Source of the DNA: Escherichia coli phage vB_EcoS_Ace
Length of the DNA stretch: 64,000 bases
Sequence record: MT833283.1
Strand: one strand, 5' to 3'
The translations under genes and the position numbers were made by a program. Below, in pieces: positions 1-64,000 of this stretch (its first letter is position 1; every line of letters starts with the position of its first letter). Below the pieces are notes generated by a model. That model was not told where the DNA came from. It was given only the letters and a program-made list of their open reading frames with translations, and did not search any database.

Positions 1-68
1 CCTGGGATTCGAACCCAGAACTGACGGATTAAAGGTCCGCTACTCTTATCCAGTTGAGCTAGCAATCC
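1..68 (-). tRNA. tRNA, 3' acceptor end cut by window edge; anticodon loop read as CCTTTAA (possibly UUU, Lys)
   Basis: Minus-strand hand fold: D-arm GCTC/GAGT, anticodon stem GCGGA/TCCGT, T-arm CTGGG-TTCGAAT-CCCAG; the 3' acceptor strand lies outside the window. C at position 33 is atypical. Confidence 0.55.
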
Positions 69-700
69 AATTTTTCTACTAATAATTTAAAAGCATCTAG
101 TACAGGTACTTCAAACCACTCTCCAGATACTCTATAATCTTTAAGAAGATTATGTAATTCTTTCTCTGTACGTCTTTTATCCGACGAAAATCTGAAATGG
201 TATAGCTTGTAGTCTCTATTAGGTGAATAAGTTTGATAACTTGCTAACCTCTCATTCACATCTATAGTCATACCTATTTTATACATGCCTGGCCATGCTG
301 GATTACCAATTACATATATAAAACCTTCCGTTATAGGTATTTTATGCTCCCTTTTATACTTTAAGAGATTTAAGGCTGCCATTCGATAACAGAATCTAAA
401 CTCTGAAGTTTTTAACTTACCTTCTTTACCCGAAATTTCGTTATATTTGCTCATATAAGCTCTTATGAGCTTATCATCTATAATGAAGTTATCAGGAAGG
501 TTTAAGGCAGCTAAAACTTTATTAATTAGCATAGACTTCCTTAATAGAGTATCCTTAATAGAGTAGACTTTCAAGTAAGGATGATTGATTCCTAATTCCG
601 CCATCACTTCGTTTTTATCTTTACCGTAATGGGCTAGTGGATACTTCTTACGATCTTTGCTAGATCGTAGATCACTTACCTTTAAACGAAATAATTTCAT
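59..700 (-). CDS. GIY-YIG-like (T5orf172/MUG113-type) domain protein, homing-endonuclease-like
   Basis: 213 aa ORF; core FIYVIGNPAWPGMYKIGMT...NERLASYQTYSP resembles the GIY-(10 aa)-YIG motif; paralog of the 3847-4377 ORF; sits between tRNA genes. Confidence 0.7.
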   Translation of the reverse strand: MKLFRLKVSDLRSSKDRKKYPLAHYGKDKNEVMAELGINHPYLKVYSIKDTLLRKSMLINKVLAALNLPDNFIIDDKLIRAYMSKYNEISGKEGKLKTSEFRFCYRMAALNLLKYKREHKIPITEGFIYVIGNPAWPGMYKIGMTIDVNERLASYQTYSPNRDYKLYHFRFSSDKRRTEKELHNLLKDYRVSGEWFEVPVLDAFKLLVEKLDC

Positions 701-721
701 TTCGAAATCCTTCTATTAAAT

Positions 722-799
722 TGGAAGCGGGTGTAGGAATCGAACCTACCTCTTTCTAGCTTATGAGACTAGCGATCTCTACCAAAGATCTAACCCGCA
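722..799 (-). tRNA. tRNA with CAT anticodon (Met or lysidine-modified Ile2)
   Basis: Hand fold: anticodon stem CTAGT/GCTAG, loop CTCATAA, T-arm GTAGG-TTCGATT-CCTAC; CCA encoded (plus 722-724 tgg). Confidence 0.7.
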
Positions 800-805
800 A
801 TTGTT

Positions 806-882
806 TGGTCTCCAATGAAGGACTCGAACCTTCAACCCCACCGCCCCAAACGGTGTACTCTAGCCAATTGAGCTAATCGGAG
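806..882 (-). tRNA. tRNA-Pro (TGG)
   Basis: Acceptor CTCCGAT/ATTGGAG, D-arm GCTC/GAGT, anticodon stem CACCG/CGGTG with loop TTTGGGG, T-arm GAAGG-TTCGAGT-CCTTC, CCA encoded. Confidence 0.8.
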
Positions 883-891
883 AATATTATT

Positions 892-1089
892 TTATTGTGG
901 TGGAATATTAATATTCCGTCCATCTATGCAGTAAATGGTACTAGGAATTGTAGAGTGTATACTGAAGTTTTGTATTTTACTCTCTCCACCACAGAAATTT
1001 TTTGCAAATTCATACTCCTTGTTAATGGTTGAATCAAATTTAAAGCAACCAGTGAGTAAGAATACAGATAGTAACATAACTTTTTTCAT
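892..1089 (-). CDS. small lipoprotein (lipobox LLTGC), function unknown
   Basis: 65 aa ORF starting MKKVMLLSVFLLTGC (signal peptide plus lipobox Cys); a T5-type promoter lies directly upstream on the minus strand (about 1110-1165). Confidence 0.6.
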   Translation of the reverse strand: MKKVMLLSVFLLTGCFKFDSTINKEYEFAKNFCGGESKIQNFSIHSTIPSTIYCIDGRNINIPPQ

Positions 1090-1139
1090 TTTGCTTTCCT
1101 TCTCAACACTTTATAAGATATATTATACAGAGAATTAAG

Positions 1140-1408
1140 CAAAATAGCAAATGAATTTTTAATAAATTTACTTATTGCGTAGGCCACCTGGAGGGTTCAA
1201 GCCCCACGTCTGACAAAGAAGTTTGCGAGACTTCTCTTAAACGCCAGAATAGACCCGCCGATCTATCGGAACCTACTCAATAAGTAAACTTTCGTTTACC
1301 TACACCTACCTGGTCGGGAGGATTTTCAGCTACTAGAACCGGCCGGAAACTCATCGCCTTGTTTACCTTGTAGTCCCACTATAAGTGACGCGACCTACAA
1401 AGATTTTG
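1140..1408 (-). other. ORF-free GC-elevated segment with tRNA-like stem-loops that I could not fold into a canonical tRNA
   Basis: No ORF of 60 aa or more; hairpin GAAGT-CTCGCAA-ACTTC (minus strand, 1218-1234) looks like an anticodon arm; neighbouring TTCAAGC T-loop-like element has a poor stem. Confidence 0.3.
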
Positions 1409-1479
1409 TGCGGTCGGAGGGAATCGAACCCTCAACTTCTGGTTGGCAACCAAAAATTATACCTTTTAACTACGAACGC
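1409..1479 (-). tRNA. tRNA-Gly (GCC)
   Basis: Acceptor GCGTTCG/CGACCGC (one mismatch), anticodon stem TTTGG/CCAGA with loop TTGCCAA, T-arm GAGGG-TTCGATT-CCCTC; CCA not encoded. Confidence 0.7.
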
Positions 1480-1489
1480 ATAATGAGTC

Positions 1490-1690
1490 AATCTAGGTAG
1501 GACTTGAACCTACTATCACTTGTGCGGATTTACGAGAACCATTCTTTCACTCGAATCGAACGAGCTTCTACCCTCGGCAAGCTGGTGTCCCCTCTCCACC
1601 ACGCTAGAATGATAATTAATGCCTGCTCCTTTGAATCAAGAAGTCCACCCCGGACTTTGGGTCTTTGCAGTACATCACGCTGCTCTGATG
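1490..1690 (-). other. tRNA-like region with two T-arm-like elements, unresolved (tRNA pseudogenes or an atypical long tRNA-like RNA)
   Basis: T-arm-like GTAGG-TTCAAGT-CCTAC (plus 1497-1513) and GCTCG-TTCGATT-CGAGT (plus 1549-1565); candidate acceptor pairing 1490-1496 with 1604-1610 would give about 120 nt, too long for a standard tRNA. Confidence 0.3.
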
Positions 1691-1692
1691 TT

Positions 1693-1769
1693 TGGTACAC
1701 CCACTAGGACTTGAACCTAGAACCTACCGCTTAAGAGGCGGTAGCTCTAACCAATTGAGCTATGGATGT
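1693..1769 (-). tRNA. tRNA-Lys (CTT)
   Basis: Acceptor ACATCCA/TGGGTGT, D-arm GCTC/GAGC, anticodon stem ACCGC/GCGGT with loop CTCTTAA, T-arm CTAGG-TTCAAGT-CCTAG, CCA encoded. Confidence 0.8.
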
Positions 1770-1775
1770 ATAATT

Positions 1776-1850
1776 TGGCGGTACTAAGGGTAATCGAAAC
1801 CCTACCTCTCCCGTGACAGGGGAGTATCCTAACCGTTAGACTATAGTACC
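1776..1850 (-). tRNA. tRNA-Asp (GTC)
   Basis: Acceptor GGTACTA/TAGTACC perfect, anticodon stem CTCCC/GGGAG with loop CTGTCAC, T-arm AGGGT-TTCGATT-ACCCT, discriminator G then CCA encoded. Confidence 0.85.
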
Positions 1851-2371
1851 TTTAACTTTTTAAGTTCTTTAGGATTGCCTCCTAAAGAAGTGTATCTTTT
1901 ACGCAACCCATTATCTGAATAACTTAACTTTCTCCCTGCACCTGACCAGCCTAGCTCTCTTACTGTAACCTCGATTATTTCTTTAGTTATAGAGATATCT
2001 TTTGGTTTATGTGAAGAGCACTCCTGACATTTTTCAGCTTTTAAAGAAATAGCTTTACCACAATCCTTACAACAATTATCATGGTTTAGTTTACTAAATC
2101 CTTTATCTTTTAAAGTCTTTTCTAGATGCTGCTCTTTTGTGAGCACTTGTAAGTTATTAAGACCCCAATAAGTAATGTCTGTGTTAATATGGTCAACTTC
2201 TAGTTCAGAGTCTAGACTTGGTAATTTCTTAAATGCACATGCTAAAATCCTATGTACACCAGTATTTCTCTGTTGACCATTTTTATGGAGACGTATAGAT
2301 AAGTATCCGTAATTACTGGTTATTGGGGTTAGTATTTTGTTTGATTTGATACTAAATACTAACCCATCCAA
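1841..2371 (-). CDS. HNH homing endonuclease
   Basis: 176 aa; HNH core VHRILACAF...EVDHINTD...NNLQVL; C-terminal Cys-rich region; located within the tRNA island. Confidence 0.75.
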   Translation of the reverse strand: MDGLVFSIKSNKILTPITSNYGYLSIRLHKNGQQRNTGVHRILACAFKKLPSLDSELEVDHINTDITYWGLNNLQVLTKEQHLEKTLKDKGFSKLNHDNCCKDCGKAISLKAEKCQECSSHKPKDISITKEIIEVTVRELGWSGAGRKLSYSDNGLRKRYTSLGGNPKELKKLKVL

Positions 2372-2425
2372 ACTTACTAAGTACTTCTCAAACCCTGGAA
2401 TGGGTAAGGATATTCAGTGCATAAT

Positions 2426-2611
2426 TTACTCAGTTTTGAGTTTTTCGATAGCTTCCTCAACCTCTTTTAGAGCTTCACGACGCTCTACTTGACCTTGAAG
2501 TTCTTCAAGAAGTTCAGCTTTCAGAGCCTTAATAATATTACCACGAACCTTAATATTATTAATCAGATTATCACGATCAGCTTCTAGTCGAGCAATTGCA
2601 CGAGTTGTCAT
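2426..2611 (-). CDS. hypothetical small coiled-coil protein
   Basis: 61 aa ORF with RBS GAGGAAA upstream of the ATG on the minus strand. Confidence 0.5.
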   Translation of the reverse strand: MTTRAIARLEADRDNLINNIKVRGNIIKALKAELLEELQGQVERREALKEVEEAIEKLKTE

Positions 2612-2714
2612 ATCTATTTCCTCAGTTGTTAATGAAAAATGGTATCTGTGACTGAATTCGATATCAGCAATGATAGCTGGTTGGCTACCGGTTTACTTAA
2701 CTCTACACAGAATA

Positions 2715-2797
2715 TGGCGGGCCGTGTAGGATTCGAACCTACGTTGTCTTTCGACATGGATTAACAGTCCACCGCCAAACCGCTTGGCTAACGACCC
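2715..2797 (-). tRNA. tRNA, anticodon read as GTT (Asn) with an unusual 13-nt extra arm
   Basis: Acceptor GGGTCGT/ACGGCCC, D-arm GCCA/TGGC, anticodon stem GTGGA/TCCAT with loop CTGTTAA, extra arm GTC-GAAA-GAC, T-arm GTAGG-TTCGAAT-CCTAC, CCA encoded. Confidence 0.6.
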
Positions 2798-2804
2798 TAA
2801 AATT

Positions 2805-2880
2805 TGGACGACCGCATGAGATTCGAACTCACATAAGGAGGTTTTGCAGGCCTCCGCCTAAGCCATTCAGCCAACGGTCG
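2805..2880 (-). tRNA. tRNA, anticodon uncertain (apparent 9-nt anticodon loop CCTGCAAAA; GCA/Cys or TGC/Ala)
   Basis: Acceptor CGACCGT/GCGGTCG, T-arm GTGAG-TTCGAAT-CTCAT, CCA encoded; anticodon stem GGAGG/CCTCC encloses 9 nt. Confidence 0.55.
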
Positions 2881-3058
2881 ATTTATCTTGCTTTTCGAGA
2901 TTAGTAAACTCTAGATCTATAGAATGTCCTATAGATCTAGCATAATAGCCATCTCCAGCATCATAGCCTGACTTACCACACTCACACATCTTAAACTCTC
3001 TATAACGAGTGAAAATATGTTCAGAACCACAACACTTAAATTTAACTAACATTTTCAT
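2867..3058 (-). CDS. hypothetical small Cys-rich (zinc-ribbon-like) protein
   Basis: 63 aa ORF with CC...C.C pattern (KFKCCGSEH...CECGKSG); 3' end overlaps the tRNA 5' end by about 14 nt. Confidence 0.45.
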   Translation of the reverse strand: MKMLVKFKCCGSEHIFTRYREFKMCECGKSGYDAGDGYYARSIGHSIDLEFTNLEKQDKSTVG

Positions 3059-3297
3059 TTAACACGCTCCGGTAAATCTTCGAGTTTATATTGAGTAGCC
3101 ACATTAGCAGCATCTAGTAACAAACCCATATGTTTAAGAATCCTAGTGATAGCCTCGCCTTCTGCTTCTTCTACAAAAGTGCGTAGTTGAATGAAGTCAA
3201 TACCACCATCCATACCAGAGAAAATGTTAAGTAAGCGAAGCATTACCAGCTTACGTTCTTTCAGTTCTTGTTCTATCATGTTGCTTCTCCAGTTCAA
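3055..3297 (-). CDS. hypothetical protein
   Basis: 80 aa ORF, stop/start overlap with the downstream ORF; minus-strand promoter at about 3305-3350. Confidence 0.5.
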   Translation of the reverse strand: MNWRSNMIEQELKERKLVMLRLLNIFSGMDGGIDFIQLRTFVEEAEGEAITRILKHMGLLLDAANVATQYKLEDLPERVK

Positions 3298-3329
3298 TTT
3301 ATGTAATAATTATACAGAACTTTAAGGAT

Positions 3330-3668
3330 TTAAGCAACTACATTTTTCAGAAATTTGATGCCTTTCTTACACTTCTTATACCACCACGTCTTAGAGTTTT
3401 GTCGATTATGAACGCTTGAGATCTTCGCCTCATTAAAGTGCTTCAAAAGCATATAATCAGCCCCTAATTGCTCAAGTGGAATGTGATCTCCACTAGAATC
3501 ATAAACATAAGGCCGTTGATTAGCTCTGTAGTGATATACCTTATTAATCCGGCGTTTAAGCAAAGGACTAGTACAGTATATAAAGAAGTTTTTAGGATGC
3601 ATCAGCATCTCCTTCAAAATTGGTGCACCCCGTTGGTAACGATCCAACCTCTCAAGCTCTTCAGGCAA
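3330..3668 (-). CDS. hypothetical protein
   Basis: 112 aa ORF on the coding strand of this block. Confidence 0.5.
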   Translation of the reverse strand: MPEELERLDRYQRGAPILKEMLMHPKNFFIYCTSPLLKRRINKVYHYRANQRPYVYDSSGDHIPLEQLGADYMLLKHFNEAKISSVHNRQNSKTWWYKKCKKGIKFLKNVVA

Positions 3669-3701
3669 GCGCTAATCCATCTCAGCTAAAGGTGCAAATA
3701 T

Positions 3702-3777
3702 TGGCAAACCTACTAGGACTCGAACCTAGACCGTACGGTTTTGGAGACCGACATGCTGTCCAGTAACACTCTAGGAA
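3702..3777 (-). tRNA. tRNA-like, low confidence (anticodon read as CCA, Trp); acceptor pairing poor
   Basis: Good T-arm CTAGG-TTCGAGT-CCTAG and CCA encoded (plus 3702-3704), anticodon arm CGGT-CTCCAAA-ACCG; the 5' acceptor strand has two mismatches in my fold. Confidence 0.45.
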
Positions 3778-3786
3778 TGCAGAAAT

Positions 3787-3860
3787 TGGTATTCTCACAC
3801 GGATTCGAACCGAGATTTCTGGAGTGAAGTTCCAGTGACCTAACCATTAGTCGATGAGAA
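3787..3860 (-). tRNA. tRNA, anticodon read as TTC (Glu)
   Basis: Acceptor GTTCTCA/TGAGAAT, anticodon stem CTGGA/TCCAG perfect with loop ACTTCAC, T-arm CTCGG-TTCGAAT-CCGTG, CCA encoded. Confidence 0.6.
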
Positions 3861-4377
3861 CATTATATTCTTTTGCTTTCTCTAATTTTAGAAAAGACTT
3901 TAATTCTTCTAAGTTAATTATATTAAACCATTCACCTTCTAGTGCAAAAGGTTTAAGAAACTTATGTATTTTTGATTCTACCGCACGTCTATCGGAGTAG
4001 AATTGATAGTGCTCCAGAGTAAAATCTCTGTAAGGACTATATGTTTGATATGACCTCAGTCTTTCATGGACATTTACTGTCATACCTATTTTGTAACAAT
4101 TAGGCCATGCTTTATTGCCAATAACATATACCATACCTTCATACACAGGTAATTTATGCGCTTGTTTATACTGAATAAGATTTAAAGCAGAAATTCTATC
4201 ATACTGCATTATTCTTTTAGTATTCTTCTTTTCAGTACAAGTACCTTTTATCTCATTATAGATTTCTCGATATTTAGCAAGTAAATCTACATCAATAACA
4301 AAAGGTATAGTAGGAGAGATAATATCTCTTTCCTCCATAGCGCTAATTACTATTTTTGGTATATCTGGTATTGCCAT
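3847..4377 (-). CDS. GIY-YIG-like (T5orf172/MUG113-type) domain protein, paralog of 59-700
   Basis: 176 aa; shared core GMVYVIGNKAWPNCYKIGMTVNVHERLRSYQTYSPYRD with the 59-700 ORF. Confidence 0.7.
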   Translation of the reverse strand: MAIPDIPKIVISAMEERDIISPTIPFVIDVDLLAKYREIYNEIKGTCTEKKNTKRIMQYDRISALNLIQYKQAHKLPVYEGMVYVIGNKAWPNCYKIGMTVNVHERLRSYQTYSPYRDFTLEHYQFYSDRRAVESKIHKFLKPFALEGEWFNIINLEELKSFLKLEKAKEYNVLID

Positions 4378-4397
4378 TTTTAGACCTTAGTTAAATT

Positions 4398-4485
4398 TGG
4401 TGGGCGTTAATGGAGTCGAACCACTCGAGTCGCAATGACCAGGGATTTACAATCCCCTCCGCTACCACTTACGGAATAAACGCCC
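4398..4485 (-). tRNA. tRNA-Tyr (GTA), type II with long variable arm
   Basis: Acceptor GGGCGTT/AACGCCC, D-arm TCCG/CGGA, anticodon stem GGGGA/TCCCT with loop TTGTAAA, about 15-nt variable arm, T-arm AGTGG-TTCGACT-CCATT, CCA encoded; 88 nt. Confidence 0.75.
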
Positions 4486-4616
4486 ATATTTAGAAGTATT
4501 CAAAAAATTCTCATTTAAACACTTTTAAATATGTTTCCAAATTAGATAACTATTATATCAAGTTTTATGGCACTGAGCAAGTCAGATTTTAAAGAACTTG
4601 CTCAGTGCTGTATTAG

Positions 4617-4892
4617 TTAGTCGAACTTAGGAGTGACAGTTAAGGAGAACGGAAGTTCAAAAACTTCTTCACCCTCATCACTAACAGTGATTACCCGACC
4701 CTCTAACTTATTCATGCTAATCTCAACATCAGCCGTAGCATCTGGAGCCATGCCAGCTTCAACACATTTAGCTTTAATTTCCGGCAGAAGTTCTACATCA
4801 TAGAAATAAAGCCATTCAATCTCACCTTCCCAGCCTTCCCAGGATTTACAGATTGCACTTTCAATACCAGTTGTTATAACACGATTTTGCAT
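4617..4892 (-). CDS. hypothetical protein
   Basis: 91 aa ORF; strong hairpin (4570-4610) just downstream on the minus strand. Confidence 0.5.
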   Translation of the reverse strand: MQNRVITTGIESAICKSWEGWEGEIEWLYFYDVELLPEIKAKCVEAGMAPDATADVEISMNKLEGRVITVSDEGEEVFELPFSLTVTPKFD

Positions 4893-4982
4893 TCGTTAAC
4901 TCCTTCATCAATTTATATAACTATTATAACAGAAATCTTAAGTAAAAAGCAAGTACATTTTTAAAATTTCTGCTTGGAGGAG

Positions 4983-5255
4983 TTAAACTCCTGATTCTTC
5001 AGCCAGATCAAGCCCAACCAACGTGATTGCCATAATAGCCGCGCCATGTTCCTTCTCTCCTAGCTCTTTAGCTTGAGTGAGAATATTGAGGAATTGCTTT
5101 TGAAAATCTGTAACTTCTTCTGTCATGCCTGCTTCAGCAATAATTCCTTTCAGCATAAAGCGTTGTGCCGTAATTTCAGGATTAGCCATTTGTTTTCTCC
5201 AGTTATTTAGAATGTAAGCCAAACTTAGGATCATAGCGATCATAAGTCGTACCAT
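4983..5255 (-). CDS. hypothetical protein
   Basis: 90 aa ORF. Confidence 0.5.
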   Translation of the reverse strand: MVRLMIAMILSLAYILNNWRKQMANPEITAQRFMLKGIIAEAGMTEEVTDFQKQFLNILTQAKELGEKEHGAAIMAITLVGLDLAEESGV

Positions 5256-5341
5256 TAGTTGAAGCCTTGATGCTATGAAAACGACAGTACATAAATTTAC
5301 GTAGTGCTTTATTAATAGCTTTCATTTTATTTCCTTTTATT

Positions 5342-5418
5342 TGGTAGGGGTGGTGGGATTCGAACCCACAAAACCTGAATTTTAAGTCCAGTACCTATGC
5401 CAATTCGATTACACCCCC
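5342..5418 (-). tRNA. tRNA, anticodon read as TAA (Leu) with short variable arm
   Basis: Acceptor GGGGGTG/CACCCCT, anticodon stem CTGGA/TTCAG with loop CTTAAAA, T-arm GTGGG-TTCGAAT-CCCAC, CCA encoded. Confidence 0.6.
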
Positions 5419-5426
5419 ATGTAATC

Positions 5427-5765
5427 TTAGCGAATCTCTAAACCCTGGAAATATCGAGGGAATGGAGAGCCAACTTCAAAATTAATACCCCAATTAAGTT
5501 CAACGAGTTCAGATTTATTAAGATCCAGACCATTACCTTCAAAGATATAGCCGTAAACCGCAGGGAACATAGCTGCTAGATCTTCCATATCGGAATGAGC
5601 ATTGTGTTCTTCACGAAACTGCTCAAACTCTTCAAAGAACTTTTCTAGGAAGAACTCTGGTACAATGAACGTTACTACATCTGTGGTATCATCAATACGA
5701 TAGATGGTAGCTTGGAATAGACCTACACCTAAAAGGTTGACTGCCGGAGTTGTAAAAATATCCAT
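5427..5765 (-). CDS. hypothetical protein (start moved to internal ATG)
   Basis: The ORF track starts at 5876, but the ATG at 5765 has RBS GAGG and follows the stop of the upstream ORF (TAA-A-ATG), avoiding a 110-nt overlap. Confidence 0.5.
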   Translation of the reverse strand: MDIFTTPAVNLLGVGLFQATIYRIDDTTDVVTFIVPEFFLEKFFEEFEQFREEHNAHSDMEDLAAMFPAVYGYIFEGNGLDLNKSELVELNWGINFEVGSPFPRYFQGLEIR

Positions 5766-5766
5766 T

Positions 5767-5952
5767 TTAGCCTCGCTCAATATCAAAAGAAATTGCATAA
5801 TTAGGGTTAATGCCAGAACCTTTACAGGTAGGACATTCCCATTCGTTATAGAAAATGTCCCCAGGTTCAGCATCATTTTGAGTGCCAGAACCCCAACATT
5901 CAGTACACATACATTCTTCTAGCTCTTGAGCAATTTCTCGAAAGCGTGACAT
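5767..5952 (-). CDS. small zinc-finger-like protein
   Basis: 61 aa with CxxCxGSG...CPTCKGSG motifs; RBS AGGAGA upstream. Confidence 0.55.
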   Translation of the reverse strand: MSRFREIAQELEECMCTECWGSGTQNDAEPGDIFYNEWECPTCKGSGINPNYAISFDIERG

Positions 5953-5969
5953 ATAGTCTCCTAATTAAT

Positions 5970-6047
5970 TGGTGGCTCCCGGAGGATTCGAACCTACCTA
6001 CCTTTCGCTTATGAGGCGACGGCTCATACCAAATGAGCTTGAGAACC
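5970..6047 (-). tRNA. tRNA with CAT anticodon (second copy; Met or Ile2)
   Basis: Acceptor GGTTCTC/GGGAGCC, D-arm GCTC/GAGC, anticodon loop CTCATAA, T-loop TTCGAAT, CCA encoded. Confidence 0.7.
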
Positions 6048-6052
6048 AAATC

Positions 6053-6146
6053 TGGAGGAAGATGCCAGATTCGAACTGGCACACCGTGTTTCCACAGCTA
6101 CTGGCTGTTTAGCAAACAGCTCCCTTACCATTAGGGTTAATCTTCC
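6053..6146 (-). tRNA. tRNA-Ser (GCT), type II
   Basis: Acceptor GGAAGAT/ATCTTCC perfect, anticodon stem GCTGT/ACAGC with loop TTGCTAA, long variable arm, T-arm GCCAG-TTCGAAT-CTGGC, CCA encoded; 94 nt. Confidence 0.8.
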
Positions 6147-6197
6147 GAATTTATGAATATATTATACAGAAAATTTCGACATTAAGCAAGTGAAATT

Positions 6198-6494
6198 TTA
6201 CTGAACCTTGCACTGATATACTTGTTTGATACGTGTCACTGACTTCTTAGTTGGATTGATAGAAGAACCCTGCCACCAACGTGATTCTGAGCTGAGAACA
6301 GTACCAGGAACAGCTTGTTCTTTTGGCAGAACAATATCAAAACACTGTTCACCCATATTATCTTTAATGTGCGACCAAATGTCTAGAGTAAATCGTTCTA
6401 GCTTATTACAAACTTGAACTTGACAAAGTTCCTGTTGTGGAGCAGCAAATACAGAAGTAGATACTAGAGTCAATGCAAGTACAATGCGTTTCAT
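6198..6494 (-). CDS. secreted protein with signal peptide
   Basis: Start at ATG 6494 (MKRIVLALTLVSTSVFA) preceded by the T5-type leader TTTGAGAGAGGAATCAAAT and a promoter at about 6515-6570. Confidence 0.65.
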   Translation of the reverse strand: MKRIVLALTLVSTSVFAAPQQELCQVQVCNKLERFTLDIWSHIKDNMGEQCFDIVLPKEQAVPGTVLSSESRWWQGSSINPTKKSVTRIKQVYQCKVQ

Positions 6495-6600
6495 ATTTGA
6501 TTCCTCTCTCAAATTTATAAATATATTATACAGAAATTTTCTATATTAAGCAAGTGAAAATTTCTGTATAATAGCCCTCGCTTAGAGGGCTATAGCTACT

Positions 6601-7293
6601 TTATTTGTTAACGCGTACAAAGTATCCTTTATATGCCCCAAGAATAGAGTTACCTAAAAATACTAGCCACATTGCTAGGATTGCATAAGATGCACCTGTA
6701 GATTGAGCAGTTACAAGCCAAATGTATACAGTACCAATGTTAATAGCAATCCAGATCAGCCACTGCTCGGCATACTGCTTAACCATAAGCCACATAGCGA
6801 TCACACTACCTACCGCAGTAAATGCATCCAACATTGGGAATGGATCAGCCGTAGTAGTTAAGAAACTACCATACCCTAACGTGGCTACTGCTAGAATCCC
6901 TAGAGTCAGCAGAGCTTGGACTTTAGTCAGAATCTTAGTTGGAACATCTGGCAGATTACTTGGCTTATTTTTATGCCATAAGTACATTCCATAAAACTGC
7001 ATAGGAACGTAGTATAGCAGGTTTAGTGCAGCGTTACCATAAAGATCTTCGTTTAAAGCTGTAATACCATAGGTAAGAACACCAACTAAGCCCCAAATAT
7101 AGTTAGAAACACGTCCTTTAGCAACCAAAATAACACAAACTACGTTGGTTATCGCAGTAGCCCAATCTAGAGGTGTACCATTATAGTTAGCTAAACTAAT
7201 GAAGGCAACCGCTATGAACAGCCACAGATATTCCAGAGGTTTCCAGTTTTTAAAGTCATTTACGAGATAGTTAGTCATATTAAAACTCTCCAA
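6601..7293 (-). CDS. pnuC: nicotinamide riboside transporter PnuC
   Basis: 230 aa multi-pass membrane protein; segments PMLDAF and VIAMWLMVKQYAEQWLIWIAINI match PnuC family signatures as I recall them from E. coli PnuC. Confidence 0.8.
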   Translation of the reverse strand: MESFNMTNYLVNDFKNWKPLEYLWLFIAVAFISLANYNGTPLDWATAITNVVCVILVAKGRVSNYIWGLVGVLTYGITALNEDLYGNAALNLLYYVPMQFYGMYLWHKNKPSNLPDVPTKILTKVQALLTLGILAVATLGYGSFLTTTADPFPMLDAFTAVGSVIAMWLMVKQYAEQWLIWIAINIGTVYIWLVTAQSTGASYAILAMWLVFLGNSILGAYKGYFVRVNK

Positions 7294-7903
7294 CGTTAAA
7301 GTGATGAATCAGCCAGTCTACTGCGTTTACTGCTTCGTCCATACGAACTTTGTAGTCCGGGGAGTCGATGTACACAGTACGCCCTTCAGGGAACTGATTT
7401 GGAAATTCTTTCTTCATCTGCTCGAACAGTTCAGAAGTAATTGAACGATCGGAGTTAATACGTAAACCATCATCTACCCACTTGACAGTGGGCGCTAGAA
7501 CAATTACTAAATCGTAATGTTCTTCTTTTGCAATTGCTGTAACCACAGGGTTCTTACGATGTTCATAAAGTCTGTGGTAGAACTCAGTAATAAAAGCATT
7601 TGTATCCACAAACATGATCTTATTTGCAGTACGTTCTGCCTCAAACTCTAGCTCTTTGTGTCTGAACGCAATTTTACTATAATCTTCGCTGGTAAGCAGA
7701 TTTTCGTTACCAACTAGATCAACTTCACAATACGTTCGACCATATTCTTCTACCCACGAAGTGTTGTATAGCTTCGCAAGGTATTTTGTTAAAGTAGTCT
7801 TTCCTGAGCTTTCAGTCCCAATGATTACAACCCTACGCACGTAATCTTTACGAACTACGCTAGGAAGAAACTCCCAATACTTCATAAGATCATTACGAAT
7901 CAT
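7280..7903 (-). CDS. nadR: NadR-like ribosylnicotinamide kinase domain (downstream part of a nadR-like gene interrupted by an in-frame TAG)
   Basis: Walker A IIGTESSGKTTL; translation of the same frame upstream back to the TAG at 8114-8116 gives ...RVPISATMIRNDL (nucleotidyltransferase ISxTxIR motif) with no further stop. Confidence 0.75.
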   Translation of the reverse strand: MIRNDLMKYWEFLPSVVRKDYVRRVVIIGTESSGKTTLTKYLAKLYNTSWVEEYGRTYCEVDLVGNENLLTSEDYSKIAFRHKELEFEAERTANKIMFVDTNAFITEFYHRLYEHRKNPVVTAIAKEEHYDLVIVLAPTVKWVDDGLRINSDRSITSELFEQMKKEFPNQFPEGRTVYIDSPDYKVRMDEAVNAVDWLIHHFNVGEF

Positions 7904-8113
7904 TGTAGCTGAGATTGGAACACGAGTCCGATCAGAATCTACAATATAATGACCAAACTTCGGCAGATATTTCTTATATTCTGCATCATAGTCTAGTTCG
8001 CTAGAGAAAATGGTGATCTCAGGTAAATGTCCGTAATTTTCATTAAGGATTCTAGCATATTCCGGCCAACCATTCGGATATTCAGGAATATCATCTTCAA
8101 TAATATACTCTAC

Positions 8114-8335
8114 CTAAACGTGCTCAATATCCGCGTAAGTTTGTTCTAACCAACGAAGACGATTCTTTAACTGTAATACTTCCTGATCACGTGTGTTCTG
8201 CTTATCCAGCCAACGATTATCATGACTAACTACAATAATAACTCGTTCACACATAGTTGCTGCTGTATTTATTAGGTTAATATGGCCACGCGTTAAGGGT
8301 GCGAACTTACCAATTACTAGACCAGTCTTAATCAT
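8114..8335 (-). CDS. nadR: NadR-like NMN adenylyltransferase N-terminal fragment, ending at in-frame TAG
   Basis: MIKTGLVIGKFAPLTRGHINL carries the (H/T)xGH nucleotidyltransferase motif; same frame as 7280-7903; start ATG 8335 has RBS AGAGAGG and a T5-type promoter. Confidence 0.7.
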   Translation of the reverse strand: MIKTGLVIGKFAPLTRGHINLINTAATMCERVIIVVSHDNRWLDKQNTRDQEVLQLKNRLRWLEQTYADIEHV

Positions 8336-8365
8336 GTTTGATTCCTCTCTCAAATTTATAAATAT

Positions 8366-8394
8366 ATTATACAGAGAATTTAGCATTCAAGCAA
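8366..8394 (-). promoter_or_regulatory. sigma70-type T5 early promoter (-35 TTGCTT, 17-nt spacer, -10 TATAAT) for nadR
   Basis: rc of 8366-8394 gives TTGCTT-N17-TATAAT followed by leader AAATTTGAGAGAGG. Confidence 0.7.
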
Positions 8395-8547
8395 ACGAAT
8401 TTTTAAACTTTTTAGTGGAAAAATCTCAGGGCATTTAATGGTAGCACGTTGTTGCAGCAACAATAGTATGCGATTCTAAAGAATTAAATACTAAAGACCT
8501 TAGTTGAATAACTTATGGGCTTTTCTTTTGCCTTAAATACAGAAAAG

Positions 8548-8578
8548 CCCGCGCTCTCGGAGGGAACGCGGGCTTGGT
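8548..8578 (-). terminator. rho-independent terminator downstream of the SPFH gene
   Basis: Inverted repeat GCCCGCG...CGCGGGC followed by a T-run on the minus strand. Confidence 0.6.
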
Positions 8579-8598
8579 TCGAAGATTACGTGTAACTA

Positions 8599-9543
8599 TT
8601 ACTTGTTACGCATATCCATGATCATTTGACCATCGTAGCCAGTACCAACAACAGTCTGCGGTACACCACCTTGGTATTTTTCAGCACGAAGCATTTCAAC
8701 TTCCAGCTGCTTCCAACGAATCATTTCAGGAGTAATGGTACGTTGCAGCGCGGCGTTAGCTTCAGCTTCTTTCTTAGCTGCGTACAGTTTAGCATCTGCG
8801 TCACGTTCGTTAGCTACTGCCATGTTTTCACGAGCAGAACGATCAGCTTCAGCTTGCTTAACTTTCTGCTGTGCTTCTTGTTCAACACGAGCCAATTCAG
8901 CTTTTGCAGCGTTAACTTGTTCTTCACGAACTTTAGTGTTCTGTACCTGTTCCATGATTACCGGTGGCAGAGTAATATCCTGAAGGAATACTTGCTTAAC
9001 CGTGTAACCATAAGGACGCGCGTACTCTTCTACCTCTTGCTGAATAGCAGTTTGCAGTTGAGCCTGAATCTTAGCGTCGAACAGATCTTGTGCTTTTGGT
9101 ACGGACTTACCAAACTCACGAATCGTAGACAGCATCTTCTCTTCAACGTACTTGTTCAGAGCTTGATCCTGAGTACCTGCGTTAACACGGTTCATAGGAG
9201 CTTTAGCACCATCAAACTGCAACATAACGGTAATGTCAACAGTAGACTTAAACTTATCCTGGCTAGGAACCTGAAGTTTATCCAGTTTCATGGAAATATC
9301 TTTCGTACTAAAAGTATCAAAAGAAGCAAATGGGTTAACAATATGGAAGCCTGGCAGTACAGGGTTCGGGCTAACTTTACCCAGGAAGGTCTGAGTCTTT
9401 ACAGTACCATCCTGAACAACTGTGTAGGAATTGAGAGCCAGAATAAGAGCACCAAGACCAACTACAGCACCAACACCCCAACGTTTAATAGTACGAATTA
9501 CTTTTTGCTCAGAAGTCAGTTCTTTAGTGTTTTTAGTAAACAT
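8599..9543 (-). CDS. SPFH/band-7 (stomatin/prohibitin/HflK-like) membrane protein
   Basis: 314 aa; N-terminal TM helix (WGVGAVVGLGALILAL), SPFH-like core, long charged coiled-coil C-terminus (EQVNAAKAELARVEQEAQQK...). Confidence 0.65.
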   Translation of the reverse strand: MFTKNTKELTSEQKVIRTIKRWGVGAVVGLGALILALNSYTVVQDGTVKTQTFLGKVSPNPVLPGFHIVNPFASFDTFSTKDISMKLDKLQVPSQDKFKSTVDITVMLQFDGAKAPMNRVNAGTQDQALNKYVEEKMLSTIREFGKSVPKAQDLFDAKIQAQLQTAIQQEVEEYARPYGYTVKQVFLQDITLPPVIMEQVQNTKVREEQVNAAKAELARVEQEAQQKVKQAEADRSARENMAVANERDADAKLYAAKKEAEANAALQRTITPEMIRWKQLEVEMLRAEKYQGGVPQTVVGTGYDGQMIMDMRNK

Positions 9544-9554
9544 ATATTTCCTTA

Positions 9555-9755
9555 TTATTTAGAAGAGTTAGCTACTACAGTTACTTTAGTTGCAGAAATA
9601 AACAGGCCAGCATCCACAGCAAATTCAGGAGCTTTGATATCTCCATTATGAAATATGACTATACCGGAGATTACCTCAAATGCTAGTGCTGTAACATCGG
9701 TGGTATTTACTTGTGAATGTTCACCTACTACTTTTACTATATATCGTGTTTTCAT
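9555..9755 (-). CDS. hypothetical protein
   Basis: 66 aa ORF immediately downstream of the SPFH gene. Confidence 0.45.
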   Translation of the reverse strand: MKTRYIVKVVGEHSQVNTTDVTALAFEVISGIVIFHNGDIKAPEFAVDAGLFISATKVTVVANSSK

Positions 9756-9781
9756 TTTATTTTCCTAACAGTTAATAAAAT

Positions 9782-9856
9782 TGGCCGAGGTGACAGGATT
9801 TGAACCTGCATAAAGGAATTTAGAAGACTCCTGCCTATCCCTTAGACTACACCCCG
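9782..9856 (-). tRNA. tRNA-Arg (TCT)
   Basis: Acceptor CGGGGTG/CACCTCG, anticodon stem GGAGT/ATTCC with loop CTTCTAA, T-arm GCAGG-TTCAAAT-CCTGT, CCA encoded. Confidence 0.75.
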
Positions 9857-9864
9857 AAAGTTAA

Positions 9865-10374
9865 TCATTTAATGACTTTATTCAATTTAGTTTGACTTTC
9901 AACAGCTTCTTTAGCAGATTTCTCAGCATTTTTAGCTGCACGTTGTGCTTTAGAGTCAATCAATAGCTTGTCATACTTGATATTAACGAACTCTTTAATA
10001 TCGTGGTAGAAACGTTGATGTGCCATGTATTCTTGTGCATCTGCGTCATAACAGCGCATATAGAAGTAATCACTAGGCTCTCCGCGAAGTGTACTCTCTA
10101 GAATCTGCGGGCGATAACGACGTAATGTATCTTTCGCCATTTTTACTTCATCAGTTTCTTCACCAAGCTGAACTAGGTGATAAAGACGAGTATTGTCGAT
10201 GTAATCCAAAGCTACGCTAAAGTATTCACCTTCTCGAAGATTATATCCTGTAATCTCACTCATTTTCTCGCGAGCTTGATCAAGTGTCAATCGTTCAGAG
10301 AAATGTGCTATATGCAGAATACGAGGGCAACACATTTCTTGAAGATCAAAGATACAAGTTGTTCCTAGATTCAT
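9865..10374 (-). CDS. hypothetical protein
   Basis: 169 aa ORF; RBS AAGGA upstream; lies at the 3' end of the ORF-free transcribed block. Confidence 0.55.
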   Translation of the reverse strand: MNLGTTCIFDLQEMCCPRILHIAHFSERLTLDQAREKMSEITGYNLREGEYFSVALDYIDNTRLYHLVQLGEETDEVKMAKDTLRRYRPQILESTLRGEPSDYFYMRCYDADAQEYMAHQRFYHDIKEFVNIKYDKLLIDSKAQRAAKNAEKSAKEAVESQTKLNKVIK

Positions 10375-11247
10375 ATTGATTCCTTTTGTTAGGTATTTTT
10401 AAGAACTCTCGAAAAAGCTCTTAAAGATACCCGGCGGTAGGTAGGGTCAGCCCCCTCAGATTAAGCTCTGCAGCCCTTCCGTCAGACAATATCCTCCAGT
10501 TTAAGTCAGGGTGACTTTGTGGTTATGTTCTCCGTATGTGAAGAACTCGGTTAGGCTTAGGTCATGACTCCCAGCCTACTGCTGCCACTCAACAGGAATT
10601 ATCGCGAATTACCTGTACTATTGGGCACCATTAGTGACATCTCTCATGCCAGCATTTCCCACTCTCATATTCACGCGGTCTGGTAGAATCACACCTCCGA
10701 TTTTCGATGCGAAGCTGGATGCCTAGTCTCTATGTTAAACGGGGCACACACTAGGCAGTGATCCCGAGTTCCGAGTTTGGTTGAGGCCGTCAGGTTTCCT
10801 CGTGGTTTAGCTGTTTCGATTCTAACCTAATACTGATCAGGCGGCGTACCTCCTGAACCGTCATAGTATGTACTCCAGCAGCGAATGCTTATCCGGTATA
10901 AGCCCGAGTTATCCGATTCTTTCCGACCGCAGGATTCGAACCTGCATCTTCCACCAGTTACGGTTTAATATTACCGTTTATACTAGGACGGCAGTGTTAT
11001 CACATAAGTCAGTTCGACACCCCACTAACATAAACTAGAGAAGAGTTTACGAGATTTCGGGACAGCTCCCGTGTTTTCCGCAGATTTTCAGTTCCCTATC
11101 AATAGCAATAAGCGTTAGCTCGTAGCCTCTCTCAGAGTACTTACTAGTCTCCAACTCACCGACTCTATTCAGTGGAATAGCTATCCTAGTAGGAATCACT
11201 AAACTCACTCAGCGTAATCGGCTCGCTGTTCTCTACTTTATGAATTT
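10375..11247 (-). ncRNA. candidate long structured non-coding RNA or very long leader (ORF-free, GC-elevated, promoter-driven)
   Basis: About 870 nt with no ORF of 60 aa or more in the track; visibly more GC-rich than flanking DNA; strong T5-type promoter at 11248-11276 reads into it; contains canonical T-arm GCAGG-TTCGAAT-CCTGC (plus 10928-10944) without a foldable tRNA body. Confidence 0.4.
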
Positions 11248-11276
11248 ATTATACAGAATTTTGAAGCGTTTAGCAA
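11248..11276 (-). promoter_or_regulatory. sigma70-type T5 early promoter (-35 TTGCTA, 17 nt, -10 TATAAT) firing into the ORF-free block
   Basis: rc of 11248-11276 gives TTGCTA-N17-TATAAT, then TAAATTCATAAAGTAGAGAACAG resembling the conserved leader but without an ATG. Confidence 0.65.
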
Positions 11277-11284
11277 ACCAATTT

Positions 11285-11728
11285 TTAATTAAATTCGCCA
11301 GCAACCTGAGCAGCAATGCCACCGTCGTAACGACCAGGAAACTCTTCCTTAATCGCTTTCATCAGCATACCCTTTGTAATCCCAGGATTCAGCTTAACTA
11401 ATTCTGCGAAGTATTTGCGAATCTCAGTAGGAGATAACTGAGGCGGCAGATACTGCTGTAGCCATTTGTTCAGTATATACTCATACTGAGCAGACTGCAA
11501 GCTATAATTATCGAGGTCTTGACCGTGAAGTTTAGCTTTCGTATGATTAATGCTTTTCAGTTGAGCTTTTAGATAAGATACAAACTGTTCAGAAGTTATG
11601 AAGTCTTTATCAATACGCTGAAGATCTCCGATTATGGTCTGGTAGCTTTTAGCTACTTCTTTATCAGAACCATCAACCTTAGATTCCTGCAAAACTCTAC
11701 GCAAAACAGATAGAATATTCTCTTCCAT
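11285..11728 (-). CDS. GatB/YqeY-like domain protein
   Basis: 147 aa; C-terminal region (GITKGMLMKAIKEEFPGRYDGGIAAQVAGEF) resembles the YqeY/GatB C-terminal domain; assignment by motif memory only. Confidence 0.5.
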   Translation of the reverse strand: MEENILSVLRRVLQESKVDGSDKEVAKSYQTIIGDLQRIDKDFITSEQFVSYLKAQLKSINHTKAKLHGQDLDNYSLQSAQYEYILNKWLQQYLPPQLSPTEIRKYFAELVKLNPGITKGMLMKAIKEEFPGRYDGGIAAQVAGEFN

Positions 11729-11898
11729 TATTTAATTTCCAGTGCTTGGTTAAAAGATTGTTCTGTCATAACTGCTGAGACTTTGGCGAAATCAAACTTC
11801 TTAGGGTTTGTAGTAATTTCAGCAACGTTAGTAGTTTTAACTGTTTTCGTAGTACGGATACCACGAGTATTAACACCAATAATTACAACTGATTTCAT
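11728..11898 (-). CDS. small hypothetical protein (56 aa), absent from the ORF track
   Basis: ATG at 11898 preceded by RBS GAGAGGAAG and a T5-type promoter (11920-11980); stop TAA overlaps the ATG of the GatB/YqeY-like gene (TAATG). Confidence 0.55.
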   Translation of the reverse strand: MKSVVIIGVNTRGIRTTKTVKTTNVAEITTNPKKFDFAKVSAVMTEQSFNQALEIK

Positions 11899-11966
11899 AT
11901 TTCGCTTCCTCTCATTAATTTATGAAAGTATTATACAGAAATTTAAGGCTTTAAGCAATCGAATTT

Positions 11967-12419
11967 TTAAGTTTTCTTAACCACAGGCTTGTAGAACGTA
12001 TGGCCTTGAATCTTCGTTGTTTTCTTAAACTTCTTTGTCCAGTACGGTTTATCTTTACCACTATGGAAGTATAACGCTCCATGTGTTGGATCTTGTGGTA
12101 AATCAACGTAGTATATCACTCTAGCTAAATTCTTAGCAACTTGCCAAGCCTCATCGGTTTTATCAACTTTTGGTCTCTTGGCCACCCAAGAGAACTGGTT
12201 AGACTGATATACTACTTTACAGTAAGAATCAGGAAAAGTACCAGAGTTAACACGATTTTTAGTAACCTGTGCAACTGCGATCATTCCTTTAGTGCCCTCA
12301 CCACGACTCTCAAAATAGATGTTTTTTGCAATACAGTCTATCTCTTTAGCATCATGTGTGGCATAAGCAGGTAAGCTACTTATAGTAGTGGCCAGCAGGA
12401 GTAATACTTTCAACATAGT
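11967..12419 (-). CDS. secreted SleB/CwlJ-like cell-wall hydrolase
   Basis: Start moved to internal ATG (MLKVLLLLATTISSLPAYA signal peptide), just downstream of the HNH gene stop; hydrolase core NIYFESRGEGTKGMIAVAQVTKNRV...QSNQFSW. Confidence 0.7.
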   Translation of the reverse strand, partial: TMLKVLLLLATTISSLPAYATHDAKEIDCIAKNIYFESRGEGTKGMIAVAQVTKNRVNSGTFPDSYCKVVYQSNQFSWVAKRPKVDKTDEAWQVAKNLARVIYYVDLPQDPTHGALYFHSGKDKPYWTKKFKKTTKIQGHTFYKPVVKKT

Positions 12420-12420
12420 A

Positions 12421-12945
12421 TCACTCCTTATACGGCTGGTATAGGGCAAATTCACCGAATAGGTCAAACCTTAAATCATTTGCTACATCTACCGCTTCTT
12501 TTAGACTAAGAAAGGTTCCGCCCTCTATAGGCTTTTTATCTTTCTTTACAATAACCCTCCACCCTTGAGGTGTTTTATACACATTTTTATAGCCAGAAGT
12601 ATTGGCCTTCCCAATATCTTTATTAGCATTATTTTGTGAATGAGTGGCGTCTCTGAGATTTTCTATTTTATCGCAGAAAGGATTAGTGTCATGCCTAGTC
12701 CTATCTTTATGATCAACTTGTACTGGTAAGTATCCTTTATGATATAAAAATACTAATCTATGGTGTCTGTATGATTTATTATCAATGGACACTACTATTG
12801 ATTTCCCATCTTTAGCCCCAGCAGGCTTATCCGCCCATTTGGCATTCCATGCAGGGGCTTTATTGGGATTAGCTTTCCAGTACAATCTACCTTCCTCACT
12901 ATTGTAGTGAAATAAGGATAATAGGTTTTCCTGGGTTATTTCCAT
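12421..12945 (-). CDS. HNH endonuclease with AP2-like DNA-binding domain
   Basis: 174 aa; HNH region HHRLVFLYHKGYLPVQVDHKDRTRHDTN...ENLRDATHSQN; AP2-like SGYKNVYKTPQGWRV. Confidence 0.7.
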   Translation of the reverse strand: MEITQENLLSLFHYNSEEGRLYWKANPNKAPAWNAKWADKPAGAKDGKSIVVSIDNKSYRHHRLVFLYHKGYLPVQVDHKDRTRHDTNPFCDKIENLRDATHSQNNANKDIGKANTSGYKNVYKTPQGWRVIVKKDKKPIEGGTFLSLKEAVDVANDLRFDLFGEFALYQPYKE

Positions 12946-12949
12946 TTAT

Positions 12950-13267
12950 TTACTCCTGCCAATCGTACTCAATACGATTGGGGTTTTCTTGATAACCAGC
13001 TGTTTTTAACTGTTGGCGCATATTTTCTGCAGCAACAGAATTGCTGGTGACTAAAACCACCTTTTTAGGGTACAAATCTTTATCTTCTAGGATACGACTT
13101 AACAAATGGTGGCCTTCTACTTTACTACCCATGTCATTATCTAAATAAAGATAATTACCCTGGAGTTGTAACTGATAGAGCATTTCGTACGCTACATCAG
13201 GGTTTCTGATGATGATATCCATTCCATTTAAGTCACGTACATCATCAAACAAAATATGTAAAGTCAT
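12950..13267 (-). CDS. hypothetical protein
   Basis: 105 aa ORF; minus-strand promoter TTGCAA-N17-TATAAT at about 13285-13320. Confidence 0.5.
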   Translation of the reverse strand: MTLHILFDDVRDLNGMDIIIRNPDVAYEMLYQLQLQGNYLYLDNDMGSKVEGHHLLSRILEDKDLYPKKVVLVTSNSVAAENMRQQLKTAGYQENPNRIEYDWQE

Positions 13268-13711
13268 AGGAGCCTCGTCTCATCAATTTAAAAATATATT
13301 ATACAGATAATTAAACTGTTTTGCAAATACATTTTTAGATTGAGAGAACTAGTAAACCGATAAACAGCCTAGAGGCGCCACAGGCCATATCTTATGAGCC
13401 ATGTACCTTTGATCTAGGGTTTGAATCATCAACGAATACTTTGCATCTTTTAGCTTTAGAAGGTTAGAAGTTTGAGTGCTTTTAACTTTTCAGCTTTCAT
13501 ACTTGAGCGTTGATCTTTGAAGTTGTGTTGGTACTACCAACGACCTTTTGTTTTTACGTGTCAGATTAAATGTCTGATGTAATAAACATAATCTCCAATA
13601 GATTATACTTTATAGTATGGTCAGCGGTCTTATTTAACCTCGTATTTCAACCGCTGCTGCGAGGTAAGATGCTTGGGCTTTCGTCTACCGATTTACTAGT
13701 CTTTTAAATTA

Positions 13712-14350
13712 TTACTCTACTTCGATAAAAGTAGAGGCGTTGGACTCAGACAGAACAAAGTCAACGTTAGTTGCAAAGTCCTGGTACTCTTCGTCGTGTT
13801 GCTTGATCAGCTTTTCCAGCTCCAGCGGATCGATCAGGAACGGAGTGTTCTTGAGTTCCAGCAGGTTAAGCTGCATCTTAACTTCATCCTCGGAAGTCTT
13901 CTTGTCGCGGGTAGCCATGGTATCCTGCAAACGCTCATACTTAGCATCAAACTGAGCTTTCTGAGTGTTAAACTTAACAGTAGCAGCATGGAACTGCTTA
14001 CGCATGTTAGCCAGCAACTGAGCTTTGAGTTCCATAGAACGCTTAGCTTCGATTGCTTCCGCAACAGTCATAGAGCGAGAACCGATCTCTACAACAGTTT
14101 CAGCATTGCTCTTGATCAGCGCAGCTTTCAGACTATCACGCTGGGACATCATATCCAACAGAGACTGGAAATCAGTCTTAATACGAGTAGACAGAGCATC
14201 TACTTCGATTGCAGCGCCAACTACAACTTGGTTCTTATCCTTACCTTCACCAACAGCAATCAAAAGCTGTTGTTCAGTAGCTTTACGGATTTTAGCTTCT
14301 AGAGACTTGATAGTTGCCAGAGCACGAGTTTTAGAGATACGAGTAGTCAT
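13712..14350 (-). CDS. hypothetical coiled-coil protein
   Basis: 212 aa, predicted coiled-coil throughout. Confidence 0.55.
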   Translation of the reverse strand: MTTRISKTRALATIKSLEAKIRKATEQQLLIAVGEGKDKNQVVVGAAIEVDALSTRIKTDFQSLLDMMSQRDSLKAALIKSNAETVVEIGSRSMTVAEAIEAKRSMELKAQLLANMRKQFHAATVKFNTQKAQFDAKYERLQDTMATRDKKTSEDEVKMQLNLLELKNTPFLIDPLELEKLIKQHDEEYQDFATNVDFVLSESNASTFIEVE

Positions 14351-14403
14351 TATTTCTTCCTTATATGAAGTTTGAGATTTGAATTTGTTTTAAAAATGGT
14401 CTA

Positions 14404-14586
14404 TTACAGACCGATTGCCAGCAGAGTGCGCAGAACAGTATCAGAACTGTTATCAATATTCGGGTTGGCGCGATTCAGCACATTAAAGATTTTCTGGATG
14501 CCGGACTGACGCTCAGCCATACGACGCAGACCCAGGTTACGTTTTGCTACTTTACCATTTTTACGGACGTTTTTAGATACTGGCAT
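14404..14586 (-). CDS. small basic protein
   Basis: 60 aa Lys/Arg-rich ORF directly downstream of a T5-type promoter/leader (14600-14656). Confidence 0.5.
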   Translation of the reverse strand: MPVSKNVRKNGKVAKRNLGLRRMAERQSGIQKIFNVLNRANPNIDNSSDTVLRTLLAIGL

Positions 14587-14656
14587 AATTATTTTCCTTT
14601 TGTTGTTCTCTCAAATTTATGAATATATTATACAGAATTTTGGAGCTGAAAGCAAA

Positions 14657-15358
14657 TCAAATTTTGATTTTTTTGATCATGACGGCTACACAATAACTTT
14701 CAACTAAAGCATCAAATGCTGGATCATGCTTCACAGGATAGATTCCATAACGAATGGTGTCCATCTTTTCCATTTTAGCTTTTGCCCAGCTAGCACCTTC
14801 GGCTTCTAGATCTTTATAGCTATAACCAGCTTGCATCCACTGATTACGGAAAGATCGAACGTTACCTAAGTTCCAGAATTTCCACGGAACTATTTCTTCA
14901 TGGGTTCCGGCATGGAACGTATTTGCAGAGTAGATTGTCATATCAAACTCTGGGCCATTGCCGTAATACAGAGCATTATCTCCTAGAGACAATTCCATAA
15001 TGTTCTGAGCCATAGAGAAGGCAGCATAATTAGAGCCTACGTCATTAGTGCAGTGATGCTTACCATCACGGAAGGCAATTAGTTTAGGATTACGACCATT
15101 TAGAGCCTCCATAATATGGAGCGCAGATGGACTGTTTTTAGCTTGATCCATCCAGAATGCAATAGTAGAGGCAGTTACCTTAGCACCCGCATTAAGCTGA
15201 TCTTGAACGTCTAGAGTAACGAATACCAGATCAGGATCTTTATCAATTCCGTGCATCGCTACAAAAGCGAAAGAAGGCATTGCAATATGAGTAGTACCGC
15301 AATTTCCTGGAGTACCTAGAGATTCAATGTCCAGCATACCAAAGGGCTTGAATTTCAT
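14657..15358 (-). CDS. DEDDh-type 3'-5' exonuclease (DnaQ/oligoribonuclease-like)
   Basis: 233 aa; Exo I-like GMLDIESLG and Exo III-like YPVKHDPAFDA motifs. Confidence 0.6.
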   Translation of the reverse strand: MKFKPFGMLDIESLGTPGNCGTTHIAMPSFAFVAMHGIDKDPDLVFVTLDVQDQLNAGAKVTASTIAFWMDQAKNSPSALHIMEALNGRNPKLIAFRDGKHHCTNDVGSNYAAFSMAQNIMELSLGDNALYYGNGPEFDMTIYSANTFHAGTHEEIVPWKFWNLGNVRSFRNQWMQAGYSYKDLEAEGASWAKAKMEKMDTIRYGIYPVKHDPAFDALVESYCVAVMIKKIKI

Positions 15359-15388
15359 AATTATGTCCTTTATTGTTGTAGAAAACTA

Positions 15389-15601
15389 TTAAAGAGCTGT
15401 CTCTTTAATAGACTCCCACTGTTTGGGGTCTTTCAGAGGAAGTTCCTCTTCTTCAAACAGGTCTGTTCCATTTTCACTAACATCCCAGTTTTCTTCCATG
15501 ATTTCTTCTAGAAGCTCATGTTTAGAAAGACGAGTGTAGTCTCTAGCAGACTTGTGAGTGCTAGCACGGTTAAAATCATTCTTTGCAACGAAGTTACGCA
15601 T
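15389..15601 (-). CDS. hypothetical acidic protein
   Basis: 70 aa ORF. Confidence 0.45.
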   Translation of the reverse strand: MRNFVAKNDFNRASTHKSARDYTRLSKHELLEEIMEENWDVSENGTDLFEEEELPLKDPKQWESIKETAL

Positions 15602-15611
15602 AGTTTCTCCA

Positions 15612-15634
15612 AATAAGAGGGGCTTTCGCCCCCT
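15612..15634 (-). terminator. hairpin terminator (GGGGCTTTCGCCCC family)
   Basis: GC hairpin then T-run on the minus strand; a near-identical hairpin occurs at 15896-15918. Confidence 0.5.
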
Positions 15635-15642
15635 GATTTAAA

Positions 15643-15858
15643 TTACTTGCCCAGCAGTTTAAGGATATTTTCCTTAATAGTTTGAGCAGATTTTTCACTC
15701 TTATTGGTTTCAGCCAGTTTCAGAGCGAGTTCTTCCTGCTGTTTCTGAATATCAGCAGCAGTTTTCTGGTCAGCTTCAATACGAGCTTGAAGTTCATCAG
15801 TAATAGTGGTAAAGGAAGCAACGATTTCAGTAACGGAACGTGGTTTCTTAGAGAACAT
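15643..15858 (-). CDS. hypothetical coiled-coil protein
   Basis: 71 aa ORF. Confidence 0.45.
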   Translation of the reverse strand: MFSKKPRSVTEIVASFTTITDELQARIEADQKTAADIQKQQEELALKLAETNKSEKSAQTIKENILKLLGK

Positions 15859-15919
15859 AAAAATATCCTTGATTAGTCAGAGAAAGAGTTAGTATATGGG
15901 GCTTTCGCCCCCTCAATCA

Positions 15920-16435
15920 TTACTTCGCTTTACGCTTACGAGTAGGTTTAGCGGATTTACGATCAGAAGCACCAGTAAACTTAATACCGATACCGTAGCA
16001 CAGAGCGCGAACGTTGTCACGGCTATACTCTACACCTAAAATATTCGGTTTAACGGAGCCAAACTGTCCACGGGATTCACGCATTACGTCAGCCATTGGC
16101 TTACGCTTCTGATTGACTGCTTTTTCGTAGTCTTTCAGAGCCATACCGTTGCGGGCGAACATCTCAGCACCGCCGTTAAAGCTCAGAGTTACAGGTACAG
16201 ACTTATGACCTTCACCCTTGATGAACACAACCTGCTTAGCAGTTGCGCGAGTAGAGTTCTTGGCCTTCGGCTTCTGGCGAACCGGAGCCGCAGACTTCAG
16301 GGCAGTCTGAGCCTGAGCATCAGTAGGATGCTTACGCAGATGACGTTCCAGACGAGCCTTACGATTGGCCTCGGTCTGAGCGAAAGTTTTAACTGCCGGA
16401 GCTGCCTGAGTTTTTGCGTTTTTCTGCTTAGCCAT
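15920..16435 (-). CDS. Lys/Ala-rich basic protein (possible nucleic-acid-binding)
   Basis: 171 aa; basic low-complexity N-terminus; host-like high-expression codon choices; T5-type promoter upstream (16440-16518). Confidence 0.55.
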   Translation of the reverse strand: MAKQKNAKTQAAPAVKTFAQTEANRKARLERHLRKHPTDAQAQTALKSAAPVRQKPKAKNSTRATAKQVVFIKGEGHKSVPVTLSFNGGAEMFARNGMALKDYEKAVNQKRKPMADVMRESRGQFGSVKPNILGVEYSRDNVRALCYGIGIKFTGASDRKSAKPTRKRKAK

Positions 16436-16518
16436 TATTTGTTTTCCTTTTTGTTGATCAATTTATGAGATATATTATACGAAATTTTGAAGCGTTTAGC
16501 AAATGAATTTTTTAAAAA

Positions 16519-16797
16519 TTATCTGCCGATCATCTTAGCTTGTTCCTCACTGGAAACGTACTGATAACCACCCTTGTTATATGCAGGAGCAGTACACAGT
16601 TTCTTGCGCTCAATTTCTTCTTGAGCTTTGCGTTCCCTTTCGGCTAATTCTTCATCTAGATAAACTAGACGCTGCTCCGGAGGTGGTGGAAGCCTAGTTT
16701 CTGGCTCACCAATATTTGCCTTTCTGATCTGACGCGGAGATTGTGCGCGTTTTCTCAAAGGTTTAAATCCTAATGAATTTGAGTTGTAAATTCGCAT
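16519..16797 (-). CDS. hypothetical protein
   Basis: 92 aa ORF with promoter at about 16800-16870. Confidence 0.5.
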   Translation of the reverse strand: MRIYNSNSLGFKPLRKRAQSPRQIRKANIGEPETRLPPPPEQRLVYLDEELAERERKAQEEIERKKLCTAPAYNKGGYQYVSSEEQAKMIGR

Positions 16798-16873
16798 AAA
16801 GCCCTCCTCACTTTCAATACGAATATTATACTAAATTCGAGGGCTTTAAGCAAGTGAATTTTTAAATTATTTA

Positions 16874-17362
16874 TTACATCTCAGCAAGTTCTTGCTCAGT
16901 AATTACAGTATTGCATAGAGCATCAACTTCTTCATTACCACGAATACCTGAGTGACCTTTAACCTTAACAAAGGTTGGATTGGTATCATGGAAGTTAATA
17001 TACTGTTGAGTTAGTTTAAATGCTTCTTGCCAGAGTTCTAGATTAAGAGGAGTTTCACCATCTCCCTTCTTCCAGCCTTTCTTCTGCCAAGACCACATCC
17101 AGCTTTCCATACCATTTTTGCAGTAAGCAGAATCAGTGTAGATAATTACTGGACGATTATCTTTCTTAGTAGACCAACGAAGAACTTCTACAATTGCAGT
17201 AAGTTCCATTTCGTTATTAGTAGTTTTAGGGCTGAAGCCAGATTTAGAGCCAATACGATCATCATTATCATTATAGACAACGAATCCCCACGCACCTAAA
17301 CCAGGATTGCCTTTACATGCACCATCTGTATATATGTGGAAAACCGACATTATTTGCTCCAA
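16874..17362 (-). CDS. rnhA: ribonuclease H
   Basis: 162 aa; RNase HI motifs YTDGACKGNPG...ELTAI...YTDSAY...GH. Confidence 0.85.
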   Translation of the reverse strand: MEQIMSVFHIYTDGACKGNPGLGAWGFVVYNDNDDRIGSKSGFSPKTTNNEMELTAIVEVLRWSTKKDNRPVIIYTDSAYCKNGMESWMWSWQKKGWKKGDGETPLNLELWQEAFKLTQQYINFHDTNPTFVKVKGHSGIRGNEEVDALCNTVITEQELAEM

Positions 17363-17619
17363 TCAATTTCAAGCCAAAAACCTTCACGTTGCTCATACTT
17401 AGCTTCCACAACATAACCTAGTTTGCTAAGTTTTTGCATGACGCTATTTCTAGCGTTTTCTGAGTATTCAGTTAATCCCTGGATGTGACAATTAAATTCT
17501 TTATCTTTAATAGCTTTGTCAATCTCTACGGCAATAAGTGATTCTAGGTCAATTACTTCCTTTTTAATGCTAGCAATAGTATTTTGTTTTGCTTCTAGAG
17601 CAGATAAAAGAATAGACAT
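17350..17619 (-). CDS. hypothetical protein
   Basis: 89 aa ORF overlapping the RNase H start by 13 nt. Confidence 0.5.
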   Translation of the reverse strand: MSILLSALEAKQNTIASIKKEVIDLESLIAVEIDKAIKDKEFNCHIQGLTEYSENARNSVMQKLSKLGYVVEAKYEQREGFWLEIDWSK

Positions 17620-17621
17620 AT

Positions 17622-18200
17622 TTATTCTCCAATTACTAAAACATCATGTTGAGAAGATACACCACACATATAATCTGCACAATGCGTAAAAGCCAGATCA
17701 ATGATTTCAAATATATCATCTACATCTAAATCTGTGGCTCGACAATACGCAATAGCTAAACCTGTACGAATACTGGAAAGTACATCTTCTCCTCCACAGC
17801 CTACACCGGCATATTCAACTTCTAGAATAGAAGCATTAGATTGGAAAATAAAGATTCTTCCTTTGTAGAGCATAATAAATTGTCCCAGATTAGGTTCAGC
17901 ATATTTTTCATTTTTCTTTTCGCCAAAATCTTTCTGGTTAAACATATCACGTAATTTAGGTACTATTTCCGTGTATAAATATTTATCATCAGAAATATCT
18001 GCTAAACGTGGTGGTACAGTAAAGCTATGCTCTAGTAATTGTCCCATGTAGAAGGAACTAGTGTATCCGAAGTACAAATCATCAGAGATTTTGAATACTT
18101 TCGGATTTTTAACCAGCAGTTTCGTATAGCCATTAGAACCCATACGATCACCAGCTAAGTATACTTTATCTTTATATTTAAATGCTACTATGGCTGTCAT
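17622..18200 (-). CDS. Ntn-hydrolase, HslV/proteasome-beta-like
   Basis: 192 aa; Thr immediately after iMet (MTAIVAFKYKDKVYLAGD) like the HslV N-terminal nucleophile; Gly-rich AGVGCGGEDV segment. Confidence 0.55.
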   Translation of the reverse strand: MTAIVAFKYKDKVYLAGDRMGSNGYTKLLVKNPKVFKISDDLYFGYTSSFYMGQLLEHSFTVPPRLADISDDKYLYTEIVPKLRDMFNQKDFGEKKNEKYAEPNLGQFIMLYKGRIFIFQSNASILEVEYAGVGCGGEDVLSSIRTGLAIAYCRATDLDVDDIFEIIDLAFTHCADYMCGVSSQHDVLVIGE

Positions 18201-18298
18201 TATTAAATCCTTCTGTCAAATTAGAAGTATATTATATTTAAATTTCACTCAGTAAGCAAATGAAATTTAAATATAATAGCCCCGAAGGGCTATTTGAA

Positions 18299-18652
18299 TT
18301 AGATTATAATCAAGATTATTAGGGCGTATGTCAGATAATGCAGTAACTGATCAAATCCTAAAGCTATCCAAAACTTAGCATCGCTTATAGCGTATTTACA
18401 GCGTTGTGCTTTCCAATAATCTATAATAAAGTGTAGAATTAATTCCATAATAGCTAAAGCTATAGACATTCCTGGTGATGTGAATAGGATTAGAATTGCA
18501 AATGTTAATCCAGCATGTACTAGCGAATGGGTTAATAATGGAAGTTTCCACCCTATTTTATGCGTCTTTCTTAGCATATATGGTGTTTGGAGTGGATAAT
18601 CGGCCATAAAATGTTTTAGAAATAATATGACAAATAATAGTATAATTAACAT
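18299..18652 (-). CDS. small integral membrane protein
   Basis: 117 aa, strongly hydrophobic with three or four predicted TM segments. Confidence 0.55.
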   Translation of the reverse strand: MLIILLFVILFLKHFMADYPLQTPYMLRKTHKIGWKLPLLTHSLVHAGLTFAILILFTSPGMSIALAIMELILHFIIDYWKAQRCKYAISDAKFWIALGFDQLLHYLTYALIILIII

Positions 18653-18655
18653 ATG

Positions 18656-19510
18656 TTACACCGTAAATGGATATGCAATAGCAGGATGGTGTTCATAGCC
18701 ACGAACAGTAAAATCATCCTTACTTACCCACGTTAATACATCATCCAAAGTTCTAATATTTGGATTGATTTCTAAAGTAGGAGGTGCAAAAGGTTCACGA
18801 TCGAATTGCTTGTGCTCCATCAGAACATTATACTGATCTTCATAGATATGAAGATTAATAATCTTTTGACGAGCAATACCTGGCTTAAGACCTGTAATCT
18901 GTGCCATAATAGCTAGAAGTGCATAGCATTGCACCATATTAAATACTTGGCCCAGCAAGAAATCATTAGACCTCTGGAAAGAGTTTAGGTATAGTGTATC
19001 ACCTAAAATAGAGAATTGATGGGTATGCATACACGGACGTAGGCATCCTTTACGAAATTCCCCAGGGTTCCAAAAAGTTAAAATTTCTCCACGATCGTCA
19101 ATCCCTCTTTTCAAATTATGATAGACTTTGGCTAACTGATCAAATACCATACCATCAGAATTAGTCCAATGACGTCCTTGAACACCATAAACTCGTCCCA
19201 TATCATCCTCGCCTTTACGGAATGGATTACCTAGCCAGGCAATATTTTCATTTGCATTAGCATTCCATGTATTAACACCAATAGCGCGGAATTGTGCTGC
19301 TGAGTCGTACCCACGGAGATATCCGATCATTTCCATTATTGCTTGTTTAGCAAATGCTTTACGAGTAGTTACTAGCGGCAGTTCTCCTGCTCCTACGTTA
19401 AAGGTAAAGTCTGCATCAATAATGGTTAGGCAACGAACCCCTGTTCTAGGATTCGTTACCCATACACCCTCTTCAAGAATACGTTTTCCAGTTTCAATAT
19501 ATTGCTTCAT
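18656..19510 (-). CDS. thyA: thymidylate synthase
   Basis: 284 aa; ThyA-like region [43 protein letters not shown] aligns with the ThyA active-site region by eye. Confidence 0.85.
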
Positions 19511-20037
19511 TTAAATATCACCAATTCTTGTAAGAATGAAAGCGTTTTATCTGCATTCTGTCCTGCCACATAGTCCATTCTAGTTGCCATTGAATTAGTT
19601 AAAGTAATATGATGATGCAGATGTACATCAGCAGATAATGGTGTGGCTGAAGTAATAGTAGAGATATACGCCATATCTAGATGATTTTTGACATACATTT
19701 CAAGAAGCAGAGTTGCTCCCCCTAATACTACAGTTACCTCTTCCTTGAGAAAATCAGGCAGACGGTATCCAATGTTGCTTATGCGTGTAGCTGATCCTAC
19801 AGAGTTAGGTAGTGGTCTATTTGCATAAATAAATAGGTCAGAATCTCCTAGTATTCTTTTTTGCAGAGTCTCAGGGAAGGCTAACCAAGTTCCTGCTCCT
19901 ACAATAATATTATCAGGTGCTAGAGAATCCAAAGTAGCATAGAAAGTATTTAGTTCTTCTTTGAAAGAACCCCAAGGGAGTTTACCATTGAGGCCGAACT
20001 CCCCATTCGGCCCAGTTGCATAGATTGCTGCTATCAT
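19507..20037 (-). CDS. folA: dihydrofolate reductase
   Basis: 176 aa; N-terminal [21 protein letters not shown] and VLGGATL resemble DHFR signatures; stop/start overlap with thyA. Confidence 0.7.
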
Positions 20038-21182
20038 TAGAACATGCCCTCAAATTCGTTACCCAGATCTTTCAGGGTATCAGCAGAAGTTTCAGTTACC
20101 TGACCCACACGATATGCTGCACCAATCTGGATTTCTTGTGGGGCAGGCTGTAAGGAAGTAGTATCCAGCCAGTTCATAATCCACGGAATAGGGTTCTTAG
20201 TAATTACAGGTAAGTGGCTTGGCCATTCTACACCAATGTGCATAAATGCGTTACGTCCTACAAAGTAAAGGTATTCTTCAAGCAGTTCTGCGTTCAAACC
20301 AATCAGACTACGGCCTTTAAAGATAAAGTGACCCCATTCAATCTCAGTTTTCAGAGTTTTTAGGAGTTGTGTTGGTGCTTTAGCTAATGCTTCATCTACC
20401 AGATCTTTATCAAACTGCTGGAACATAATCTGGATGATAGCTTTAGACATTTGAGTATGTAGAGCTTCATCTTTAGCGATTAATTGCAGGTTCTTAGCAA
20501 TACCTTGCAGAATATCGTTCTCTGCTAGAGCAAAGGTACATGCAAAGGATGCGTAGAACTGCATTGCTTCTAGACCGTAGATTGCAAAGTAAGCGTCTAA
20601 CAGTTTAGCCTGAGTTTCACGTTTAACTTCAGGGAACTCAGTTTCTGGATAAGTATTATCACCACGATGATCACGTACTGCAAGGAAATACTGGCCTAAC
20701 AGATACAATTCATCAAACAGTTCAACAGAATCTGCGATACGTGCAAATGCTTCTTGGTTTTTAGTTACAGAATCAATAAATTCTGCTGGATCAGTCAGAA
20801 CGTTACGAATAATGTTACTATATGCACGGCTATGCAGATCTTCGAAGTAGCTCCACTGCTTGAGCATACCCTCCAATTCAGGACGGCTTACAAGCGGCAT
20901 AATAGCTGCTTCAGGAGCACGGCTAATGAAAGAATCTGTTTGGGTCTGCCATGCTAAGTTCAGGAGAGTAATTTCCTGAATATCACGCGGAAGGTTTGGC
21001 CATTGTTTCTTATCAGCTTCCAGACTGATTTCAGTTTCAGTCCAAAATTGAGAACGTTGCAGAAGTGCTAGACGCTCAAGTTCAGGATGTGCTACACGAA
21101 CGTAATCTGCGATACCAAGAGAATCGCCCAGGAAAAGGTCAGCGTTAGTATGATCCCAATTCAGGTTTAGTAAAGTAGTCAT
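20037..21182 (-). CDS. nrdB: ribonucleotide reductase class Ia small subunit
   Basis: 381 aa ferritin-like protein placed directly downstream of nrdA. Confidence 0.85.
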   Translation of the reverse strand: MTTLLNLNWDHTNADLFLGDSLGIADYVRVAHPELERLALLQRSQFWTETEISLEADKKQWPNLPRDIQEITLLNLAWQTQTDSFISRAPEAAIMPLVSRPELEGMLKQWSYFEDLHSRAYSNIIRNVLTDPAEFIDSVTKNQEAFARIADSVELFDELYLLGQYFLAVRDHRGDNTYPETEFPEVKRETQAKLLDAYFAIYGLEAMQFYASFACTFALAENDILQGIAKNLQLIAKDEALHTQMSKAIIQIMFQQFDKDLVDEALAKAPTQLLKTLKTEIEWGHFIFKGRSLIGLNAELLEEYLYFVGRNAFMHIGVEWPSHLPVITKNPIPWIMNWLDTTSLQPAPQEIQIGAAYRVGQVTETSADTLKDLGNEFEGMF

Positions 21183-21254
21183 TGATTTTCCTCTTTCTCA
21201 CTATTTCAGGAATATTATAGCAAATCTGGTAGCGATTAGCAAGTAAAATTTCAA

Positions 21255-21284
21255 AGAAAAAGGAGACCCGAAGATCTCCTTGTT
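21255..21284 (-). terminator. hairpin terminator after nrdA
   Basis: Inverted repeat GGAGATCTTCGGGTCTCC then TTTTCTTTG on the minus strand. Confidence 0.55.
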
Positions 21285-21288
21285 TTTA

Positions 21289-23724
21289 TTATAGGTTACA
21301 ACCACCGGATGCACAACCTGCTGCTTCTTCACCAGCTCCACCACCATTTTCAGTGTTGAAGTTAGCGTAGTACCAAGTTTTCCAACCGTACTTAACAGCA
21401 GTCATGAAATCACGAACTACTACTGGACCAGGAATGATTTCATTCTCAAACTTGGTGTAGTCATAGTACATATTCGTACTGATAGACTGACTGAAAAATT
21501 TCTGCATGGTTGCTACCCATTTGATCCACTCGATACGATCTACATCATAAGCCAGTTTATAGCTCATTAATATATCCCAATCGGTTGCACCTGGAGCAAT
21601 TGCAATTACTTTATTCACTGCACTACCCTTGATAGATACAATCTTACGAGGTGGTTCAATAGAGTTAGTAACACCTAGCAGTACAGAGGAACTTTCACCC
21701 GGCATCTGAGCAGTCAGAACAGAGTTACGCATACCGTATTTCAGGATATCTGCACGCAGAGATTCCCAATCCATTTCTAGACCTACGGTTACCAGTTCAT
21801 CAACAGTTTTCTTGTACGTGTCGATTACCAGAGTTCCTTTGGATGGCTTAGTACGATTAAACCAGTCACATGCACCTTGTTCTTTAGCCAGACGTACAGA
21901 TGCTTTGTGCAGGAAGTAAGACAGTTTTTCAGCTTCACGGTGAATCCAGTTACGAGCTTCAACACCTTCGTAAGCCAAACCTTCTGCTGCCATTGCACCT
22001 GCTGCGTTCATCAGGCCAATACCAACGTTTCGACGTTTCTTAGCCGTGTATTCCATAGTTGGGAATGGGTAATCCTGAATCTCGATGATTGTATCAACTA
22101 ATTTCAGAAGGATGTAGCAAGTTTTCTCCCATTCAGCCAGAGATTCCATGCGGCCTAGTACAACACCACCTAAGTTACACAGAGATACTTCACCAATATC
22201 TTCTGGACGCATATCGTCTAACTGATCTTGGGTTTTATACAGTTCCGTAATGTGATGGAATGGACGGGTTGGCTGAGTAATTTCAACACAAAGGTTGGTC
22301 ATACGAATCGGGTCAAGGAAGTTACCATGACGGTTAGATTCACCAATGTGATGAGCATACATACGCCCTGTTTCCATACGGATACGTAACCAAGTATCTA
22401 GGATTTCTTTTGCAGAGATTCTAGGAGCTGCTGGAATTGTTTTTCCTTCGTGGTCGGTCTTTGTAAGAGATGCCACACGTTTCTCCGCTGCCACGTAGAT
22501 TTCTTCAAACTTAGCCTCATCTTCACCATAAAACGCTTCATGAACTTCTGGTGCGTAGAAGTAGGACATTAGCGTAATATCTTCGTTTTTCAGGTAACGT
22601 TTTAACAGAAGGTTGTTAAAGCTCAGAGAATAATCCATCTTATCGATTTTATTCTCGTCTGTAGCACGTTGCTGCTTAACCTGCATCAACTGAATGATTT
22701 CAGGATCGAAGTATGGATAAGACACAGTAGCAGAACCGCCACGGGTTTGCTGAGTGTTAGCTTTTACTGAACGGTCAATGTGTCTATAATATGGCAGTTT
22801 TCCGGAATGCGGGAATGCCCCATTTCGCACCGGATCAGCAATTGATCGGCTTTCAAGATGATACCCGATTCCCGCTCTGGCTGCGACCATTTTGAAGACG
22901 ATATGCTCGGCTGTGTCGATTGAATCGAGGGTATCAGTACTATCAACAAGACAACAAGAAGCAAAACCGCGGTCGCTGCTCCTAAGACCCACGAGAGGTG
23001 GAGTAGGAACGTTGATTTTGTGGAGCGACATTGCATTGTAGAGGTCGATTGCATCTAGAATTGTCCAGTTAGGTTGAGATAACATCGCCATTGCCATACC
23101 CATGTAAGCAAACTGCGGGGTTTCATAAATTTCACCAGTTGCAATATTACGACGGGAATACTTGTCGAAGAACTGTTTCAGCCCACCACTGGTGAATAAA
23201 CGATCGCGATCATGATCAATAACTTGATTCAGAGCATCAAACTGATCATCGCTAATCCATGCACTCATGTCTTCCCAAGCTCCAACACTAACCATATGAT
23301 CGTGGAAGAAACGCAGAGAAGGAGGCTCGAAGGAGTCATATAGACGTTTACGCATCTGCGCAAGACGTAATTCCTTAGCTGGCACATCATATGCTGGGTT
23401 ATCTTTGATAAGACCTTCAGCGGCTTTAATTAACGCATCCATTAGGGTGTCGGAGTCTACAACACCTTTAGGTAGAGTTTTTTGAGCAGCCATAGTGATG
23501 GATGACCAGCTTACATCAACTGTTTTGCAGCCATACACTGCCCAACCATTGAGTTTTTCAGGAGCAAAGTCTTCTACAGTACCGTCACGTTTGATTACTT
23601 TTTCTATGCGATGGCTCATTTGGCTTTCCTTTTTGTAGTTATCAGGATTTAGGAAATAGTTTACTTTATTCTCAGTCATTTGGCAAATAAAATTTTCTGA
23701 TAGAAAAGGCCCGAGTATTTTCAT
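21289..23724 (-). CDS. nrdA: ribonucleotide reductase class Ia large subunit
   Basis: 811 aa; active-site NLCVEI, C-terminal Cys pair GCASGGCNL; an alternative start at ATG 23619 (MSHRIEK, RBS AAAGGAAAG) would give 776 aa. Confidence 0.9.
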   Translation of the reverse strand: MKILGPFLSENFICQMTENKVNYFLNPDNYKKESQMSHRIEKVIKRDGTVEDFAPEKLNGWAVYGCKTVDVSWSSITMAAQKTLPKGVVDSDTLMDALIKAAEGLIKDNPAYDVPAKELRLAQMRKRLYDSFEPPSLRFFHDHMVSVGAWEDMSAWISDDQFDALNQVIDHDRDRLFTSGGLKQFFDKYSRRNIATGEIYETPQFAYMGMAMAMLSQPNWTILDAIDLYNAMSLHKINVPTPPLVGLRSSDRGFASCCLVDSTDTLDSIDTAEHIVFKMVAARAGIGYHLESRSIADPVRNGAFPHSGKLPYYRHIDRSVKANTQQTRGGSATVSYPYFDPEIIQLMQVKQQRATDENKIDKMDYSLSFNNLLLKRYLKNEDITLMSYFYAPEVHEAFYGEDEAKFEEIYVAAEKRVASLTKTDHEGKTIPAAPRISAKEILDTWLRIRMETGRMYAHHIGESNRHGNFLDPIRMTNLCVEITQPTRPFHHITELYKTQDQLDDMRPEDIGEVSLCNLGGVVLGRMESLAEWEKTCYILLKLVDTIIEIQDYPFPTMEYTAKKRRNVGIGLMNAAGAMAAEGLAYEGVEARNWIHREAEKLSYFLHKASVRLAKEQGACDWFNRTKPSKGTLVIDTYKKTVDELVTVGLEMDWESLRADILKYGMRNSVLTAQMPGESSSVLLGVTNSIEPPRKIVSIKGSAVNKVIAIAPGATDWDILMSYKLAYDVDRIEWIKWVATMQKFFSQSISTNMYYDYTKFENEIIPGPVVVRDFMTAVKYGWKTWYYANFNTENGGGAGEEAAGCASGGCNL

Positions 23725-23740
23725 ACCCAGGCCTTCTATA

Positions 23741-23983
23741 TTACCAGTCTAGTTTTTCGGCTTGATTAATTACTTTTGCTTTCGCATTCGCCCTCAGAAG
23801 AATATCTACTGATGTTGAAAGTTCATTATAATTAAAAGGCCGATTTGGATTAGAGGCTACAATTTTCCACGCTAGGGTAGTCTTAGGACTTTCTTCCCCT
23901 TCCTTACGTGTAATCATATTAGCAGCACTCAGTGAAGTACGGTGGATCTTAGTTTTGCGGTGCAGATGTACGACGTTTCCCAT
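23741..23983 (-). CDS. hypothetical protein
   Basis: 80 aa ORF between phoH and nrdA. Confidence 0.5.
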   Translation of the reverse strand: MGNVVHLHRKTKIHRTSLSAANMITRKEGEESPKTTLAWKIVASNPNRPFNYNELSTSVDILLRANAKAKVINQAEKLDW

Positions 23984-23984
23984 A

Positions 23985-24746
23985 TTACACCTTCCCCATA
24001 TCCTTAAAGATATCGTAGAATGCTTTAGACTCTGGTGAGCGAACGTTGTCGATCAGTTCGATCATAGAGAAAGGAGAGTTTTCATACTTCTCATAGACTT
24101 CCATAAGAAGTGCTAGACCTGAATCACCCTTGATGTCTTTCTGAGCTATATCTCCACAGATAATTAAACGACAATCTTGTCCTACACGAGTCAAAAGACA
24201 GATCATTGCTTCAACGGAGATATTCTGAGCTTCATCGACAATTACATAGGAGTTGTTGAAAGTTCGGCCACGGGCATGTTCGATAGCCAGGAATTTGATT
24301 TTCTGACGTTCGACATATCCTTTGTAGGCATGATCACCGATTGCCCATTTCATACCATCGGCTATTGGTTCCAACCAAGGCTCTAGCTTTTCTGCTAGAT
24401 CACCTGGGAGCATACCAAGAGATTTACCTAGAGGTTCGTTCGGACGCACGAGGATCACTTGCTCAATATCTGAGTGAATGTCTACGAGTTCCTGAGCTGC
24501 AAGAACGGATGGAATAAAGGTTTTACCAGTACCTGGTTCACCTATACCCACAGTCACTGTGTTGTTCTTGATCATATTGATATATGATTTTTGCTCACGG
24601 TTTTTACCAACTAGGGATTTAGCAACTGGATTGGCGTAATCACCAGAGAAATCTGCTTGAATTACGTTACTCTCGTACTTGTTGCCACGCTTTCTTGAAC
24701 CATTGCGGTTCTCTCTTTTTTGACGTGCTTTTCCCATAAATAACAC
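23985..24746 (-). CDS. phoH: PhoH-like ATPase
   Basis: 253 aa; Walker A GEPGTGKTF, Walker B VIVDEAQN. Confidence 0.85.
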   Translation of the reverse strand: MLFMGKARQKRENRNGSRKRGNKYESNVIQADFSGDYANPVAKSLVGKNREQKSYINMIKNNTVTVGIGEPGTGKTFIPSVLAAQELVDIHSDIEQVILVRPNEPLGKSLGMLPGDLAEKLEPWLEPIADGMKWAIGDHAYKGYVERQKIKFLAIEHARGRTFNNSYVIVDEAQNISVEAMICLLTRVGQDCRLIICGDIAQKDIKGDSGLALLMEVYEKYENSPFSMIELIDNVRSPESKAFYDIFKDMGKV

Positions 24747-25031
24747 TCCTATAGTGTACTTCGCTAACAGAGGATCAACAAAAAGATCTTGTTTATCAAC
24801 TTACAAATATATTATACCAATATATACGGGAGAAAGCAACTACAATTTTAAATAAGCCTATGATATTGCATTTAAATAAAAAATTTGCTTGCTTTTATTG
24901 GGAAATGTATGGTACTAGATAATCATTTTATATCGCGTACACGGGTGCGTGATTATACTATTTTTAGTAGAGGTTGGCAAATAAAATTTTTTGACTCAGA
25001 TCAATTTACAGAATGTTATAGTAAAATATTG

Positions 25032-25060
25032 TTGACATCCGCCTTCGAATGAGTTATAAT
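25032..25060 (+). promoter_or_regulatory. consensus sigma70 promoter (TTGACA-17-TATAAT) upstream of nrdD
   Basis: ttgaca 25032-25037, tataat 25055-25060, then RBS GAGAAGGAGAG before the ATG at 25090. Confidence 0.7.
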
Positions 25061-25089
25061 AGTAGTCTTAGTTAGAGAAGGAGAGTATA

Positions 25090-26964
25090 ATGAATCGCAA
25101 TGAAGAACTAAAGTATAAAGGAATGCAGTCCTTGATTCGAAACTGCAAAGAAATTATCGAAGGTTCAGCAGATGAAGAGCTGCTGTTTAATAATGCCAAT
25201 AAGCCCTCAGAACGTTTCCCTACACAAAGGGATATGCTTGCAGGGGAATTGAGTAAATATCTGATTCTGGAAGAAATGCCAATCCAGATTCGAAATGCTC
25301 ACATGATTGGTGATATTCACTTCCATGATGCTGATTACGCTGCATTAGGTATGACTAACTGTTGCCTGGTTGCTTTGGAAGATATGTTGAAAAACGGTAT
25401 GAAGGTTGGTAATGCTGAAATCAGTACGCCAAACTCCATTACTACTGCGGCTGCTATTACAGCTCAGATTATTACTCAGGTTAGCTCCCATCAATATGGT
25501 GGTACTTCTGTAGACCGATTAGATGAAGTACTGGCTCCTTATGTTCGTAAGTCTTATGATAAGAATCATGCGTTTGCAAAACGTTGGACTAAGGATGAAG
25601 CCAAAGCATCTGTAATGGCTACGGAAATGACTGAGAAAGAAGTTTACGATGCCTGTCAGGGCCTGGAGTATGAAATCAATACGATGTTCAACTCTAATGG
25701 TCAAAGTCCGTTTATTACCTTTGGGTTTGGTCTAGGAACTTCTTGGGAAGCACGTCTTGTACAGAAAGCAATCCTAGAAGTGCGTATGGATGGTTTGGGT
25801 ATCAATAAACGTACAGCTATCTTCCCTAAACTGGTATTTGTTTTGCGTGATGGCGTAAACATGAAACCTGGTGATGTTAACTATGATATCAAGAAGTTAG
25901 CTATGAAATGTACTGCTGAACGTATGTATCCTGACTACATCAGTTATGATAAGGTTGTAGAAGTTACGGGAGACTACAAAGTCTCTATGGGCTGTCGTTC
26001 ATTCCTGGCTGCTGCGGAAGATGGTGAAACTTCTGGTCGTAACAACTTAGGCGTTGTTTCCGTAAACCTTCCTCGAATCGCTATCGAAGCGGAAGGAAAT
26101 ATTGATCTATTCTTCGATCTACTTGAGCTGCGTGTGGATACCGCGTTAAAAGCATTGGAGTGGAGGGTTGATCGCTTAAAATACATTCAAGCTAAAGCTG
26201 CGCCCATCCTCTATATGTCAGGAGCCTTTGGATTACGTCTGGGGCCAGATGAATATGTATTTGATCATTTCTACAAGCGTGCTTCCGTATCTCTAGGATA
26301 TATTGGTTGCCACGAAATGTTGCAGCTCATGTTTGGTAAAGATGTAGATACAATGTCTGAGTCTTGTATCAAGTTCGTTCAACGTGTGCTACAATATATG
26401 CGTGATCGTGCTGATCAGAAGAAGGAAGAGACTCAGTTAGGTTATAGTCTGTATGCTACACCATCTGAATCTCTGTGTGATCGCTTCTGTCGTCTAGACC
26501 GTGAGTACTTCCCAGAGCATGAGGATATTCTGGCTAAAGGATATTACACTAACTCCCATCACCTTGATGTAGAACGTAAGGTTGCTCCAAATGTGAAATT
26601 TGATTATGAGTCTAACTTTACTCCTATTGCTTCTGGTGGGTGCATTTCCTACGTGGAATTACCTGACATGAAGAAATTCCCAGATGCCCTAGAATGGGTA
26701 ATTAACTATGCTGCAAGTAAAGTTCACTACTTTGGTATTAATACTCCAGTTGATTCTTGTGGTGAGTGTGGATTCTTAGGCGAAACAATTGCTTCTGAAG
26801 ATGGATTTAAATGCCCAATTTGTGGCAACCATGATCCTGAGACTCTTGAGGTAACACGTCGTGTTTGTGGGTACCTTGGTAATCCAGGTGCACGCCCATT
26901 TAACCCAGGTAAACAGCATGAGGTTATGGGACGAATCAAGCATGCAGATGTAAGAGCTAAATAA
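25090..26964 (+). CDS. nrdD: anaerobic ribonucleoside-triphosphate reductase (class III)
   Basis: 624 aa; glycyl-radical motif RVCGYLG near the C-terminus; Zn-ribbon CGECG...CPICG. Confidence 0.9.
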   Translation: MNRNEELKYKGMQSLIRNCKEIIEGSADEELLFNNANKPSERFPTQRDMLAGELSKYLILEEMPIQIRNAHMIGDIHFHDADYAALGMTNCCLVALEDMLKNGMKVGNAEISTPNSITTAAAITAQIITQVSSHQYGGTSVDRLDEVLAPYVRKSYDKNHAFAKRWTKDEAKASVMATEMTEKEVYDACQGLEYEINTMFNSNGQSPFITFGFGLGTSWEARLVQKAILEVRMDGLGINKRTAIFPKLVFVLRDGVNMKPGDVNYDIKKLAMKCTAERMYPDYISYDKVVEVTGDYKVSMGCRSFLAAAEDGETSGRNNLGVVSVNLPRIAIEAEGNIDLFFDLLELRVDTALKALEWRVDRLKYIQAKAAPILYMSGAFGLRLGPDEYVFDHFYKRASVSLGYIGCHEMLQLMFGKDVDTMSESCIKFVQRVLQYMRDRADQKKEETQLGYSLYATPSESLCDRFCRLDREYFPEHEDILAKGYYTNSHHLDVERKVAPNVKFDYESNFTPIASGGCISYVELPDMKKFPDALEWVINYAASKVHYFGINTPVDSCGECGFLGETIASEDGFKCPICGNHDPETLEVTRRVCGYLGNPGARPFNPGKQHEVMGRIKHADVRAK

Positions 26965-26969
26965 TGAAT

Positions 26970-27003
26970 CAGCCAGGTCGCTAGTCGATCTGGCTTTTAT
27001 TTT
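26970..27003 (+). terminator. rho-independent terminator after nrdD
   Basis: Hairpin AGCCAG...CTGGCT followed by TTTTATTTTAC. Confidence 0.55.
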
Positions 27004-27005
27004 AC

Positions 27006-27034
27006 TTGCTTTCTAGCTAAAACTTATGTATAAT
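27006..27034 (+). promoter_or_regulatory. T5-type early promoter (TTGCTT-17-TATAAT) with conserved leader
   Basis: ttgctt 27006-27011, tataat 27029-27034, leader ATAAATTTGAGAGGAG. Confidence 0.7.
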
Positions 27035-27063
27035 TGATTTATAAATTTGAGAGGAGAAAACGA

Positions 27064-27282
27064 ATGGCAAAAGTACCACAAGAATTTACGGATGGAATTA
27101 AGGCAGATCTAGATGTAATGCTAATGGCCCAATGGGAGTCTGGCTTCCGAGATGGAATTGATTGTTGTGTGGCCGTGCTCGATACTATTAGTTGGCAGCT
27201 TATTCAATCTGGAAATGATGCAGAAGGCAACCTTCTAGCTAACCTTTCTAAACAAATTAGGGAAATGAAATGCGCAGATTAA
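27064..27282 (+). CDS. hypothetical protein
   Basis: Start at ATG 27064 (MAKVPQEF) with RBS GAGAGGAGAAAA; the upstream ATG at 27034 lies inside the promoter. Confidence 0.5.
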   Translation: MAKVPQEFTDGIKADLDVMLMAQWESGFRDGIDCCVAVLDTISWQLIQSGNDAEGNLLANLSKQIREMKCAD

Positions 27283-28112
27283 TTATTGTTAGTGGTGCAG
27301 GTTTGAGTGTAGATAGTGGTGTTCGTGCTTTCCGTACTGATACTGCTAGTGGGAAATCCTTGTGGGATGAGTACGATCTAGAGGAAGTATGTAGCTTGCC
27401 TAACTTTGAAGCTGGCTTCCGTCGCTTCTGTGGTGAAGATGATCCTAACTACTTCAGTGCTCGTTTCCCTGGCATTGATGAAGATGGTAACGATCTGTAT
27501 CTCAAGACTCATGAGTTCTACAACATGCGTCGTCAGGAATTACAGACTGTTGAGCCTAACATTGCCCATCTGCGAATTGCAGAATGGTTCCAGCGTTATG
27601 ATGCGGATAGCGTGAAGAACTTCACTACTAACGTTGATGACCTTCTGGAACGTGCTGGTATCCCTCGTGATGAAATCATTCACGCTCACGGGTACTTGAA
27701 AGAGGTGATCTATCGTCAGGGTCGCAATCAAATCATCGAAGATGTTGGGTATACTGCGATTGCCCCTGAAGATTACGAATGGGTAAAACCAAACGTAACA
27801 TTCTTTGGTGAGACGGCTCCGTGGTATATGGGTCAGATTAACCTGTTTGATACGCTTACTAGCAATGATATGGTTATTGTGGTAGGTTGTAGCAACCAAG
27901 TGATTGACTTCAACTGGGAACTATTCCCTGCTGTATGTCGTGGAACTAAGATGATGGTTGTTAACCCTCAAGTTCGCTATGATGAACAGCTTGAATATGA
28001 GAAACGTGGTGTTACTGTATGGCGGGCTGGAGCTGCCGAAGTTTTTGGTAACAAGCATTTCATTGGTCAAGTAGAAGCCTTTATGGAAGGAACTATTTAT
28101 GTCGCATCCTAA
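27270..28112 (+). CDS. Sir2-family (sirtuin-like) NAD-dependent protein, no obvious Zn-ribbon
   Basis: 280 aa; Sir2 motifs GAGLSVDSGVRAFR, TTNVDDLLERAG, HAHG, PNVTFFGE, IVVGCS. Confidence 0.7.
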   Translation: MRRLIIVSGAGLSVDSGVRAFRTDTASGKSLWDEYDLEEVCSLPNFEAGFRRFCGEDDPNYFSARFPGIDEDGNDLYLKTHEFYNMRRQELQTVEPNIAHLRIAEWFQRYDADSVKNFTTNVDDLLERAGIPRDEIIHAHGYLKEVIYRQGRNQIIEDVGYTAIAPEDYEWVKPNVTFFGETAPWYMGQINLFDTLTSNDMVIVVGCSNQVIDFNWELFPAVCRGTKMMVVNPQVRYDEQLEYEKRGVTVWRAGAAEVFGNKHFIGQVEAFMEGTIYVAS

Positions 28113-28314
28113 TAAGGGTAAAATGGGAGATATGGGATCAGACCCCCGATTTTACAAATCGCCTAAAAGACACCCTGATGATATAATTGTATGGCCAGAT
28201 AAAACATGGTGCTATCGTGAAGAGTTGTGGGAAATGGATTATATGTCAGATGATTTCTGTGTAATCTATATCGACACACCGGAACATAAAGCGTTCCTAG
28301 AGGAGAACGAATGA
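28099..28314 (+). CDS. hypothetical protein
   Basis: 71 aa ORF overlapping neighbours. Confidence 0.45.
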   Translation: MSHPNKGKMGDMGSDPRFYKSPKRHPDDIIVWPDKTWCYREELWEMDYMSDDFCVIYIDTPEHKAFLEENE

Positions 28315-28496
28315 TAAAGAAGATTTTTAAGGGTATCTGGAAAGGTCTAGTATGGTTTGTCAACCTAATCGGTATGATTACCATTTATTCTCTGTTCCTA
28401 TCTGTTATGTGGGGTAAAGGTGAATTGAAGGTTCCGGTTCCTTTTACTGAGGAAGTTAAAGTCTGGACGTGGGATGCTACTGGTGGAAATAAGTAA
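28311..28496 (+). CDS. small membrane protein
   Basis: 61 aa with one hydrophobic helix (GLVWFVNLIGMITIYSLFLSVMW). Confidence 0.45.
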   Translation: MIKKIFKGIWKGLVWFVNLIGMITIYSLFLSVMWGKGELKVPVPFTEEVKVWTWDATGGNK

Positions 28497-28989
28497 TACT
28501 CCTGTGATTTTCCTGGATATTGATGGGGTGCTCAATTCGAGCATCTCTCACCATCATGCTCCAGACAGTGAAAAGCTGTTCTTTGGCAGTGATTGGGTTT
28601 ATAAGCCATTACTCCAGGCTTTTCAGAACTTTCTTAAACCCTCCCCAATAATGATTGTTGGGGTCTCTTCATGGTTTTCTGTACGAAATGAAATGGAGAA
28701 CGTTCAGATTATGACCGGACTCGGTTTGATCGATCGTTTCCTTGGTACAACAGATTTTACTGGAGGTGGTTTATCTCGGGGTAATTCTGTTTTACGTTTC
28801 GTCGAAAAATATAAGCTCAAGCATTGGTGTGTCCTAGATGATGCTGGTGCTATGATGTACCAATTCCCTACTGTTATTGTAAATGGCAGGACTGGAATAA
28901 ACCTTCAAGATTTAAATGCTATCAGCTATATGCTGGAGTTTAGTCCAGATCTTGAAATGTGTAAGGCTCTTCAGAAACTTAAGGTGTAA
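28474..28989 (+). CDS. HAD-like phosphatase (putative)
   Basis: 171 aa; N-terminal VIFLDIDGVLNSS resembles HAD motif I; weak assignment. Confidence 0.45.
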   Translation: MLLVEISNTPVIFLDIDGVLNSSISHHHAPDSEKLFFGSDWVYKPLLQAFQNFLKPSPIMIVGVSSWFSVRNEMENVQIMTGLGLIDRFLGTTDFTGGGLSRGNSVLRFVEKYKLKHWCVLDDAGAMMYQFPTVIVNGRTGINLQDLNAISYMLEFSPDLEMCKALQKLKV

Positions 28990-28991
28990 AT

Positions 28992-29420
28992 ATGTTCGAT
29001 AATCTTTTCATGAAAGAGGTAAACCCTATGCTCCTCAACTTCTGGCGTTCTCTCCCTAATGGTATGTATAATGAAACCATCAATCTGCTTAAGATTTGGT
29101 GTGAGAATAACGATATCTTCCTATCCTTTAAAGGCCCACTAGAGGAAGCTCCATGTATTGGAGTTAGCGTGGATTTAGGTGAGGGAGTAGAAGAAATTGT
29201 AGACTGGAAAGAACTCGATGAAATGGGTCTGGTTTTTGCCTTGAACCATAAGCTGTTTATGCCTGCAAATCACCGTCTTATTGTAAACTATCGCACTGGT
29301 GAAGCTCCTGCTTTCCAGGTAAATGAACGTGAGGGCTGGTCATATTCGCCCAAAGAAGTAAATGAGGGGATTCAGAAACTTCGTCGTTTCGGGTATATGA
29401 TCCCAGGTTTAACTGCTTAA
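28992..29420 (+). CDS. hypothetical protein, tandem paralog A
   Basis: 142 aa; shares ELDEMGLVFALN...YRTGEAP...RRFGYMIPGL pattern with the next ORF. Confidence 0.5.
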   Translation: MFDNLFMKEVNPMLLNFWRSLPNGMYNETINLLKIWCENNDIFLSFKGPLEEAPCIGVSVDLGEGVEEIVDWKELDEMGLVFALNHKLFMPANHRLIVNYRTGEAPAFQVNEREGWSYSPKEVNEGIQKLRRFGYMIPGLTA

Positions 29421-29429
29421 GGAGGCAGA

Positions 29430-29825
29430 ATGGAACAAGTATTTTGGCGTCAGATAGATCCTAGTTTGGTAGAGCGTGCTGAAGGGCTCCTTGCACGTTG
29501 GTTGGGGGTTGACAAGGTTAGTGTAACATTTCCGTTTACTTCTGTAACAGACCCTAGTGTAGGTGTCTTTGTGGACGAAGATGAAGATGATGGTTGGGAA
29601 GCTGACTGGAATGAATTGTCCAGTATGGGCTTGATTGTTGCCCTCAACTTCTCTATATTCCATCCACGTGGCTTAGCCATTACACGTGACCCCGAAACTG
29701 GTGAATCCCCTTATCTTTTGCAAGTAGAAGATGATATTTGGGAGTACACCGAAGATATTCTCGAAGAAGCTAAAGGTCAATTAAATCGCATTGGGATCTA
29801 TGTTCCAGGCCTAAATGATGATTGA
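29430..29825 (+). CDS. hypothetical protein, tandem paralog B
   Basis: 131 aa; ELSSMGLIVALN...PETGESP...NRIGIYVPGL parallels the previous ORF. Confidence 0.5.
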   Translation: MEQVFWRQIDPSLVERAEGLLARWLGVDKVSVTFPFTSVTDPSVGVFVDEDEDDGWEADWNELSSMGLIVALNFSIFHPRGLAITRDPETGESPYLLQVEDDIWEYTEDILEEAKGQLNRIGIYVPGLNDD

Positions 29826-30438
29826 TTTTCATTAGTCCAATCCTGATTACCGAGTCATTTTGGCTCGGTTTTCTCTGTGCTCAAAGACACTGATAGCACC
29901 TTCGGAAAAATTTTACTTGCAGGATGCTCAAAATCTTGATATAATATTTATATTGAATTGAGAGACATTAGTAAAAATTGATTTTGCTAATTTTTCTTGT
30001 TTACAATCCGCAATACGGAACAGTTAGGCTGCCCCATTAAGGGTTGTTTTAACTATTACTAGTGTTTATACTGCATTAGTTAATTATCAATTAAGTGATC
30101 TGCGTACCCTGAATTCGGAAAGGTAAATCCAAACCGTGCATATTTAGCTCGTTATATAGGCAGAGCTTTATATGGGGGTGCGAACGAAAAGAGCAGCGAA
30201 TGGTGACACGTCCAGTAGCCACCTACCAATAGGATAGTGAGGGCAATCAGAATAGGCTTAGCGGCCAATGACCTAGGTTCTGATCTGGATAAGAGTTAAG
30301 AGAGCGCAGCACTGAGGTATGATAACTTATTCATACTGCTTGATGATTAATGTTTGTGTAAATGGTAGTAATAGTTGTTCTATTCTTTTGAATAGTCCTA
30401 AAGAAAGATATCCGAATAACCAACATAGGAGTATTGTT

Positions 30439-33228
30439 GTGTTCTCAATCCTACAAGGTCACGCAGGATTTTCCAGAGATAAAGCCACTGGCATCTGGAA
30501 AGAGATCAAAGTGGAAGATTACACCTTTGCAAAGCGATTCTCTAAAGAGCATCCAGAAGGTAAACCAGCTTCCATGCCCTTCAAATTTGATGTACTTGAA
30601 GAACTTGACCCGCAAAACCTTGCTGAAATGTTACCTATCATGCGTCGTCTTACCAAAGACCCGCATATTGTAGCTATTCGTGGTAAATGTCTAGCTCCAA
30701 AAGATAATGTGCGTCGTACCAGAGGAAACTTTAACGTATCCAATCCTAGTCATATTATCGCTATGGACGTGGATGGTATTGTAGATACTGGTGGCTATGA
30801 CAAGTTTAATCTTGTTGGCATGGCACGTCATATTATTAAGATGTTGAATAGTATTAGTGAGGATATGTTTCCTCTTGATGCAGGGTTTATTGCTCATGCA
30901 TCGTCTTCGGCTGGATTAAAACCAGGTATCCGAATGCACTTAATGCTAGAATCTAATGTCAAGGTAACGCAGGGGCAATTAAAATTCTTATTTACATCCA
31001 TCAATGACAGTAGTAAGCAAAAGTATGGCTTTGATATTGCTGACTTAGCTTATTATTCTTCTGTTCAGCTTCACTATTTCGCAGATCCCTTATTTGATGA
31101 TGGTATAGTCGATCCGTTTAAAGCGGAGAATAAACCACGTCTTGTGTATGTTAAGGGTTCGAAAGTGAATCTACCCAATAACCTAGTTGACTTTGAAACA
31201 ACTAGAGGTGAGTTTAAAGAAGAATTCTACTCCTTACTTGACCAAATTAAAGGCAAGAAGGCTGCATCTGATAAAGTGGAAGAAACCATCAGCGAACTAG
31301 AAGAAGCTGAGGATGGGGTGTACCTGCGTATTATCCCAAAACTTTATCACAGAGCGTTAGAAGATGGTGTTGACTTTACGTGGTTAGAACGTGAGATTAA
31401 ACCAGCTTTATCTGAATATATTGCAACTAAAGATAATAGTCGTAATATTCAAGATTACTTTAATAACGGTCGTAAGCAGGCTCTAAAAGCCTTTGTGAAT
31501 AACTCCAAACGTGAGATTCCACCCAACTTAAAAGGTGTACCACTAAAGCGTCTGGACACAGATTCACCGCCAGAAGTTCCATACTTGAAGATTAACATTG
31601 TACCCCCAAAAGGACATTTAACATTTGTTAAGGCAAGTCTTGGTACAGGTAAAACCACAGCAGTAACTAAGTGGCTAGATGCAGGTGTTCTTCCAGGAAA
31701 CTTTATTGCAATCACGAATACTAGGGCACTTGTATCTTCAAACGCGAAGAAATTCGGTGCTGGTCAGTATGATAAGTCAGTTGATATGCTGAACTTCAAA
31801 CGTGGTGCTATTGATCGTATGTCTTCAACTATTCACTCTATCCATAAGTTCAAGAGCTTTGTGGGTCAGATTGATACGATCTTTATTGATGAATGTGACG
31901 CAGTAATGAATGATCTGTTATTCGCCCCGGTTGTTAAAAACCGTCGTGAATGTATTCAGGTTCTTCGCGATATTCTTATTACTGCAAAAACGGTTATCTT
32001 ATCTGATGGTGATATCAGTGCAGAAACGATTGAAGCCTATGGTTCTTTGATTGATTTTGATAAACCGGTCGCGTTCTATAATCATCACCGTAAAATGCTG
32101 GCAAAAGCTCATGCATATGAGTTCCCTGATGAATCCAGTATTTGGGTCGCACTCCAGACTTCACTAGAGATGGGGGAGAAATCAATCCTAGTATCTGACT
32201 GTGGGCCAGATGAACTGAATGAAAAGGGGATGGCGTTACGTCGTAACACTGGTGCGTTAGTTAAAGAAATTCACTCAAACTCTACGTCTGATGTAGATAT
32301 CCGACGTATTCTGGATTACACTACTAATGAGCTAATTGATCAACAGATTGATTGTTTGTTATGTAGTCCATCTGTAACGAGTGGCGTTGACTTTAACTAT
32401 TTTGATAACGTATTTGTTATCACTAGAACCTCAAACCAAGCGCCAAACATGCGTTTTCAAGCAATCAGGCGCGACCGTGGTGCTCAGAACATTTATTATT
32501 TTATTGATAAATCTACGAGTGGATTTTCTGCGGGTTCCGAGCAATATAATATTGACGAAGGTTGGATTGAGTTAGCCCAACAACTGTACGCACGTCGTCG
32601 TGAGCTGGAATCTAGAAACTATACTAGTACTTTGCGTTATTATCTGCTTGATCAGGGTGCAACTATCGATATTTTCAGCGAAAGCTGGGGAACTATCGAA
32701 GGTGCAGGAAAAGAGTATACAGAAGAGCGAATCAAAGCTATTTTGCACTCAACTCCTGAATATTGTGCACCACGTCATGCAGATGCCTATGAAGCCAAGT
32801 TACTTCTGGTTCGCTATTATCATCTGGATTCTATTAAAGATGTAACAGTGGAACACGTTGAACAGTATATCAAGGATAAACCAAACGATAGAGCTGCATT
32901 CTTCCATAAGATGCACGACATGTTCTGGGAAGATATTAAAAAGTGTTCAAACGTAACAATCAAACCGTTTATCGAAGCTCTTAAGAATAAGAAGAAGGAT
33001 TTCTTCCTTAAGACAGGTCAGAGCGCTAACCCAAAATATGCTCGTATGTATCTTGGCATGATGGGTATCGGTAAAGATCTGGATACGGAAAAGATTGTGG
33101 ACTGGTACAGAACTTACTGTAAGATCGAATGTATGCCGATTCCAGTTAAGTTTATGACAGATGAAGAACGTCAGATGCATGAGGAAGCTCTTGCTGAATT
33201 GGGGGCTAGAAATGACAGCGAAGAATAA
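30439..33228 (+). CDS. origin-binding-type SF2 ATPase/helicase (replication initiator candidate)
   Basis: Walker A SLGTGKTTAVT and DExD-like IFIDECD; start reassigned to GTG 30439 with RBS AGGAG 7 nt upstream; the track's ATG at 30319 has no RBS. Confidence 0.6.
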   Translation: MFSILQGHAGFSRDKATGIWKEIKVEDYTFAKRFSKEHPEGKPASMPFKFDVLEELDPQNLAEMLPIMRRLTKDPHIVAIRGKCLAPKDNVRRTRGNFNVSNPSHIIAMDVDGIVDTGGYDKFNLVGMARHIIKMLNSISEDMFPLDAGFIAHASSSAGLKPGIRMHLMLESNVKVTQGQLKFLFTSINDSSKQKYGFDIADLAYYSSVQLHYFADPLFDDGIVDPFKAENKPRLVYVKGSKVNLPNNLVDFETTRGEFKEEFYSLLDQIKGKKAASDKVEETISELEEAEDGVYLRIIPKLYHRALEDGVDFTWLEREIKPALSEYIATKDNSRNIQDYFNNGRKQALKAFVNNSKREIPPNLKGVPLKRLDTDSPPEVPYLKINIVPPKGHLTFVKASLGTGKTTAVTKWLDAGVLPGNFIAITNTRALVSSNAKKFGAGQYDKSVDMLNFKRGAIDRMSSTIHSIHKFKSFVGQIDTIFIDECDAVMNDLLFAPVVKNRRECIQVLRDILITAKTVILSDGDISAETIEAYGSLIDFDKPVAFYNHHRKMLAKAHAYEFPDESSIWVALQTSLEMGEKSILVSDCGPDELNEKGMALRRNTGALVKEIHSNSTSDVDIRRILDYTTNELIDQQIDCLLCSPSVTSGVDFNYFDNVFVITRTSNQAPNMRFQAIRRDRGAQNIYYFIDKSTSGFSAGSEQYNIDEGWIELAQQLYARRRELESRNYTSTLRYYLLDQGATIDIFSESWGTIEGAGKEYTEERIKAILHSTPEYCAPRHADAYEAKLLLVRYYHLDSIKDVTVEHVEQYIKDKPNDRAAFFHKMHDMFWEDIKKCSNVTIKPFIEALKNKKKDFFLKTGQSANPKYARMYLGMMGIGKDLDTEKIVDWYRTYCKIECMPIPVKFMTDEERQMHEEALAELGARNDSEE

Positions 33229-33445
33229 AAAGTGGGAAACAAGGAAGTTTCCCGTAAAAGAACGTAAAACTTCTGTTTACGATACTGCGGAGAAACTATG
33301 TAGGGTTGTACCACCTCGTCTCGCTGGCATCCCTAACGTCTCCATATGGTTACTTAAACAACGGAAGACTCGTGTGTCTCTTCGTATTGGCTTTGAGTTA
33401 GATAAAGTCTATGCTGAACTTGCTTCTTTGCTCAAAGAATCGTAA
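33212..33445 (+). CDS. hypothetical basic protein
   Basis: Start moved to ATG 33212 (MTAKNKKW), overlapping the stop of the upstream gene. Confidence 0.45.
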   Translation: MTAKNKKWETRKFPVKERKTSVYDTAEKLCRVVPPRLAGIPNVSIWLLKQRKTRVSLRIGFELDKVYAELASLLKES

Positions 33446-33454
33446 AAATTTATT

Positions 33455-33482
33455 TGCTTTTAGGAAAATTTTTCTGTATAAT
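33455..33482 (+). promoter_or_regulatory. T5 P-N25-like early promoter with conserved leader and RBS
   Basis: TTATTTGCTTTTAGGAAAATTTTTCTGTATAATAGATTCATAAATTTGAGAGAGGAG matches the classic T5 N25 promoter-leader from memory. Confidence 0.8.
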
Positions 33483-33513
33483 AGATTCATAAATTTGAGA
33501 GAGGAGTTTAAAT

Positions 33514-34218
33514 ATGGCTGGTTCTCGTAGAAAGAAACTTATCCATGAAATCCCTGATGAAACCTTTAAAAAGGTTATTGAACATCTGGAGAATGGTGGT
33601 ACTAAGAAAGCAGCATGTGAAATGCTCGGCGTTTCTTCTAACCCAACTATGGAACGAATGATCGAGGAATGGAGAGATCGTCAGGTTCAAGTTGCGGAAA
33701 TGAAAAAGAAGAAGCGCGGAACACTGATTGAGGGGGTTGAGCTTGCAAACGTAATTGAACAGTATCTTTCTGGTGATTCTTTTGAAGAAATTGCTGATCG
33801 TAACTATCGTTCTGTAGCGATGATTAAATCTGTTCTGGAACGTTATGGTGCTCTGCTTCGTTTAAACGATATTGTTGATCCATTGAATCCTCCGTTGATT
33901 CCTGATGATGCAATGGCAGAAGAATTTGAAGTTGGTGAACTTGTTTGGGTTCCTGGCTATCAGTGTATTGGTGAAATCAAGAAAGCAATGACTAACCCAG
34001 TTGGCTGCTACCGTGTTTGGTTGTTATCAGAAGGTAAACAACAGAACGTTCACTATATGCACTACGAATTAGCTTCTGTTAAACATCTGGAAAAGCTGGG
34101 AGTTGATGTTAAGGCTCTGGGCTTTAAATGGAGTCGTGAAGAAGTTATCACGTTGGTTAATGAAGCTGTTAAAGCTGCCTTGAAACTCGATAAAGAGAAA
34201 GGAAAACGCCGTGAGTAA
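33514..34218 (+). CDS. putative HTH DNA-binding protein
   Basis: 234 aa; N-terminal HTH-like GGTKKAACEMLGVSSNPTMERMIEEWR. Confidence 0.5.
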   Translation: MAGSRRKKLIHEIPDETFKKVIEHLENGGTKKAACEMLGVSSNPTMERMIEEWRDRQVQVAEMKKKKRGTLIEGVELANVIEQYLSGDSFEEIADRNYRSVAMIKSVLERYGALLRLNDIVDPLNPPLIPDDAMAEEFEVGELVWVPGYQCIGEIKKAMTNPVGCYRVWLLSEGKQQNVHYMHYELASVKHLEKLGVDVKALGFKWSREEVITLVNEAVKAALKLDKEKGKRRE

Positions 34219-34474
34219 ACTAACTGATCTGTTAAAAGCTGGAGACGTAAAATATCTCCAGCGAGATAGTTGGGTTAACTGGGATGTTCGTAGCTGCTAC
34301 TCTACCATTATAAAGGTAGATGTTGATAATAATGATATTATCGAATTTACTTGGTGGCCTGATGTAGGTGGGTATACTAATCTCTCTTTTGAGAAAGCAT
34401 CGTGGAAAACCACTGAGCTGACTCTAGAAGAAGCTCTGGCCGACGATTGGGAGATCGTTGAACTAGATATGTAG
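34211..34474 (+). CDS. hypothetical protein
   Basis: 87 aa ORF overlapping the upstream stop. Confidence 0.45.
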   Translation: MSKLTDLLKAGDVKYLQRDSWVNWDVRSCYSTIIKVDVDNNDIIEFTWWPDVGGYTNLSFEKASWKTTELTLEEALADDWEIVELDM

Positions 34475-34581
34475 CAGTTACTGAAAAATTTCAGTTGCTT
34501 AATCCTGTAATTCTTGATATAATATTCTCATAGTTTGAAAAAACTATTCTGTTTAATTCTTAATTAAGGAAATCGAAAAAT

Positions 34582-34992
34582 ATGACTACTCCAACTCAGT
34601 GGACTGATGAACTGTTCGAAAAAATGTCTTCCGACTACGTTGCTCGTATGGAGCAAATCCCAGAAGATGAGCGTCCGGGCGTTAGCATGGAAATTGTTAG
34701 CGAAATTGCTCAGGAAAATGGTGTAACTCCGAACGGTTTTCGTATGAAGCTGACCAAAGCAGGTCTGTATATCAAGAAAGCTGCTGGCTCTACTTCTAAA
34801 TCAAGCGCATCTACTGGAGAAAAAGCTTCTGGTGGTTCTCGTACTTCCAAAGCTCAGGCTCACTCCGATCTTCGCTCTGCATTCTCTGATGCTGGCTTAG
34901 CACCGGACTTCCTGGACGACGCAATCATCGACAAGCTGACCGGTAAAGCAGCTGCTCATCTAGCAGAAGCTATCCGAGCTATCACTAAGTAA
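34582..34992 (+). CDS. hypothetical protein with host-like high-expression codon usage
   Basis: 136 aa; shares an AEIA...G-type motif with the 37909-38676 protein. Confidence 0.5.
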   Translation: MTTPTQWTDELFEKMSSDYVARMEQIPEDERPGVSMEIVSEIAQENGVTPNGFRMKLTKAGLYIKKAAGSTSKSSASTGEKASGGSRTSKAQAHSDLRSAFSDAGLAPDFLDDAIIDKLTGKAAAHLAEAIRAITK

Positions 34993-35028
34993 TTCTTAGA
35001 TAAATCCACCAACACAAGGAATACAGTT

Positions 35029-35325
35029 ATGAATAAAGCTGAAATTATTGCTCAATGCGAAAAATTTGGTGAGTTTTATCTTCATTACGAAAAACTTCGT
35101 CAGAAAGGAACCACGTACCTTCAGGGTACGATGGGATTTGATCCAGCTCAGGATAAATACCTGGCTGAGCGTATTAAACGTGAGCGCATCCGTAAGCCGA
35201 AAGAAGATGAAATCCTCGTTTTCTCTCGTACTAACGATAGCTTCCGTTTCATTCCTGTTGCGAAAGTTCGCCGTGTGACGAGCCTCCAGTCAGAGTTAGA
35301 TCGTGCTTCTCCAGTAGGCCGATAA
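35029..35325 (+). CDS. hypothetical protein
   Basis: 98 aa ORF with RBS AAGGAATACAGTT upstream. Confidence 0.5.
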   Translation: MNKAEIIAQCEKFGEFYLHYEKLRQKGTTYLQGTMGFDPAQDKYLAERIKRERIRKPKEDEILVFSRTNDSFRFIPVAKVRRVTSLQSELDRASPVGR

Positions 35326-35375
35326 GAAACCAATTAGCCCCTATATGGGGCTTTTTGTGTATTTGGGATATGTAA

Positions 35376-35684
35376 ATGAGCGATCAGGTAAATCAAAACT
35401 ATGAAGGACACGTTGACGACCAGTCCATCATGCTTTGGGAGAAGGAGGGAGAACAAGTAAGACTAACCGTATCTGAATTTCGTGGGAATCTATACATGGG
35501 AATTCGTTACTGGCTCCAAGATATTACTGGAGAGTGGTTTCCAACGAAATCCGGCTTCTCTTTTCCTTATACCCTAGAAACTACGTCACAGCTATTCTAC
35601 GCTTTTACGCAAATCCTCAGTGAATCCGAGGTCTTGCATGAAGTACAGAAACGAGCTGAAGAACTCAAAGCCAAGAATGCCTAG
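35376..35684 (+). CDS. hypothetical protein
   Basis: 102 aa ORF. Confidence 0.5.
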   Translation: MSDQVNQNYEGHVDDQSIMLWEKEGEQVRLTVSEFRGNLYMGIRYWLQDITGEWFPTKSGFSFPYTLETTSQLFYAFTQILSESEVLHEVQKRAEELKAKNA

Positions 35685-35751
35685 TTCTTGGCTTTTTCTT
35701 TATAAATGTACTTGCTTTCGACTCAGTTTTCATATATAATATTTATATAAA

Positions 35752-35970
35752 TTGATGAGAGGATCAATTATGGCAATGACAATAACACTTCCAAAGATTC
35801 AAGCAAAACTTAATTTGCTTTCCATAGCAAAGATCAATTATCAGGACAATATTGGCACTCCAAACCAGAAAGCGTACAAAGATGCGTGGTTAAAAGAAGC
35901 TGCTGATTTAGCTGGTATGGCTGCTCAGTATAATAAAGAACTCAAAATGGAAATCGCAGACGATGAATAA
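35752..35970 (+). CDS. hypothetical protein
   Basis: 72 aa ORF after a T5-type promoter/leader (35710-35765). Confidence 0.45.
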   Translation: MMRGSIMAMTITLPKIQAKLNLLSIAKINYQDNIGTPNQKAYKDAWLKEAADLAGMAAQYNKELKMEIADDE

Positions 35971-36934
35971 TGTAAAAGACTTTATCAAACGTTGTCAAGA
36001 AGCGTACTACCAGGGAATGAGTCTTATTTCCGATGAAGAATATGATCGTCTGATTAAAAGATTCCCACTAGAGGAAGAAATCGGACCGAAAGGTGATATT
36101 CCTCACTTGTATCGTATGTATTCTTTGCAGAAAGTCTATTACGGTCGTGGTGATAAAGCTCCATTCAATCCATTAGGTCAGGTTGAAACTGATAAGTTAG
36201 ATGGCTGTGCAATTTCTCTGTTATATATTAATGGTGAATTTGTTCAAGCGTTAACTCGTGGTAACGGTATTCTAGGGAATGATGTAACGCATAATGTTAA
36301 AATGCTAAACATCCCCAAAACTATTTCCCAAAAAGTACCAACTCAAATCACTGGTGAAGTTCTCATTACTAAAGAAGTAGAGAACAAACGTAACTACGCT
36401 TCGGGTGCTATTAACCTGAAAGACAGCGATGATTTCATGCAACGTATTGGTGAAGGTGGTTTAATCTTCGTTGCATATGGTATCCAGTGTTCAGCGGAAA
36501 CAGTCGGTATTACAGAAGCCTATTTAAAAGATATGCTTTGGCTAGAGAATGAGAACTTCTTGACAGTTGTTAATGTTCGTTCCTTCTTTAAGTGGATTCC
36601 GACGGATGGTAAAGTTGTTCGTATTAATGATAACAACAAATTCTTCCGTGAAGGTTGGACTAATAAATTTCCTCGCGGTGCATTTGCTATTAAAGAGGAT
36701 GAAGAAGGCGAAATTACCACACTTGTTAAAGTTGAATGGCAAGTAGGGGCTTCTGGTAAAGTAACTCCAGTTGGTTATTTCGAGCCGGTGATTATTGATG
36801 ATGCCACAATCGTTAAAGCAACTCTTAATAACGTTGATTATATTAACGCTCTCGATTTAGAGATCGGTTGCCAGATTCGAGTGATTCGTGCTGGTGGTGT
36901 AATCCCTTGTATAGTAGAGCGAGTATACGACTAA
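35963..36934 (+). CDS. ligA: NAD-dependent DNA ligase, adenylation/OB part (subunit A of a split ligase)
   Basis: 323 aa; KxDG adenylation motif (TDKLDGCAISLLY), TRGNG motif. Confidence 0.8.
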   Translation: MNNVKDFIKRCQEAYYQGMSLISDEEYDRLIKRFPLEEEIGPKGDIPHLYRMYSLQKVYYGRGDKAPFNPLGQVETDKLDGCAISLLYINGEFVQALTRGNGILGNDVTHNVKMLNIPKTISQKVPTQITGEVLITKEVENKRNYASGAINLKDSDDFMQRIGEGGLIFVAYGIQCSAETVGITEAYLKDMLWLENENFLTVVNVRSFFKWIPTDGKVVRINDNNKFFREGWTNKFPRGAFAIKEDEEGEITTLVKVEWQVGASGKVTPVGYFEPVIIDDATIVKATLNNVDYINALDLEIGCQIRVIRAGGVIPCIVERVYD

Positions 36935-37136
36935 TTCGTAACCCTTTGCTACCCGTTTACCATGTCGGAATTATAAAGTGGTTATTGACATTTTCGCCGC
37001 TTAGGTATATACTATTATCATTCAGTTGAGGGATAGAAAGTTATGGCGAGGGTAAGCAAAGTTAGTTAAAATTGTAGTTGCTAAATGCTTAAATACTTGC
37101 TATAATATTTATATAAATTGATAAGGAAGAAATTTG

Positions 37137-37916
37137 ATGAAAATCGAAATTCCAACACAATGTCCCTCTTGTGGTTCTAAGCTAGATCTTGTCAACGGGC
37201 AATTATTCTGTAGGAATAAGTCCAACTGTCCAGCGCAATCAAGTAAGTTAATCGAGAACTTCTGCACAAAAATGAAGTTAAAGGGCTTTGGCCCGAAAAC
37301 TATTGAGAAGCTGGAGCTGACTAAGATCTCAGAACTGTTTTACCTGACCGAAGAAGATTTGGTAGGAGCTGTGGGTAGCAAGGTTGCCGCTAAGTTGATT
37401 AGCGAGTTAAATACTAAGGTTCGCGGAGACATTGACTTTGGTTCAGTTCTCGGTTCTTTAGGAATTCCTCTTATTGGAGAGGTTGCAGCAAAGAAACTGT
37501 CCCAAAATTGCACTAGCTTCCACGATGTGAAGGCTGACGGCAAGGCTGGAGAAAATTACAAAACCTGGCTAAATTCCCCACAAGGCAAGGATGTTATTGA
37601 ACTACCGTGGAAATTCTCAACTGGTATTCGAGGTGCTAAAGCTGATATCATCATTACAGATGATTTAGTTGCCCAGCCAAATGGAATCACGGTCTGTATT
37701 ACCGGATCTTTGCAAGACTTTGCAAATCGAACGGATGCAACAAACTATTTAGAAAGTCTAGGATATACGGTCAAGAAGTCCGTTACCAAAGACGTCAAAT
37801 ACCTAATCTGTGAGGATGAATCAAAACGTTCTTCCTCATCTTATAAGAAAGCCGAAACGAATGGGATAGAAATCCTGTCGATTAAAGAACTATTGGAGAA
37901 AAATAATAATGTCTAA
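37137..37916 (+). CDS. ligB: NAD-dependent DNA ligase, Zn-finger/HhH/BRCT part (subunit B)
   Basis: CPSCGSKLD...CRNKSNCPAQ zinc finger, HhH-like GFGPKTIEKL, C-terminal BRCT-like region; ATG 37137 with RBS AAGGAAG. Confidence 0.75.
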   Translation: MKIEIPTQCPSCGSKLDLVNGQLFCRNKSNCPAQSSKLIENFCTKMKLKGFGPKTIEKLELTKISELFYLTEEDLVGAVGSKVAAKLISELNTKVRGDIDFGSVLGSLGIPLIGEVAAKKLSQNCTSFHDVKADGKAGENYKTWLNSPQGKDVIELPWKFSTGIRGAKADIIITDDLVAQPNGITVCITGSLQDFANRTDATNYLESLGYTVKKSVTKDVKYLICEDESKRSSSSYKKAETNGIEILSIKELLEKNNNV

Positions 37917-38676
37917 ACTGAACTGGAACGTAGAAGGTGTAACCGAGTCTCTGAAAGCAAAAGCCACTGCTCTGGGTGTTGCTGTAATCTCTCAAGAACA
38001 AGTAGCTGCTATCGCTGCTGAACTGGCTACCGAGACTGGCAAAGACGTTACCGCTCGCTCTGTTGGCTCTAAGCTGCGTAAAGAAGGTTTCGAAGTACAG
38101 AAAGCTAACGAAGTACAGAAATCCCCGTGGACTCCTGAGCAGGAAGCTGAACTAGTTGATTTCCTGAACGCTCATGCTGGTCAGTATACTTACGCTGAAA
38201 TCGCTGCTGCTGTAGCTGGTGGTCAGTTCGGTGCTAAGCAGGTACAGGGTAAGATCCTGAGTCTGGAAATGACCGCTTCTGTTAAGCCAACTGAAAAAGC
38301 TGCTGCTGTTCGTTCCTTCACTCCTGACGAAGAAACTGATTTCGTTAATCAGGTTGTTGCTGGTGCTACTATTGAAGCTATCGCTGCTCACTTCGGTCGC
38401 AATATTAAGCAGATTCGTGGTAAAGCTCTGAGCCTGCTTCGTGAAGGTCGTATCGCTGCTATGCCGGTACAGGAAACTTCAAGTGCTAAAACTCGTGAAG
38501 ATCTGTTAGAAGGTCTGGATCTGGCTAACATGACTGTTGCTGAGATCGCTGAGAAAACTGGTAAGTCTGAGCGCGGTGTTAAATCTATGCTGTCTCGTCG
38601 TGGTCTGGTTGCTAAGGACTATGATGGTGCCGCTAAGCGTGCTAAACTGGATGCAAAAGCTGCGGCTGCTGAATAA
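37909..38676 (+). CDS. Ala-rich protein with repeated HTH-like motifs (abundant early protein candidate)
   Basis: 255 aa; three or four repeats of the pattern AEIAxxxGxxxxxVxxKxLSL; codon usage enriched in ctg/ggt/cgt/gct unlike neighbours. Confidence 0.55.
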   Translation: MSKLNWNVEGVTESLKAKATALGVAVISQEQVAAIAAELATETGKDVTARSVGSKLRKEGFEVQKANEVQKSPWTPEQEAELVDFLNAHAGQYTYAEIAAAVAGGQFGAKQVQGKILSLEMTASVKPTEKAAAVRSFTPDEETDFVNQVVAGATIEAIAAHFGRNIKQIRGKALSLLREGRIAAMPVQETSSAKTREDLLEGLDLANMTVAEIAEKTGKSERGVKSMLSRRGLVAKDYDGAAKRAKLDAKAAAAE

Positions 38677-38692
38677 TCTGGTAAATTAAACC

Positions 38693-38728
38693 TAAGGGGA
38701 GGGGGCTATGCTCCTTCCCCTTTTTGCA
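38693..38728 (+). terminator. rho-independent terminator
   Basis: Hairpin AAGGGGAGG...CCTTCCCCTT followed by TTTTTG. Confidence 0.6.
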
Positions 38729-38758
38729 TTTAGAAGGCACGAAAGCGTGCAAAGGAGA

Positions 38759-40231
38759 ATGACCTTGTTTAACGTGCAAGCTGTAGTGTTGAAGATGCTT
38801 CTCGCTTCTGAACAGAAGCAAGTAGCATTGGAAACATTCTCAAAACTGCATAAAGATCATTTTAATGACGCTTTCTCCTCAATTTACCAAGCCGTCCAGA
38901 ATTATTATAAGAAATATAACGCAATGCCGTCCATTGACGCACTGATGCTTGAGGCCAATAGGAACGCCCGCCTTTCTCAAGCTCTTGTCGTCTTAGCTAA
39001 CACTCAAATTCCAGAAGTGAGCATGGAACAGGCACTTGAAGTCCTAGAAGCTGAATATACGCAGGATCTATTCCTGAAACTTCTAGAAACAGACGTGCTT
39101 CAAGATTTAACAATGCTGGATCAGGGAGAAATTCTCAACCGAGTTGCCTCCCTTCACTTAAAATTAGAAGAGAAAGTAACGAATACTGGAAAGGTATTCA
39201 ACGCAGACACAATGCGTATTTTCCAGAGAGAAGAAGATACCAAACTGAACTTGATCGCTCTTGGTATTTGTAATGAGTTCGACGCTCAAATTGGTTTAGC
39301 TCGCACAGAAACGTTACTGCTTGGTGGTTGGCGTGGTACTGGTAAATCCATTATCTGTTCAAACATACAGGTTCAGCAATATTTGAATGGAGACATTGCT
39401 CCATATTTCTCAATTGAGATGAAAGAGCACGAAGTGTTTAGACGTAATCTGGCTATGTTAGCTGGAGTATCTGCATTAGCAATGCGTAATAACACTCTTG
39501 AAGGTGCTGCTCTGTTGAGATTAGCCAGAACTAGGGCTAGGATGTTTAATGGTGGTGAAGAGCTTTTCGATAACTTCGTTAAGCAATACACTATGGCTAA
39601 AATGAGTGACTTCTATGATATGGAAAGTAAACTCCTTGAAGGCTATGAGCTTCACACTCCTATGATCATCGTTTACGATCCTGAACTGTCTATTACGACG
39701 GTTGATGTAGAATTAAATAAACTAGTTGCTAAGTATGGTGATAAGGTTACTGTAGCTCTTCTAGACTATATTAACCAAACAAGACTTCCAGATTCAAAGA
39801 CCATTGATATGTATGACTGGAAAGAACAGATGGTTGTTAGTTCATCTTTCAAATCTATCTGCCAGAAACATAACGTGGCTGGTGTTGCCCCTTACCAGAT
39901 TGACCAAGATGGTAGAACGCGTATGTCTAAAGGGATTCTTGATTCCGCAGATATGGCTGCTAATCTTAATGCTGCAAAAGCTGATAACGGTCAAGGTGCT
40001 ATTATGTTTGACTTCGTTAAGACTCGTTCCTCTGATAGTGTGAAGTTTATGCCTAAGATGAACTGGGAAACTCTGCGAATGGATAACACTACCAACCTAG
40101 CAATGGAAGATATTGCGCAAATGGAAGCTGAGTTCGTTATTCCTATTGAAAAGGATAAACCAGCTCAACCTAAACGTGCTAAGAAAGACAAAGCTGAAAA
40201 TTCAACAGGTGAACAGGCCAGCGATATATGA
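38759..40231 (+). CDS. DnaB-like replicative helicase
   Basis: Walker A GGWRGTGKSI; start moved to ATG 38759 (RBS AAAGGAGA) because the track's ATG at 38708 lies inside the terminator hairpin. Confidence 0.7.
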   Translation: MTLFNVQAVVLKMLLASEQKQVALETFSKLHKDHFNDAFSSIYQAVQNYYKKYNAMPSIDALMLEANRNARLSQALVVLANTQIPEVSMEQALEVLEAEYTQDLFLKLLETDVLQDLTMLDQGEILNRVASLHLKLEEKVTNTGKVFNADTMRIFQREEDTKLNLIALGICNEFDAQIGLARTETLLLGGWRGTGKSIICSNIQVQQYLNGDIAPYFSIEMKEHEVFRRNLAMLAGVSALAMRNNTLEGAALLRLARTRARMFNGGEELFDNFVKQYTMAKMSDFYDMESKLLEGYELHTPMIIVYDPELSITTVDVELNKLVAKYGDKVTVALLDYINQTRLPDSKTIDMYDWKEQMVVSSSFKSICQKHNVAGVAPYQIDQDGRTRMSKGILDSADMAANLNAAKADNGQGAIMFDFVKTRSSDSVKFMPKMNWETLRMDNTTNLAMEDIAQMEAEFVIPIEKDKPAQPKRAKKDKAENSTGEQASDI

Positions 40232-41118
40232 GTAGAATAACAGAACTACTTGATCTGAAAGGCATTGAATACAAAGACACAGGTGGGGATATCCTCATCT
40301 GTTGTCTCAATCCAGATCATGATGATAAACACCCAAGTTTGCGTATTGATCCTGAATCAGGAATTATGCATTGCTTGAGTTGTGGCTTCGGTAGAGGAAT
40401 ACCGAGCATTTACCATTATTTTAATGAGACTCAGTACAGACAGTCACCAAGATTGTCACAAGTACGTAAAAAGATTTCAGAGATTAGGAATGGATCTACG
40501 AATCTTGCAATTCCTGAATCTGCTTACCTTTTCGAAGGTGATTTCCGAGGTATCAGTTCTAAGACCTTGAAGAAATATTTTGCTTTCCAACATCAAGCAG
40601 ACTGGGAAGGCAGAATTGTATTCCCAATAACAGATGCTGTTGGACGCAATATCCTATTCCTGGGACGTTCTATAAACAGTTCTGCCCCTCCTAAATACTT
40701 AGTAAAACCAAAACAAGTTTCACCACCGATTTTCCCCGTACGATATAATACACCAGTTCTTGTTCTAGTTGAAGGTATCTTTGATATGTTAAATCTAGAA
40801 GATAACGGTGTGGATTATGCTTCTTGCTGCTTTGGTACACATCAGTTTACATCTGATAACATTGCTGATAAGTTCAGTCCTTACATTATTGCTGGAGTAA
40901 GAGTAGTTGTTATCTTGCTAGATAATGATGCCTCTGGTAATAAAGCTGCTCAAGCACTAGCGAAGCTAATTCGTACAAAAACACGTTTAACACCTGTAGT
41001 TGGTAACTTCCTTCTTCCAGAAGGTAAAGACCCAGGTGATTTAAATAAAGAAGAGATCGATATGTTGGCTCAACGTATTGAAATTTTAGTTGCCGAATCG
41101 CTCAAAGATTTGGTATAA
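40228..41118 (+). CDS. DNA primase (DnaG-like: zinc-binding plus TOPRIM)
   Basis: CLNPDHDDKHPSLRID...CLSCG zinc-binding motif, TOPRIM-like VLVEGIFD; ATGA overlap with the helicase stop. Confidence 0.75.
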   Translation: MSRITELLDLKGIEYKDTGGDILICCLNPDHDDKHPSLRIDPESGIMHCLSCGFGRGIPSIYHYFNETQYRQSPRLSQVRKKISEIRNGSTNLAIPESAYLFEGDFRGISSKTLKKYFAFQHQADWEGRIVFPITDAVGRNILFLGRSINSSAPPKYLVKPKQVSPPIFPVRYNTPVLVLVEGIFDMLNLEDNGVDYASCCFGTHQFTSDNIADKFSPYIIAGVRVVVILLDNDASGNKAAQALAKLIRTKTRLTPVVGNFLLPEGKDPGDLNKEEIDMLAQRIEILVAESLKDLV

Positions 41119-41180
41119 TATATTGGTAAGTTAGAGAAGAAACACTGAAGTTATACTTACTTACCAAAAGGAGACTAAAT

Positions 41181-43748
41181 TTGAAAATTGCAGTAGTTGA
41201 TAAAGCTCTAAATAACACTCGTTATGATAAACACTTCCAGCTTTATGGTGAGGAAGTTGATGTATTCCATATGTGTAACGAGAAGTTATCTGGTCGTTTG
41301 CTGAAAAAGCATATTACAATCGGAACTCCAGATAACCCGTTCGATCCGAACGATTACGATTTTGTTGTGCTAGTCGGTGCTGAACCTTTCCTGTATTTCG
41401 CAGGTAAGAAAGGTATCGGTGATTATACTGGTAAACGTGTAGAGCATGGTGGCTATGCCAACTGGATTGCAAGTATTAGTCCAGCTCAGCTACACTTTAA
41501 ACCTGAAATGAAACCAGTTTTCGATGCTACTGTTGAAAGTATTCACGACATTATTAATGGTCGTGAGAAGATTGCAAAAGCTGGTGATTATCGTCCTATT
41601 ACTGATCCAGACGAAGCTGAAGAATACATCAAGATGGTGTATAACATGGTTATCGGACCTATCGCATTCGACTCCGAAACCTCAGCTCTGTATGCTCGTG
41701 ATGGTTATCTTCTTGGTGTTTCTATGTCTCACCAAGAGTATCAGGGTGTCTATATTGACTCTGACAGCATCACCGAAGTAGCTGTACATTATCTCCAGAA
41801 AATTCTGGATAGCAAGAATCATCAGATCGTTTTTCATAACTTGAAGTTCGATATGCACTTTTATTCCTATCATCTAGGACTTTCCTTTGAGAAAGCGCAT
41901 AAAGAGCGTAGACTTCACGATACCATGTTACAACACTATGTTCTCGATGAACGTCGTGGTACTCACGGCTTGAAATCTCTGGCTATGAAGTACACTGACA
42001 TGGGTGACTATGACTTTGAACTGGATAAGTTCAAGGATGATTATTGCAAGGCACATAAGATCAAAAAAGAGGATTTCAGCTATGATCTGATTCCTTTTGA
42101 TATTATGTGGCCATATGCTGCAAAAGATACCGATGCTACTCTGCGTCTGCATAACTTCTTCTTACCAAAAATTGAGAAGAACGAAAAGCTTTGCAGTCTA
42201 TACTACGAAGTTCTGATGCCTGGTTGTGTATTCCTGCAACGTGTTGAAGATCGTGGTGTACCGATTTCCGTTGATCGCTTGAAAGAAGCTCAGTATCAGT
42301 TGACACATCGATTAAATATGGCTCGTGAGAAGCTGTATACTTATCCAGAAGTCGTTCAGCTGGAGAAGGATCAGAACGAAGCGTTTAACCCGAACTCTGT
42401 TAAGCAACTCCGTGTTCTTCTGTTTGATTATGTTGGTTTGACTCCAACTGGTAAACTGACGGATACAGGTGCAGATTCTACAAATGCAGAAGCTCTGAAT
42501 GAACTGGCTACTCAGCACCCGATTGCTAAAACTCTGCTAGAGATTCGTAAGCTGACTAAGCTGATTTCTACTTATGTTGAGAAGATTCTTCTGAGCATCG
42601 ATGCAGATGGTTGCATTCGTACAGGTTTCCACGAACACATGACTACTTCTGGTCGTCTGAGTTCTTCTGGTAAGCTGAACCTGCAACAGTTACCACGTGA
42701 TGAATCTATTATCAAGGGTTGTGTAGTAGCTCCTCCTGGATATCGTGTAATCGCATGGGACTTAACAACTGCGGAAGTTTACTATGCTGCTGTTCTATCT
42801 GGTGACAGAAATATGCAACAAGTATTTATCAACATGAAGAATGAGCCTGATAAATACCCTGACTTCCACTCAAACATCGCACACATGGTATTTAAACTGA
42901 CTTGTGAACCACGTGATGTTAAGAAGCTGTTCCCAGCTCTGCGTCAGGCTGCTAAGGCAATTACCTTCGGTATTCTGTATGGTTCTGGCCCAGCGAAAGT
43001 AGCTCATTCTGTTAACGAAGCTCTTCTGGAACAGGCTGCTAAGACAGGCGAACCGTTTGTTGAATGTACCGTTGCAGATGCGAAGGACTATATCGAAACT
43101 TACTTCGGTCAGTTCCCTCAGCTTAAGCGTTGGATTGATAAGTGCCACGATCAGATCAAGAACTTTGGATTCATCTATAGTCACTTTGGTCGTAAGCGTC
43201 GTCTGCACAATATCCACTCCGAAGATCGTGGTGTTCAGGGTGAAGAAATCCGTTCTGGATTTAACGCAATCATTCAGTCTGCATCTTCTGATAGCCTGTT
43301 GTTAGGTGCTATTGATGCTGATGAAGAAATCCTGTCCCTGGGTCTAGGAAAAGAGATGAAGATTGTCATGTTGGTTCACGACTCCGTGGTTGCTATTGTA
43401 CGTGAAGATCTGATTGATCAGTATAACGAGATTCTGATTCGTAACATCCAGAAGGATCGTGGTATTAGTATCCCTGGCTGCCCAATCGGTATTGATTCTG
43501 ATTCTGAGAAAGGTGGTTCTCGTGACTACTCTTGTGGTAAGATGAAGAAACAGCACCCATCAATCGCTTGTATTGATGATGATGAATATACTCGTTATGT
43601 TAAGGGTGTATTACTCGATGCAGATTTCGAGTATAAGAAGTTAGCTGCAATGGATAAAGAGCATCCAGACCACAGCAAGTACAAGGATGATAAGTTTATT
43701 GCTGTATGTAAAGATCTGGATAATGTGAAAAGGATTTTAGGTGCTTGA
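41181..43748 (+). CDS. DNA polymerase (family A, with 3'-5' exonuclease domain)
   Basis: 855 aa; exonuclease motif IAFDSETSAL; palm-like KAITFGILYG and HDSVV motifs; TTG start with RBS AAGGAG. Confidence 0.85.
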   Translation: MKIAVVDKALNNTRYDKHFQLYGEEVDVFHMCNEKLSGRLLKKHITIGTPDNPFDPNDYDFVVLVGAEPFLYFAGKKGIGDYTGKRVEHGGYANWIASISPAQLHFKPEMKPVFDATVESIHDIINGREKIAKAGDYRPITDPDEAEEYIKMVYNMVIGPIAFDSETSALYARDGYLLGVSMSHQEYQGVYIDSDSITEVAVHYLQKILDSKNHQIVFHNLKFDMHFYSYHLGLSFEKAHKERRLHDTMLQHYVLDERRGTHGLKSLAMKYTDMGDYDFELDKFKDDYCKAHKIKKEDFSYDLIPFDIMWPYAAKDTDATLRLHNFFLPKIEKNEKLCSLYYEVLMPGCVFLQRVEDRGVPISVDRLKEAQYQLTHRLNMAREKLYTYPEVVQLEKDQNEAFNPNSVKQLRVLLFDYVGLTPTGKLTDTGADSTNAEALNELATQHPIAKTLLEIRKLTKLISTYVEKILLSIDADGCIRTGFHEHMTTSGRLSSSGKLNLQQLPRDESIIKGCVVAPPGYRVIAWDLTTAEVYYAAVLSGDRNMQQVFINMKNEPDKYPDFHSNIAHMVFKLTCEPRDVKKLFPALRQAAKAITFGILYGSGPAKVAHSVNEALLEQAAKTGEPFVECTVADAKDYIETYFGQFPQLKRWIDKCHDQIKNFGFIYSHFGRKRRLHNIHSEDRGVQGEEIRSGFNAIIQSASSDSLLLGAIDADEEILSLGLGKEMKIVMLVHDSVVAIVREDLIDQYNEILIRNIQKDRGISIPGCPIGIDSDSEKGGSRDYSCGKMKKQHPSIACIDDDEYTRYVKGVLLDADFEYKKLAAMDKEHPDHSKYKDDKFIAVCKDLDNVKRILGA

Positions 43749-44238
43749 TTTCAAATTGCCCGTATATGCTTTACGGGCATTTGTATCAATTGAGCAGGAA
43801 GGTGATTATTCCGTAATTACAACAAGATATAATAAATATGTGCTAGATAACAGGGAGTTGCCTGGCACATTCTCTCAACGTAGGTTAGCCTTATTTGAGA
43901 AGCGGAAAGAATTACCTTATAAGCTCTATCCTATTCGTGGTAGAATATCAATGTTGTCCCAATTAGTTGGGTCAAAGCGTAGCCAGTTCATAGATTCTGA
44001 TGGAAATCTCATTAACTGGAAGAAAACTACGTTCTACGATGTTATCACGTCTAAAGTTCTGCATTCTGCAAGAATTTATAATGGAAAGTATCAATGCTAT
44101 GTGGCTAAAGTCCCATATCCATTCGTGCTATCCTATGTTCCAGCTTATATAAGCTATATTCTGGTAAATAATAGCCCTGTTATTTATCAAGTCCATCAAG
44201 AGGAGCCTGAAATTCCTAGACTTAGAATAAAATTATGA
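43741..44238 (+). CDS. hypothetical protein
   Basis: 165 aa ORF between the polymerase and helicase genes. Confidence 0.5.
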   Translation: MLDFKLPVYALRAFVSIEQEGDYSVITTRYNKYVLDNRELPGTFSQRRLALFEKRKELPYKLYPIRGRISMLSQLVGSKRSQFIDSDGNLINWKKTTFYDVITSKVLHSARIYNGKYQCYVAKVPYPFVLSYVPAYISYILVNNSPVIYQVHQEEPEIPRLRIKL

Positions 44239-45587
44239 AGGTTGTTATATCTAATAAAGCCTATTTCAAGCCCGATGATGAACTCTGGGATTATTGTAGT
44301 AAACAAACCACTTACCACATCGAGACAATGACTAGTAAATACCCTATTATGTATAAGAATAGTGGTGTTGTTGCTAAAGAGATTAAGTGGATTCCCATTA
44401 CGCGTCTGGATTTGCTAGATGCTAAGGGAGTAAAATACGAATTAGTTGATAAACGCACGTTAGCTCCGGTAAAAATACCAGAACCTCAGTTCAAGCTGCG
44501 TGAAGAAGATCAACTCCCTATATATGAAGAGTGTGATGATACTTGTATTATCAATGGTAAGCCCGGATTTGGTAAAACTATCCTAGCTTTAGCTCTTGCA
44601 TATAAGTTTGGCCAGAAAACTCTGGTAATCTGCACCAACACATCCATACGGGAAATGTGGGCTGCAGAAGTTCGTAAATGGTTTGGATTCGAGCCTGGTA
44701 TTATAGGTTCTGGAAAGTATAATATTGATCCACCAATCGTGGTCAGTAATATACAAACCGTGAATAAACATGCGAATAATCTTTCTAAGGTGTTCGGTAC
44801 TGTTATAGTTGATGAAGTTCACCACTGTGTGGCTACAACTTTCACTAATTTCTTAGAGATCTCGTGTGCTCGCTACAAGATTGGTTTATCGGGTACGTTA
44901 AAACGTAAAGATGGCCTACAAGTTATGTTCAAAGATTTCTTTGGATATAAGATCTTTAGTCCGCCTGTCAATAACACTGTTCCACCCACAATCCATAGGT
45001 ACTCCGTGCCTGTTGAGTTATCAGGAAACCAGAACGTACCGTGGGCATTACGTGCTAACGATGTGTATAACCATCCTGAATATCGAGAGACTATTATAAA
45101 TCTAGCTCATTTATATGTGTCTATGGGGCATAAGGTTCTCTTTGTAAGTGATAGAACAGAACTAATTCAAACAATACTAGAAGCTCTCGCACAACGTGGT
45201 GTTACAACCTATGAGATTATAGGTGCAACTCCTTTGGATGATCGATTGAGAATCCAGAAAGATGTAGCGGAGGGCGGACCTTGTGTACTTGCAGCAGCTC
45301 AGAGTATCTTCTCAGAAGGTATTTCTCTTAACGAGCTATCTTGTTTAATAATGGGGAGTCTCATTAATAATGAATCTCTCATAGAACAGTTAGCAGGCCG
45401 CGTTCAACGTATTGTTGACGGAAAGCTAGATCCGATTGTTGTAGATTTAATTATGAAAGGAGGTACTGGTTTAAGACAGGCTTCTGGACGTATGGCCGTG
45501 TATCGCAATAATGCGTGGAAAACTATTACTATGACTCCGGAGAAAGCAGTACAATTAGCTAAAATTGCATTTGGCAACTGCTCATAA
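44235..45587 (+). CDS. SF2 helicase (DExH-type)
   Basis: 450 aa; Walker A GKPGFGKT, Walker B VDEVHH. Confidence 0.75.
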   Translation: MKVVISNKAYFKPDDELWDYCSKQTTYHIETMTSKYPIMYKNSGVVAKEIKWIPITRLDLLDAKGVKYELVDKRTLAPVKIPEPQFKLREEDQLPIYEECDDTCIINGKPGFGKTILALALAYKFGQKTLVICTNTSIREMWAAEVRKWFGFEPGIIGSGKYNIDPPIVVSNIQTVNKHANNLSKVFGTVIVDEVHHCVATTFTNFLEISCARYKIGLSGTLKRKDGLQVMFKDFFGYKIFSPPVNNTVPPTIHRYSVPVELSGNQNVPWALRANDVYNHPEYRETIINLAHLYVSMGHKVLFVSDRTELIQTILEALAQRGVTTYEIIGATPLDDRLRIQKDVAEGGPCVLAAAQSIFSEGISLNELSCLIMGSLINNESLIEQLAGRVQRIVDGKLDPIVVDLIMKGGTGLRQASGRMAVYRNNAWKTITMTPEKAVQLAKIAFGNCS

Positions 45588-45727
45588 TTATTGTATAATA
45601 TACACATAAATTTGAGAGAGAAAGTTTCGGATTGATAAGAAAGTCCGAAGCAGAAAAATAAAAATTGTACTTGTCAAATCCTCCCGATTTAATGTATAAT
45701 ATATACATAAATTGATGAGAGACAAAA

Positions 45728-46090
45728 ATGAAATTCTTTGATTACGAGAGAATTTACCTCTTAGCTAGAGGAAACTCCGACCTGATTGTCAAGCTATTTA
45801 ATAGAATGCTTGCAGAGCCTGATGCTCACCAGTTACTGGTCGGTTCTTCATTCATCTTGAATGAATCAACTATTGTTGATAACCCTTACAAATTGTCTAA
45901 TAGACAACTGGCAGAATATCTAGGAATTCTAAGTCTACGAAATTATGCCGAATATAAGTTTACAAACGATCCGAGTTTGGACATGCAATATGTCCCCATA
46001 TGGATACCACGTTCTGTAATCGACACTAACCCACTAATTGCAATCAATAAATCGAAGATAATCTTTAAAGAGGAAATAAAATATGGCTAA
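45728..46090 (+). CDS. hypothetical protein
   Basis: 120 aa ORF downstream of T5-type promoters at 45590-45720. Confidence 0.5.
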   Translation: MKFFDYERIYLLARGNSDLIVKLFNRMLAEPDAHQLLVGSSFILNESTIVDNPYKLSNRQLAEYLGILSLRNYAEYKFTNDPSLDMQYVPIWIPRSVIDTNPLIAINKSKIIFKEEIKYG

Positions 46091-46856
46091 GTCTTGGGGC
46101 GAAACTACTGGCGGTTCTAACGATAAAATCGACTTCCTGAAATTCAACAACGGTGTAACTCGTGTTCGTATCGTTTCTGGTGTTCTTCCACGTTATGTCT
46201 ACTGGCTGACTAACAAAGATGGTAATGCAGCTCCGTTTGAGTGCCTGCGTTTCAACCGTACTAAAGAGAGCTTCGTTCGCGGTAAAGCTGACCCGATTCA
46301 CGAAATGGGCTTCTTCGAGAAAGAGCTGGACAAAGATGGTAATCGTGTTCCGCTGAAACCGAAGAAAAACTACATCGCTTTCGTTATCGACCGTTCTGAT
46401 AACAAACTGAAAGTTATGGAAGTTAAAGCTACGATCCTGAAAGGCATCCAGTCTATCATGAAGCAGCTGAAACTGTCCGACCCGTTCGATATCGATATTT
46501 CTATCGAGAAGAAAGGTAAAGGCTTCGATACTGAGTACGATGTACAGCAGATCGCAGCAATGCAGTTCCAGATGGCTCTGAAAGATCCTACTAGCGCAGA
46601 AGCTAAACTGCACGCCGCAGATGCCGATATCCTCGGTGAAGCTATGTGTGATGATACTGGTGAGTTCATCAAGTTTGAAAAAGTTCCTTCTCTGGAAGAA
46701 ACCTACCCGGTTCCGTCCTACGAAGAGCAGAAAGAAGCTATTCTCGCCTTCATGGAAGGTCGTGAGAAGCAAGACGGCGGTGACGCTAAGTCTGGTGGTG
46801 ATGCTGGTTCTCAGAAAGGCATCGACGCTGAAGCTGCTAGCGATCTGGACGACTAA
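46083..46856 (+). CDS. single-stranded DNA-binding protein-like (acidic C-terminal tail)
   Basis: 257 aa; acidic C-terminus ...EAASDLDD typical of SSB tails; high-expression codon usage; inference only. Confidence 0.5.
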   Translation: MAKSWGETTGGSNDKIDFLKFNNGVTRVRIVSGVLPRYVYWLTNKDGNAAPFECLRFNRTKESFVRGKADPIHEMGFFEKELDKDGNRVPLKPKKNYIAFVIDRSDNKLKVMEVKATILKGIQSIMKQLKLSDPFDIDISIEKKGKGFDTEYDVQQIAAMQFQMALKDPTSAEAKLHAADADILGEAMCDDTGEFIKFEKVPSLEETYPVPSYEEQKEAILAFMEGREKQDGGDAKSGGDAGSQKGIDAEAASDLDD

Positions 46857-46895
46857 TAAACCAAGTGGAGCTACGGCTCCCTTTCTTTTTAACTT

Positions 46896-47873
46896 ATGAG
46901 AATACTATTTAGTGCTGATCATCATATCAAATTAGGACAAGATAAAGTTCCAAAGGAATGGCAGAAGCGTCGCTTCCTGATGCTAGGAGAACGGTTAAAT
47001 GACATATTCCATAATCATAACTGTGATCTGCATATTGCTGGTGGTGATATTCTTGATGTTGCCGACCCATCGTCGGAAGAAATAGAACTTCTTGAACAGT
47101 TCATGTCAAGACTTGACCATTCAGGCAAGATCTTCACTGGGAACCATGAAATGTTAACTAAAACTATTTCATGTCTGTATCATTATGCAGGAGTTATTAA
47201 TAAAGTAACAAACGGAAATTGGGAAGTCATTACTAAACCATATCGTTCTCCTGAATTTGATATTATCCCTTATGATGAAATCCACAAACCAAAGTGGAAA
47301 CCATCTGAGTCAAAACTATGTTTCACGCATGTTCGTGGTGAAATCCCTCCACATGTAAAACCAGAGATTGATCTAACGAGGTATAACTGTTATGACACTG
47401 TAATTGCTGGCGATTTACATTCTTATACTAATAGTCAAACTGTTGGTTCTACTAGACTTCTTTATCCAGGATCTCCATTAACTACATCGTTCCATAGAGA
47501 ACGAACAAAAGGTACAAATGGTTGTTTTATCATTGATACCGACACATTAAAAGTAGAATGGATTGAACTTGGTGACTTACCACAACTGATTCGTAAAACA
47601 ATCGGAGTTGGTGAGGAAATGGAGCCTAGTGACTATGACCGTGTAATTTATGAAGTCACTGGTGACGTCGTTCAGTTAAAGTCTATTAAAGATTCTGATC
47701 TCTTAGATAAAAAGATTAACCATCGAGTTACTAAAGATGCTAAGTTAAATCTTGTTGATCTTGATATGTTAGGCGAGCTTGAGCTTTACTTCCGTGAAGT
47801 TGAAAAGCTGCCTCAAGACGACATTGATAGAATCTTGGCTAGAGCTGCTAAATATGTCAAAGATTATAATTAA
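46896..47873 (+). CDS. SbcD/Mre11-like metallophosphoesterase nuclease subunit
   Basis: 325 aa; phosphoesterase motifs ILFSADHH, GGD, GNHE. Confidence 0.8.
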   Translation: MRILFSADHHIKLGQDKVPKEWQKRRFLMLGERLNDIFHNHNCDLHIAGGDILDVADPSSEEIELLEQFMSRLDHSGKIFTGNHEMLTKTISCLYHYAGVINKVTNGNWEVITKPYRSPEFDIIPYDEIHKPKWKPSESKLCFTHVRGEIPPHVKPEIDLTRYNCYDTVIAGDLHSYTNSQTVGSTRLLYPGSPLTTSFHRERTKGTNGCFIIDTDTLKVEWIELGDLPQLIRKTIGVGEEMEPSDYDRVIYEVTGDVVQLKSIKDSDLLDKKINHRVTKDAKLNLVDLDMLGELELYFREVEKLPQDDIDRILARAAKYVKDYN

Positions 47874-49692
47874 GACACTAAAATTCAGCAACGTTATGTC
47901 TTACGGTAAGGATATCGTAATTCATTTCGATAAGAATCCAGTTACTCAGTTAATCGGAGGAAACGGTCTAGGGAAGTCCACTATTGCTACTGTTATTGAG
48001 GAATTGTTTTATAACAAGAACTCACGTGGTATCAAGAAGGACGCCCTATTCTCTTGGGGTTCTCCGAAGAAAGAGTATGATATGCATGCTTACTTCTCGA
48101 AAGATGAAGATGAGTATGAATTGCATAAAGTAGTTAAATCAACTGCTAAGGTTACACTGATTAAGAATGGAGAAGATATCAGTGGACACACAGCAACTCA
48201 AACGTACAAGATGATTGAAGAGATTATGGGTGGTGACTTCCAAACATTCACTAAACTAATCTATCAATCTGTTGGTTCCAATCTAGACTTCCTCAAAGCA
48301 ACTGATGCAACACGTAAAGCTTTTCTTGTTAATCTGTTCAATCAGGAACAGTATAAAGAGATGTCAGAAACTATTAAGGCTGATCGTAAAGAAGTGGCAA
48401 GTACGTTAAGTAACTTGCAAGGCCAGATGGCCGTAATTACGAAGATCCTCAATGGAAAAGGTAATCTCGGAAGTTTACAGGAGCCAGTTGAAGTTCCAGA
48501 ATTTGATGAAGAACCGTTAGCACAAGAACTTACTGAATCGAAAATTAAGGCGGCATTAGCCAAGTCACAAGAGGCTAATATTACTAAACTCCGTAATTTG
48601 GACAAAGCTGTACAAGTTGCCGAACAATCTTTCGAGCCTTTCAAAAATTTCCCTGCGCCCACTGACCAATCTGAAGAGATCTCAAGTGTTACGCGTGACT
48701 TAACGATTGTTACCTCACGTGCGGGAGAAGTCAAGAAACGTTATCAGAAGTTTAAGCAAGAGGCTTCAAATACTGAATGTCCTACTTGTGGCACTCACCT
48801 TGATACAACTGCTGCTCAAAAAGCAATGGATATGGCTAGAACAGAATATGATCCTCTGTTTAAAGAGAAACAATCTCTTGAAGCTACATTGGAGCAGTTG
48901 AAGAAAGAACAAGTCGAGTACACTGCGTATACTAGAGCTAAGGATGCTTTGGATAAGGCAATAGCAGCTAGGGGCGAGTTCAAAAATTCAATGAGTGATG
49001 CTTCTTTTGAAGAACTCAATGTGCAAATCCTACAGGTGCAAATCCGACAATTAGAACAGGAAATCGCAGATGGACGTTCTAAAGTTGCAATTGCCAAAGA
49101 GCATAATGCAAATGTCGAGTTAGCCAATGCAAAGTATAAAGTGAAACTAGAACAGATTGAGAAAGCTGAGGCAGAAATGTCTGAGATAACGTCCAAACTG
49201 GATGGAGTATCAGAAGCTGTCGCTGATCTTGATATTCTGATAGCTGCATTGAAAAATCTGGTAGGATATAAACTAGAGCATAGTGTGAAAGTATTTGAGG
49301 AATTGATTAATAAATATCTTTCTATTATGACTGGTGGTAAGTTCGCACTTGGATTTGAGCTTGATGAAACTAAATTACAAGTAGTAATCTTCAATGATGG
49401 AAACCGTACCAGTATGGAGAACTGCTCTACTGGTCAGCAGAGTAGAATTAACCTAGCAACTCTGTTGGCAATTCGAATGCTGTTAACATCTATCAGCAAA
49501 GTTAATATTAATCTTCTATTCCTTGACGAAGTTATTAGCTTTATTGATACGAAAGGACTTGATACTCTTGTTGAACTATTAAATGAGGAAGATAGTCTGA
49601 ACTCTATCATTGTTTCTCATGGGCATACGCATCCATTAGCCCATAAGATTACTGTCAAAAAAGATGCAGAAGGATTTTCCTACTTAGAATAA
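47854..49692 (+). CDS. SbcC/Rad50-like ATPase
   Basis: Walker A GGNGLGKST, long coiled coil with CPTCG zinc-hook-like motif, C-terminal LLFLDE; start at ATG 47854 (MSKIIIKTLKF). Confidence 0.8.
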   Translation: MSKIIIKTLKFSNVMSYGKDIVIHFDKNPVTQLIGGNGLGKSTIATVIEELFYNKNSRGIKKDALFSWGSPKKEYDMHAYFSKDEDEYELHKVVKSTAKVTLIKNGEDISGHTATQTYKMIEEIMGGDFQTFTKLIYQSVGSNLDFLKATDATRKAFLVNLFNQEQYKEMSETIKADRKEVASTLSNLQGQMAVITKILNGKGNLGSLQEPVEVPEFDEEPLAQELTESKIKAALAKSQEANITKLRNLDKAVQVAEQSFEPFKNFPAPTDQSEEISSVTRDLTIVTSRAGEVKKRYQKFKQEASNTECPTCGTHLDTTAAQKAMDMARTEYDPLFKEKQSLEATLEQLKKEQVEYTAYTRAKDALDKAIAARGEFKNSMSDASFEELNVQILQVQIRQLEQEIADGRSKVAIAKEHNANVELANAKYKVKLEQIEKAEAEMSEITSKLDGVSEAVADLDILIAALKNLVGYKLEHSVKVFEELINKYLSIMTGGKFALGFELDETKLQVVIFNDGNRTSMENCSTGQQSRINLATLLAIRMLLTSISKVNINLLFLDEVISFIDTKGLDTLVELLNEEDSLNSIIVSHGHTHPLAHKITVKKDAEGFSYLE

Positions 49693-49695
49693 AAC

Positions 49696-50178
49696 ATGGC
49701 CGTAGATAGTAGAGAGAAAGGTAAACGTGGTGAATATCAGGTAAGAGATATACTGCGTGAACGTACAGGTCTTGAGTGGGAACGTGTTCCAGGCTCTGGT
49801 GCTTTTGGCCAGAGCCATGGACTGAAGGGTGACATCTACCTTCCACCACAAAGCGGACACATTAGTAAATACTGCTTCGAAGTTAAGTGGTATAAAGATG
49901 ATAACATATCAAGTAATTTATTTAACGTTGGTGAATCCACTCTAGAGAAGTGGTGGCAGCAGTGTTCCCGTGAAGGTGAACAGATGAACTCCAAACCAGC
50001 CTTAATATTCAAGAAAGACAGAGGACAGTGGTTAATTGCTTTGGATAGCTCAGACCCGATGGTTGACAACTTAATGAGTCGCACCCATATGGTGTTAAAT
50101 AAGAAAGACATGGAAATCGTAATCGGGTTATTCGAACCGTGGTTACATCACGCATCTGTTGAGGACTTAATTAAATAA
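49696..50178 (+). CDS. putative PD-(D/E)xK nuclease (Holliday-junction-resolvase-like)
   Basis: 160 aa; E...GDIY...FEVKWYK consistent with a PD-(D/E)xK core; tentative. Confidence 0.5.
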   Translation: MAVDSREKGKRGEYQVRDILRERTGLEWERVPGSGAFGQSHGLKGDIYLPPQSGHISKYCFEVKWYKDDNISSNLFNVGESTLEKWWQQCSREGEQMNSKPALIFKKDRGQWLIALDSSDPMVDNLMSRTHMVLNKKDMEIVIGLFEPWLHHASVEDLIK

Positions 50179-51053
50179 TGAGTAAATCCTGGGGAAAATT
50201 TATTGAAGAGGAAGAAGCTGAGCTGGCTTCTCGTCGCAACCTAATGATTGTTGATGGAACTAACTTGGGCTTCCGCTTCAAACATAATAATAGTAAGAAA
50301 CCATTCGCATCAAGTTATGTTTCTACAATTCAATCTCTCGCAAAATCCTATTCAGCTAGAACCACAATCGTTCTCGGTGATAAAGGAAAGTCTGTATTCC
50401 GTTTAGAGCATCTTCCTGATTACAAAGGGAACCGTGATGAAAAGTATGCTCAACGTACAGAAGAAGAGAAAGCACTAGATGAACAGTTCTTCGAGTATCT
50501 TCGTGATGCTTTCGAGTTGTGTGAAACCACATTCCCAACTTTCACTATTCGTGGTGTAGAAGCAGACGATATGGCAGCTTATATTGTTAAGCTCATTGGT
50601 CATTTATATGATCACGTTTGGCTGATCTCTACTGATGGTGACTGGGATACTCTATTAACTGATCGAGTTTCTCGCTTCTCCTTCACCACACGTCGTGAGT
50701 ACCATCTTCGTGATATGTATGAACACCATAACGTTGATGATGTTGACCAATTTATCTCTCTGAAAGCAATTATGGGAGATCTCGGTGATAACATCCGTGG
50801 TGTTGAGGGCATTGGTGCAAAACGTGGTTATAACATTATCCGTGAATTTGGTAATGTTCTGGATATTATTGATCAACTCCCTCTGCCTGGAAAACAGAAG
50901 TATATACAGAATCTGAACGCATCGGAGGAGTTGCTTTTCCGAAACTTGATTCTGGTTGATTTGCCGACCTATTGTGTAGATGCTATTGCTGCTGTGGGTC
51001 AAGACGTATTAGATAAGTTTACGAAAGATATTTTGGAGATCGCAGGACAATGA
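50178..51053 (+). CDS. flap endonuclease / 5'-3' exonuclease (T5 D15-like)
   Basis: 291 aa; FEN N-terminal motif LMIVDGTNLGFRF, acidic active-site residues, HhH-like GIGAKRG. Confidence 0.85.
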   Translation: MSKSWGKFIEEEEAELASRRNLMIVDGTNLGFRFKHNNSKKPFASSYVSTIQSLAKSYSARTTIVLGDKGKSVFRLEHLPDYKGNRDEKYAQRTEEEKALDEQFFEYLRDAFELCETTFPTFTIRGVEADDMAAYIVKLIGHLYDHVWLISTDGDWDTLLTDRVSRFSFTTRREYHLRDMYEHHNVDDVDQFISLKAIMGDLGDNIRGVEGIGAKRGYNIIREFGNVLDIIDQLPLPGKQKYIQNLNASEELLFRNLILVDLPTYCVDAIAAVGQDVLDKFTKDILEIAGQ

Positions 51054-51496
51054 TTAAAATTAAACTAACTCATCCAGATTGCATGCCGAAGATTGGTTCT
51101 GATGATGCCGCAGGTATGGATCTGCGTGCATTCTTTGGTACTAACCTTGCAGCAGATTTACGTGCTATTGCACCAGGCAAATCCCTTATGATCGACACCG
51201 GTGTCGCGGTGGAAATTCCGCGAGGTTGGTTTGGTCTGGTAGTTCCTCGCAGCTCTTTAGGTAAGCGTAAACTAATGATCGCAAATACCGCAGGAGTGAT
51301 CGACTCAGACTACCGTGGTACTATTAAGATGAACCTGTTTAACTACGGTTCTGAAATGCAAACTCTGGAGAATTTCGAGAGACTTTGTCAGCTAGTAGTA
51401 CTACCACACTACTCAACTCATCATTTTGAAATCGTTGACGAACTAGAGGAGACTGATCGTGGAGAAGGCGGCTTTGGAAGCTCAGGAAGTAAATAA
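51050..51496 (+). CDS. dut: dUTPase
   Basis: 148 aa; dUTPase motifs AGMDLRA, GVIDSDYRG, C-terminal RGEGGFGSSG. Confidence 0.85.
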   Translation: MIKIKLTHPDCMPKIGSDDAAGMDLRAFFGTNLAADLRAIAPGKSLMIDTGVAVEIPRGWFGLVVPRSSLGKRKLMIANTAGVIDSDYRGTIKMNLFNYGSEMQTLENFERLCQLVVLPHYSTHHFEIVDELEETDRGEGGFGSSGSK

Positions 51497-51722
51497 TTAT
51501 TCAGATCTTAATATGGTAGGTAATTTTGAGCAGTCAAATACTTATCATGTAGCAGTTGCTGAACCTAATCTGAATAACGTGGTTCTTAAAGTAGACCGTG
51601 AAGGTAATGTAATCCATTGGGATGAAGACGCTTTTGTCGAATTGTGTAGTAAGTCTGAAGATCCTACACTCAGAGCTATGTTAGCAGTATTTAATTTAGG
51701 TGTTATTGCCGGAAGTAGATAA
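51459..51722 (+). CDS. hypothetical protein (start uncertain)
   Basis: 87 aa ORF overlapping the dut 3' end; last plus-strand ORF before the terminator. Confidence 0.4.
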   Translation: MEKAALEAQEVNNYSDLNMVGNFEQSNTYHVAVAEPNLNNVVLKVDREGNVIHWDEDAFVELCSKSEDPTLRAMLAVFNLGVIAGSR

Positions 51723-51726
51723 TAAT

Positions 51727-51757
51727 AAACCCCAGTGGACAATCCACTGGGGTTTTC
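51727..51757. terminator. bidirectional rho-independent terminator at the early/late strand switch
   Basis: Perfect hairpin AAACCCCAGTGG-ACAA-TCCACTGGGGTTTT with T/A runs on both sides, between convergent gene blocks. Confidence 0.7.
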
Positions 51758-51759
51758 TT

Positions 51760-53526
51760 TTACTTAGTGAGTAGTTGTTTTACTAATTCCTTGAGTTCAT
51801 CAATTTCTTGCCTCTGTTGCTCAACAATCCCATTAAGTTCGTTAACAGCGCTAACTAGAAGAGCAGAAACACCACCATAACTAACACCAAGATAACCGTC
51901 TTGGCTTACTTGGTATACAGCTTCAGGTAATACTTTCTGGAGATCCTGAGCAATAATACCTGCTTCCATAGAATAATCTTTGCTTTCAGGGTCATCAATA
52001 TTAGTTCGTTTCTGGTAAGTATAGCCGCATAACAGCTTAACCTTACTTAGAGAATCTTCGATCTTAGTAAGATTAGACTTAGTTCTAATATCAGAAACGT
52101 TAATCCAGTTAGATGCTCTAGCTCCCCCATCACTATGGAAATAGAATCTGGAAGCACCTGTCATTATATCCAGTTCAGAAGTGCCATCCCCCCATAGGAT
52201 ACCATCAACGTTACAAGCGTATCCCTTTCCAGGAATAGTTACTTTGGCAATACCTACAGCTACATCAGTAGTGTTACCATCTACGCTAACAGCTACAGGC
52301 CTATAAGACCAACTAGATAGAGCACCCCCATTAATTTTACAACCATAACCATACGACCAATCCCCTCCTTTATAGTCAGGCAGGTATACTGAGTCGAAAA
52401 TTACTTGCTGACGTGTGCCAAGAGATAAGTTATTACGGGCAGTATTAACATCTGTACCTCCTGTACCTCCCGAAGCAATAGGTAGAGGTTTTCTAATAGC
52501 AGCAGACTTATCGTAGACACCCCAATCTCCTGCAGCATATACAAAGAAATAGGTATCTTTATCCGGAGCCCAAAGCATTGATTGTTCCCCCGCTCTATCT
52601 ACCTGGTCTACTAAGAGATTCTCTCTTGCCTTAGCCACTGTAGTAGCTCCTGTCCCTCCATTTGTAATAGGAACGGTAGACTGACCGTTAAATTGTTTTT
52701 GCCACGGCAACCAGTTACCAGTACCGTTTAGTATAGTAAGCCATGAGCTTCCAGATTTTCCTACCGCCTTCAATATACCGTATTGGGCGAAGCCATCAAT
52801 ATCTGTACTATGACAGTGAAAATTAAAAGTCCACCAATCCTCGTCTACTGGAGGACCAAAGGTAATTAGGTTACCTGAAGAGTAGTAACCACTTTGCCCG
52901 GTAGCACCAATAAAACCAAGAACATTACTGTTAGGAGGAATAGGTACAGCAGTAGCCCCTACAGGAACATCTAGATTTTTTCTTGCTGTTTTAGCATCAG
53001 AAGCCCCTGTTCCACCGAACTGCACTTTCATGGCCTGGACGGCAGCGGTAGAACTATTGATTAATCCAAAGTCTCCGCTATTATAAACGAATAAAGAATA
53101 TTTTCCATCAGGAGACGTAATAAAGGTACCATTATCCTGCTGTCTTAAACGATCTATTTGTAAAGCTGTTTTTGCCTCTAATAAGGTGCTAGCACCTGTA
53201 CCACCCTGAGCAATAGTAATAGCCTTAGTCAGTGCGTTTAATTCTGTAATATCGTTATTAGCACCTTTTGCCGCCTTCGTACCTAGGTTAGTGTTAATAC
53301 CGCCAATAGCAGTATTGATATTACCTATTGATTCGTTAATACTATTAATATATGCGTCAGTAGCAGTCTTATCAGTAGTATATTTTGTAAGCTGTAGATA
53401 TTTAGAGGTTAGTACAACAGCACCAGCCTCCCCATCAACAGAGAAAACACCAGCAACCGCCGCATCTCTGTTAACAACAACATAGGGGGCCATAGCCCCA
53501 CTTTTTGGCATTAATTGTCTAGACAT
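51760..53526 (-). CDS. tail fibre protein with C-terminal intramolecular chaperone (S74-type) domain, LtfB-like
   Basis: 588 aa; repeated GGTGAS/GGTGAT motifs; C-terminal SDIRTKSN...GIIAQDLQKVLPEAV plus terminal coiled coil. Confidence 0.7.
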   Translation of the reverse strand: MSRQLMPKSGAMAPYVVVNRDAAVAGVFSVDGEAGAVVLTSKYLQLTKYTTDKTATDAYINSINESIGNINTAIGGINTNLGTKAAKGANNDITELNALTKAITIAQGGTGASTLLEAKTALQIDRLRQQDNGTFITSPDGKYSLFVYNSGDFGLINSSTAAVQAMKVQFGGTGASDAKTARKNLDVPVGATAVPIPPNSNVLGFIGATGQSGYYSSGNLITFGPPVDEDWWTFNFHCHSTDIDGFAQYGILKAVGKSGSSWLTILNGTGNWLPWQKQFNGQSTVPITNGGTGATTVAKARENLLVDQVDRAGEQSMLWAPDKDTYFFVYAAGDWGVYDKSAAIRKPLPIASGGTGGTDVNTARNNLSLGTRQQVIFDSVYLPDYKGGDWSYGYGCKINGGALSSWSYRPVAVSVDGNTTDVAVGIAKVTIPGKGYACNVDGILWGDGTSELDIMTGASRFYFHSDGGARASNWINVSDIRTKSNLTKIEDSLSKVKLLCGYTYQKRTNIDDPESKDYSMEAGIIAQDLQKVLPEAVYQVSQDGYLGVSYGGVSALLVSAVNELNGIVEQQRQEIDELKELVKQLLTK

Positions 53527-53573
53527 TTTATTACCTTTATAGGGGCTTTCATAAGCCCCCTATTATACTTTTT

Positions 53574-56500
53574 TTATACTGGAGTTAAGGCAGCTACAAC
53601 TTGTTTGAGTTGTTCTAACTCTTGTTCTAAAGTATTCATTTTATTACCCATGTACACCATAGCACAAGCCATATCCGTTAGAATAACGTTACTATCAAGA
53701 GCAAGTGTGTCATCAGCTCTATCGGTTTCAATTTGACGATCCACATATTCGTTACCATCCGTGTCAACTCCAATTACGTCTTCAAAAACTGGAGAGCCAG
53801 GTACGATTTTTACATATTGAAGATCTATTTTTGCAAGATCCTGGGCTATAAGACCATAACGTTGAGTATCGCCCCACTTATATTTAAACATAGTAGGCAA
53901 CCACTGCATAACACGGTCATAACTTTCCTTTCCATCTGTGTAAATAATTTCTTTCTTTAAGTCACGGTCTGAAGTTGGGTTTTTTGCAAAATCATAACCA
54001 ACTCCCCACATATCCCCGGGCGCGTTTGCCCATGTTCCTAAACTACCATCTACGTTAAATTCAAATCCTCTATGTTTATCGTTATCACCTAGCAGCTTGA
54101 GTATTGTCCTGGACCATCCAGCGGCGCCCGGGGACAACATACCAATTGCGAAACGTATGTTATAACCGTTTGGAGTTGAAGTGCCTCCCGCGACTACCGG
54201 ACTGAATGATGCGTTATTGTTAGTTGTACTCACTGAATTGAATGGAATTCCATTACCACTATCGTACTGCTCAATACCCCAACCATGAATGTTACCCACA
54301 GTGCCAGCATTAAATGCACGCGCTTTATGGTAGCCTGTTGGATAGAAATCAAAGTCCGCCACATCAATACTAGGACTATAAACTCTTAAACGATGACATT
54401 TAATCTTGTCTGAACCAGATCTAACAGCACCGGATATTGACATATCATTATACCAGTTATACCTAGTAAAGTTAGCCCAATCATCCAAAGGAACACTAGC
54501 CCCGGCATAAAGCTCAAGATTGTTTCGCTCACCTCCTTCCATTGTAAAAGCGTAGTTAGCACCAATTTTTATTTTCTGAGCACTAAATTGACCATTTTCG
54601 TCAAACTGGTAGAAGGCTGTTTTATCGGTGGTTGAGTTTGTAGTCCTTATTGTTGTTTTCGCTACACCAGATTGAAGTTCGTTGTAAATAGAGGAATAAG
54701 AAATTAAGTTTCTAGAAGCATCGTGATTCCTCATATATAACAGACCAGAATTGAATCCATTATATAAGCTAGCAGCAACTTCGGCAAAGCTAGGTGTATT
54801 AGTTTCTCCTAATTCTATGTTAGCCCTTGCACCTGCTGCATTCGTCGCCCCTGTACCTCCATTATTAATAGCTAGAATTCCCTGGGTATCATTATTTAAA
54901 TCAGGCTTATTTGCTGAACCGTATAGAATATTAGTATGGATAGTAGGATTTTCACTATCTAATTGATTATCATTTATAGTCCCGACAAAAACAATACCAC
55001 TAGAGTATTGGGGGCAAATAAATGAGTGAGTATCTGCAGTTTTAGAGTAAAATCCTGCAGAATACGCCGGTAGCCCACCTATTCCTATGTCGTTTCTATA
55101 GTAGCCAGAACCAAAAGCTCTCATAGCTTTAAAAAGAGATACTAAATCAGGCTCGTTTAAAGTGAGTCCTGCACCACCTAAGCCAAAAGCACCACGAAGT
55201 AAAACCTCACCATTAATGCCATCCCAAACATTCTTAGTAACAACGTTACCTAGAGAAATATTACCACTCTCGTCTGGGCGAATAGTTCCGTTAACCATTG
55301 CTACATAAGGAAGTTTAATAGCTCCGGTATCATCAGCAGGACCAATTCCATTCACAGTAGTGATATAAGGAATCTGTTCCTTAATAGCACCGCCGTCTTC
55401 TTCTCCCTTAGTAGGTGCACGAAAAGCCTGCCCTTGCATCATATCTGGTAGGCGGAATGTGGTAGAACCGTCACCAGTGGAGAAGTAGAGAGTTGCACCG
55501 GCTTGCCATTCAGCTTCTGAAACAGAAGGAATTAGACCAGCTTCGATGGCTTCCCAAGTATCAGGATAGTCAACACGAAGTACTTCACGGCCATCAGCAG
55601 GTAGAACACCAGGGTAACCAACACCTGAATCCTTGTTATAAGGGAACCAAGTAACTTCACCCAACCATAGAGAAGGGTTACCACCCGGAAGTGTAATCTG
55701 TACGTTACCTGCATCATCTGCATGAACGTTGTTGATTGATACGAGTTTTTGCTCGGTTTCTACTAACTCTAGGACAGGAGCTTCAGCAGTACCAGCAACT
55801 TTATACCAACCGTACTTTGAATCAGTTTGATTCCAGACTAGAACCTTTTCGTCTAGAACACGGTTTGCAACATCAGCATCAGCTTCTGCTTTCGTCTTAT
55901 AAACTTTGATAAAACCAGAAATATCTACTTTATCAAGTTTACCATCAACAACCTGAGTAGCACGATCTGCCTCAGCTTTAGCACGATCTGCCTCAGTAGT
56001 AGCATCGATAGCTTTATCGCCAGCTTCAGTAGCAGAACCAGCAGCATTAGTTTCAGAAATCTTAGCGTTTAGTTCTGATTGCTTAGCAGCAGCAGCATGC
56101 TCACCAGCAGTTGTTGCAGCAGCATCGGCTCCTTCTTTAGCAGTTTCTGCACCAGTTTGTGCAGTTTCAGCGGCTACTTGAGCTTGTTGAGCAGCAGTTT
56201 TAGCTTGTTCGGCTAGTTCTCTACTTCTTTCAGCATTTTGAGCAGCTAACTGAGCCGCATCTTTGTGTGTGCCGGCTTCTGTAGCAGATGCAGCGGATTC
56301 TTCAGCGCTAGCCTTAGATAATCCAGCTTGTCTCTCAGATTCCGTAGCAGAAGTAGCTGCTTGAGTAGCAGAAGCTTCAGAAGAATCAGCGTAAATAGCA
56401 GCTCTATTTTCTGAGTCTCTAGCGTTAGTTTCAGATAATTTTGCTGCAATTTCAGAATCTTTTGCTGCCGCAGCAGAAGCAGCAGAGGCTTCTACAGCAG

Positions 56501-56636
56501 CAGTTAATTCACCAGCAGTAATAGAACTAATAGAATTACCTAAAACTACTGTATATTTAGGATACTTACTAGCAGTAGTTGTAGTGTCATCTATGTTCAG
56601 AATCTGCTGTACAATAATTTTAGTTTTAAGTGCCAT
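53574..56636 (-). CDS. ltf: L-shaped tail fibre protein (pb1/LtfA-like) with C-terminal intramolecular chaperone domain
   Basis: 1020 aa; Ala-rich coiled-coil N-region, C-terminal SDRDLKKEI...GLIAQDLAKIDLQYV plus terminal coiled coil. Confidence 0.7.
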   Translation of the reverse strand: MALKTKIIVQQILNIDDTTTTASKYPKYTVVLGNSISSITAGELTAAVEASAASAAAAKDSEIAAKLSETNARDSENRAAIYADSSEASATQAATSATESERQAGLSKASAEESAASATEAGTHKDAAQLAAQNAERSRELAEQAKTAAQQAQVAAETAQTGAETAKEGADAAATTAGEHAAAAKQSELNAKISETNAAGSATEAGDKAIDATTEADRAKAEADRATQVVDGKLDKVDISGFIKVYKTKAEADADVANRVLDEKVLVWNQTDSKYGWYKVAGTAEAPVLELVETEQKLVSINNVHADDAGNVQITLPGGNPSLWLGEVTWFPYNKDSGVGYPGVLPADGREVLRVDYPDTWEAIEAGLIPSVSEAEWQAGATLYFSTGDGSTTFRLPDMMQGQAFRAPTKGEEDGGAIKEQIPYITTVNGIGPADDTGAIKLPYVAMVNGTIRPDESGNISLGNVVTKNVWDGINGEVLLRGAFGLGGAGLTLNEPDLVSLFKAMRAFGSGYYRNDIGIGGLPAYSAGFYSKTADTHSFICPQYSSGIVFVGTINDNQLDSENPTIHTNILYGSANKPDLNNDTQGILAINNGGTGATNAAGARANIELGETNTPSFAEVAASLYNGFNSGLLYMRNHDASRNLISYSSIYNELQSGVAKTTIRTTNSTTDKTAFYQFDENGQFSAQKIKIGANYAFTMEGGERNNLELYAGASVPLDDWANFTRYNWYNDMSISGAVRSGSDKIKCHRLRVYSPSIDVADFDFYPTGYHKARAFNAGTVGNIHGWGIEQYDSGNGIPFNSVSTTNNNASFSPVVAGGTSTPNGYNIRFAIGMLSPGAAGWSRTILKLLGDNDKHRGFEFNVDGSLGTWANAPGDMWGVGYDFAKNPTSDRDLKKEIIYTDGKESYDRVMQWLPTMFKYKWGDTQRYGLIAQDLAKIDLQYVKIVPGSPVFEDVIGVDTDGNEYVDRQIETDRADDTLALDSNVILTDMACAMVYMGNKMNTLEQELEQLKQVVAALTPV

Positions 56637-57058
56637 TATTGAGTTACTCCATCGCTGATGTATACTTTACCTTCCATAATACGGAAAGAACTGACTTCAG
56701 AGCCAATTACATCACGAGTCATTAGGATATCATAATAACCAGCAAAACGTTGTCTTGGGTTATACTTATCACGTTCTTTAGATGCTTTTTCACCAATATT
56801 AGTAACGTCTGCAACGGAAAGACTAATTGCAGCAGCACCTTGAGCAGCATCAATAACACGAGTTTTAAAGTTAGCTAGAACCTCGGCGTTCTCATCTAAA
56901 CTAGATTTAATAGTTCCTCGGAGTGAATACCCCGTCAAGTTAACAGGAACTTCTGTTGGTGGATATACACTATCATCAACATCCATAAATTGCATGATAA
57001 GACCATAAGGTACTTTTTCATCAACAACAATATCAATAACTCGGTTTTCTGTACTCAT
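56636..57058 (-). CDS. tail collar protein (T5 p132-like), tentative
   Basis: 140 aa ORF between the pb4-like and fibre genes; assignment by size and synteny with T5 only. Confidence 0.45.
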
Positions 57059-57063
57059 TATAA

Positions 57064-59121
57064 TTACCTTATATGGATATACCCACTATTTAGGTCTATC
57101 TTCATCTTGTAGTATGCTTCAGGGTTCCCTGATAATGCAGCATTTCTATCGTAGATTATATTAACACCGATTTGCGATAAGAAGGCATTTCCTGCCACAA
57201 TCTTATCCGCAGTAACAGTCCCATTAACAATCATATTGCCATGAAGAACCATTGCAGGGTTAATCCATCCAGCTCCGTTCCATTGACGGGTAAATGCTGT
57301 TTGCGGAGCATTACTGTTAAATTGTGTTAGAACATCATACTTAACCGGAGGTTTTCCAAAGTTATTTTGGAAGAATGCGTTAGCTTGTCCATCATCCCAA
57401 CCACCTAGTCCAGGAATACCCATGGAGTACATCCCAGGACCACGCTGTCCATCATGTCCTATAGTACCTTCAGTACCACTCCACTGAACTACATCAGACC
57501 AGCTAGTACCTTCAAGAAGTTTGTTAGTAACTGGATCAAGTGTACCTGTAGTCGCATAGATATTTTGTGTCATATCTGTACGGTTAGGTGGAGTTTTTGC
57601 CCAACCAGGAGGCGGATAATCTTGTTCTAGCGGTTTGGCCGGTAAAGATGTTGCTAACTTATAAACAAATACTGTTTGCTTACCTTGTAAACCAGTTCCA
57701 ATATCTACGTCACCATTTGGCGTTCCAATTACTACACCACTAGAGATGCGCAGAGTAGTACCATCATAACGTATCCATTGTGTAGCATTACCAATGTCTA
57801 GTTTCGCTTTGGCAGAGGTATTATCCATACCCATCCAAATACCAGAATTATTATCTCCCCAAGATTTACCTTGAGTGTAAATTGCTGGATTATCTTTACC
57901 AGACAAGTTAGTCATGATAAAGTTCGCAGCATTAATATCTCTAGTAATTACTTTACCATCAACGTTAACAACACGATTTATAGGGTCGAAAGAAATAGGT
58001 GCTTTTCCTTCTTCATCGAGCAGACCAATGTTAATAGCACCAGTAGCTGCATCAATTAAGAATGTCTGTCTCCAGATTTCCCCATCTTTCATACTACCCT
58101 TAATAAAGGCATAGTTAACATCAATACCCGTCTCATTGACAAAACTGTTATCTAGAGGAGTATCCTCATTCAGAATAAATGTTACAGGAGCTGATTCTGT
58201 TATATCTTGCTTATTTGGTCCCCAGGCAATTGATGAAACCTTAAAGGTATGTTCAACTTTCCATGGGAATGATATAATCGTTGCAGCTCTAGCAGCCCCC
58301 ACGTTTATCTTTTGAGCTTTAGCCCAGCCAGTCTTAGCGTATTCTTCGGAGTTTATATAAGTAACCAAGAACTCACGAACATTAGCACCAGCACCGCGTT
58401 CCCAATCCCACTCAATTCTAACATCATATCGTTCTTTACCATCAGCAATTCGTGCAGCTTTAAAAACAATATCGATAGGTGCAGTAGGAGGAACAAAATT
58501 ATAAGCTACAGTTAGAATACTAGGGAACTCATAGTAACCAGAAGAATCAACTGTAACACCATCAGGCATAGTTACTTGACCAGATATTCTGATCTTATAA
58601 TCTCCGATAGGAACTCCACCAAATTTAATAGTAGAACCTAAAGCCCCAATGTAATACTTAGTCCAAGGACTATCTTCCGTGGCTGTACTTTTTAACTCAA
58701 TAGTACAGTAACTTGCTTCACCAGTAGTTTCCACAACAACTATCGGTGCGCCCACCCCAACATCCACTGGTTCTGACTCAGACCTTGCTGTAACAATTAT
58801 TGGCTTCTCTTTTGTTTTAAAGTTAGTTTCATTAGAGAGGTTAATACCAATTTTTGCATTTAAAAGTTCTGAGTCAATAATTGAGTCATAAAAAGCTCCC
58901 TGAACCTGATAGGTAGTTGAGGGAGTTAAGTTATTGATCATAACAAAGAAAGTGTCGATTCCAGTGAAATCTCTTCTATCCACTTCTTCGCCAAGTTTAA
59001 GCCAGAATGATCTACCGATAACATCGTAGTCGGTATAGATAGAATGCTGGATATACGCCATAGTATATCCAGTCATAATACTATTTAAGACCATCTTGGC
59101 TGGTGCATTATTCGAAATCAT
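57064..59121 (-). CDS. baseplate/tail-tip protein (T5 pb4-like)
   Basis: 685 aa; position downstream of the hub gene and size match T5 pb4; beta-rich repeats. Confidence 0.55.
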
Positions 59122-61971
59122 TTAAATAGATGCCCAATCCACAGATTGCTCGCCATTATCACCTTCTGCTCTTATACGGAAGCGTAACTTCCTATTAATA
59201 CCTAGAGCATCCTCGTTATGAAGAGCATAGTCTGCCTTATTGTATATCAGTAGATAATCGTAGACATACTGATCTTCAATTCGTACACTTCTTAATAAAC
59301 GATCTAGGTTATCGTAGATTTCGAGAGTGTAGAAGATTCCATCAATGATATCTTCTTCTGGAATTCTATCCCAGGCCAACTTAACGTCTGGTCCTACAAA
59401 CTCCGATGCATCTCCTGAAGCTGTATTAGTAACCCTGAAATTACTAACGACGCTTAAGTTTTTAGCAGAGTTAAGTTCTACCGATAGTGTTACAGGAGAA
59501 CTTCGTCTACCATTAATATCTACAGCTCTAATCTCAAAGACTGCTAAACCAGCAGGTTCTCCAATAATTTCTTGGATCATTCGTAGATTTGGATTAGTTT
59601 CTAATTGCTGTACGATGTAAGGATCAGCATGTCCAGAATGAACAATGGAGTAGTAAACAACGTTATTAGTTAAGCTAGGAAGCCAAGATAACTCACCATT
59701 CTTACCAATAGATCCTACTTGTCCACCCGGTGTTGGTGTATACATAAAGTCTCTAGGAGGCAGTACATTATTACTAACATCAGGGATATCGTTACCACTA
59801 TTATCAACCTGCTCGGAGTTAATGAATACATCCTCACCATACTCTTGCAGTGTAATATTAATCTTACCTTCTCTAGAGTTTTCAACCTCATCAACTAGGA
59901 AGTATTTCTTATTCCAACCATAACGACCATATGTAAAAGCAATCGGATCGTTAGGCTCAATGCCTATGAAATGATATGGTAATGAGAATGTGAGAGTTCG
60001 TGAGTAACGAGACTTTTTCAGTTCTCTATCTGCAAAGCTACGTGCAGTATAGTAGTTAGTGATATTTGCAAAAGAAAGCTGAAGTTTTTTATCTAATCCT
60101 TTATCTTGTTCCTTAAATATAGAGTTAAAGAATGTAATGGAGTTAGTCTTCCAGCTTAATGCAGGATCTAATATGGAGGCTTGTACTGAGTTGAACTTAT
60201 TTCTACCTGTGGTATCTGATAGCTCCAAATCACCGTAGGTATCTAAGAAGTCAATCTCTAATGGGGTGTTTGAGAACTTCTCAACAGTTATTCTATATTG
60301 ACCAGATAAGTTGTTGATAGCACCACCATAAGACTCTATTAATCCCTGCACGTTTTTAAATACTGACTCAGAGGTATCGAGAATAGTGTTCATTTGAACT
60401 ATTTGTCTATTCTCTCCTACAGCATCAGTCCATCCAACGTATCTCCAATAGGGTTGCCAAGAAACCTGGTAGGATTCATCAATGATATCCAAAATAGCTG
60501 CTTCTTGAATAAGTTGCTGGAGTGGGAACTGATCGATAGTGATATTAGCACCGTAGCGATCAGAGGTTAGGTAGTCCAGAGTTTGCCATATACCATTTAA
60601 GCTGGTCTTATCAGCAGTTACTCTACCATCTGAATGATAGATCTTAATCTTCTTACCTTGAACTTCAGCACTAACTTCTGGAATTTCTGTTCTGTTTTCA
60701 TTAATAGTAAAGCGAACGATAGCATAAGCAGTATCTAACAGTTTATAACGAGAGTCCCAGTATTCCGGTCCATTCTCATTCATGTTCTGTAGATAGAAAC
60801 CTTTCTCTTTTGCAATGTTAACTAGAACATCAGCAGCAGATTGATCAGCCTTACCATGATAAGTCCAGATACGGATATCGCCATTACCATCATTATACTT
60901 ATATTCCTGTCCATGAATAGAAGGTTCAGAGCTTGGTTGACCAGAAGCAATACGTTGCATGGTATCACCAGCTACTTTCTTAGTACCAAAACAAGTACGA
61001 GACTTACTATCATTAGGATCAATACAGATCATTGGTACATCACCAAAGTAGAAATCTAGAAATCCATCAATCTCACCCTCACAGAAAGCGTATACTACAT
61101 ATACGATATTAGGGTTATGCAGTTCAGTATCTGCAAATACTGGGATTCCAGGAATTTTCTGAACTCCGTATACTACTGGAAGGAATTTAGCTGCTAAGTT
61201 AAAATCAAGATCTACTTCCTTAGTTACAGTCTCATAGTATTTCTTTAGGCTATAGCTTCTAGAAAGACCAAATAACTTTTTCTTAGATTGTAACTTATAA
61301 CGTTCTTCCTGAACCTGATACTTAGCAAGAATAGAAATACTCTTGTTAGCGTGGAAGAATCCGTAGTCCTCTTGATATTCAGGTCGTTTAGCACCATTAG
61401 ATGGAACTAATTGGCCAGCAACAATCTCAAGTCCCCTATGGTCAGCATCATCTGTGAAACGTCCGTTTACTCTATCAAAGTCATAGAATTGGTTTGAACA
61501 GTTCCATGTAATAACAGATGTACTAACTCCAGAAGTACCAATGTTATCCTTAATACCACCACCAGTGATTTTACCACGGAAGTAAAGTAAAGGACCATTA
61601 GTGTCTGGATCTACAGGAAGAATGTTACCTTCTTCATCAATAACCGCTTGATGGATTGAGATGGATCTATCTAGGAAGGATACACCATTTTGGACTAGTT
61701 TTAATACTTCATCTTCAGCAGTACCTGTGATAGTAAAAGAAAGGCTACCAATGGAAAGTTTTCTATTTTGTTTATGTGTTGTTATAGACTTAACTTTACC
61801 AGATGTGTAAAGAATACCATTATAAATTACATCCCTAAAATAGTCTGTAAGATAAATGTACGCAGAACTTGATCCGGTAGAGCTTGGCAATTCAAGAGTA
61901 ATAAGGCATGCAGTTTTTATTTTATTATTGGTTCTTAAATACTCTCTTGCACTGTCAAGAATTTTCTTCAT
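59122..61971 (-). CDS. baseplate hub protein (T5 pb3-like)
   Basis: 949 aa, the same length I recall for T5 pb3, following the Dit gene in conserved order. Confidence 0.65.
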   Translation of the reverse strand: MKKILDSAREYLRTNNKIKTACLITLELPSSTGSSSAYIYLTDYFRDVIYNGILYTSGKVKSITTHKQNRKLSIGSLSFTITGTAEDEVLKLVQNGVSFLDRSISIHQAVIDEEGNILPVDPDTNGPLLYFRGKITGGGIKDNIGTSGVSTSVITWNCSNQFYDFDRVNGRFTDDADHRGLEIVAGQLVPSNGAKRPEYQEDYGFFHANKSISILAKYQVQEERYKLQSKKKLFGLSRSYSLKKYYETVTKEVDLDFNLAAKFLPVVYGVQKIPGIPVFADTELHNPNIVYVVYAFCEGEIDGFLDFYFGDVPMICIDPNDSKSRTCFGTKKVAGDTMQRIASGQPSSEPSIHGQEYKYNDGNGDIRIWTYHGKADQSAADVLVNIAKEKGFYLQNMNENGPEYWDSRYKLLDTAYAIVRFTINENRTEIPEVSAEVQGKKIKIYHSDGRVTADKTSLNGIWQTLDYLTSDRYGANITIDQFPLQQLIQEAAILDIIDESYQVSWQPYWRYVGWTDAVGENRQIVQMNTILDTSESVFKNVQGLIESYGGAINNLSGQYRITVEKFSNTPLEIDFLDTYGDLELSDTTGRNKFNSVQASILDPALSWKTNSITFFNSIFKEQDKGLDKKLQLSFANITNYYTARSFADRELKKSRYSRTLTFSLPYHFIGIEPNDPIAFTYGRYGWNKKYFLVDEVENSREGKINITLQEYGEDVFINSEQVDNSGNDIPDVSNNVLPPRDFMYTPTPGGQVGSIGKNGELSWLPSLTNNVVYYSIVHSGHADPYIVQQLETNPNLRMIQEIIGEPAGLAVFEIRAVDINGRRSSPVTLSVELNSAKNLSVVSNFRVTNTASGDASEFVGPDVKLAWDRIPEEDIIDGIFYTLEIYDNLDRLLRSVRIEDQYVYDYLLIYNKADYALHNEDALGINRKLRFRIRAEGDNGEQSVDWASI

Positions 61972-62582
61972 AGACTTTCCCTCAAGGAAAGTGAAATACC
62001 AGTATATGTACCATTACTATTTAACGTAGAGCCAAAACTGTCTCCGTTCATTAATTTAGTTCTAAACAGAATACCATTAAATACCGGTTTCTCACTACCC
62101 GTAGTAGTAATGAATAGATCAGGATAAACACTTATATTCCAAGTATTTCCTGCTGTGTTGATAGAAGTGATTTTATACACTTTTGGATGGTTGGACAATT
62201 TAAATAAATCGCCTGGTTTAGGCAGTCCACGAAGTGTACCTTTAGTGTCCATAATAACTGTTGAACCTTTTTGTCCAGCAGGAATATTTACAGCACTAGT
62301 ATCACCACGAACTCGGAAAGCTTCATATTGTGGTAATAACACATCAATATAGCTACCTGTTCTTTTATAATCTAGAATGAATGAGTCTAATTTAGCAAAT
62401 TCATCTGGGAATAATTCTGGATAAGAGATATTAATACCCCAATATTGAGCAGACACCTTAACCTCCCTAACTTTACCATTAGGTAATTCATCACGAATCA
62501 TAGGGTCATTGTCTACTAAGTTAACGCTTTCAAAACCTAACCCTGATAGCTCTGGGTTCGTGTATGGGTCTGGTAGTCTCAT
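61968..62582 (-). CDS. distal tail protein Dit (T5 pb9-like)
   Basis: 204 aa, directly downstream of the tape measure gene; size and synteny match; promoter-like TTGATA-17-TATAAT upstream. Confidence 0.6.
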   Translation of the reverse strand: MRLPDPYTNPELSGLGFESVNLVDNDPMIRDELPNGKVREVKVSAQYWGINISYPELFPDEFAKLDSFILDYKRTGSYIDVLLPQYEAFRVRGDTSAVNIPAGQKGSTVIMDTKGTLRGLPKPGDLFKLSNHPKVYKITSINTAGNTWNISVYPDLFITTTGSEKPVFNGILFRTKLMNGDSFGSTLNSNGTYTGISLSLRESL

Positions 62583-62661
62583 AGTTAATTTCTCCTCTTA
62601 ATAACAATATTATAATAGGATTGGAAAATTTTATCAAGAAATTTTTATTTTTCCATAAAGA

Positions 62662-62686
62662 AAAGGAGGACTTTATGTCCTCCTCC
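62662..62686 (-). terminator. hairpin terminator after the tape measure gene
   Basis: rc gives GGAGGAC-ATAAA-GTCCTCC followed by TTTTCTTTATGG. Confidence 0.55.
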
Positions 62687-62690
62687 AGTA

Positions 62691-64000
62691 TTAAGAATTA
62701 CCAAGTGATTTCAGGGTGGTTCCATTCTCATTAAGAGCCTGTTCCACGGCATCCCTGAAAGCAGCACTGTTGCTCGAAGCAAAGTCTCGGAAGCTAGCCG
62801 CATCCATCGTACTGATGTTCAGCACAATAGGTCTACCCGATGTACCCTTTGAAGATCCTTTGAGTTCATCAGTAGGAGTAGCCTTCATCGGAACCATAGG
62901 AGTGATTACTTCGGTACCATGCTCACCCATCTGGTAACTAACTCCAGGATACATATTACCACCTTCTGCACGAGGTACGAAAGAGTTAGCATTACCAATC
63001 CCTTGATCACCTCGAATATAAGAAAGTTCTCCTGCGTTAGCCGACATAGAAACGTCTACGTTCTTCTGGCGCTCTCCAAGAGTTAAGTAACCAGCTGTCT
63101 CAGCACCAGAGTCCCCAATAGAAGACATACCAGATGCAGAGGATGCTTGAGCAAGAGCCATAGCACCTGCTAAACCAGCCGCAACCATCAGAGGAATAGA
63201 GAATGGATACGGAACAGCTGTTGCTGCCTGCATCACCGCTACTGCCGTCTGGATAATGATTTGCTTCTTAGCCGCATCTTGCTGGATCTTGAGCTTTTCA
63301 GCCTCTAACTTCTTGATCTTAGCTTTGGATTGCTCAGATTTACCATCACGTTTCTGTTCTGCTGCAATAGCTGCATCAATAGCACTTACCTGTTGACCAA
63401 CACTATACTGAATCATTGAAGATACAGTTTGCATACCCGCCGCTACTAGAGAAGTGGTATCCAGAGATCCTTGAGAGAACTGGATCATAGCGTTAGTTAG
63501 GTTACCCATGCTTTGTGCTACAGCAGTTGCTTCGGAGTTCAGCTCAGACAGCTTAGAAATAGCCTGGTCGTAAGATGCCATTCTATTCTGCATATCTGCG
63601 AAGTTTTTATCTTCTCCAGTTAATCCAGTAGTAGGAGTATACGTAGCCCCTACAGCTGCACCTACAGAAGACTGCATTTCTGCATCACGCTGTACTCTTA
63701 GAGCCGCAAGCTGGGCTCTAGTTTCTGCTAGCTTTTTGTTATATTCTAGCTGAGCAGCAGCATTCCCTAAAGTTTTTTGCTTAAGGTCTTCGAATAACTG
63801 GATTTGCTCCTTGATACGTTCCGCAGCTCCCATTAAAGGATTTGCAGTAAATTTTCTTTGTTGCTCCTCCTCCCTGCCAGCAGCCATTTCCCTTTGCTGA
63901 TCCTGACGGAATTTCCATATTTCACGTTCAATTTGTGCCTGAGCACGTCTTGATTGTTCAGCTTCCTTATGCTTATCAACCTGTTTGGAGTACCATTCAT
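62691..64000 (-). CDS. tail tape measure protein (pb2-like), C-terminal part; 5' end beyond window
   Basis: Reading frame stays open upstream of the track's ATG at 63887 to the window end; coiled-coil and Ala/Gly-rich segments typical of tape measure proteins; the tentative pb2 identification rests on synteny with the adjacent Dit-like gene. Confidence 0.6.
   Translation of the reverse strand, partial: EWYSKQVDKHKEAEQSRRAQAQIEREIWKFRQDQQREMAAGREEEQQRKFTANPLMGAAERIKEQIQLFEDLKQKTLGNAAAQLEYNKKLAETRAQLAALRVQRDAEMQSSVGAAVGATYTPTTGLTGEDKNFADMQNRMASYDQAISKLSELNSEATAVAQSMGNLTNAMIQFSQGSLDTTSLVAAGMQTVSSMIQYSVGQQVSAIDAAIAAEQKRDGKSEQSKAKIKKLEAEKLKIQQDAAKKQIIIQTAVAVMQAATAVPYPFSIPLMVAAGLAGAMALAQASSASGMSSIGDSGAETAGYLTLGERQKNVDVSMSANAGELSYIRGDQGIGNANSFVPRAEGGNMYPGVSYQMGEHGTEVITPMVPMKATPTDELKGSSKGTSGRPIVLNISTMDAASFRDFASSNSAAFRDAVEQALNENGTTLKSLGNS

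What the first reader, a model, noticed from the sequence alone, without database searches (positions are those of the whole stretch)
51760..56636. Two consecutive tail-fibre genes, each with its own C-terminal intramolecular chaperone domain
Both the 1020-aa and the 588-aa late proteins end in the self-cleaving chaperone signature (SD(R/I)xxK...G(L/I)IAQDL...) followed by a coiled coil. T5 itself has a single L-shaped fibre gene (pb1). Two such genes suggest branched lateral fibres with two receptor-binding specificities, as described for some T5-like phages, and mark the most likely host-range determinant in the window.
Basis: partly seen in the sequence, partly recalled or inferred. Interest (0 to 1): 0.55.

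Follow-up and report, generated by a model that had tools for sequence, protein, structure and literature searches.

The report
T5-like phage branched tail fibre genes
These two genes are ltfA and ltfB, the well-known two-protein side fibre of many T5-like phages; each fibre protein ends in a self-cleaving folding domain, so the finding is correct but ordinary.

Summary
Two minus-strand ORFs sit exactly where stated: 53574-56636 (1020 aa) and 51760-53526 (588 aa). They lie at the end of a T5-type late tail operon: pb3, pb4, ltfC, ltfA, ltfB, then a bidirectional terminator.

Both proteins pass Pfam's curated threshold for Peptidase_S74. Both carry a Ser-x4-Lys pair that is invariant across homologues (S889/K894 and S478/K483), and both end in a long predicted helix.

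LtfA residues 1-442 are about 93% identical to LtfA of phage DT57C (PDB 8HQZ). LtfB residues 1-45 are nearly identical to DT57C LtfB. LtfC is 95% identical to its DT57C counterpart.

The LtfA module 232-442 and the LtfB N-terminal peptide occur in almost the same set of phage records, 241 against 235. T5 pb1 has neither element, and T5 has only one fibre gene.

The two ORFs are not one split gene. [quoted passage not shown] The closest complete genome, IrmaTschudi, has a nonsense codon in ltfA.

The distal receptor-binding parts are uncharacterised alleles, so which receptors they bind remains unknown. This architecture is already described, so interest is low.

The parts
56636..57058 (-). ltfC, the collar protein that anchors the lateral fibres (140 aa). 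Its stop codon overlaps the ltfA start codon by 1 nt.
   Evidence: Pfam LtfC PF23926, E=1.9e-15. It is 95% identical to DT57C LtfC. The overlap was read from the sequence.
53574..56636 (-). ltfA, the proximal and main lateral tail fibre protein (1020 aa, 108.8 kDa; predicted mature form 1-888, 93.7 kDa).
55947..56636 (-). LtfA aa 1-230: N-terminal strands that insert into the collar, followed by an Ala/Glu/Thr/Ser-rich trimeric coiled-coil shaft.
   Evidence: It is 49% identical to T5 pb1 1-215 and lies within the ~93%-identical stretch shared with DT57C LtfA, PDB 8HQZ. The role of this region in DT57C is described in PMC10713586.
55311..55943 (-). LtfA aa 232-442: the proposed docking module for LtfB. 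T5 pb1 has no counterpart. It is related to SU10 gp12 and phiEco32 gp14 of Kuraviruses.
   Evidence: It matches SU10 gp12 (7Z47_D) residues 248-461, E=1.5e-41. pb1 has no aligned counterpart. It is found full-length in 241 phage records.
53973..54839 (-). LtfA aa 600-888: the distal, presumed receptor-binding region (beta-rich).
   Evidence: It is unrelated to the DT57C LtfA distal part. It is 98% identical in Salmonella phages EH1 and EH7. The LtfA C-terminal half (aa 443-1020) that contains it is 40-50% identical to lateral fibres of ~50-60 kb siphophages. AF2 predicts beta-sandwich-like strands with pLDDT 70-89.
53577..53972 (-). LtfA aa 889-1020: the S74 intramolecular chaperone (132 aa). 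The predicted cleavage site is T888|S889.
   Evidence: By analogy with the Thr1263|Ser1264 cleavage in T5 pb1 (PMC4690869).
53541..53560 (-). GC-rich stem-loop in the 47-nt ltfA-ltfB spacer. It is not followed by a U-tract. The ltfB ribosome-binding site lies downstream of it.
   Evidence: RNAfold gives -13.8 kcal/mol. A hairpin sits at the same position in IrmaTschudi, EscoHU1 and DT57C.
51760..53526 (-). ltfB, the second (branch) lateral tail fibre protein (588 aa, 62.5 kDa; predicted mature form 1-477, 50.2 kDa).
53389..53526 (-). LtfB aa 1-46: the conserved N-terminal peptide proposed to attach LtfB to LtfA.
   Evidence: It is nearly identical to DT57C LtfB and 71-76% identical to Kuravirus fibre N-termini, including phiEco32 and SU10. 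It is found in 235 records.
52966..53220 (-). LtfB aa 103-187: first copy of an internally duplicated module flanked by GGTG motifs.
   Evidence: It is 35% identical over 85 aa to residues 285-369, E=1e-19. AF2 gives both copies the same secondary-structure pattern.
52420..52674 (-). LtfB aa 285-369: second copy of the duplicated module.
52096..52419 (-). LtfB aa 370-477: the distal tip, presumed to bind a receptor.
   Evidence: It is divergent between alleles. Residues ~398-477 together with the chaperone resemble T-even gp37 tips.
51763..52095 (-). LtfB aa 478-588: the S74 intramolecular chaperone (111 aa). The predicted cleavage site is V477|S478.
51727..51755 (.). Bidirectional intrinsic terminator that ends the late tail operon and the convergent early operon.
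   Evidence: A 13-bp stem is followed by T-runs on both strands, with a folding energy of -22.8 kcal/mol. T5 has an annotated 'efficient bidirectional rho-independent terminator' at the same position.

Best explanation
The region encodes LtfA and LtfB, the two proteins of the branched L-shaped lateral tail fibre of an Epseptimavirus (a T5-like phage). The phage is vB_EcoS_Ace or a near-identical isolate.

Proposed mechanism, with the basis marked for each step:
1. ltfC, ltfA and ltfB are transcribed as the end of the late tail operon. Gene order and the terminator are shown; co-transcription is inferred.
2. Each protein trimerises and folds from its C-terminus, guided by its own S74 intramolecular chaperone. 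Once the trimer is correctly folded, a Ser/Lys pair cuts the chain at T888|S889 in LtfA and at V477|S478 in LtfB. This releases chaperones of 132 aa and 111 aa and exposes the distal tip. The domain and the catalytic residues are shown; cleavage is inferred from T5 pb1 and K1F endosialidase.
3. The LtfA N-terminus threads into the LtfC collar around the tail tip, and a long coiled coil projects outwards. This is inferred from about 93% identity to the solved DT57C structure.
4. The first ~45 residues of the LtfB trimer dock onto the LtfA module at residues 232-442. Each of the three fibres would then fork into two arms with unrelated tips. This is inferred from homology, from co-occurrence of the two elements, and from DT57C genetics.
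5. The two tips bind two different surface glycans, most likely O-antigens, reversibly. This would let the phage cross the O-antigen layer to reach its terminal receptor, which is bound by pb5 encoded outside the window. This step is inferred, and the ligands are unknown.
For: - The ORFs and the synteny pb3-pb4-ltfC-ltfA-ltfB-terminator match IrmaTschudi, EscoHU1 (annotated 'L-shaped tail fiber protein A/B'), DT57C and, apart from its single fibre gene, T5.
- LtfA 1-442 matches DT57C LtfA (PDB 8HQZ) with E=1.3e-236 at about 93% identity. LtfC is 95% identical to DT57C LtfC. LtfB 1-45 is nearly identical to DT57C LtfB, and identity is 55% over the first ~200 aa.
- LtfA 232-442 matches SU10 gp12, and T5 pb1 has no counterpart of this stretch.
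- The docking module and the LtfB N-terminal peptide occur in 241 and 235 records respectively, with matching breakdowns by genus name. Both are found in T5-likes and in Kuraviruses.
- S74 domains exceed Pfam's threshold in both proteins, and the Ser/Lys pair is invariant.
- The distal parts of LtfA and LtfB are unrelated to each other.
- Literature: DT57C genetics and the branched model (PMC4728585); the LtfA-LtfC structure (PMC10713586); pb1 chaperone cleavage (PMC4690869); the O157:H7 host of phage Ace (PMC9512901).
Against: - No structure of an LtfA-LtfB junction exists. LtfB was not resolved in the DT57C cryo-EM map (PMC10713586).
- In SU10 the homologous pair gp12/gp13 is described as the proximal and distal halves of one kinked fibre, not as a fork (PMC9509320).
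- Cleavage, trimerisation and ligand binding were not, and could not be, tested here.
- AF2 monomer models of the distal regions are of modest quality (pLDDT 71 and 60). The LtfA half gave no significant structural match, and LtfB gave only weak, low-TM matches to tail fibres (R-pyocin and Mu), so the receptor-binding fold is unresolved.
- Neither distal allele is associated with O157 hosts in the phage database.
Confidence: 0.88

Rival explanations
1. LtfA and LtfB are two independent fibres. Each would attach to the tail by itself, with no branching.
For: LtfB has never been seen attached to LtfA at high resolution. The DT57C map shows only weak densities near the tail tip that were tentatively assigned to LtfB (PMC10713586).
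Against: - The LtfB N-terminus has no similarity to the pb1/LtfA N-terminus that inserts into the LtfC collar.
- It co-occurs almost one-to-one with the LtfA 232-442 module, in two unrelated phage groups.
- In DT571/2, an ltfA amber mutant (S23am) loses infection of the LtfB-dependent host (PMC4728585).
Confidence: 0.06
2. LtfB extends LtfA end to end, like SU10 gp12/gp13 (proximal plus distal halves of one kinked fibre), so there is only one functional tip.
For: SU10 gp12 and gp13, which carry the homologous modules, are described as the proximal and distal proteins of one fibre with an elbow (PMC9509320).
Against: LtfA continues for about 450 residues beyond the docking module. That stretch has its own variable distal region and its own chaperone with an intact Ser/Lys pair. 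In DT57C and DT571/2, swapping the LtfA C-terminal region changes host specificity (PMC4728585), so the LtfA tip is functional.
Confidence: 0.04
3. The two ORFs are one fibre gene split by a sequencing frameshift or a mutation.
For: Split fibre genes do occur in this group. The closest relative, IrmaTschudi, has ltfA cut in two by a nonsense codon.
Against: - LtfA ends with a complete S74 domain and a C-terminal helix before its stop codon.
- A 47-nt spacer with a hairpin and a ribosome-binding site precedes the ltfB ATG.
- The LtfB N-terminus is conserved as a protein start in 235 records.
- An identical two-gene arrangement is present in an independent assembly, with 0 mismatches over 5699 nt.
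Confidence: 0.01

Closest known systems
LtfA/LtfB branched L-shaped tail fibres of phages DT57C and DT571/2 (Golomidova et al. 2016, PMC4728585; Ayala et al. 2023, PMC10713586; PDB 8HQZ)
   Same: - The gene order ltfC-ltfA-ltfB is the same.
- LtfC is 95% identical.
- LtfA 1-442 is about 93% identical.
- The LtfB N-terminal ~45 aa are nearly identical.
- Both proteins end in S74 chaperones.
   Different: - The distal halves are unrelated. DT57C LtfA (1076 aa) and LtfB (788 aa) carry tail-collar-like repeats and other tips.
- Here LtfA (1020 aa) has an EH1/EH7-type tip. LtfB (588 aa) has a duplicated module flanked by GGTG motifs and a tip like that of T-even gp37.
- The genus differs: Epseptimavirus here, Tequintavirus for DT57C.
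- The ligands (O22-like, O87 and O81 for the DT phages) cannot be transferred to this phage.
T5 pb1 (Ltf), the single L-shaped tail fibre with an intramolecular chaperone (PMC4690869; PDB 4UW7/4UW8)
   Same: - It occupies the same genomic position.
- The N-terminal collar-binding and coiled-coil region is homologous (49% over 230 aa), as is a second segment (LtfA 479-578 against pb1 386-487, 40%).
- The C-terminal chaperone has the same Ser-x4-Lys pair, and in LtfA the same Thr|Ser junction.
   Different: - T5 has one fibre gene of 1396 aa.
- pb1 lacks the 232-442 docking module.
- Its bullet-shaped polymannose-binding tip has no detectable similarity to either distal region here.
Kuravirus long tail fibre pair: SU10 gp12/gp13 and phiEco32 gp14/gp15 (PMC9509320; PDB 7Z47)
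   Same: LtfA 232-442 is about 44-46% identical to gp12 248-461. LtfB 1-45 is about 71-76% identical to the N-terminus of the next fibre gene. The two elements sit in adjacent genes in both phage groups.
   Different: These are podoviruses, and their fibres attach to the adaptor rather than to an LtfC collar. The rest of the proteins are unrelated. SU10 describes the pair as the proximal and distal parts of one fibre.
[quoted passage not shown]
   Same: - IrmaTschudi is 98.2% identical over 24.5 kb of the window and 97.1% over the fibre locus. Its LtfB is 99.7% identical.
- The window's LtfB is 100% identical to the Ace tail fibre protein.
- The locus is identical to one carried by a contig of run ERR7888522.
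   Different: - IrmaTschudi carries GAA->TAA at ltfA codon 680, so it is annotated as two CDSs. The window's ltfA is intact.
- 122 of the 144 nucleotide differences in ltfA fall within codons ~401-600.

Membership tests
DT57C-type LtfA/LtfB branched lateral tail fibre (T5-like phages) | Two adjacent large fibre genes lie directly downstream of ltfC at the end of the late tail operon. | tested here: met
   The order is pb3, pb4, ltfC, ltfA, ltfB, terminator. The order is the same in DT57C and EscoHU1.
DT57C-type LtfA/LtfB branched lateral tail fibre (T5-like phages) | The LtfA N-terminus is homologous to the T5 pb1 / DT57C LtfA region that inserts into the collar, and an LtfC collar protein is present. 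| tested here: met
   LtfA 1-442 is about 93% identical to 8HQZ chain d. LtfA 1-230 is 49% identical to pb1. LtfC matches Pfam PF23926 and is 95% identical to DT57C LtfC.
DT57C-type LtfA/LtfB branched lateral tail fibre (T5-like phages) | LtfA carries an internal module related to phiEco32 gp14 / SU10 gp12 (the proposed docking site). | tested here: met
   LtfA 232-442 matches 7Z47_D 248-461 with E=1.5e-41. Kuravirus hits are 44-46% identical. The module is absent from T5 pb1.
DT57C-type LtfA/LtfB branched lateral tail fibre (T5-like phages) | The N-terminal ~45 aa of LtfB are related to phiEco32 gp15 and DT57C LtfB. | tested here: met
   Near-identity to DT57C LtfB over residues 1-45. Identity to phiEco32, SU10 and other Kuraviruses is 71-76%.
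DT57C-type LtfA/LtfB branched lateral tail fibre (T5-like phages) | LtfB is physically attached to the virion through LtfA (the branch). | not testable with these tools
   Only indirect support is available: co-occurrence in 241 against 235 records, and DT57C genetics (PMC4728585).
DT57C-type LtfA/LtfB branched lateral tail fibre (T5-like phages) | The two proteins recognise different primary receptors. | not testable with these tools
   The distal regions share no similarity and have different nearest relatives. The ligands are unknown.
Peptidase_S74 / C-terminal intramolecular chaperone (K1F endosialidase, T5 pb1, GA-1 gp12, MyRF ICA) | A Pfam PF13884 match above the gathering score, located at the C-terminus. 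| tested here: met
   LtfA scores 27.8 bits and LtfB 47.3 bits against a cut-off of 22.
Peptidase_S74 / C-terminal intramolecular chaperone (K1F endosialidase, T5 pb1, GA-1 gp12, MyRF ICA) | A catalytic Ser with a Lys five residues downstream (Ser1264/Lys1269 in pb1). | tested here: met
   S889/K894 and S478/K483. Both pairs are invariant in alignments of 39 and 32 homologues. The pb1 reference is PMC4690869.
Peptidase_S74 / C-terminal intramolecular chaperone (K1F endosialidase, T5 pb1, GA-1 gp12, MyRF ICA) | A fold like solved chaperone domains, including a C-terminal helix able to form the central trimeric coiled coil. | tested here: met
Peptidase_S74 / C-terminal intramolecular chaperone (K1F endosialidase, T5 pb1, GA-1 gp12, MyRF ICA) | Autoproteolytic release of the domain after the trimer has folded. 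| not testable with these tools
   This needs protein chemistry. The predicted products are 93.7 + 15.1 kDa for LtfA and 50.2 + 12.4 kDa for LtfB.
T5 pb1-type receptor-binding tip (bullet-shaped polymannose binder) | Sequence similarity to pb1 residues 970-1263. | tested here: not met
   There is no alignment to pb1 beyond pb1 residue 487. The PDB sequence searches gave no hit to 4UW7/4UW8.
Tailspike depolymerase (enzymatic receptor-binding protein) | A beta-helix or glycosidase/lyase catalytic domain. | tested here: inconclusive
   Pfam detects no catalytic domain. The AF2 models show beta-sandwich-like domains and no long beta-helix. The only structural matches are weak ones to tailspikes, and model confidence is modest.

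The most novel reading that the evidence does not exclude
The most novel reading not excluded is that this allele pair gives the phage its reported O157:H7 specificity. One tip would bind the O157 O-antigen. The duplicated module of LtfB, flanked by GGTG motifs (aa 103-187 and 285-369), would add a further lateral glycan-binding or docking surface. The fibre would then carry more than two specificities. The natural ltfA nonsense mutant IrmaTschudi would be a ready-made fibre-less control.
Probability: 0.15. Interest if true: 0.35.

Novelty: already known. Interest (0 to 1): 0.15.

Why it matters
Lateral fibres decide which O-antigen types a T5-like phage can get past, so they matter for choosing and engineering phages for biocontrol. 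Phage Ace is being studied against E. coli O157:H7. Identifying the two genes as ltfA/ltfB, with predicted cleavage sites and module boundaries, gives clean units for swapping or mutating. It adds no new biology, however. The two-gene branched fibre was described in 2016. The elements that define it are present in about 150 T5-like records of the phage collection searched, and close relatives are already annotated as LtfA/LtfB.

Tried and rejected

2. A PDB sequence search with the LtfA chaperone alone found only DT57C LtfA (E=0.0013). It did not find pb1 or the endosialidase.

3. A link between either distal allele and O157 hosts. The nearest relatives of both tips are mostly Salmonella phages or phages isolated on K-12, so there is no host signal.

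4. The original characterisation of phage Ace (PMC8492476) is not held in the library. Host-range statements therefore come second-hand from PMC9512901.

5. The idea that LtfA and LtfB arose by a recent duplication is rejected. Apart from the GGTG motifs and weak S74 similarity, they do not align.

6. The idea that a gp38-like adhesin follows ltfB, prompted by its T-even gp37-like tip, is rejected. The terminator follows immediately, and the next ORF lies on the opposite strand in the early operon.

7. The sigma-70 promoter scan gave 18 sites against 14.7 expected, which is not informative.
Full report
**What is there.**
- Two minus-strand ORFs lie exactly at the stated coordinates: 53574-56636 (1020 aa) and 51760-53526 (588 aa).
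- Upstream on the same strand are a 140-aa ORF that matches Pfam LtfC, the pb4 straight-fibre gene (four PB4 domains, E down to 1e-198) and the pb3 hub gene.
- Downstream of the 588-aa ORF is a 13-bp-stem bidirectional terminator at 51727-51755. It separates this late operon from the convergent early genes dut, flap endonuclease and D14.
- T5 has an annotated bidirectional terminator at the same position.

**Origin of the window.**
- The window is a T5-like phage of the genus Epseptimavirus.
- Positions 39500-64000 are 98.2% identical to Escherichia phage IrmaTschudi of the BASEL collection, and the fibre locus is 97.1% identical to it.
- The 588-aa protein is 100% identical to 'tail fiber protein [Escherichia coli phage vB_EcoS_Ace]'.
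- 5699 nt spanning ltfC-ltfA-ltfB are identical, with 0 mismatches, to a contig assembled from run ERR7888522.
- Phage Ace is reported to be highly specific for E. coli O157:H7 and to infect some Citrobacter freundii and Shigella sonnei strains as well (PMC9512901).

**Check of the observation.**
- Both proteins match Pfam PF13884 (Peptidase_S74, 'chaperone of endosialidase') above the curated cut-off of 22 bits. LtfA 889-937 scores 27.8 bits (E=3.1e-6) and LtfB 478-538 scores 47.3 bits (E=2.6e-12). Each match starts at profile position 1, on a Ser.
- In an alignment of 32 LtfB-type proteins, S478, K483 and G523 are invariant. In 39 homologues of the LtfA C-terminal half, the equivalents of S889, D890, R891, D892 and K894 are invariant.
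- AlphaFold2 places a long terminal helix in each protein, LtfB 550-587 and LtfA 982-1017.
- In T5 pb1 the Thr1263-Ser1264 bond is cut, Lys1269 activates the Ser, and the 133-aa chaperone has a central trimeric coiled coil (PMC4690869).
- By analogy, the cuts here are predicted at T888|S889 and V477|S478. The mature proteins would be 93.7 and 50.2 kDa, and the released domains 132 and 111 aa. The cleavage itself is inferred.

**Why this is LtfA/LtfB.**
Golomidova et al. defined the DT57C-type fibre by five features (PMC4728585):
- two fibre genes after ltfC;
- an LtfA N-terminus like that of T5 pb1;
- an internal LtfA region like phiEco32 gp14;
- an LtfB N-terminal 45 aa like phiEco32 gp15;
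- an S74 domain on each protein.

All five are met here:
- LtfA 1-442 aligns to DT57C LtfA (PDB 8HQZ chain d) at about 93% identity, E=1.3e-236.
- LtfC is 95% identical to DT57C LtfC.
- LtfA 1-230 is 49% identical to T5 pb1 1-215.
- LtfA 232-442 aligns to SU10 gp12 residues 248-461 (7Z47_D, E=1.5e-41). It has no counterpart in pb1, which resumes similarity only at LtfA 479-578.
- LtfB 1-45 is nearly identical to DT57C LtfB and 71-76% identical to the N-terminus of the second fibre gene of Kuraviruses, including phiEco32 and SU10.
- The DT57C and T5 records show the same gene order, with two and one fibre genes respectively.

**A test of the docking idea.**
- If the LtfB N-terminal peptide docks on the LtfA 232-442 module, the two should be inherited together.
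- Against 50,697 phage records, the module is found full-length in 241 records and the 46-aa peptide in 235 records.
- The breakdowns by first word of the organism name are nearly the same: Escherichia 113 and 111, Salmonella 95 and 91, Shigella 5 and 5, Klebsiella 3 and 3.
- About 150 and 147 records match at 80% identity or more (T5-likes). Most of the remaining full-length matches are in ~77-kb Kuraviruses, where the two elements lie in adjacent genes.
- The extra partial hits to the module (Burkholderia, Yersinia) cover only a ~55-75-aa subdomain.
- I could compare counts but not the exact intersection of the two record sets.
- This supports a functional pair. It also shows that the two-gene fibre is common and not unusual.

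**Not a split gene.**
- LtfA ends in a complete chaperone domain and a TAA stop.
- A 47-nt spacer with a GC-rich hairpin and an AAGG ribosome-binding site precedes the ltfB ATG.
- Outside the short GGTG motifs and weak S74 similarity, the two proteins do not align.

**Module make-up.**
LtfA is a mosaic of five parts:
- a pb1-like collar and coiled-coil part (aa 1-230);
- the Kuravirus-like docking module (aa 232-442);
- a second pb1-like segment (aa 479-578);
- a distal beta-rich region (aa ~600-888). It is 98% identical in Salmonella phages EH1 and EH7 and 84-89% identical in S114/S133, EscoHU1 and LVR16A. The C-terminal half that contains it (aa 443-1020) is 40-50% identical to lateral fibres of ~50-kb and ~60-kb siphophages;
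- the chaperone domain.

LtfB also has five parts:
- the docking peptide;
- a helical stretch;
- two copies of an 85-aa module bounded by GGTG motifs (aa 103-187 and 285-369; 35% identity, E=1e-19);
- a globular insert between the two copies;
- a tip plus chaperone that resembles those of some T-even gp37 proteins (S16 gp37, 6F45, E=3e-11; PHROG 5667).

The full-length LtfB allele is rare in the phage collection. Besides IrmaTschudi (99.7%) it is found in JNwz02 (89%), KKP 3953 (82%) and TrudiGerster (82%).

**What could not be settled.**
- The folds and ligands of the two tips remain unknown. The AF2 monomer models are of modest quality. For the tips, Foldseek gave only weak fibre-like hits for LtfB and nothing significant for LtfA.
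- Neither tip's relatives point to O157 hosts.
- The physical branch rests on homology, on co-occurrence and on DT57C genetics. LtfB was not resolved in the DT57C map (PMC10713586). SU10 describes its homologous pair as one kinked fibre (PMC9509320).

**Side finding.**
- IrmaTschudi's ltfA is annotated as two CDSs because codon 680 is TAA there and GAA here.
- The truncated protein would lack the distal region and the chaperone. By analogy with DT57C, that phage is probably fibre-less, which is tolerated on its O-antigen-less K-12 isolation host.
- 122 of the 144 nucleotide differences between the two ltfA genes fall within codons ~401-600, which suggests a recombination patch.

**Verdict.**
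The feature is an already described kind of system, in a phage whose genes are already deposited and annotated as tail fibre proteins. Only the receptor specificities of these particular alleles are unknown.

Noticed in passing
L001 (IrmaTschudi MZ501076) 7875-10937, equivalent to window 53574-56636, codon 680: The closest relative has a GAA->TAA nonsense codon at ltfA codon 680, so its ltfA is annotated as two CDSs (679 aa and 322 aa). The window's gene is intact. The truncation removes the distal region and the chaperone, so it probably leaves that K-12-isolated phage without working lateral fibres.
   Followed up: yes
window ~54837-55436 (ltfA codons ~401-600): 122 of the 144 nucleotide differences between the window's ltfA and IrmaTschudi's are packed into this stretch. 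ltfB differs by only 2 nt. This looks like a recombination patch inside the fibre shaft.
   Followed up: partly
window 53541-53560 (ltfA-ltfB spacer): A GC-rich hairpin (-13.8 kcal/mol) with no U-tract sits between ltfA and ltfB, preceded by a perfect TATAAT. A hairpin of different sequence lies at the same place in EscoHU1 and DT57C. It may stabilise the mRNA or tune the LtfA:LtfB ratio.
   Followed up: partly
window 51763-53526 (LtfB aa 103-187 and 285-369; GGTG at 108, 171, 290, 353): LtfB contains an internal duplication of an 85-aa module bounded by GGTGA-type motifs. One such motif is also in LtfA (aa 593), and similar ones occur in SU10 gp12 and other fibres. The role of the motif is not known to me.
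   Followed up: partly
window 51763-52335 (LtfB aa ~398-588): The LtfB tip plus chaperone is more similar to the distal ends of some T-even gp37 long tail fibres (S16 gp37, PDB 6F45; Lw1) and to LtfA-type C-termini of other T5-likes (PHROG 5481) than to DT57C LtfB. This points to module exchange across phage families and between the two fibre genes.
   Followed up: partly
whole window; L004 (Logan ERR7888522 contig): [quoted passage not shown] LtfB is 100% identical, and 5699 nt of the locus are identical to a contig of run ERR7888522.
   Followed up: yes
database records seen: Records labelled 'Campylobacter phage A148', 'Corynebacterium phage CPphiVTCCBPA_418' and a 'Brucella melitensis' protein carry T5-like LtfA sequences (97.6% identity over the aa 232-442 module in A148; 67% and 85% in the other two). 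They are probably contaminant or mislabelled entries.
   Followed up: no
window 722-9856 (- strand): A cluster of 14 tRNA genes, typical of T5-like genomes.
   Followed up: no
window 51459-51722 (+): An 87-aa ORF (PHROG 5592; DUF7369 on the identical contig) overlaps the end of dut and ends just before the bidirectional terminator. It is conserved in T5 (T5.132) and has no known function.
   Followed up: no
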